A stretch of 24,653 bases of DNA from Myxococcota bacterium (GTDB taxonomy: Bacteria; Myxococcota_A; Polyangia; Polyangiales; Sandaracinaceae), in NCBI GenBank assembly GCA_036149055.1, contig JAYZQJ010000132.1, positions 1 to 24,653 of the forward strand, written 5' to 3'. The position numbers were made by a program, and so were the translations under genes. This document shows, piece after piece, positions 1-24,653 of this stretch. The first letter of the stretch is position 1. Every line of letters begins with the position of its first letter. The notes beneath the pieces were generated by a model. The model was not told where the DNA came from, did not search any database, and saw nothing but the letters and a program-made list of their open reading frames with translations.

Positions 1-96
1 AAGCCCTTCGAGCTCGAGGAGCTCCACCTCGTCATCGAGCGCGTGCTCGGCACCTCGAGCCGCGAGGCCGAAGGAGAAGAAGAAGCCGAGGGCTGA
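1..96 (+). CDS. 3' end of a response-regulator receiver-domain protein (partial)
   Basis: Frame 1 reads KPFELEELHLVIERVLGTSSREAEGEEEAEG*; KPF followed by an amphipathic helix is the typical end of a REC domain. Truncated by the window edge. Confidence 0.6.
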   Translation, partial: KPFELEELHLVIERVLGTSSREAEGEEEAEG

Positions 97-104
97 GCTG
101 AGCT

Positions 105-210
105 TTGGGGGGGGGTGGGGGGGAGCCCGACCCCGGGGGGGGGGGGGGCGGGGGGGGCGCCCGGGCGCCGCCGCCCCCGCGGGGGGGGCGGGTCCCCCCC
201 CCCCCCCCCA
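105..210. other. Poly-G/poly-C low-complexity tract, probable sequencing/assembly artefact
   Basis: Several homopolymer runs of 7 or more G or C, unlike the rest of the window; similar tract at the other window end. Confidence 0.55.
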
Positions 211-257
211 GCGAGAAGCAGCGGGAGGGGGCCCCATTGGCGCTTTGCCCAATGGGG

Positions 258-280
258 GGAGGGTTTGCACCAAACCCTCC
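258..280. terminator. Hairpin between convergent genes, possible terminator
   Basis: GGAGGGTTTG-CAC-CAAACCCTCC perfect 10-bp stem, 7 nt beyond the pilT-like stop. No canonical downstream U-tract, and the adjacent sequence is of doubtful quality. Confidence 0.3.
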
Positions 281-287
281 AATAAAC

Positions 288-1424
288 TCAGAACCGTTTG
301 CCCATCTTCAGCGCGCGGACGAGGTCGTTGGGGGACGAGGCGGCCGCGCGGGCGGTGTTCTCGTCGATCAGGCCGTCGCGCACCATCTGGATGAGCTGCT
401 GGTCGAAGGTGTGGGTGCCGTACTCGCTGGTGCCGCTCTCGAGGGCCTGGGCGAGGCCGCGGAAACGGTTGGGGTCGCGGATGCAGTCCTGCACGGTGGG
501 GGAGCGCATGAGCACCTCGGTCGCGAGGATGCGCTCCTTGGCGCCGCGGCGCTGCACGAGGCGCTGGCTGATCACCGAGGCGAGCGCGTCGGCGAGGCGC
601 TGGCGCACCGTGTCGCGGTGACCCTCGGGGTAGAAGTGGATCATCCGGCTGATCGCGCGCGCCGAGTCCTGCGCGTGAAGGGTGGAGAGCACCACGTGGC
701 CCGCCTCGGCGGCGCTGAGCGCGATGTCGAACTCCTCGGGGGTGCGGATCTCGCCGACGAAGATCCAGTCCGGGTCCTCGCGCAGCGCGCCCACCAGGCC
801 CTCGCGGATGCCGTCGACGTCGCGGCCGACCTCGCGCTGCGAGAAGGTCGAGCGGTACTCCTCGAAGAGGTACTCGATCGGGTTCTCGATGGTGACGATG
901 TGCTTGCTGCGCTCCTGGTTCACCAGCTCGAGGAGCGACGCGATGGTCGTGCTCTTGCCGTTGCCGGTCGCGCCGGTCACCAGCACGAGGCCGCGGTCGA
1001 GCGCGGTGAGGCGCTTCACCACCGGCGGGACGCGCAGGGTGGCGAAGTCGGGGATCGGCGAGGGGATGGTGCGCAGCACCAGGGCGGCGGTGTTGTTCTG
1101 CCGGTAGTAGTGCACGCGGAAGCGGCCGACGTCGGGCACCTCGCAGGCGAAGTCGCCCTGTCGCGCCTGCAGGCGCTCCTCCGGGATCTCCGCGTAGGCG
1201 GCGAGCGTGTCACGCACCAGCTCCACGAAGCGCGGCGGCAGCTCCGGGTGGTCGAGCGGGCGGAGCGCGCCCTCCATGCGCACGATGGGCGCGTGCTTGG
1301 CGCGGAGGTGCACGTCGGAGGCGCCCGCGGCGAGCGAGCCCTTCAGGATGCGGAGCAGGGCCTCGGTGACGCGCTGGATGCCGCCGCCGGACGCGCTCTC
1401 GCGGACCGTGGCCGCGACGCTCAT
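288..1424 (-). CDS. pilT: PilT/PilU-family type IV pilus retraction ATPase (378 aa)
   Basis: ASDVHL, GRFRV, Walker A GATGNGKST, Asp box TIENPIE, QREVG, LREDPD-IFVGEIR (Walker B), His box GHVVLSTLH, TFDQQL. ATG at 1424 overlaps the upstream stop (ATGA). It is a paralogue-type PilT; orthology to the main pilT is not established. Confidence 0.9.
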   Translation of the reverse strand: MSVAATVRESASGGGIQRVTEALLRILKGSLAAGASDVHLRAKHAPIVRMEGALRPLDHPELPPRFVELVRDTLAAYAEIPEERLQARQGDFACEVPDVGRFRVHYYRQNNTAALVLRTIPSPIPDFATLRVPPVVKRLTALDRGLVLVTGATGNGKSTTIASLLELVNQERSKHIVTIENPIEYLFEEYRSTFSQREVGRDVDGIREGLVGALREDPDWIFVGEIRTPEEFDIALSAAEAGHVVLSTLHAQDSARAISRMIHFYPEGHRDTVRQRLADALASVISQRLVQRRGAKERILATEVLMRSPTVQDCIRDPNRFRGLAQALESGTSEYGTHTFDQQLIQMVRDGLIDENTARAAASSPNDLVRALKMGKRF

Positions 1425-2020
1425 CCCGCCGCCGCCTTCTTCGCCTCGCGGACCTTGCCGATCGGCGCGTCGACCCGCAGGCCCTTGCGCTCGAGCACCA
1501 CCTGGCGACCGACGCGCGACTCGACGCCGACCACGAGCGGCGCCATCAGGTTCGCGGTCGGCTGGCTGCCGTCGCCGGGCACGTTGACCACCAGCGCGAT
1601 CGCCTTGTCCTCGTCGAGGTCGAGCGCGGCCCGCGCGTCCTCCACCGGGTAGCCCGGCCACGCCTCCTCGGCGTCCACCACCAGGAGCTGCACCTCTGGG
1701 TCGCGGCAGCTCACCAGGCAGCGGATCGGGTTGCCCTCGTCCAGGTCGCAGAGCACGAAGCCGTCGTGCTCGGCGAGGCCGAAGAGCCCCTCCGGGAAGC
1801 GGATCTCGGCGCCGGCCGCGACCCCCTCCTCGACCGCCTTCGCCAGCGCGGCGCGGTTCTGCTCGCTCACCCGCTCGACGAGCTCGGCGCGGTGCACCGG
1901 CAGCTCGCGCGGCGCCCGGATGCCGAGCCGCACGCGGCCCCCCGAGACGCTCACGACGGTGACCTCGATGTCGGCGCCGATCGTGATCGTCTGCCCGACC
2001 CTTCGCGTCAATGTCAACAT
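1421..2020 (-). CDS. csrA: CsrA-FliW fusion protein (199 aa)
   Basis: aa 1-58 MLTLTRRVGQTITIG...VRLGIRAP...VHRAE...EQNRAA is CsrA. From about aa 72, IRFPEGLFG...TANLMAPLVV...GRQVVL is FliW. Single uninterrupted frame. Confidence 0.9.
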   Translation of the reverse strand: MLTLTRRVGQTITIGADIEVTVVSVSGGRVRLGIRAPRELPVHRAELVERVSEQNRAALAKAVEEGVAAGAEIRFPEGLFGLAEHDGFVLCDLDEGNPIRCLVSCRDPEVQLLVVDAEEAWPGYPVEDARAALDLDEDKAIALVVNVPGDGSQPTANLMAPLVVGVESRVGRQVVLERKGLRVDAPIGKVREAKKAAAG

Positions 2021-2027
2021 GGTCTTC

Positions 2028-2906
2028 CTAACCCATCTCCGCCAGCGACGGCGGCGGCATCCTTGCCGCGATGGCCAGGGCTTCCCGGAGGGCGCCCTCG
2101 GCCTTGACGAGATCCGTGAACGACTCGACCGGGTCGGCCTCGACCAGGTCGGCGCGACGGCGGATCGCCTCGTCGCGCACCCGCTCGGCGGCGGCCGCCG
2201 CCTGCATGAGCGCCTGCTGCTGTCCCCCCGCGTTCGCCCGGCCGTTCGCGATCTGGTCGACGCTCGCCGAGAGGCCCCCGATGGAGGCGTGGATCGCGTC
2301 GCCGTCGTTGGCGCGCAGGGCCGCCTCGAGGTCGTCGAGGGCGGTGAAGGGGTTGGTCCCGCCCGAGGCGCCGAAGATGTCGGCCGCGCTGACCTGGGTC
2401 GCGAGGCGGAGGCCCGGGCCGACCTCGATCTCCTTGAGCTGCGTCTCGCCGAGGTAGGCGCCGGTCGCGTCGAAGGGCGCCCGGTCGACGCTGAGCCCGC
2501 TGAAGACGTACTCGCCCTCGATCTTGGTGTTGCCGAGGTTGAGCAGCTCGGCGCGCAGGGCCGCGATCTCGCTCGCCATCGCGCTCCGGTCGTTCGCCGA
2601 AACGTGGTCGTTGGCGCCCTGCACCGCGAGCTCGCGGGCCCGCGACATGATGTCGCCGACGTTGCCGAGCGTGTCGTCGACCGCCTGCAGCCGATCGACC
2701 GCCTCGTTGCTGATCTTCGCGACCGCGTCCGAGCGCCGCTCGCGGCTCTTGGTGCCCCGGGCGAGGCTCGCCGCCACCGGATCGTCGGACGGCTTCTCCA
2801 CCCGCATGCCCGAGGAGGCGACGCGCTGCGCCTCGAAGAGCGACTCCCGGTTGTTCGCGACGCCGCGCGTCGCGAGCTCGTGCATCATCGAATCGGATAC
2901 ACGCAT
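2028..2906 (-). CDS. flgL: Flagellar hook-filament junction protein FlgL (HAP3)
   Basis: Flagellin-like N-terminus MRVSD...SSGMRVEKPSDDPVAA, RARELAVQGAND, NTKIEGEYVFSG; 292 aa; directly downstream of flgK. Confidence 0.9.
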   Translation of the reverse strand: MRVSDSMMHELATRGVANNRESLFEAQRVASSGMRVEKPSDDPVAASLARGTKSRERRSDAVAKISNEAVDRLQAVDDTLGNVGDIMSRARELAVQGANDHVSANDRSAMASEIAALRAELLNLGNTKIEGEYVFSGLSVDRAPFDATGAYLGETQLKEIEVGPGLRLATQVSAADIFGASGGTNPFTALDDLEAALRANDGDAIHASIGGLSASVDQIANGRANAGGQQQALMQAAAAAERVRDEAIRRRADLVEADPVESFTDLVKAEGALREALAIAARMPPPSLAEMG

Positions 2907-2909
2907 CGG

Positions 2910-4304
2910 CTACCTCCCCAGGTTCACGAGCTCTTGGAGCATCGCGTCCGCCGCCTGCACCACCCGAAGCGAAGCCTGGTAGCCGCGCTGGTAGCGGCTG
3001 AGCGCGATCATCTCCTCGTCGACCGAGACCCCGGAGACGGAGTCGCGCATCGACTGGATCTGGGCCGCGGCGTCGTCCGCGAAGTCGGCGTCGAGGTGCG
3101 CGCCCCGGATCGCCTGGCCGGCCTCGCTCACCAGCGCGCCGAGCGACTCCTGCGCGGTCATGCGACCTCCGCGCGCGATGTCGGCGTCGGCGAGGGCGGC
3201 GAGCGCGAGCGCGTTCCGGTTGTCGCCGGCCGCGAGCGCCGGGTCGCTGGCCGCCGCGAGGCGATCGGGCTCGCCGAGCACGTCGGTCGAGACCGAGAAG
3301 GCGGCCGCCGCGCCGTCCACCGCCGCGATCGGCGTGAACAGGTTGCGGCCGCTGACGCCGTCGGTGCCGTAGCCGGCCGCGTGCGCCGTGTTGTAGGCGG
3401 CGGCGAAGTCGAACGCGAGCTGGTCGAGCGCGGCCTCGGAGTCGGCGAGCGCGCCGTCCCGGGCGGCGACGAGGCCGCCGAGCGCGCCGCTGTCGGCGTA
3501 CGCCGTCACGTCCTGGTCGACCCCGGAGGTCGTGCGGAACAGATGCATCGCCCCGGTCGTCGCGTCGGGCTGGGCCGAGAGCTGGGCCACCGAGCCGTCC
3601 GGGTTCACCAGCGACGGGCCGCCGCCGAGCAGCACCTGGATCGCGCCGCTGTCCTCGGCGATCACCTCCACCGGGAGCTTCTCGCCGAGCTCGCGCACGA
3701 GCTGGTCGCGCCGGTCGCGGAGATCGCTCGCCTCGCGGCCGCCGATCTCCGACTTCTGGATCTGCACGCCGAGCTCGCCGATCGAGCGCAGCGTCTCGTT
3801 GATGCCGTCGACCTCGCGCTCGATCTGGGTGTCGATGTCGGCGCGGGTCCGGTCGATCTCCTGCGCCGCCTGGTTGAAGGCGACCGCGAGCCGCTCGGCG
3901 GTGGCGAGCACCTGGCCGCGGGTCGCGGGATCCGCCGGCCGCCCGGTGAGCTCGCTGAGCGCCACCTCGAAGTCGTCGAGCGAGGCGCCGAGCCCACCCT
4001 CGACGTCGGCCAGCACCCGGTCGAGCACCGAGAGCGCCTCGCTGCGCGAGCTGGCCTCGGCCTTGGCCGCGGTCGCGCCGAGGAGCCGCCGCTCGAGGAA
4101 CTGATCCATGACCCGGCGCGATCCACGCACCGCGACGCCGCCGCCGCCGTCGGGCGGGGGGCTGATCGGATCGAAGCGCACGTCGCGCCGGGTGTAGCCG
4201 ACGGTGTTGGCGTTCTGCGCGTTCTGCGACGCGACGCCCATGCCGAAGCCCTGCGCGTGCAGGCCGGTCGCGCCGACGTTGAGGAGACCGAAGAGGCTGC
4301 TCAC
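2910..4304 (-). CDS. flgK: Flagellar hook-associated protein FlgK (HAP1)
   Basis: N-terminal LNVGATGL...SQNAQNANTVGYTRR, central DLRDRRDQLVREL, C-terminal SVSGVSVDEEMIALSRYQRGYQAS; GTG start overlaps the flgN stop. Confidence 0.95.
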   Translation of the reverse strand: MSSLFGLLNVGATGLHAQGFGMGVASQNAQNANTVGYTRRDVRFDPISPPPDGGGGVAVRGSRRVMDQFLERRLLGATAAKAEASSRSEALSVLDRVLADVEGGLGASLDDFEVALSELTGRPADPATRGQVLATAERLAVAFNQAAQEIDRTRADIDTQIEREVDGINETLRSIGELGVQIQKSEIGGREASDLRDRRDQLVRELGEKLPVEVIAEDSGAIQVLLGGGPSLVNPDGSVAQLSAQPDATTGAMHLFRTTSGVDQDVTAYADSGALGGLVAARDGALADSEAALDQLAFDFAAAYNTAHAAGYGTDGVSGRNLFTPIAAVDGAAAAFSVSTDVLGEPDRLAAASDPALAAGDNRNALALAALADADIARGGRMTAQESLGALVSEAGQAIRGAHLDADFADDAAAQIQSMRDSVSGVSVDEEMIALSRYQRGYQASLRVVQAADAMLQELVNLGR

Positions 4305-4618
4305 AGCACACCTCTCGTCAGCCGCGGGCCCTCGGGATCCTGCGCGCGTCCGTCGGCCCCGTAGCCGCCGCCCGCCTGGTCCACCCCGGCGAGCGCCCGG
4401 TGCACGAGCACGAGCTGACGCATCAGCCCGACGTTCGCGCGGGCCATCTCGGAGAGCCGCCGGAAGCGCGGCCCCTCGAGGCCGCCGGCGTCTCGCGCGC
4501 GATCGAAGAGCGCGCGCTTCTCCTCCTGCAGGGCTTCGAGCCGCTCCACGTCCGCGTCGATCGCCGCCTGGCGCTCGTGGGTGAGGAGGTCTTCGAGGTT
4601 CTGCAGGAGGTCGTCCAT
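4301..4618 (-). CDS. flgN: FlgN-like flagellar export chaperone
   Basis: 105-aa helical protein (LEDLLTHERQAAIDADVERLEALQEEK...N..L) at the canonical flgM-flgN-flgK position. Confidence 0.7.
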   Translation of the reverse strand: MDDLLQNLEDLLTHERQAAIDADVERLEALQEEKRALFDRARDAGGLEGPRFRRLSEMARANVGLMRQLVLVHRALAGVDQAGGGYGADGRAQDPEGPRLTRGVL

Positions 4619-4622
4619 GTCT

Positions 4623-4898
4623 TCAGCGCTCTTCGTCGAGCATCGCCGAGGCGATGCGGTCGGGGTCGATCCGGAACTCGCCGTCGAGGATCGCCTGCTT
4701 CAGGCGGGCCACCTTCTCGGCGTCGGGACGCTCGGGCGCGCGGAGCTCCCGCGTGGCGCGGGCCGCGTCGCTCATCTCCACCTCGGCCGCCGGGCGACCG
4801 ACCGCGCGCTCCGCCGGGGCGGACTCGCTGCTCGGGGCGCCCTTGCGCTCGCGGGTGGACTCGATCTTCGCGTAGGGGTTCTGGCCGGTGATCTTCAT
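4623..4898 (-). CDS. flgM: Anti-sigma28 factor FlgM
   Basis: 91 aa, MKI start, VEMSDAA, C-terminal EKVARLKQAILDGEFRIDPDRIASAML signature. Confidence 0.92.
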   Translation of the reverse strand: MKITGQNPYAKIESTRERKGAPSSESAPAERAVGRPAAEVEMSDAARATRELRAPERPDAEKVARLKQAILDGEFRIDPDRIASAMLDEER

Positions 4899-6118
4899 GG
4901 ATGGGTCTCCGAACCCTCATTCGGACGGTCCGAGGCGGACCTTGAGGAAAAAGATCGATTTTCTTCCGATCCGCGCACCCGCTCCGCGTCATGCACGGAA
5001 CCATTGGCGTTTTCGTGGATCGGACGCTCGGGACGCGCCCCATCTCGGGGACGTCGGAGGGCGATGATGTGGATGGAGTCGAAGCCGCCGCGCGCGTCCT
5101 CGCCGCCCGGGTTCCCGTAGCGGTTCCAGGTGCGCCGGGTGAGGTGCATGGCGCCGCGGGAGCGCCCCTCCCAGCCGTCGAACACCACCCGGGTGATGCG
5201 GCCCTGGTCGTCGTAGTCGACCTCGTGCACGCGCTCGACGATGCCCATGTGGCCGGAGCGGTCGCCGACGCTCGAGCCGGTGAGCAGGAAGGCGCGGTCG
5301 CCGCGCACCGCGGCGGAGTCGAGGCTCTCGGCGGTCTCGCCGGTCACGACCTCGCCCCAGTCGCCGCGCAGGCGCCCGGCGTCCGCGTCGGCGGTGACTC
5401 CGTCCGGGCCCATGTAGCCCCAGCCGCGGGTGCGACCGATGAGCGGGACCTCGAAGCCGGCCCGCCGCGCGAGCTCGAACGCGAAGAGGTTGCACTTGTA
5501 GGCGCCCTCGAAGCCGGCCGCGTCGCGCACGTTGAAGGTGGCGAGGCCGTCCGGGCCCTCGGTGGAGAAGTCGCTCGCGAGGTCCGCCTCGGTCAGCCGC
5601 CCCGCCCGGCCCCACTGCGAGGCCACGCCGTCGGCGCCCAGCATCTGCCGCGCCGCCGCCTGGAGCCGGCCGGTCATGCCGCCGAGCGCCGAGCCGGTGG
5701 GCGGCCGCGCCTCGAGGATCTCGCCGACGCTGCGCGGCGCGAAGGGGGTGAGCGGCCGGAGCGCGGTCCCGTTCTCCTGCTCGGCCATCCGCTGATCCAT
5801 CATGGCCCGGTACGCGGCGGGCCCCATCATCGAGCGCTCGATCGTCTGGCGCATGCCCATGCCGCCGGCCGCGGTGAGCGAGTCGGCGAAGCTCTGGTCG
5901 AAGAGGTGCGAGTACATCTGCGAGCCGGCGCCGTTGCCGAACATGCCGCCCTCGCCGCCGACCGTGCTGCGCATCACCGACACGAGCTGCTGGATCAGCA
6001 GGCCCTCGAACTGCCCGGCCGCGTCCTGGATCCGCGCCTGCCTCCGCTCGGCCTCGGTGGCCGCGTCGGGCTGGGTCGGGATGCCGGGGACCCCGGCGCC
6101 GGGCAGGCCGATGGTCAC
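4895..6118 (-). CDS. flgJ: FlgJ-like protein: N-terminal rod-binding domain plus C-terminal putative Cys/His peptidase domain (407 aa)
   Basis: GTG at 6118 overlaps the flgI stop. AAGQFEGLLIQQLVSVMRST...MYSHLFDQSFADSL..AGGMGM is the rod-binding signature; YKCNLF and GHMGIV lie in the C-terminal half; located between flgI and flgM. Confidence 0.8.
   Translation of the reverse strand: MTIGLPGAGVPGIPTQPDAATEAERRQARIQDAAGQFEGLLIQQLVSVMRSTVGGEGGMFGNGAGSQMYSHLFDQSFADSLTAAGGMGMRQTIERSMMGPAAYRAMMDQRMAEQENGTALRPLTPFAPRSVGEILEARPPTGSALGGMTGRLQAAARQMLGADGVASQWGRAGRLTEADLASDFSTEGPDGLATFNVRDAAGFEGAYKCNLFAFELARRAGFEVPLIGRTRGWGYMGPDGVTADADAGRLRGDWGEVVTGETAESLDSAAVRGDRAFLLTGSSVGDRSGHMGIVERVHEVDYDDQGRITRVVFDGWEGRSRGAMHLTRRTWNRYGNPGGEDARGGFDSIHIIALRRPRDGARPERPIHENANGSVHDAERVRGSEENRSFSSRSASDRPNEGSETHP
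4918..4945 (-). promoter_or_regulatory. Candidate sigma28 (FliA) promoter for flgM
   Basis: Minus strand TCAAG-N15-TCCGAATG, ending about 20 nt before the flgM ATG and preceded by an unusually AT-rich patch; resembles the TCAAG/TAAA...GCCGATAA consensus. Confidence 0.45.
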
Positions 6119-7227
6119 TGGACCTCGATCTCCGCGTGCAGGGCGCCGGCGGTGCGCAGCGCCTGGAAGATGGCGATGAGATCGCGCGGCCGCGCGCCGA
6201 GCGCGTTGAGCGCGTTGACCACGTCCTGGAGGCTCGCGGCCGGCCCGATGCGGCGGAGCGCGCCGCCCTCGGCCTGCACCTGCACGTCGCTCTGGTCGAC
6301 CACCGTCGTGTCGCCGTCGGCGAGCGCGTTGGGCTGCGACACCGCGGGCTGCTCGCGGATCTGCACGGTGAGCCCGCCCTGGGCCACCGCGACCTCGGTG
6401 ATGGTCACGTTCGCGCCGACCACCACCGTGCCGGTGCGCTCGTCGATCACGATCCGGGCGCGCGTCTCCGGGGTCACCTCGAGCACCTGGAGCCGGGCGA
6501 GCAGCCCCACCCGATCCTCGTTGTCGGCCTCGGGCACGGTGATGCGCACGGTGCCGGAGTCGACCGCGCGGGCCGCGCCGTCGCCGAGCTCGCCGTTGAT
6601 CGCCTCGGCCACCCGGCGGGCGGTGATGAAGCTCGGCGCGCGCAGCGTCAGCGTCAGCGGCCCCTCGGTCGACAGCCCGTTGCCGGGCACGCGCCGCTCG
6701 ACGATCGCGCCCTCGGGCACGCGGCCGGCGGTGAGGTGGTTGCGGCTCACGCTGCTGCCCGTCGCCCCGCTCGCGCCGAAGCCGCCGAGCAGGATGGGCC
6801 CCTGAGCCACCGCGTAGACGTTCCGATCCGCGCCGTAGAGCGGGACCTGCAGCAGCGTGCCGCCGGCGAGGCTCCGCGCGTTGCCGAGCGAGCTGACCGT
6901 CACGTCGATGTGCGTGCCCGGGTTGGCCGACGGCGGGAGCGTCGCGGTCACCATCACCGCCGCCGCGTTGCGCGTCTGGATCATGCGCGGATCGATGGTG
7001 GCGCCCAGCCGGCGCAGCATCGCGGCGGTCGACTGCAGGGTGAAGCGCGCCTGGCCGGTGTCGCCGGTGTTGTTGAGGCCGACGACGAGCCCGTAGCCGA
7101 CGAGCTGGTTGTCGCGCACGCCGTCGACCTCGCAGAGCTCGAGGATCCGGGCGGCGTGGGCTCGCTCGGGGGCGAGCAGCGCGAGGAGGAGGGCGGCGAT
7201 GGGGAGGAGGCGTCGCATCGTCTTCAT
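6115..7227 (-). CDS. flgI: Flagellar P-ring protein FlgI
   Basis: Signal peptide, then GVRDNQLVGYGLVVGLNNTGD, NAAAVMVTATLP, VYAVAQG, IVIDERTGTVVVG, LNALGARPRDLIAIFQALRTAGALHAEI. Start could be 7230, 7227 or 7218. Confidence 0.97.
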   Translation of the reverse strand: MKTMRRLLPIAALLLALLAPERAHAARILELCEVDGVRDNQLVGYGLVVGLNNTGDTGQARFTLQSTAAMLRRLGATIDPRMIQTRNAAAVMVTATLPPSANPGTHIDVTVSSLGNARSLAGGTLLQVPLYGADRNVYAVAQGPILLGGFGASGATGSSVSRNHLTAGRVPEGAIVERRVPGNGLSTEGPLTLTLRAPSFITARRVAEAINGELGDGAARAVDSGTVRITVPEADNEDRVGLLARLQVLEVTPETRARIVIDERTGTVVVGANVTITEVAVAQGGLTVQIREQPAVSQPNALADGDTTVVDQSDVQVQAEGGALRRIGPAASLQDVVNALNALGARPRDLIAIFQALRTAGALHAEIEVQ

Positions 7228-7916
7228 CACATCGGGTTGACGTGACCGAGGAGCTGCTGCAGCCAGCCGGGGCGCTGGTTCTGCGTGAGATCGCCGCGGC
7301 CGGAGAACTCGATCTCGGCGTCGGCGATCCGGCTCGAGGGCACGGAGTTGTCTTCCTGGATGTCCTGCGGGCGGATGACGCCCGAGACGTAGATGTGGAG
7401 CTCCTCCGCGTTGACGAGCAGCACCTTGGTGCCCTCGATGAAGAGGTCGCCGTTGGGCAGCACGCGCCGGACGCGGACCGCGATGTCCGCCTCGATGTTG
7501 CTCGAGCGTCGGGTGTTGCCGGCGCCATCGAACTGGGTCGTGCTCATCAGGTTGAGGAGCTGCGACGGGTCGAGCTCGGGGTAGGCGCCCTGGAGCGCGG
7601 CCATCAGCCCGAAGAGCCCGCCGACCCCGAAGTTGAAGTTGCTCTCGCGGTCCATCGAGGTGGCCGCGTCGCCGATCGCGCGCGGGTTCTCGTCGACCCG
7701 GATGGTCACCAGGTCGCCCACCATGCTGGCGCGGAAGTCCGCGAACAGGCCGCGGCTGCGGTCCTGCCAGAGGCTGCCGCCGGAGACCGGCGTGCTCTCC
7801 TCCTCGTAGGGCCCGGGCTCGTAGTCCCGGTGGCGCGGCGTGTACTCGCGGATGTGCGACTGCGGGTAGCAGCCCATGAGCAGCGCGAGCGAGAGGAGCG
7901 GGGCGAAGCGCTTCAC
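7227..7916 (-). CDS. flgH: Flagellar L-ring lipoprotein FlgH
   Basis: GTG start, lipobox LLMGC, GSLW, LFADFRA..VGDLVTI, VLPNGDLFIEGTK, SGVIRPQDI..DNSVPSSRIADAEI, QRPGWL. Confidence 0.96.
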   Translation of the reverse strand: MKRFAPLLSLALLMGCYPQSHIREYTPRHRDYEPGPYEEESTPVSGGSLWQDRSRGLFADFRASMVGDLVTIRVDENPRAIGDAATSMDRESNFNFGVGGLFGLMAALQGAYPELDPSQLLNLMSTTQFDGAGNTRRSSNIEADIAVRVRRVLPNGDLFIEGTKVLLVNAEELHIYVSGVIRPQDIQEDNSVPSSRIADAEIEFSGRGDLTQNQRPGWLQQLLGHVNPM

Positions 7917-8596
7917 GGGACCACCTCCACGGTGTCGGCGTCGATGACGCGGGCGCGGAGGCCGCCGCGCGTCTGCAGGTTCTGGACACGGATCACGTCG
8001 CCGACCCGCCCAGGCTGGCGGGCCACCCCGGGCGCGCTCGCCTCGACCGCGCCGAAGCGCGCGACCACCCGGACCCGTCGGCCGGGCGCGACGATCGGCG
8101 CCGGGCACGACACCCGGGCCTGGGCCGGCACCCGGACCTCGCGGCCCCCGGCGCGGAGCACCACCACCACCGCCGCCGCGCCCGAGCTGCGCGGGGCGGC
8201 GCCCTCGGCCTCCACCTCGAGCGGCCCCTGGGCCACCGTCGCGTCCCCGCGGACCGTCAGATCGTCGACGGTGCAGGGCGCGAGCGTCTGCCGCACCGCG
8301 GCCCGCGACAGCTCCGCGAGCGCCTCGGCGTCGAGCGCCCGGGCCTCGCGCCGGATCCGGGTGGAGCGCGGGATGGCGAGCCCGCGCGGATCTCTGCCGG
8401 CCCGCCGGAGCGCGGCCAGCACCTCGCTCCGGCGCACCGTGCGGGAGGCCCCCGGCGGCGGCGCGGCCCCGATCGGGAGCTGCCCGAGCTCGGTCCCGGC
8501 GAGCGCGGGGATCACCTCCCCGAGCTGGATCTGCTCCTGCGCGAGCGCGACGCCCGGGAGGGCGAGGAGCGTCAGCAGGACGACGAAGAAACGCAT
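7913..8596 (-). CDS. flgA: Flagellar P-ring formation chaperone FlgA
   Basis: Signal peptide MRFFVVLLTLLALPGVALA; C-terminal GVARQPGRVGDVIRVQNLQT...LRARVIDADTVEV; immediately upstream of flgH with a GTGA overlap. Confidence 0.85.
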   Translation of the reverse strand: MRFFVVLLTLLALPGVALAQEQIQLGEVIPALAGTELGQLPIGAAPPPGASRTVRRSEVLAALRRAGRDPRGLAIPRSTRIRREARALDAEALAELSRAAVRQTLAPCTVDDLTVRGDATVAQGPLEVEAEGAAPRSSGAAAVVVVLRAGGREVRVPAQARVSCPAPIVAPGRRVRVVARFGAVEASAPGVARQPGRVGDVIRVQNLQTRGGLRARVIDADTVEVVP

Positions 8597-8608
8597 GCCC
8601 CGACCCAC

Positions 8609-8624
8609 AGCACCGCCCGTGCCA
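8609..8624 (-). promoter_or_regulatory. Sigma54 (-24/-12) promoter of the flgA operon
   Basis: Minus strand TGGCACGGGCGGTGCT against consensus TGGCACGRNNNTTGCW: one mismatch and correct GG-N10-GC spacing. Confidence 0.7.
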
Positions 8625-8770
8625 CCGCCCGCCCCTCCCGAAAACCGGGCCGTTTCGCCCCCGATCCCCCCGCCCGTCAGTCATCCCCCTGGCGATCCGC
8701 CGGAGCGTTGACGCCCCCCTCCCCGGTCGCGGCGTGGCTCCGGCGGGCCGAGCCCAACCGCGTTCTCGCC

Positions 8771-8940
8771 AACTCGAATCGGCAGAGCTGACACGCGAGG
8801 GTGCGAGCGGCGCGATCCGAGCGGCGCGACGGCGGCACCGATCTCTGCCGATTCGAGTCGCGGCGCCCTTCGTGGCGTCGACTCGCGCCGTGGTGACGCC
8901 TGCTCGATCGGGCGGCCGGCGATCTCTGCCGATTCGAGTC
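8771..8940. repeat. Distal cluster of three 20-bp REP-like repeats
   Basis: AACTCGAATCGGCAGAGCTG at 8771 (reverse); GATCTCTGCCGATTCGAGTC at 8840 and 8921 (forward). Same family as the copies around the RAYT gene. Confidence 0.9.
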
Positions 8941-9043
8941 GCGCCCCGCCCGCGCTGGCTCCGGCGGACCGAGGCTGCCGTGGGTTGACGCCCGGCCACG
9001 CTCGACCCTTGACGCGTTCGGCTGCGGCCCGAAGGTGCGCCGC

Positions 9044-10312
9044 ATGTCGCAGCGGAACGAGAAGCCGGGTCCGAGCAACGCAACCCTCGTGGCTGGCGCC
9101 GGGCTGCTCACGATGCTGGCGGTCCTCCTCGCCAGCTGCGGCGGCGCTCGGGAGCCGTCGCCACCGACTCCGGGCGGCGATCGACTGACTCGGAGGCTCG
9201 ACCGCGTGCTCGAGGCCGCGGTGGAAGAGTGTCGCGTCGTCGGCGCGGTGCTCCTCGTGTCTCGAGACGGTGAGCTCGTCTATCGCCGCGCCGTCGGCTG
9301 GGCCGACCGGGAGCGACGGCTCCCGCTGCGTGAGGACGCGCTGTTCAGGTACGCGTCGGTGACCAAACCATTCGTGGCGACCGCGGCGCTCGTCCTCGTT
9401 CGACGGGGCGCCCTGTCGCTCGAGGATCCGGTGGATCGATACCTGCCCGACTTCCGTCCGCGGCTCCCGGACGGCAGCACGCCTCCCATCTCGATCCGAC
9501 ACCTCCTCACGCACACCAGCGGGCTCGGGTACTCCTTCTCGGAGCCCGACGGCGGGCCCTACCACGAGGCGGGAGTGTCGGATGGTCTGGACGCCCCCGG
9601 GCTCGCCTTCGAGGAGAACGCGCGGCGACTGGCGACGGTGCCTCTGCTCGCGCGACCCGGCACCGCGTTCAACTACTCCCTCTCGACCGACGTCCTGGGA
9701 GAGGTGGTGGCGCGCGCCCACGGCACTTCACTGCCCGAGGCGGTGACCGAGCTGGTCCTTCGTCCGCTCGGCCTGGCGGCGGCACGTTTCCACGCCCATG
9801 GCGCGGCCGACTTGGTGGTGCCTTACGCCGACGGCGACGACTGCCCCGTGCGAATGGAAGAGGGACACCGGGTGCCCTTCGGCGCGTCGGCGCTGGTGTT
9901 CTCGCCGCGACGCGCGCTCGACCCGCGGTCGTATCCCTCGGGAGGCGCCGGAATGCTCGGCACCCCAGGAGAGCTCATGACGCTGCTCGAGGCGCTCCGC
10001 GTCGGCGACGAGCGGCTGCTCCCCCGCGACACCGCTCTCGGCGCTCTTCGAGACCAGCTCTCGGACAGCGACACCTCCTGGCTCGGCGAAGGGATGGGGT
10101 TCGGGTACGTGGGCTCGGTCGTAACCGACCCGCGCGCGGCGGGCCGCGACGTCAACGCCGGCACCGTGCAGTGGGGCGGGGTCTACGGCCACTCCTGGTG
10201 GATCGACCCCGTGTCCCGGCGCACGGTGGTCCTCATGACGAACACCACGCTGGAAGGAATGTCGGGGCAGCTCGCCAGCGACGTGGAGGCCGCAGCGCTG
10301 TCCCGCGACTGA
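9044..10312 (+). CDS. Serine hydrolase, family VIII esterase / class C beta-lactamase-like, probable lipoprotein
   Basis: SxxK (ASVTKP), LLTHTSGL, PG..FNYS, SGGAGM, WGG motif; lipobox VLLASC. ATG 9044 preferred over GTG 9035. Confidence 0.9.
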   Translation: MSQRNEKPGPSNATLVAGAGLLTMLAVLLASCGGAREPSPPTPGGDRLTRRLDRVLEAAVEECRVVGAVLLVSRDGELVYRRAVGWADRERRLPLREDALFRYASVTKPFVATAALVLVRRGALSLEDPVDRYLPDFRPRLPDGSTPPISIRHLLTHTSGLGYSFSEPDGGPYHEAGVSDGLDAPGLAFEENARRLATVPLLARPGTAFNYSLSTDVLGEVVARAHGTSLPEAVTELVLRPLGLAAARFHAHGAADLVVPYADGDDCPVRMEEGHRVPFGASALVFSPRRALDPRSYPSGGAGMLGTPGELMTLLEALRVGDERLLPRDTALGALRDQLSDSDTSWLGEGMGFGYVGSVVTDPRAAGRDVNAGTVQWGGVYGHSWWIDPVSRRTVVLMTNTTLEGMSGQLASDVEAAALSRD

Positions 10313-10356
10313 GAGACCCGGGGAGGCACTTGCCCTCGCCCCAAGACGGACGCAGA

Positions 10357-10392
10357 ACCGCCGCCGTCGACGCGGGGGTCGACGGCGGCGGT
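10357..10392. terminator. 15-bp stem hairpin between convergent genes
   Basis: ACCGCCGCCGTCGAC-GCGGGG-GTCGACGGCGGCGGT perfect inverted repeat between the stops at 10312 (+) and 10410 (-); no U-tract. Confidence 0.6.
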
Positions 10393-10409
10393 GTGGGCGC
10401 GCGGGCCGC

Positions 10410-11174
10410 TCAGGCCTCGATGGGCTCGGGGCCCACCGGCTCCGGCTCGACCGGCTCCGGCTCGACCGGGTCGACGTCGGTGACCACGTCGTCGTCGACG
10501 AGGATCTCGACCTCGGTGCCGTCGGAGCGGCGCGCGCGGCGGAGGAAGCCGAGGGAGCGGAGGACGCGGCGGTCGCGGATGACGACGCGCGCGATTCCGC
10601 TCCACTCGAGGTACCAGTTCCAGGCGCGGTCCTCCGCCTCCTGCACCGCTTCCGGCGTCTTGCGCGCCAGCGGATCACGCGTCGCCGGCACGGTGCCGAC
10701 CCGGGCGACGAGGGCCCGCGCCGCGGAGACCACGTCCTCGGTGAGCCCCCGCGCGGTCAGCCGGGCCCGCGCCTCCTGCCCGCGCTCCAGCCCGCCCTCG
10801 TCGACCGGCTTCGCGACGGCCTCGAGGCGGTCGAGCAGGGTCATCACCGAGATGACGACGTCGGGCCCGGACGACTGGCTGAGGTTGCGGAACACGACCG
10901 CGTGCACCTCGGGGAAGTTGGTGCGGAGCACGACCTCCGCGATGGGATACCAGCGGTTCTCCCAGGCATCGATCTCGCCCAGCAGGGTGGGATCGACGCC
11001 CGGGGTGATGCCGAGGCGGCGGCCCGTCAGCTCGTGCAGGAGCCGCATGCCCTCCTGGCGGTCCGCCTCGGTGAAGCCGTGCGGAGCGAGCGCTCCCTGC
11101 ACGTGCTCGTTCCCGAGGCCGATGATGAAGCCGACGATCCGGCGCGCCTTCTCTCCGATGGAAAGGTTGCTCAT
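10410..11174 (-). CDS. Hypothetical alpha-helical protein, paralogue A (254 aa)
   Basis: ATG 11174 with a purine-rich RBS (GAGAGGGGG). Aligns end to end with 11595-12266 (HGFTEAD, WENRW.PI.EVVLRT, RGLTE, WYLEWS.IAR, SLGF). Acidic tail with EPEPV repeats. Confidence 0.85.
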   Translation of the reverse strand: MSNLSIGEKARRIVGFIIGLGNEHVQGALAPHGFTEADRQEGMRLLHELTGRRLGITPGVDPTLLGEIDAWENRWYPIAEVVLRTNFPEVHAVVFRNLSQSSGPDVVISVMTLLDRLEAVAKPVDEGGLERGQEARARLTARGLTEDVVSAARALVARVGTVPATRDPLARKTPEAVQEAEDRAWNWYLEWSGIARVVIRDRRVLRSLGFLRRARRSDGTEVEILVDDDVVTDVDPVEPEPVEPEPVGPEPIEA

Positions 11175-11293
11175 GGGCACCCCCCTCTCTCTGTTCGATG
11201 GGTCGAGTGGCGACCGAGGCCCCTCCTCCGCCGCCGTCACGCCCACCCTCATCGGAGCGCCGCGCCACCGGTTGCGTGGAGATCTCGCGGACT

Positions 11294-11453
11294 GACGCGC
11301 CCCCTCATTCCGGAGACGCGCCCCCTCATTCCAGAGACGCGCCCCCTCATTCCAGAGACGCGCCCCCTCATTCCGGAGACGCGCCCCCTCATTCCGGAGA
11401 CGCGCCCCCTCATTCCGGAGATGCGGCCCCTCATTCCCGAGACGCGCCCCCTC
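11294..11453 (+). repeat. 21-bp tandem repeat, 7 full units plus a partial eighth
   Basis: Unit GACGCGCCCCCTCATTCC(G/A)GA starting at 11294, 11315, 11336, 11357, 11378, 11399, 11420 (variant) and 11441 (partial). Confidence 0.97.
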
Positions 11454-11550
11454 GAGGGGCGCACCGAGCGATCGAGGGGGCGCTCGTCTCGAATCGGGGG
11501 GCGGGCGTCTCGCGATCGGGGGGCGCATCCGCGGAATCGGGGGGCGCACC
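11454..11550 (-). repeat. About five degenerate inverted copies of the same 21-bp unit
   Basis: (G/A)ATCG(A/G)GGGG(G)CG cores near 11471, 11492, 11514 and 11535, plus GAGGGGCGC at 11454, period about 21-22. They match the reverse complement (GAATGAGGGGGCGC) of the left array. Confidence 0.8.
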
Positions 11551-11594
11551 GCTCGACCACGCAACCAGGCCGGCGGGGTGGCGATGGGGGGTCG

Positions 11595-12266
11595 ATGGCG
11601 AAGCTCCGAGTCCCCCAGAAAGCGCAGCGCGTGCTCGAGCTCCTGATCGGGCTCGGCCACCCGCAGGTCCGCGACGCGCTCGCCCGCCACGGCTTCACCG
11701 AGGCCGACCTCGACGACGGGTGGGCCCGCCTGCGGGCCCTCTCGAGCGTCACCAACCTGCTCGCGCCCGAGCTACCGAGCGCGCAGCTGGTGGCGGACCT
11801 CGACGGGTGGGAGAACCGGTGGTTCCCGATCGTCGAGGTCGTCCTGCGCACCCATCACCCCCGCGCGCGGGAGCTCGTCTTCCACAACCTCCGCCAGACC
11901 GAGGGCTCCGAGGTCGTCGTCTCCGTGGCCATCCTGCTCGATCGCATCGACGCGCTCCCCCGCCCGCCGGCCGAGGGTGGGCTGGGCGAAGAGGGCCGTC
12001 GCGCCCGCGAGCTGCTGCGCACCCGCGGCCTCACCGAGGAGATCACCGGGAGCGCCCGCGCGCTGCTCGCCCGCGTCGGCGCGCCCCCGCCCACCGGCGA
12101 CCGCGCCCGCGCCTCACGCGAAGCCCGCGCCGCCGCCGAGCAGCACCTCTGGAGCTGGTACCTCGAGTGGAGCGCGATCGCGCGCGCCGCGATCCAGGAC
12201 CGCCGCCTCCTCGCCTCGCTGGGCTTCCGGCGGCGAGGCAAGCCAGCCCGCGGCGACGCGACGTAG
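11595..12266 (+). CDS. Hypothetical alpha-helical protein, paralogue B (223 aa)
   Basis: ATG 11595 (MAKLRVPQKAQR), G-rich RBS; about half of the residues identical to paralogue A by manual alignment. Confidence 0.85.
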   Translation: MAKLRVPQKAQRVLELLIGLGHPQVRDALARHGFTEADLDDGWARLRALSSVTNLLAPELPSAQLVADLDGWENRWFPIVEVVLRTHHPRARELVFHNLRQTEGSEVVVSVAILLDRIDALPRPPAEGGLGEEGRRARELLRTRGLTEEITGSARALLARVGAPPPTGDRARASREARAAAEQHLWSWYLEWSAIARAAIQDRRLLASLGFRRRGKPARGDAT

Positions 12267-12357
12267 CTCGGCGCGCGATCCGGGGCTTCCGGAGGCGGCG
12301 AGTCGCAGCCCTACCCGGCGCTCTTCGGCCCCAGGTCGTGCGCGACCGCGCAGCACC

Positions 12358-12750
12358 GACTCGAATTGGCGGAGATTCACGCCCCGGCGATGTCAGCTCG
12401 ACTGAGGGGCTACCGTTCGCTGCGCTCCGGACGGATCCGTGTGGCGGCTCCGGTCAGCCCTCCTGGAAGCCCACCGCGGCCCGCTCGAGGAGGCCCACGC
12501 GTCCCTGCAACTCGATTGGGCAGAGCTCGGTGACCAGGTGCGCATCGACGACTTCAGCTCGAGTGGGCGATCACCGATCTCTGCCGATCCATGTCGCGCA
12601 GCGTCCTCGACCATCGGCGGTGGCGCCCGTGGCCGAGCCCGCGGGCAGAGGCACGGCGGCCGTCACTCCCCCGATTCGCGCGCACCGACGCGTACTCGAC
12701 CCGTCTCGACTCGGCAGTGATCCCGGGCCGCGCTCGGTCCGGCAGAGATC
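12358..12750. repeat. REP-like repeat cluster downstream of RAYT
   Basis: Reverse copies at 12358, 12509, 12703 and 12731; forward copy at 12576; degenerate forward near 12663. More diverged than the upstream cluster. Confidence 0.8.
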
Positions 12751-12820
12751 CCCGCGGTCCCGCCGGGGCAGCTGGCGCCGGGCAGATCTCGCCGCGCTCC
12801 GCGGCCCCCCGCTGAACAGA

Positions 12821-13528
12821 TCAGGCGGCCTTCTTGGCGGGGGGACCCGGGCGTCGGGCCGGGTCGAGGCGGCCGCCCGCGCGCCGCCAGCCGACCGACA
12901 GGAGCCAGGTCTCGGGAGGCTCGGCCGGAGAGTCGCGCGACGGGAGCATCGAGAGCGTGGTGTGCACCGCGACATTCCACCCGGTGAAGAAGATGCCGCT
13001 GCTGAGCGGGTCGGCCCACCGCGGATCGTCGGGGGCGACGCCGTGACGCCGGGCGTTGCCCAGCACATAGGCGATCGCGTTGCGCACCGCGCGAGGGCTG
13101 CGCAGCGCGCGGCTGTGGTAGCGGTCGGCGAAGACCGCGCCCTTGCGACGCATCACGCGGTTCACCATGCGCGCGATCCGCACGCAGAGGCCCTGCATGC
13201 CCCGGGCGAGCATCTCCGCGTCGTCCGCCTCGACGAGCATGTGGATGTGATCGCGCTGAAAGGAGAAGTGCACGATGCGCACGCCGCCCCGCGCGTTCGC
13301 CTTGCGAATGATCTCCCAGAGCCGGGTGGCGAGGCGGCGCCCGCGCAGGCTCCAGATCTCGCGCTTCACCTTCAGGGTGACCAGCACCGGGTGCCGGGCC
13401 GCGAAACGCTCACGCGTCTCGTGCGGGACGCCCGCCTTCTCGCCCTTGGGCTTGCGCCCCGCCCCGGGCCGCGCGCCGCCGTGGGAGACGTACACGAAGC
13501 TGACCTGCTTCTGCTTTCGCCGTCGCAT
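12821..13528 (-). CDS. REP-associated tyrosine transposase (RAYT/TnpA-REP, HUH Y1 family), 235 aa
   Basis: HUH motif FSFQRDHIHMLVE, GAVFADRYHSRAL, catalytic-Tyr helix AIAYVLGNARRHG, W.DP.SS; flanked on both sides by inverted 20-bp repeats; no tnpB. ATG 13528 chosen because the longer ORF runs into repeats. Confidence 0.88.
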   Translation of the reverse strand: MRRRKQKQVSFVYVSHGGARPGAGRKPKGEKAGVPHETRERFAARHPVLVTLKVKREIWSLRGRRLATRLWEIIRKANARGGVRIVHFSFQRDHIHMLVEADDAEMLARGMQGLCVRIARMVNRVMRRKGAVFADRYHSRALRSPRAVRNAIAYVLGNARRHGVAPDDPRWADPLSSGIFFTGWNVAVHTTLSMLPSRDSPAEPPETWLLSVGWRRAGGRLDPARRPGPPAKKAA

Positions 13529-13605
13529 GCCCGCACGGACGCGCGGCCGGATGCCCGACTGACGCCATTCACAAGAAAAGATGCACGCCACTTCGTTTTC
13601 CCGGA

Positions 13606-14964
13606 GAGCTCTGCCGATTCGAGTCTCGGGGGTCGAGGATCTCTGCCGAATCGACTTGCCGTCGGGCGCTCGATTCGGCCGGCGACGAGCTCGGGCGTGG
13701 CGCACGTGACCCCGGCGGAGCTGACTCGAATCGGCAGAGATTCAGCCGAGGGCGACCTCTGCTCGACGGCGCGCGAGCAAGGTGCCCGTGATCTCTGGCG
13801 TCTCGATTCGGCAGAGATGTCCCGACGGCATCCTCTCCTCATCGGGGAGCCGAGCGGCGAGTCAGAGCTCTGCCGATTCGAGTCGCCCGGCGCGCCAGGT
13901 CGACTGCCGAGCTCCGGCGCGTGGGCAGGTGCCCGTCATCTCTGAGGAGGTCTCGATTCGGCAGAGATCCCCCGACGGCCCCTCTCTCACCGAGGAGGCG
14001 AGCGGCGGTACGGATCTCTGCCGATTCGAGTTGCCCGGCGCGGCGGACCGATTTGCGGGCGCAGACCGGCGGGTGTTCTCGGCCAACTCGAAACGGCAGA
14101 GCTCAGGCATGGCGCGTCGCGCCGAGTCGCCGGAGGAGCGGCGCGCCGAGGCCACGCCGGCGGTCCTCCCCGCGCGGAGGTCGGGCGCCCGTCATCTCGG
14201 CCAACTCGAATCGGCGGAGAATCACGCTTCGGCTCGGCGTGGCGGGCGCGAGCGATCTCTGCCGATTCGAGTCGCGTGGCGTTCGGGTCCCATCCACAGG
14301 GCGGCTCCAGCGGCCGCCTGTGCGCGGAGCCACGGTGTCCAGCTCGCGAAGCAGAGACTCGCCCGAGGGCGTCTCTGCTCGAGCGAACGGGGGGCGCGCG
14401 CCTTGGCCACCGATCTTTGCCGATTCGAGTCCGCCGCGCGTGGCGGTCGGCTCTACGATGCCCGGGTGCATCGAACGCTCTACGGGCGACTCGATTCGGC
14501 AGAGATGCACGCCTCGGCGACGTCCGCTCGGCCGGAGGGCCTACTGCGCCCTACGATGAGGCGGTCTGGCCGGGTCGCCGAGGCGGCTCCAGGGCGGTCG
14601 AGCCTGCCGGAGGGACGAGCGGCCCGCTCGAAGAGTCCTCAGGATCTTTGCGACTCGAATGGGCAGAGATCTCGCGAGTCGTCCGAGACGAGGACCATCG
14701 TCCGCGCACGGAGGTGCGGAGCGACGAGATCAGCCCGATAAGCGCGAGCGGCGGCCACCGTTCTCTGCCGATTCGAGTCGCGCGGCGCTCCGGCTCGGCC
14801 GATGCGCGGGCGCGACTCGACGAGCCCATGCGGGACGTCTCGATTCGGCAGAGTTCCCGGGCCGGCGACCACGCGCGAGCTCGGGGCTCGATTCGGCAGA
14901 GATGCCCACGGTCCGCCGCGGGGCCGAGCTCCGCCGGTTCGTGCGAGATGAATCGGCAGAGATG
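13606..14964. repeat. 1.36-kb REP/REPIN-like array upstream of RAYT (17 clear and at least 2 degenerate 20-bp copies)
   Basis: Forward at 13606, 13638, 13865, 14013, 14254, 14412, 14760; reverse at 13723, 13800, 13950, 14085, 14203, 14488, 14652, 14837, 14885, 14945; degenerate at 13667 and 14341. Confidence 0.93.
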
Positions 14965-14974
14965 CCCCCCGGGC

Positions 14975-16339
14975 TCAGGACTGCAGCTCGTCGAGGGCGC
15001 GGTACATGGCCTGGCGGTAGGGGCTGGCGGGGGCGCCGTAGGAGAGCTCGTCGAGTTGCTTGGCGAAGCGCTCGCGGATCGGGGTCCGCTTCTTGGGCGC
15101 CTCCGCTACCGCGGCTTCGACGAGGGCGAGGATGGCCCGGTAGGTGTCCTCGGGGTCCCAGGGGCTCCCGGTGACGTACTGGACCGCAGCCGCGTACATC
15201 TGGTTGCGGAGCCGGGTCGGGACCTCGTGGGCGGCGAGCAGGCGCTGGAGCGCGTCGGGGTGGAGGGGCTGGAGCAGGCGCGCGGCCGCCTTCGGGTCGC
15301 CGGCCTCGAGGGCGGCCTCGAAGGTGGGCCCCGGCGGCTTCGGAGAGGCCGCCGGCTTCTTCGGAGTAGGCGACGCCACGCCGAGGGCCTCGAGGCGCTT
15401 CTTCTGCTCGTAGCCCTCAGGCATCTTCTCGAGGTAGCGGACGGCTTCCTCCCGGCGGCCGGCGGCCAGGTAGGCGTCGGCGATCCGCAGCTGGTGGCGC
15501 TGGCGGTCTCGCTCGTCCGCCGGCGGGAGGTTGTCGGCCATGACGTCGGGCCGGCCGGCGCGCTCGGCGAGGCCGAAGCGGGCGAGGCGGGCGCCGGGCT
15601 CGGAGCCAGCGTCGAGCCAGTGATCCAGAAGCCTGGCGGCCACCGCGGGGTCGTCGGTGAGCTCGCCGAGGCGGCGGGCCACGCCGGGCAGCACGCGGAT
15701 CCAGCCGGCGCGGAGCACGGTCGCCAGCCGCGCGTGCCAGGCCTCGACCTCGCTCGCGTCCGGGCGGGCCGCGACCGTCAGATCGAAGAGCGCGTCCACG
15801 GTCTTGGCGATGGCGACGCCGAAGCCGCGCACCAGGTCTCCGTCGGCCCGGAAGGAGGGCTCGCGGAAGACGCCGGCGATCCGCTCGATGGAGAGCACGG
15901 CGCCGCGTCCCGCCCGGGCCGGGTCGGCCGACGCGTGCAGCTCGTGCAGCGCCCGGCCGGCGAGCTCGACGACCCGGTCCGCCATCCAGAGGGGCGCCTG
16001 GCCGGGCGGCAAGCAGGCCGCGAAGCGGAAGCCTTCGTCGTCTGGCGTCATGACCGCGTCGGCCAGCGCGTCGATCACCGCGGCGTCGATCGCGATCGCG
16101 CGGCGAGGGCTCCGGTTGGCGAAGACCACCGTGGCGATGAGCCAACGCCGACGGCTCTCCGCTTCGTCTCCGGCCTCGTCGAGGTACGCGCGCGCTGCCT
16201 CGGACACCCGAGCCGGGTCGAGGGCGTTCAGCGCCTCCAGGGCCTCCTCGAACGCGTCGATGTGGTGGGGCTCCTTCAGCACGAAGCCGCCGCCGAATTC
16301 GTGGAGCACGCGGAGGATCTCGATGAGGTCGCGGGTCAC
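14975..16339 (-). CDS. Hypothetical helical-repeat protein with a TPR-like segment (454 aa)
   Basis: Balanced, protein-like composition in this frame; IADAYLAAGRREEAVRYLEK is TPR-like; Pro/Lys linker before a C-terminal helical domain. Confidence 0.7.
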   Translation of the reverse strand: MTRDLIEILRVLHEFGGGFVLKEPHHIDAFEEALEALNALDPARVSEAARAYLDEAGDEAESRRRWLIATVVFANRSPRRAIAIDAAVIDALADAVMTPDDEGFRFAACLPPGQAPLWMADRVVELAGRALHELHASADPARAGRGAVLSIERIAGVFREPSFRADGDLVRGFGVAIAKTVDALFDLTVAARPDASEVEAWHARLATVLRAGWIRVLPGVARRLGELTDDPAVAARLLDHWLDAGSEPGARLARFGLAERAGRPDVMADNLPPADERDRQRHQLRIADAYLAAGRREEAVRYLEKMPEGYEQKKRLEALGVASPTPKKPAASPKPPGPTFEAALEAGDPKAAARLLQPLHPDALQRLLAAHEVPTRLRNQMYAAAVQYVTGSPWDPEDTYRAILALVEAAVAEAPKKRTPIRERFAKQLDELSYGAPASPYRQAMYRALDELQS

Positions 16340-16398
16340 GGTGCGAGCCTACGTCGGCGCGGGAGGCGCCTCCCCTCGGATCGATCATGCTTGGATGC

Positions 16399-16992
16399 AT
16401 GGACGAGCGACGCGCGCACTGGGAGAAGGTCTACGAGGAGAAGGCGCCGGACTCGGTGAGCTGGTTCCAAGAACGGCCTGCGTCGAGCTTGGCGCTGATC
16501 GAGCGCGCGGGGGGCCGGCGCGTGATCGACGTGGGCGGCGGCGCGTCGACGCTGGTCGATCACCTGATCGCCGATCACGAGGTGACGGTGCTCGACATCA
16601 GCGAGGCGGCGCTGGAGCGCGCCCGGGCGCGGCTGGGAGATCGCGCCTCCGAGGTGCGCTGGGTCCGGGCCGACGCGACCGACCCGCCGCTCGAGGGGCC
16701 CTTCGACGTGTGGCACGACCGGGCGGTGTTCCACTTCCTGACCGTCCCCGCGGACCGCGCGCGCTACCGGGAGGCGCTGCATCGGCTGCTCGCGCCCGAG
16801 GGCGAGGCGGTCGTGGCGACGTTCGCGCTCGATGGGCCCGAGCGATGCAGCGGGCTGCCGGTCCAGCGCTGGAGCGCGGAGGGGCTCGCGGCGGAGCTGG
16901 GGCTCGTCTCGGTCGAGACGCTCGAGGAGGCGCACGAGACGCCGGCCGGCAAGACGCAGCGCTTCGTGTTCTGCCGGATGCGGCGCGGGTGA
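16399..16992 (+). CDS. Class I SAM-dependent methyltransferase
   Basis: HWEKVY..K..VSWFQ, motif I VIDVGGGAS, VTVLDIS, FDVWHDRAVFHFL, TFALDGPERCSGLPV. Confidence 0.92.
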   Translation: MDERRAHWEKVYEEKAPDSVSWFQERPASSLALIERAGGRRVIDVGGGASTLVDHLIADHEVTVLDISEAALERARARLGDRASEVRWVRADATDPPLEGPFDVWHDRAVFHFLTVPADRARYREALHRLLAPEGEAVVATFALDGPERCSGLPVQRWSAEGLAAELGLVSVETLEEAHETPAGKTQRFVFCRMRRG

Positions 16993-17006
16993 GGTAGAGT
17001 CCGCGC

Positions 17007-17288
17007 ATGGCAGGTGACCAGACCGTCGAGCTCGACGCCGTGTACCTCCCCGTGAAGGCGGCGGAGGACGTGGAGGACGCTCTCGAAGGCTACGTGCGCG
17101 TGACCGGCAAGGCCGCGGCGGGGCAGTCCGGGCCGCTGGTGCGCGGCGAGGGCTTCGAGGTGGACTGCGCCGAGCTCGAGACGTGGCCCGACGACGTGCT
17201 CGGGGAGGTCGTGACGGTCCGCGGCCGGCTCACCAAGGACGGCGATCAGCTGAAGCTGGAGCGCCCCCTCTACGAAGTCGACGAGTAG
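17007..17288 (+). CDS. Small hypothetical protein (93 aa)
   Basis: ATG 14 nt after the methyltransferase stop, upstream GAGG, GC3-rich codons, acidic beta-rich sequence. Confidence 0.7.
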   Translation: MAGDQTVELDAVYLPVKAAEDVEDALEGYVRVTGKAAAGQSGPLVRGEGFEVDCAELETWPDDVLGEVVTVRGRLTKDGDQLKLERPLYEVDE

Positions 17289-17293
17289 GCGCC

Positions 17294-17749
17294 TCAGGCG
17301 ACGAAGAGCTCCGGCTCGCGGTAGGCGGCGAAGGTCTGCAGCAGGTCGGCGTCCTCGGCGTCGAGGCGGGCGAAGGCGAGGCCGAGGCCGGGGCGGCCGG
17401 TGGACGCAGCGCGGGCCCAGCGCACGGTGGCGCGGGTCATCAGCTCGACGCCGCCCGGGAGGCAGAGCCGCACCTCGACGTGCGCGCCGAGCGGGAGCTC
17501 GCGGTAGGTGGCGGCGAAGACGCCGTCGACCCGGCCGTCGAGATCCACGACCACGTTCGAGTCGCTGTACGGCGCGAGCGCGACCTCGAGGAACGCCTCC
17601 GGCGCCGGCACCCGGACCGGCTCGATCTCCGGCACCCGCAGCCCGAGCGGGCGCGCGTCGATCACGGTCGCGTCGTGGTCCTCGAGGAGCACGTTCCACG
17701 AGCCGGCGGCGGGAGGGGTCAGGATGCTGAGGGGGCTGAGCTGCGTCAT
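17294..17749 (-). CDS. PilZ-like protein resembling myxobacterial TIGR02266 family
   Basis: SDSN...GVFAATY..LPLG..VEV...LPGG...ATVRW...PGLGLAF..L...REP.LF pattern; start at ATG 17749 is inferred. Confidence 0.75.
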   Translation of the reverse strand: MTQLSPLSILTPPAAGSWNVLLEDHDATVIDARPLGLRVPEIEPVRVPAPEAFLEVALAPYSDSNVVVDLDGRVDGVFAATYRELPLGAHVEVRLCLPGGVELMTRATVRWARAASTGRPGLGLAFARLDAEDADLLQTFAAYREPELFVA

Positions 17750-17975
17750 GGGACGGCCGCATCTCAAGCTGCGTGCCAGCGCGCCGCGCGGGGGATGCGA
17801 GCGCACGGAGGGCGGTGACGCGTAACGCCGAGCGTAACGATGGACGTCCGCGGTTACGGGCGGGCGTGACACCGTCTCGATCGCCGAGCGCGTGCGATTT
17901 CGCAAAGGCTGCGTGTCCGCCGACGCTGGAACGCCGCGTGTCGCTCATGGCACGCCCCGTGGAATCGAGGGTGGC

Positions 17976-19001
17976 GTGGTCCTGCCCCCGAAACCCGCGC
18001 CCGACACGCGGCCGGAGTCGCCGAAGGCGCTCGGCACCTCCCCGCGGGAGACCCAGCCGCGCGGCGCCGGTCCGGTGCTGCTGGATCCGGGGGTGATGCT
18101 CTGCGGGCGCTACGAGATCGAGAAGGTGCTCGGGATCGGGGGCCACGGGGTGGTGTACGCGGCCCGCGACAAGCGCGCGCGGGAGGACGTGGCGGTGAAG
18201 CTGCTGTCGCATCCGTCGGGGCGCATCCCGGCCGCGATCTCGCGGCTGCGCCTGGAGCGGGAGGCGGAGATCCTCGAGAAGATCGCGCACCCCAACGTGG
18301 TGCGGGTGCACGAGATCGGCTGGCTCGACGAGGACCGCCCGTTCCTGGTCATGGAGCGGCTGCACGGCCGGACCGTGCACGACGAGCTGGTCGCGCGCGG
18401 GGTGATGGATCCGCCGGAGGCGTTCTCGATCGTGCGGCCGGTGATGGACGCGCTCTCGCTCGCCCACGCGTTCGGCATCGTGCACCGCGATCTCAAGCCG
18501 GCGAACCTCTTCCTCGCCGACGACGGCCGCGCGAAGCTGCTCGACTTCGGGGTCAGCGCGGTGGACCGGCGCGACGACCGCCTCACTCACCCGGGCGACG
18601 TGCTCGGGACCCCCGCCTACCTCGCGCCCGAGCAGCTGACGCCGCACGTCGGCATCGACGCCCGGACCGACGTCTACGGCATGGGGGTGACGCTCTACGA
18701 GATGCTCACCGGCCGCCTGCCCTTCGAGGAGGTCGCGGCCCTGCTCTTCGAGTCGATCCTGTTCGACCCGCCGGTCCCGGCGAGCGTCTATCGCCCGGGG
18801 CTCGGCGCCGACATCGACGCGATGCTCACCCGGGCCCTCGCCAAGTCCCCGGAGCGGCGCTTCGGATCGATGGCGGAGTTCGCCGAGGCGATCGAGGCGG
18901 CCGCCTTCCCGGATCCGATCCCGGTCCCGGTCTCGGACATCCGCGCGCTCAAGCGCACCCCGCCGACCCCGCGACGGGTCGGCGGTCCCTCGTCCGCGTG
19001 A
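17976..19001 (+). CDS. Hanks-type Ser/Thr protein kinase
   Basis: LGIGGHGVVY, VAVK, HPNVV, HRDLKPAN, DFG, GTPAYLAPE, DVYGMG. Start uncertain (GTG 17976 preferred; the ORF is open from 17892). Confidence 0.95.
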   Translation: MVLPPKPAPDTRPESPKALGTSPRETQPRGAGPVLLDPGVMLCGRYEIEKVLGIGGHGVVYAARDKRAREDVAVKLLSHPSGRIPAAISRLRLEREAEILEKIAHPNVVRVHEIGWLDEDRPFLVMERLHGRTVHDELVARGVMDPPEAFSIVRPVMDALSLAHAFGIVHRDLKPANLFLADDGRAKLLDFGVSAVDRRDDRLTHPGDVLGTPAYLAPEQLTPHVGIDARTDVYGMGVTLYEMLTGRLPFEEVAALLFESILFDPPVPASVYRPGLGADIDAMLTRALAKSPERRFGSMAEFAEAIEAAAFPDPIPVPVSDIRALKRTPPTPRRVGGPSSA

Positions 19002-19010
19002 GCTCGGGGT

Positions 19011-19985
19011 TCACCCGAAGAAGGTGCAGCAGCCCGTGAGGCAGAAGTGGCCCTCGGGGCACGGCTCGGTCCCGGGCACGCCGCAGGCCTGACGGCCGTC
19101 GTCGCAGAGCGGCGGGGGCGGCGCGCCGCCGTCGGGCACCGGGCCTCCGTCGGGCAGGGTCGTGCCCCCGTCCGGCGGCGGCGTCGGGAAGCACTCCGGC
19201 GGCAGCTCGGTGCGGCCGAGGCAGAGCTCGCACTCCTCGCAGGTGTTCAGGCAGTTGGCGACCGGCGTGCACGGGTGGCAGCGCGCGTCGTCCTCGACGC
19301 CGTCGAGGGTGCAGGTCGGCTCGCCGGTCTCGTCCACGCTGCCGATGAAGACCCAGCGGTCGGTGCCCGCCGGGAGGTTGCAGCAGCCGAAGCAGTCGCA
19401 GCCGTTCGGGACGAGCGGGCGGCAGATCTCCGCGCACTCCGGCGCCTGCTCGGCCGGGCAGTTGGCGGAGGGCGGCGGCGGGTCGCGGAACATGCACTCG
19501 GGGTCGGGCTCGAGCGGGTCACAGCGGTGATCCCAGCTGCATTGGTCGTTGCCGGAGCCCTGGTCCTGGTCGAAGTAGCAGTCGAGCCGGCAGGGCGCCG
19601 AGTCGCCCCCGGGGATGTCCAGGAAGAAGCCGGCCTCGTTGTTGTCGCAGGGGCCGAGGCAGTCCGGATCCTCGTCGTCCGCGAGGCCGTCGCCGTCGTT
19701 GTCCAGCGTGTCGCCGCACTGGTAGAGGTGGCCCTGGCAGGTGATGGGGCCGCCCCCGACCACCCGGCCGTCCGGGAGGGTCACCGCGCCGTCGCCGGGC
19801 GTGACCCCGCCGCCGTCGGCGTCCACCGCGCCGTCCATGCCGCCGCCCCCGCCCGCGTCCATCCCGCCGACGTCTCCGTCCGGGCCGGGGCCGGTGCCGG
19901 CGTCTCCGTCGCCTCCGTCTCCGTCGCCGCAGCCGACGAGGAGCAGACCCACGAGCAGCACGCGAGACACGTTCTGGGCTGTCAT
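19011..19985 (-). CDS. Cysteine-rich lipoprotein
   Basis: Lipobox LLVGC, D/G-rich linker (DAG/DGG), DNDGDG Ca-binding-like loop, more than 20 Cys, C-terminal C...FCLTGCC. Confidence 0.85.
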   Translation of the reverse strand: MTAQNVSRVLLVGLLLVGCGDGDGGDGDAGTGPGPDGDVGGMDAGGGGGMDGAVDADGGGVTPGDGAVTLPDGRVVGGGPITCQGHLYQCGDTLDNDGDGLADDEDPDCLGPCDNNEAGFFLDIPGGDSAPCRLDCYFDQDQGSGNDQCSWDHRCDPLEPDPECMFRDPPPPSANCPAEQAPECAEICRPLVPNGCDCFGCCNLPAGTDRWVFIGSVDETGEPTCTLDGVEDDARCHPCTPVANCLNTCEECELCLGRTELPPECFPTPPPDGGTTLPDGGPVPDGGAPPPPLCDDGRQACGVPGTEPCPEGHFCLTGCCTFFG

Positions 19986-20007
19986 CCGATGAAACCTCCG
20001 CCCCGTC

Positions 20008-21237
20008 CTACGAGCCAGGCCCGGCGCCGGAGACACCCTCCGCCTCGAAGACCGCGTTCTCGCCGCCGAAGTCGTCGCGCACGTAGCGGGCCGATCCGGG
20101 CGGGCGGCGCGGCTCCCCGTCGACCAGGAGGTGGTAGCGGTGCGCCCCCGGCGAGACGGGGAAGGTGCCCTCGAAGACGCCGGGCGAGACCTCTCGCAGC
20201 CGGCCCCGCGCGGGATCCCAGCCGTTGAAGTCGCCGATCACGCTCACCTCCTCGGCGTCGAGCGCGAAGCGGAAGCGCGCCCGCCCGCCGGAGACGGTCA
20301 CCGGCCCGGGCGGCGGCGGGGGCGGCGGCGGCTCGACCTCGAGCTCCACCCGGAAGCCTCCCGTGATCGCGAAGCGGTCGTAGGCGAGGGCGCGCGGCTG
20401 CCCGGAGGCGTGCCCGAGCTCCAGCGACACCCAGGGCCCGAGCCACGGGAGGGGGCGGGCCCAGACCGAGAGGCGGGCCACGTGCTCGTCCCCGGTGCGC
20501 GAGCCCACCTCGAACTCGCGCCGGACGAAGCGGTAGGACAGCGCCGCCCCCACCCACTCGGTCCGCGCCGCCGCCGCCGCCCAGGGCACCAGCTCGGTCC
20601 GGCGCGCCTGCGGGTCGTCGCTCTCCCGGCGCCACACCTCGAGGCCCGCCCCGAGCTCGAGCCAGTCGAGGCGCGCGTCGAAGGTGAGCGCGGCGCCGCC
20701 GAGGACGTCGGTCTGCCCGAGGTCGAACGCGCGCGCGCCGGCCAGCCCGTCGAGCTGGACGCCGAGCCCGTCGAGCAGGGCGAGCCGCGCGCCGCACCGG
20801 CCGACGACCGCCGAGGCGTCGTCGCCGCCGAAGCCGGTGTCGAGGCGCTCCCCGGCGACGGCGCAGCGGGGCGTCACCGGGGGGAGATCGAAGGCGACCT
20901 CGAGCTCCAGGCGCTCGTAGAAGAGGGCGTCGCCGCGCTCGTACACGCCGCCGCTCACGTCGAGCTGCGCCGCGAGCCGCCAGGGGCCGTCCGCGTGAGC
21001 GCCGCGGGCGAGGCCGGAGACGGCGAAGAGCCCCTGGCCGCCGGCCGCGGGGGCGCGATCGGGGAGCCGCCGGTTGTCGCTCGGGGCCGCGAGCTGGGGG
21101 TTGTCGTCCCAGCCGCCGCCCACCCGCAGCTCGGCCTCGAGCCGCTGCGCCCCGGCCGGGAGCGCGACCGCCAGCACCGCGAGCGTCGTGAGCAGCGCCG
21201 CGCCGCTCACGGCGCCGGAGCCTCGGCCTCTCGACAT
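20008..21237 (-). CDS. Secreted, probable outer-membrane beta-barrel protein with C-terminal CBM48/AMPK-type glycogen-binding domain
   Basis: Signal peptide, alternating beta-strand pattern, poly-Pro linker, then VSVIGDFNGWDP...YHLLVDGE...DDFGGENAV. Confidence 0.8.
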   Translation of the reverse strand: MSRGRGSGAVSGAALLTTLAVLAVALPAGAQRLEAELRVGGGWDDNPQLAAPSDNRRLPDRAPAAGGQGLFAVSGLARGAHADGPWRLAAQLDVSGGVYERGDALFYERLELEVAFDLPPVTPRCAVAGERLDTGFGGDDASAVVGRCGARLALLDGLGVQLDGLAGARAFDLGQTDVLGGAALTFDARLDWLELGAGLEVWRRESDDPQARRTELVPWAAAAARTEWVGAALSYRFVRREFEVGSRTGDEHVARLSVWARPLPWLGPWVSLELGHASGQPRALAYDRFAITGGFRVELEVEPPPPPPPPGPVTVSGGRARFRFALDAEEVSVIGDFNGWDPARGRLREVSPGVFEGTFPVSPGAHRYHLLVDGEPRRPPGSARYVRDDFGGENAVFEAEGVSGAGPGS

Positions 21238-21243
21238 CCAGCG

Positions 21244-21867
21244 TCAGTCCACGCGGACGATCGCGTTCCGGTGACCGAAGCCGTCGTCGCGGAAGTTGGT
21301 CGCGTAGGGGTCGCTCACCCAGCGCTCGCCGTCCACCACGAACATGTAGGCGTGCGATCCGGGGGGCAGCTCGGCCGCGCCCACGAACACCCCGTCGCCG
21401 TCGTCGTCCCGCAGGACGGTCGCGTCCGTGCGCCACTCGTTGAAGTCGCCGGCCACCGCCACCGTGCGCGCCCCCTCGGCCGGGAGCGCGAACTCGACCC
21501 GGCGCGGCGCGGGGGCCGCCTCCTCGGGCGGCGGCGCCGAGGGGCGGCGGGCCCAGAGCGCCAGGGCGAGCGCGACCGCCGCGCCGAGGCCCACCCACGC
21601 GGCCGGATGGAGGTGGAGGCGGGGAAGCGCGCGGCGGCGCGGCGGCGCGGCGTGCGCGCGCTGAACGGCCCGGAGCACCGCGCCGTCCACGAGATCGTCC
21701 GGCACCGGCGGCGCCGGCGCCGCGCGGAGCGCGTCGACCACGTCCAGCGCCGCCTCGAGCTCCGCGGCCAGCGCCGGGTCGCGCGCCGCCTCCGCCCGCA
21801 GCGCCGCGGCCTCGACCGCGTCCAGCTCGCCGTCGACGAGCCTGCGCACCCGCTCCGACCGGGTCAC
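21244..21867 (-). CDS. Putative anti-sigma factor with transmembrane helix and CBM48 glycogen-binding domain
   Basis: N-terminal LVDGELD anti-sigma-like segment, TM AAWVGLGAAVALALALW, VAVAGDFNEW...YMFVVDGERWVSDP...DDGFGHRNA; start overlaps the ECF stop. Confidence 0.85.
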   Translation of the reverse strand: MTRSERVRRLVDGELDAVEAAALRAEAARDPALAAELEAALDVVDALRAAPAPPVPDDLVDGAVLRAVQRAHAAPPRRRALPRLHLHPAAWVGLGAAVALALALWARRPSAPPPEEAAPAPRRVEFALPAEGARTVAVAGDFNEWRTDATVLRDDDGDGVFVGAAELPPGSHAYMFVVDGERWVSDPYATNFRDDGFGHRNAIVRVD

Positions 21868-22460
21868 GCCCCCGCCTCCAGGGCCCGCTTCATCCGCTTG
21901 CGCGCGCGCACCACGCGGATCTTCAGCGCCGTGATCGGGGTGCCGGTGATGGCGCGGATCTCTTTATAGGACAGCTCCTGCATGTCCTTCAGCACGAGGG
22001 CCTCCCGGTAGGAGGGCTTCAGCGAGTCGAGCGCCCGGCGCACCTGGACGGCCCGCCGGTCTCGCTCGAGCGCCTCCTCGGGCCCCGGGCGCTCGTCGAC
22101 GCGCTCCAGGATCGGATCGTCGCCGCTGGCCCGCTCGCGCCGCTTCGCGCTCTTCAGGAAGTCGCGGCAGGTGTTCAAGGTGATGCGGTGGAGCCAGGTG
22201 GTGAGGCGGTGCCGCTCGTCGTAGCGGTCGAGGCTGACGTAGGCCTTCGCGAAGCTCTCCTGCACCACGTCGCGCGCGTCCTCGACGTTGCCGAGCAGGC
22301 GCGCGGCGAGGGTGAACAGGGGGCGGTGATGCGCCTCGACGATGAGCCGGAAGGCCGCGGCGTCGCCGTCCAGGGCGTCGCGCACCCAGCGGCGCTCGAC
22401 GGCCCCGAGCTCTCGCCCGCCGGTGTGCGCGCTATCGAGGGCCGCGGCCACGGCCGCCAT
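21864..22460 (-). CDS. ECF RNA polymerase sigma factor
   Basis: GDAAAF..IV..H, DARDVVQESF, TWLHRITLNTCRD (region 2); REALVLKDMQELSYKEI...RVVRAR (region 4). Confidence 0.93.
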   Translation of the reverse strand: MAAVAAALDSAHTGGRELGAVERRWVRDALDGDAAAFRLIVEAHHRPLFTLAARLLGNVEDARDVVQESFAKAYVSLDRYDERHRLTTWLHRITLNTCRDFLKSAKRRERASGDDPILERVDERPGPEEALERDRRAVQVRRALDSLKPSYREALVLKDMQELSYKEIRAITGTPITALKIRVVRARKRMKRALEAGA

Positions 22461-23115
22461 GGTCGCCGCCTCCCCGCCGCGCGTCAACGCCGCGCGCCGC
22501 CCCCACCGCGCGACCGAGCCCGCGCAGGGCCCGGTCCCGCCCGCCCGGCACGTCATCGCGGATGCCCCGGGCCCGGCGGGTCAGCTCCCCGAGCCCGCGC
22601 GAGCCGCCCCGGCGGTGCGCCTCCGCCGCCGCCTCCACCGCGGCCTCGCCCGAGAAGCCGCGCTCGGCCAGCTCCGCCACCGTCACCAGCGCGCCGCGGA
22701 CCTCGGGCGCGCCGCCGCCCCGCTCGCGCACCTGGGCGATCAGCCCCCGGACGCGCGCCTCGGGGGCGCCCGCGCTCAGCGCGTCGACCGCCGCCCGGAG
22801 CAGCGGCCGGCGCCCGCGGGCCGGGCCGAGGTCGCGGACCATCGCGTCGGCCGCCCGCATCCGCTGGCCGAGGGCCTCCACCGCGGCCGCGATCAGGGGC
22901 GGCGGGACGCGCTTGGAGAGCCCCTCGGCGATCTTGGCGCGCAGCCACTCCTCGGGCAGGCCCCCGCGCCGCGCCGCCTCCAGCGCGGCGTCGAGACGAC
23001 CTCGCACCGAGGCCAGCCGCGCGTCCGACTCGACGGCGGGCGACTGCGCGGCGGCGATCGAGGCTCCGAGGAGGAGGCTCGTCGCGAGCACCGCGAGTCG
23101 GGAGCGCCAGCGCAT
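22432..23115 (-). CDS. Secreted helical hypothetical protein, first gene of the ECF cluster
   Basis: Signal peptide MRWRSRLAVLATSLLLGASIAAA; GLP...L.AKIAEGLSKRVP motif; Gly/Arg-rich tail; overlaps the ECF start. Confidence 0.75.
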   Translation of the reverse strand: MRWRSRLAVLATSLLLGASIAAAQSPAVESDARLASVRGRLDAALEAARRGGLPEEWLRAKIAEGLSKRVPPPLIAAAVEALGQRMRAADAMVRDLGPARGRRPLLRAAVDALSAGAPEARVRGLIAQVRERGGGAPEVRGALVTVAELAERGFSGEAAVEAAAEAHRRGGSRGLGELTRRARGIRDDVPGGRDRALRGLGRAVGAARGVDARRGGGDHGGRGRGPR

Positions 23116-23191
23116 TTCGTTCCGTCCTACGAGCGCCGAGGCGATCGGGATACGCGGGTATCCTGGCGCGCCGGCGCCTCGTACTCCAGGC

Positions 23192-24550
23192 ATGACGAAT
23201 CTGACGAGATGCTTGGTCGGGCTCGCGGCGCTCCTCGCCGGATGTGGTGGAGACGCGGTCTGCACCCTCGGGACCGTGGAGGGATGTGGCGAGGGCCTCA
23301 CGTGCGAGCGCATCGCCGGCGGCGAGCCGCGCTGCGTGGAGCCGGTGGTCGTGCGCGGCAGGGTGTTCGACGCCCTCGACGACGCCTCCATCGGCGACGC
23401 GCGGGTGGTCGCGCGGGACGCGAACGGGGGCGCGCGCTCCGGGGTGACCTTCACCGCGGCCGACGGCCGCTACGCCCTCCCGGTGTCGGTCCCTCGGGAC
23501 GAGGACGGCCAGCCCATGGACGAGGCGATCACGCTGCGGGTCGACGCCGCCGGCTACCTCCCCTTCCCTCGCCCGCCGCGTGAGGCGGTGCCCCTCGATA
23601 TGACGACCGCGACGCTGGTCGACGGAGAGTGGGTGGTGGAGAACGCGGCGACCGACGTCGCGCTGATCCCGCGCGATCGGACCGGCGGGACCATCGCCGG
23701 CACCGTCGACCACCCCGACCCCGGCGGCATGCTGGTCGTCGCCGAGCAGGGCGGCGACGCGGTGGCCACCTCGATCACCGGCACCGGCGGCTCCTTCATG
23801 CTCTACGACGTGCCGGACGGGCCCACCGAGGTCCGGGCCTACCGCGCCGGGCTGTTCGCGGGCCCGGCCAGCGTGGAGGCGACCGGCGCGGTGGACGGCG
23901 TCGTCCTGACCGCCACGACCGACGGGCTCGGCTCGGTCAGCGGCTCGGTCAACATCGTGAACGCGCCGGGCGGGCTGACGACGAGCGTGATCCTGGTGGT
24001 CGCCTCGACCTTCGACGAGGCGACGGTCCGGGGGGAGACGCCGGCCGGCCTGCGCGCCGCCCCGGTCGACGGCCCCTTCACCCTCGAGGGCGTCCCGCCG
24101 GGGCGCTACGCGGTGCTCGCCGCGTTCGAGAACGACCAGCTGGTGCGGGATCCCGACGAGGGCATCGCCGGCACCGACGTGGTCTTCGTCGACGTGGCCG
24201 GGGGCCCGGTGACGCTCGAGACCTCGTTCAAGGTCACCGAGGCGCTCGAGGTGCTGTCACCCGGCGCCGAGGGCCTCGAGGTGGTCTCCAGCCCGCCCGA
24301 GCTGGTCTTCGCCCAGGACAGCTCGGAGGACGGCTACGAGCTCCGCCTCTACGACGCGCTCGGCGACCTGGTGCACGAGGACACGATGCTCCCGCCGGGC
24401 AGCGGCAGCGAGCCCATCCGCTACCCGCTCGAGGGGGTGGTGACGCTCGAGCCCGGCATGATCTATCAGTTCCGCGCCTGGAGCTTCGGCCGGGGGTCCC
24501 TGATCAGCGCGACCGAGGACCTGCGCGGCGTCTTCCAGTACGAGCCCTGA
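23192..24550 (+). CDS. Lipoprotein with repeated carboxypeptidase-regulatory-like beta-sandwich domains (452 aa)
   Basis: ATG 23192, lipobox LLAGC, small Cys knot, VRGRVFD..T.ADGRY.L, GSVSGSV, GPFTLEGVPPGRY patterns. Confidence 0.8.
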   Translation: MTNLTRCLVGLAALLAGCGGDAVCTLGTVEGCGEGLTCERIAGGEPRCVEPVVVRGRVFDALDDASIGDARVVARDANGGARSGVTFTAADGRYALPVSVPRDEDGQPMDEAITLRVDAAGYLPFPRPPREAVPLDMTTATLVDGEWVVENAATDVALIPRDRTGGTIAGTVDHPDPGGMLVVAEQGGDAVATSITGTGGSFMLYDVPDGPTEVRAYRAGLFAGPASVEATGAVDGVVLTATTDGLGSVSGSVNIVNAPGGLTTSVILVVASTFDEATVRGETPAGLRAAPVDGPFTLEGVPPGRYAVLAAFENDQLVRDPDEGIAGTDVVFVDVAGGPVTLETSFKVTEALEVLSPGAEGLEVVSSPPELVFAQDSSEDGYELRLYDALGDLVHEDTMLPPGSGSEPIRYPLEGVVTLEPGMIYQFRAWSFGRGSLISATEDLRGVFQYEP

Positions 24551-24560
24551 CGGAAAAGTG

Positions 24561-24653
24561 GCGGCCCCCGGGCGTGGGGGGGGGGGGTGCACCCGGGCCC
24601 CCCCAAAATGACAATACGCGCGGGGTTTTGGGGGGGAGGGGCAACCCCCGGGG
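24561..24653. other. Poly-G/C low-complexity end, probable artefact
   Basis: Multiple homopolymer runs at the window end. Confidence 0.5.

Follow-up and report, generated by a model that had tools for sequence, protein, structure and literature searches.

What kind of element is formed by two divergent paralogous genes and the mirror-image array of 21-bp repeats that lies between them, and what reads the array? We address this question for a stretch of 24,653 nucleotides (here called the window), which corresponds to contig C132 in a genome (G000) of 9.9 Mb and 96% completeness from the Sandaracinaceae. A sequence-only reading had proposed that each gene and its upstream array form a unit that was duplicated head to head long ago, and that the array serves either as binding sites for the encoded protein or as a repeat RNA bound by it. 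The features of the locus are as follows.

10358-10391, strand not assigned: hairpin with a 14-bp stem, 3' of gene A and near the left cassette end, without a T-tail
10410-11174, minus strand: gene A, encoding a 254-aa all-helical protein of the family that has a Pro-rich, acidic tail
11250-11277, minus strand: promoter-like box ACGCAACC-N15-CGATG, before gene A
11294-11453, plus strand: left arm of the array, 7.6 near-identical 21-bp units (94% matches), each with a C-run
11444-11462, strand not assigned: central dyad (C-run, TCGA, G-run), the flip point of the units as read from the sequence
11456-11547, minus strand: right arm of the array, five degenerate inverted units with G-runs 20 to 22 bp apart
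11559-11586, plus strand: promoter-like box ACGCAACC-N15-CGATG, before gene B
11595-12266, plus strand: gene B, 223 aa, paralogue of A, with two internal repeats of ~105 aa each

The A/B locus lies in a variable patch that has flagellar genes on one side and, on the other, a RAYT-like transposase gene accompanied by REP repeats of its own. The flagellar-type genes of this myxobacterium (1421-8608; by eye, CsrA-FliW-like, FlgL, FlgK, FlgN, FlgM, FlgI, FlgH, and FlgA-like) are syntenic in the congener G001. The region of the beta-lactamase-family gene to the left of the locus (8716-10332) looks like a swappable cassette: in other strains (run X17 and contig L262), ~1.4 kb of other DNA takes its place, and the A-array-B block is kept. 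The RAYT-like Y1 transposase gene (12821-13705, minus strand) matches Pfam Y1_Tnp and scores under the NCBIfam cut-off. Its REPs (8773-8938, 12360, and 13623-14887; 67 exact cores in G000) form clusters that bracket the beta-lactamase-like gene and the A/B block; 12 bases are common to one right-arm unit and the REP core, probably by chance. Farther to the right (20008-23454), an ECF sigma gene is found with two genes that by eye have glycogen-binding-like C-terminal domains and a gene for a helical secreted protein.

The spacer between A and B is 420 bp long, and its description as 7.6 near-perfect 21-mers that flip at a CTCGAG center (11451-11456) into five degenerate inverted units held in full. 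By a tandem-repeat measure, the right arm covers 11471-11547 with a period of 21, 3.6 copies, and 75% matches; its G-runs start at 11456, 11476, 11496, 11518, and 11539. The proposed check on this arm, whether it resembles the inverted unit, came out positive: its best four units agree with the inverted unit in 58 of 84 positions, versus 46 of 84 for the direct unit, and the null scores averaged 45.4 with a maximum of 50 in 200 dinucleotide shuffles and reached at most 49 in 200 random genomic windows. Because an independent metagenome contig (L262) carries this cassette with an identical unit count, and with 300 bp between the promoter-like boxes in both, the array is not an assembly artifact. 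The constant repeats and unique spacers of a CRISPR or other guide array were not found, the left-arm units being near-identical head to tail. We rejected the idea that the array is translated as an N-terminal 7-residue repeat; the frames are open by composition, and homologues start at the annotated Met. Contigs from one RNA run (X18), whose library possibly contained DNA, cover 10444-11087 of gene A, parts of gene B, and 11498-11566; they leave the left arm uncovered, which is uninformative.

Genes A and B are identical at 111 of 224 aligned residues, in line with the ~50% first estimated, and both the WENRW and the WxWYLEWS motifs are present. Their duplication is indeed old: in a FastTree phylogeny, A and B group separately with the A-type and B-type genes of a second head-to-head locus (L002), with support values of 98 and 96. 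The sequence-only reading could place the proteins in no characterized family, and our searches agree. Neither protein had a match in Pfam, PHROGs, PADLOC, or (by sequence) PDB, and no NCBIfam match reached its cut-off. The structure prediction and Foldseek search that had been suggested gave an all-helical model (pLDDT, 89.6; pTM, 0.54) and no Foldseek match for either protein; a VIA-align search found only generic helical bundles (best Z, 8.6; rmsd, 3.1; 80 aligned), which neither name the fold nor exclude one.

The two halves of the protein are homologous (hhalign probability, 95%; E value, 2e-8; 94% in the distant clade), and each has the motif L-x-x-(H/R)-G-(F/L)-T and, after it, a long helix that bears Trp. 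Among 150 near relatives, the polar residues that are conserved are D70, E73, R117, R144, Y189, E191, and R197. Because Y189, D70, and E73 are absent from the columns kept at 90% in a 40-row alignment of distant members, there is no fixed catalytic set, and an invariant Tyr, Ser, His, or DDE set was not found across the clades. The protein, all-helical in its model and internally duplicated, has no known fold or catalytic motif. The cores of A and B are basic (pI 9.8 and 10.8), and pI across the family is mixed, with a median of 6.9. Gene A has a dN/dS of ~0.27 against two congener copies, which points to purifying selection; gene B, with ~0.9 over 87 comparable codons, is not clearly under purifying selection. 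A copy of gene B that is 5' truncated occurs in G001 (L146:4119-4391), within a 990-bp duplication.

The family is large, comprising 2,107 clusters at 50% identity (E < 0.001), and its named homologues come mostly from Sandaracinaceae and Polyangiaceae. One related family is NF052641 (PQLLE): of 40 members of the distant clade, 25 matched it at E < 0.01, the best with an E value of 1.8e-8. Since all of these matches fall far below the cut-off of 80 bits (A, 15.1; B, 17.8; best relative, 34.3), the A/B family is a distant relative of PQLLE and not a member, and the weak homology suggests that the two belong to one superfamily. The second candidate, DUF6261 (PF19775; gathering score, 27 bits), had no match in A, B, or 36 aligned members. 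Its ESM feature score of 0.82 to 0.85 lies under the tool's bar and is a language-model lead only, and none of the 21 matches in a homologue search with the distant alignment, made with this link in mind, carried a Pfam family. PQLLE and DUF6261 are, like A and B, uncharacterized helical proteins.

The test that had been proposed was to look for arrays in the flanks of homologues. We examined 79 loci from genome contigs, 64 of which had more than 600 bp of upstream sequence. A period-21/22 signal of at least 0.55 was found upstream in 44 of these 64, compared with 5 of 72 downstream windows and 19 of 304 more distant windows, and the expected tie between array and family was thereby borne out. 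The best lag was 21 in 42 of the 64 loci and 22 in 6. After clustering of 78 near-clade genes at 70% identity, and with a threshold of 0.6 (A and B of the window counted separately), 29 of 54 genes had an upstream array, versus 2 of 51 downstream; the remaining 25 of the 54 had none at this threshold. Distant subclades show a weaker link, with 10 of 30 rows, including 4 from the present window. No neighbor other than paralogues is recurrent in the near clade.

That the period persists despite divergence had been suspected from A and B and proved true across loci. Units of different loci have only the C-run in common, and unit sequences differ even between paralogues of one genome. The close B-type relatives L001 to L003 (~60% identity) have one-directional arrays without C-runs. 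The linkage counts largely refute one alternative explanation, namely, a neutral MITE containing a minisatellite that lies by chance near A/B-type genes. Such an element is hard to reconcile with arrays that stay with a single gene family through many genera and whose units are unrelated in sequence but fixed in period and phase. In its favor, gene-free copies exist among other repeat families, and MITEs with internal tandem repeats are known (PMC4596501). The apparent terminal inverted repeats of the array are its promoter boxes, which are absent from six of the seven gene-free copies that we read, and we consider the neutral explanation very improbable.

We scored the flip as two phased blocks in succession, the first of C-runs and the second of G-runs (chain test); an earlier comparison of position weight matrices with shuffles flagged 12 of 60 and missed L102. 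Among 99 distinct genes, 32 have the C-run-then-G-run flip upstream and 2 (both at L043) have the reverse order; in the downstream controls, the flip was found in 1 of 91. In the de-replicated set, the flip was found at 22 of 54 genes versus 1 of 51 controls, mostly at single genes; none was found upstream of 21 distant genes. At L043 (3482-4000), head-to-head family genes have the opposite array polarity, G-runs then C-runs, with a 22-bp period. The other A/B-type locus, L002, has one-directional repeats throughout its spacer (one strand has 18 motif matches and the other 0). The proposal that head-to-head duplication of a gene-plus-array unit produced the mirror therefore fails: single genes and gene-free copies carry both arms, and the A/B pair is old, yet L002 is one-directional and L001 and L003 are without a flip. 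Instead, the two paralogues share one symmetric array, and the flip is a property of the array.

The two arms of such arrays are in register. In a set of 32 elements (26 gene linked and 6 gene free, after 7 duplicate or near-identical rows were dropped), the gap between the arms was 0 to 4 modulo 21 in 26, kin being included so that the elements are not independent. Where the gap is short, the center reads CCCC-NN-GGGG. Gaps of more than 15 bp were 0 to 5 modulo 21 in 14 of 16; register is therefore kept in the duplex where a hairpin would not need it.

The promoter-like boxes bear on how the array is read. From their shape, we infer that they are ECF-type promoters; a sigma-70 scan found none, and the available part of PMC6061681 does not identify a sigma factor for the box. 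Family-wide, 27 of 82 genes have GCAAC-N16/17-CGA on the sense strand within the proximal 200 bp, placed downstream of the array, between array and gene; the motif was found on the antisense strand in 2 of 82, at a greater upstream distance in 2 of 76, and downstream of the gene in 1 of 79. Because a conserved promoter-like box sits between the array and each gene, the array would lie outside both mRNAs and is probably read as DNA. The repeat-RNA option of the sequence-only reading is disfavored for the same reason.

A structured RNA could nevertheless take the form of a long imperfect hairpin that is bound by the protein or acts as a leader. The spacer does fold better than its shuffles (z of -4.3 as RNA and -3.0 as single-stranded DNA), and the similarity of arms is slightly higher within a locus (0.35) than between loci (0.30), but any inverted repeat folds well, and the promoter-like boxes point away from the array. 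The arms also pair poorly (13 to 16 of 21) and expand independently, one being uniform and the other ragged, either way round; the arrays of L001 to L003 cannot form this hairpin, and Rfam has no family for the spacer array (one chance match). An RNA role thus seems quite improbable to us.

If the array is read as DNA, its reader might still be a host factor (a nucleoid protein or an activator), or the array might act as a supercoiling-driven cruciform, with the protein doing an unrelated job, for example, in stress or defense. Three observations fit: the promoter-like motif also precedes other G000 genes (47 sites at spacing 16; the codon-equivalent spacings 13 and 19 gave 33 and 31, respectively); the part of PMC8161180 available to us proposes that repeats of constant length and variable sequence bind nucleoid proteins; and the HerA partner described below is a common defense component. 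A shared host reader is at odds, however, with unit sequences that differ between paralogues of the same genome and with arrays that track the gene family, not the promoter motif, and PADLOC has no match for A or B. We regard this explanation as quite unlikely. As an observation in its own right, CGCAAC-N16-CGAT occurs 47 times in G000, often 8 to 50 bases before a start codon, and is a candidate ECF regulon of the lineage.

A lattice read by its geometry would be the simplest account, because period and phase are kept and sequence is not, because the array has two-fold symmetry, and because it lies upstream of the promoter of a two-fold helical protein. We therefore tentatively propose a two-part module consisting of a noncatalytic helical protein and its own DNA array. 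The array would be a lattice of 21-bp steps, two helical turns each, around a central CCCC-NN-GGGG dyad, with half-sites facing opposite ways on its two sides. The protein, with its two-fold internal repeat, would load at the center and spread outward one step per unit, and spreading would control the promoter at the array edge; at A/B there would be two such promoters, one per paralogue. The module would move between variable islands as a cassette, and gene-free arrays would be relics, or copies that have become detached, to which the protein encoded in the same genome may still bind. To us the array looks like an undescribed protein-docking DNA element.

Gene-free arrays do exist. A generic scan of G000 found the flip structure at four places (C128, C132, C158, and C168), and since the genome has only two family genes, the three arrays outside the window are gene free; no family-gene remnants were found near them. 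Identity to the A/B spacer is 91% for the C158 copy and 86% for the C168 copy, and the variable parts of the right arm were inherited by the C158 copy, whose two ends coincide with the promoter boxes, where the predicted hairpin has its foot. The C128 array is ~70% like the array before a single family gene in G001, and the C128 and C168 copies sit in patches that are absent from G001. Conversely, G001 has three gene-free arrays. The first (~430 bp) is upstream of a DnaJ-like gene with an HPD motif, where G000 has ~55 bp; five outgroup loci have no period-21 signal on either side of that gene, and G002 and G010 have the same neighbor after a short spacer. The second is part of a patch of 1.4 kb that corresponds to 257 bp in G000, and the third has synteny on one side only. 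One more example was found in G003.

Across 41 relatives, genome-wide pattern counts were swamped by poly-C tracts and coding repeats and were not used as counts. We read 49 of 55 pattern-fetched loci (six repeats were omitted), taking the first one or two places per genome: in-register flips were found in 8 of 22 loci from gene-carrying genomes and in 0 of 27 from genomes without a gene match. In the seven gene-free copies read, we saw neither target-site duplication nor common ends, by eye and with filled and empty sites from two species of ~80 to 90% identity. Shared terminal inverted repeats of the MITE type were likewise not found, and a single copy has one partial promoter box. Short-period (~6-bp) repeat tracts adjoin gene-free arrays (G000 C128:148965-150400, C158:19400-20190, and C168:530-720; L173:3600-4200), and one such repeat family has more than 40 sites in G001. 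An ORF near the C128 tract is presumably four-helix-bundle-like.

Gene-free intergenic copies at sites that are empty in relatives are also what a RAYT/REPIN-type system produces. Under such an explanation, the protein is part of a selfish replicator that copies the array, and sometimes the cassette, to new intergenic sites via an extruded hairpin; the enzyme would probably be a recruited host or partner protein, such as a HerA-like ATPase. The G001 array at the DnaJ-like gene, missing in G000 and without a period in the five outgroup loci, and the C158 copy with its ends at the promoter boxes both speak for replication, as does the patchy, multicopy distribution of the family, which is present in 18 of 41 relatives (0 to 10 matches each; up to 10 copies in G021) and in 16 of 201 genomes of a phylum sample.

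The whole cassette also appears to have been duplicated. In G001, the A end is found on two contigs and the B end on two, 96 to 98% identical and with sharp outer ends; the copies diverge just past the A hairpin and ~15 bases past the B stop, and their A and B ends are paired by synteny, because the middle is unassembled. A hairpin resembling 10358-10391 ends both G001 copies; in the window, a terminator scan gave no calls, this hairpin (without a T-tail) included. No target duplication was seen at the G001 cassette ends.

A possible partner enzyme occurs in a sister clade: a HerA/DUF87 ATPase gene lies downstream of the family gene at 15 distinct loci (18 rows), mostly of the distant clade. 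An example is L130:915-3089; there, as at 14 other loci (in G021, G016, G007, G038, and L022), a gene for a short HerA/DUF87 ATPase (449 aa) comes after the helical gene. Several of these HerA-linked family genes have arrays upstream, and one unit is duplicated (95.6% over 3 kb). Array, helical protein, and motor possibly form a three-part system at these loci. No NTPase or ATPase gene was found near A/B, however, and there are few copies per genome (4 in G000). The family has no match in plasmids, phages, or IMG/VR and no invariant catalytic residues, and its gene-free copies show no target duplication or common ends. On balance, we consider a selfish replicator unlikely.

We return to the lattice module as our preferred reading, in which the A/B protein would bind the 21-bp lattice outward from its center, control its own promoter, and travel as a mobile cassette or island cargo; we judge it to fall somewhat short of an even chance. 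The linkage of array and gene, the phase, the position of the promoter, the gene-free copies, the empty sites, and the duplicated cassette are direct observations. Several points weigh against the reading. Binding is predicted for a protein without a known DNA-binding fold in a family of mixed pI, many family genes are without an array and the distant link is weaker, the arrays of L001 to L003 are one-directional and lack C-runs, gene B has a dN/dS of ~0.9, and the kept phase could reflect inheritance rather than selection. We also offer a bolder speculation, which we consider unlikely: a new class of chromosomal selfish elements without a catalytic transposase of their own, in which a helical scaffold polymerizes both ways from the dyad and, in complex with a HerA-like motor or host enzyme, seeds gene-free arrays and duplicates the cassette. 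These would be the myxobacterial branch of a PQLLE (perhaps DUF6261) superfamily that explains constant-length 21/42-nt repeats.

We found no description in the literature of a pairing of array and gene family, and such arrays may be listed in the supplements of PMC8161180 or in a 2020 J Bacteriol paper on tandem repeats. The accessible part of PMC8161180 describes bacterial tandem repeats of constant size (20 to 21 nt), which are variable in sequence, mostly noncoding, unexplained, and present in many bacteria. The A/B array is like them in its fixed length, variable sequence, and mostly noncoding position, whereas that part of the paper names no cognate gene family, inverted arms, or myxobacteria ("Myxococc" occurs 0 times). 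BrickBuilt and MITE464/PgRS of Porphyromonas gingivalis are dispersed intergenic elements with an internal tandem minisatellite and promoter activity at their ends (PMC4596501, in part), and the same source describes MITEs that contain tandem repeats of 23 and 41 nt. According to that part, the repeats of BrickBuilt are direct and 23 nt long, its terminal repeats are of the IS5 type, and no cognate gene lies next to it; the A/B array, by comparison, has units that change orientation, variable ends, and a gene family linked to it.

In RAYT/REPIN systems, as at A/B, a few gene copies are flanked by cognate repeats, gene-free palindromic copies are found between genes, and no target duplication is seen. 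In contrast to RAYTs, the A/B protein has no Y1/HUH domain (no Pfam or NCBIfam match; an all-helical model), and its units are tandem 21-mers, not short REP doublets, with 4 copies in G000 versus 67 local REP cores. What is new here is that the flip is in register, that there are empty sites, and that the cassette is duplicated, and there is a real chance that these features mark a new kind of element. The A/B locus offers a candidate reader beside its repeats, a defined geometry, a promoter to assay, and gene-free copies that can serve as natural controls. Large as it is, the family is wholly unannotated; if binding is true, it would represent a new DNA-coating protein fold and possibly a new route of repeat spreading.

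The parC-ParR system of plasmid R1 and iteron or operator arrays are bound by the product of the neighboring gene. The A/B array differs from parC and iterons in its 21-bp step, inverted arms in fixed register, location in chromosomal islands, and gene-free copies, and from parC-ParR in that we found no RHH or HTH fold, no ATPase at the locus, and no plasmid or phage match. The likeness lies in the phased array, the two sets of sites around a center, the position beside a promoter, and the small helical protein encoded next to it; the NTPase partner of parC-ParR has a counterpart here in one subclade only. By this analogy, we suggest that the A/B module works most like parC-ParR or iteron arrays.
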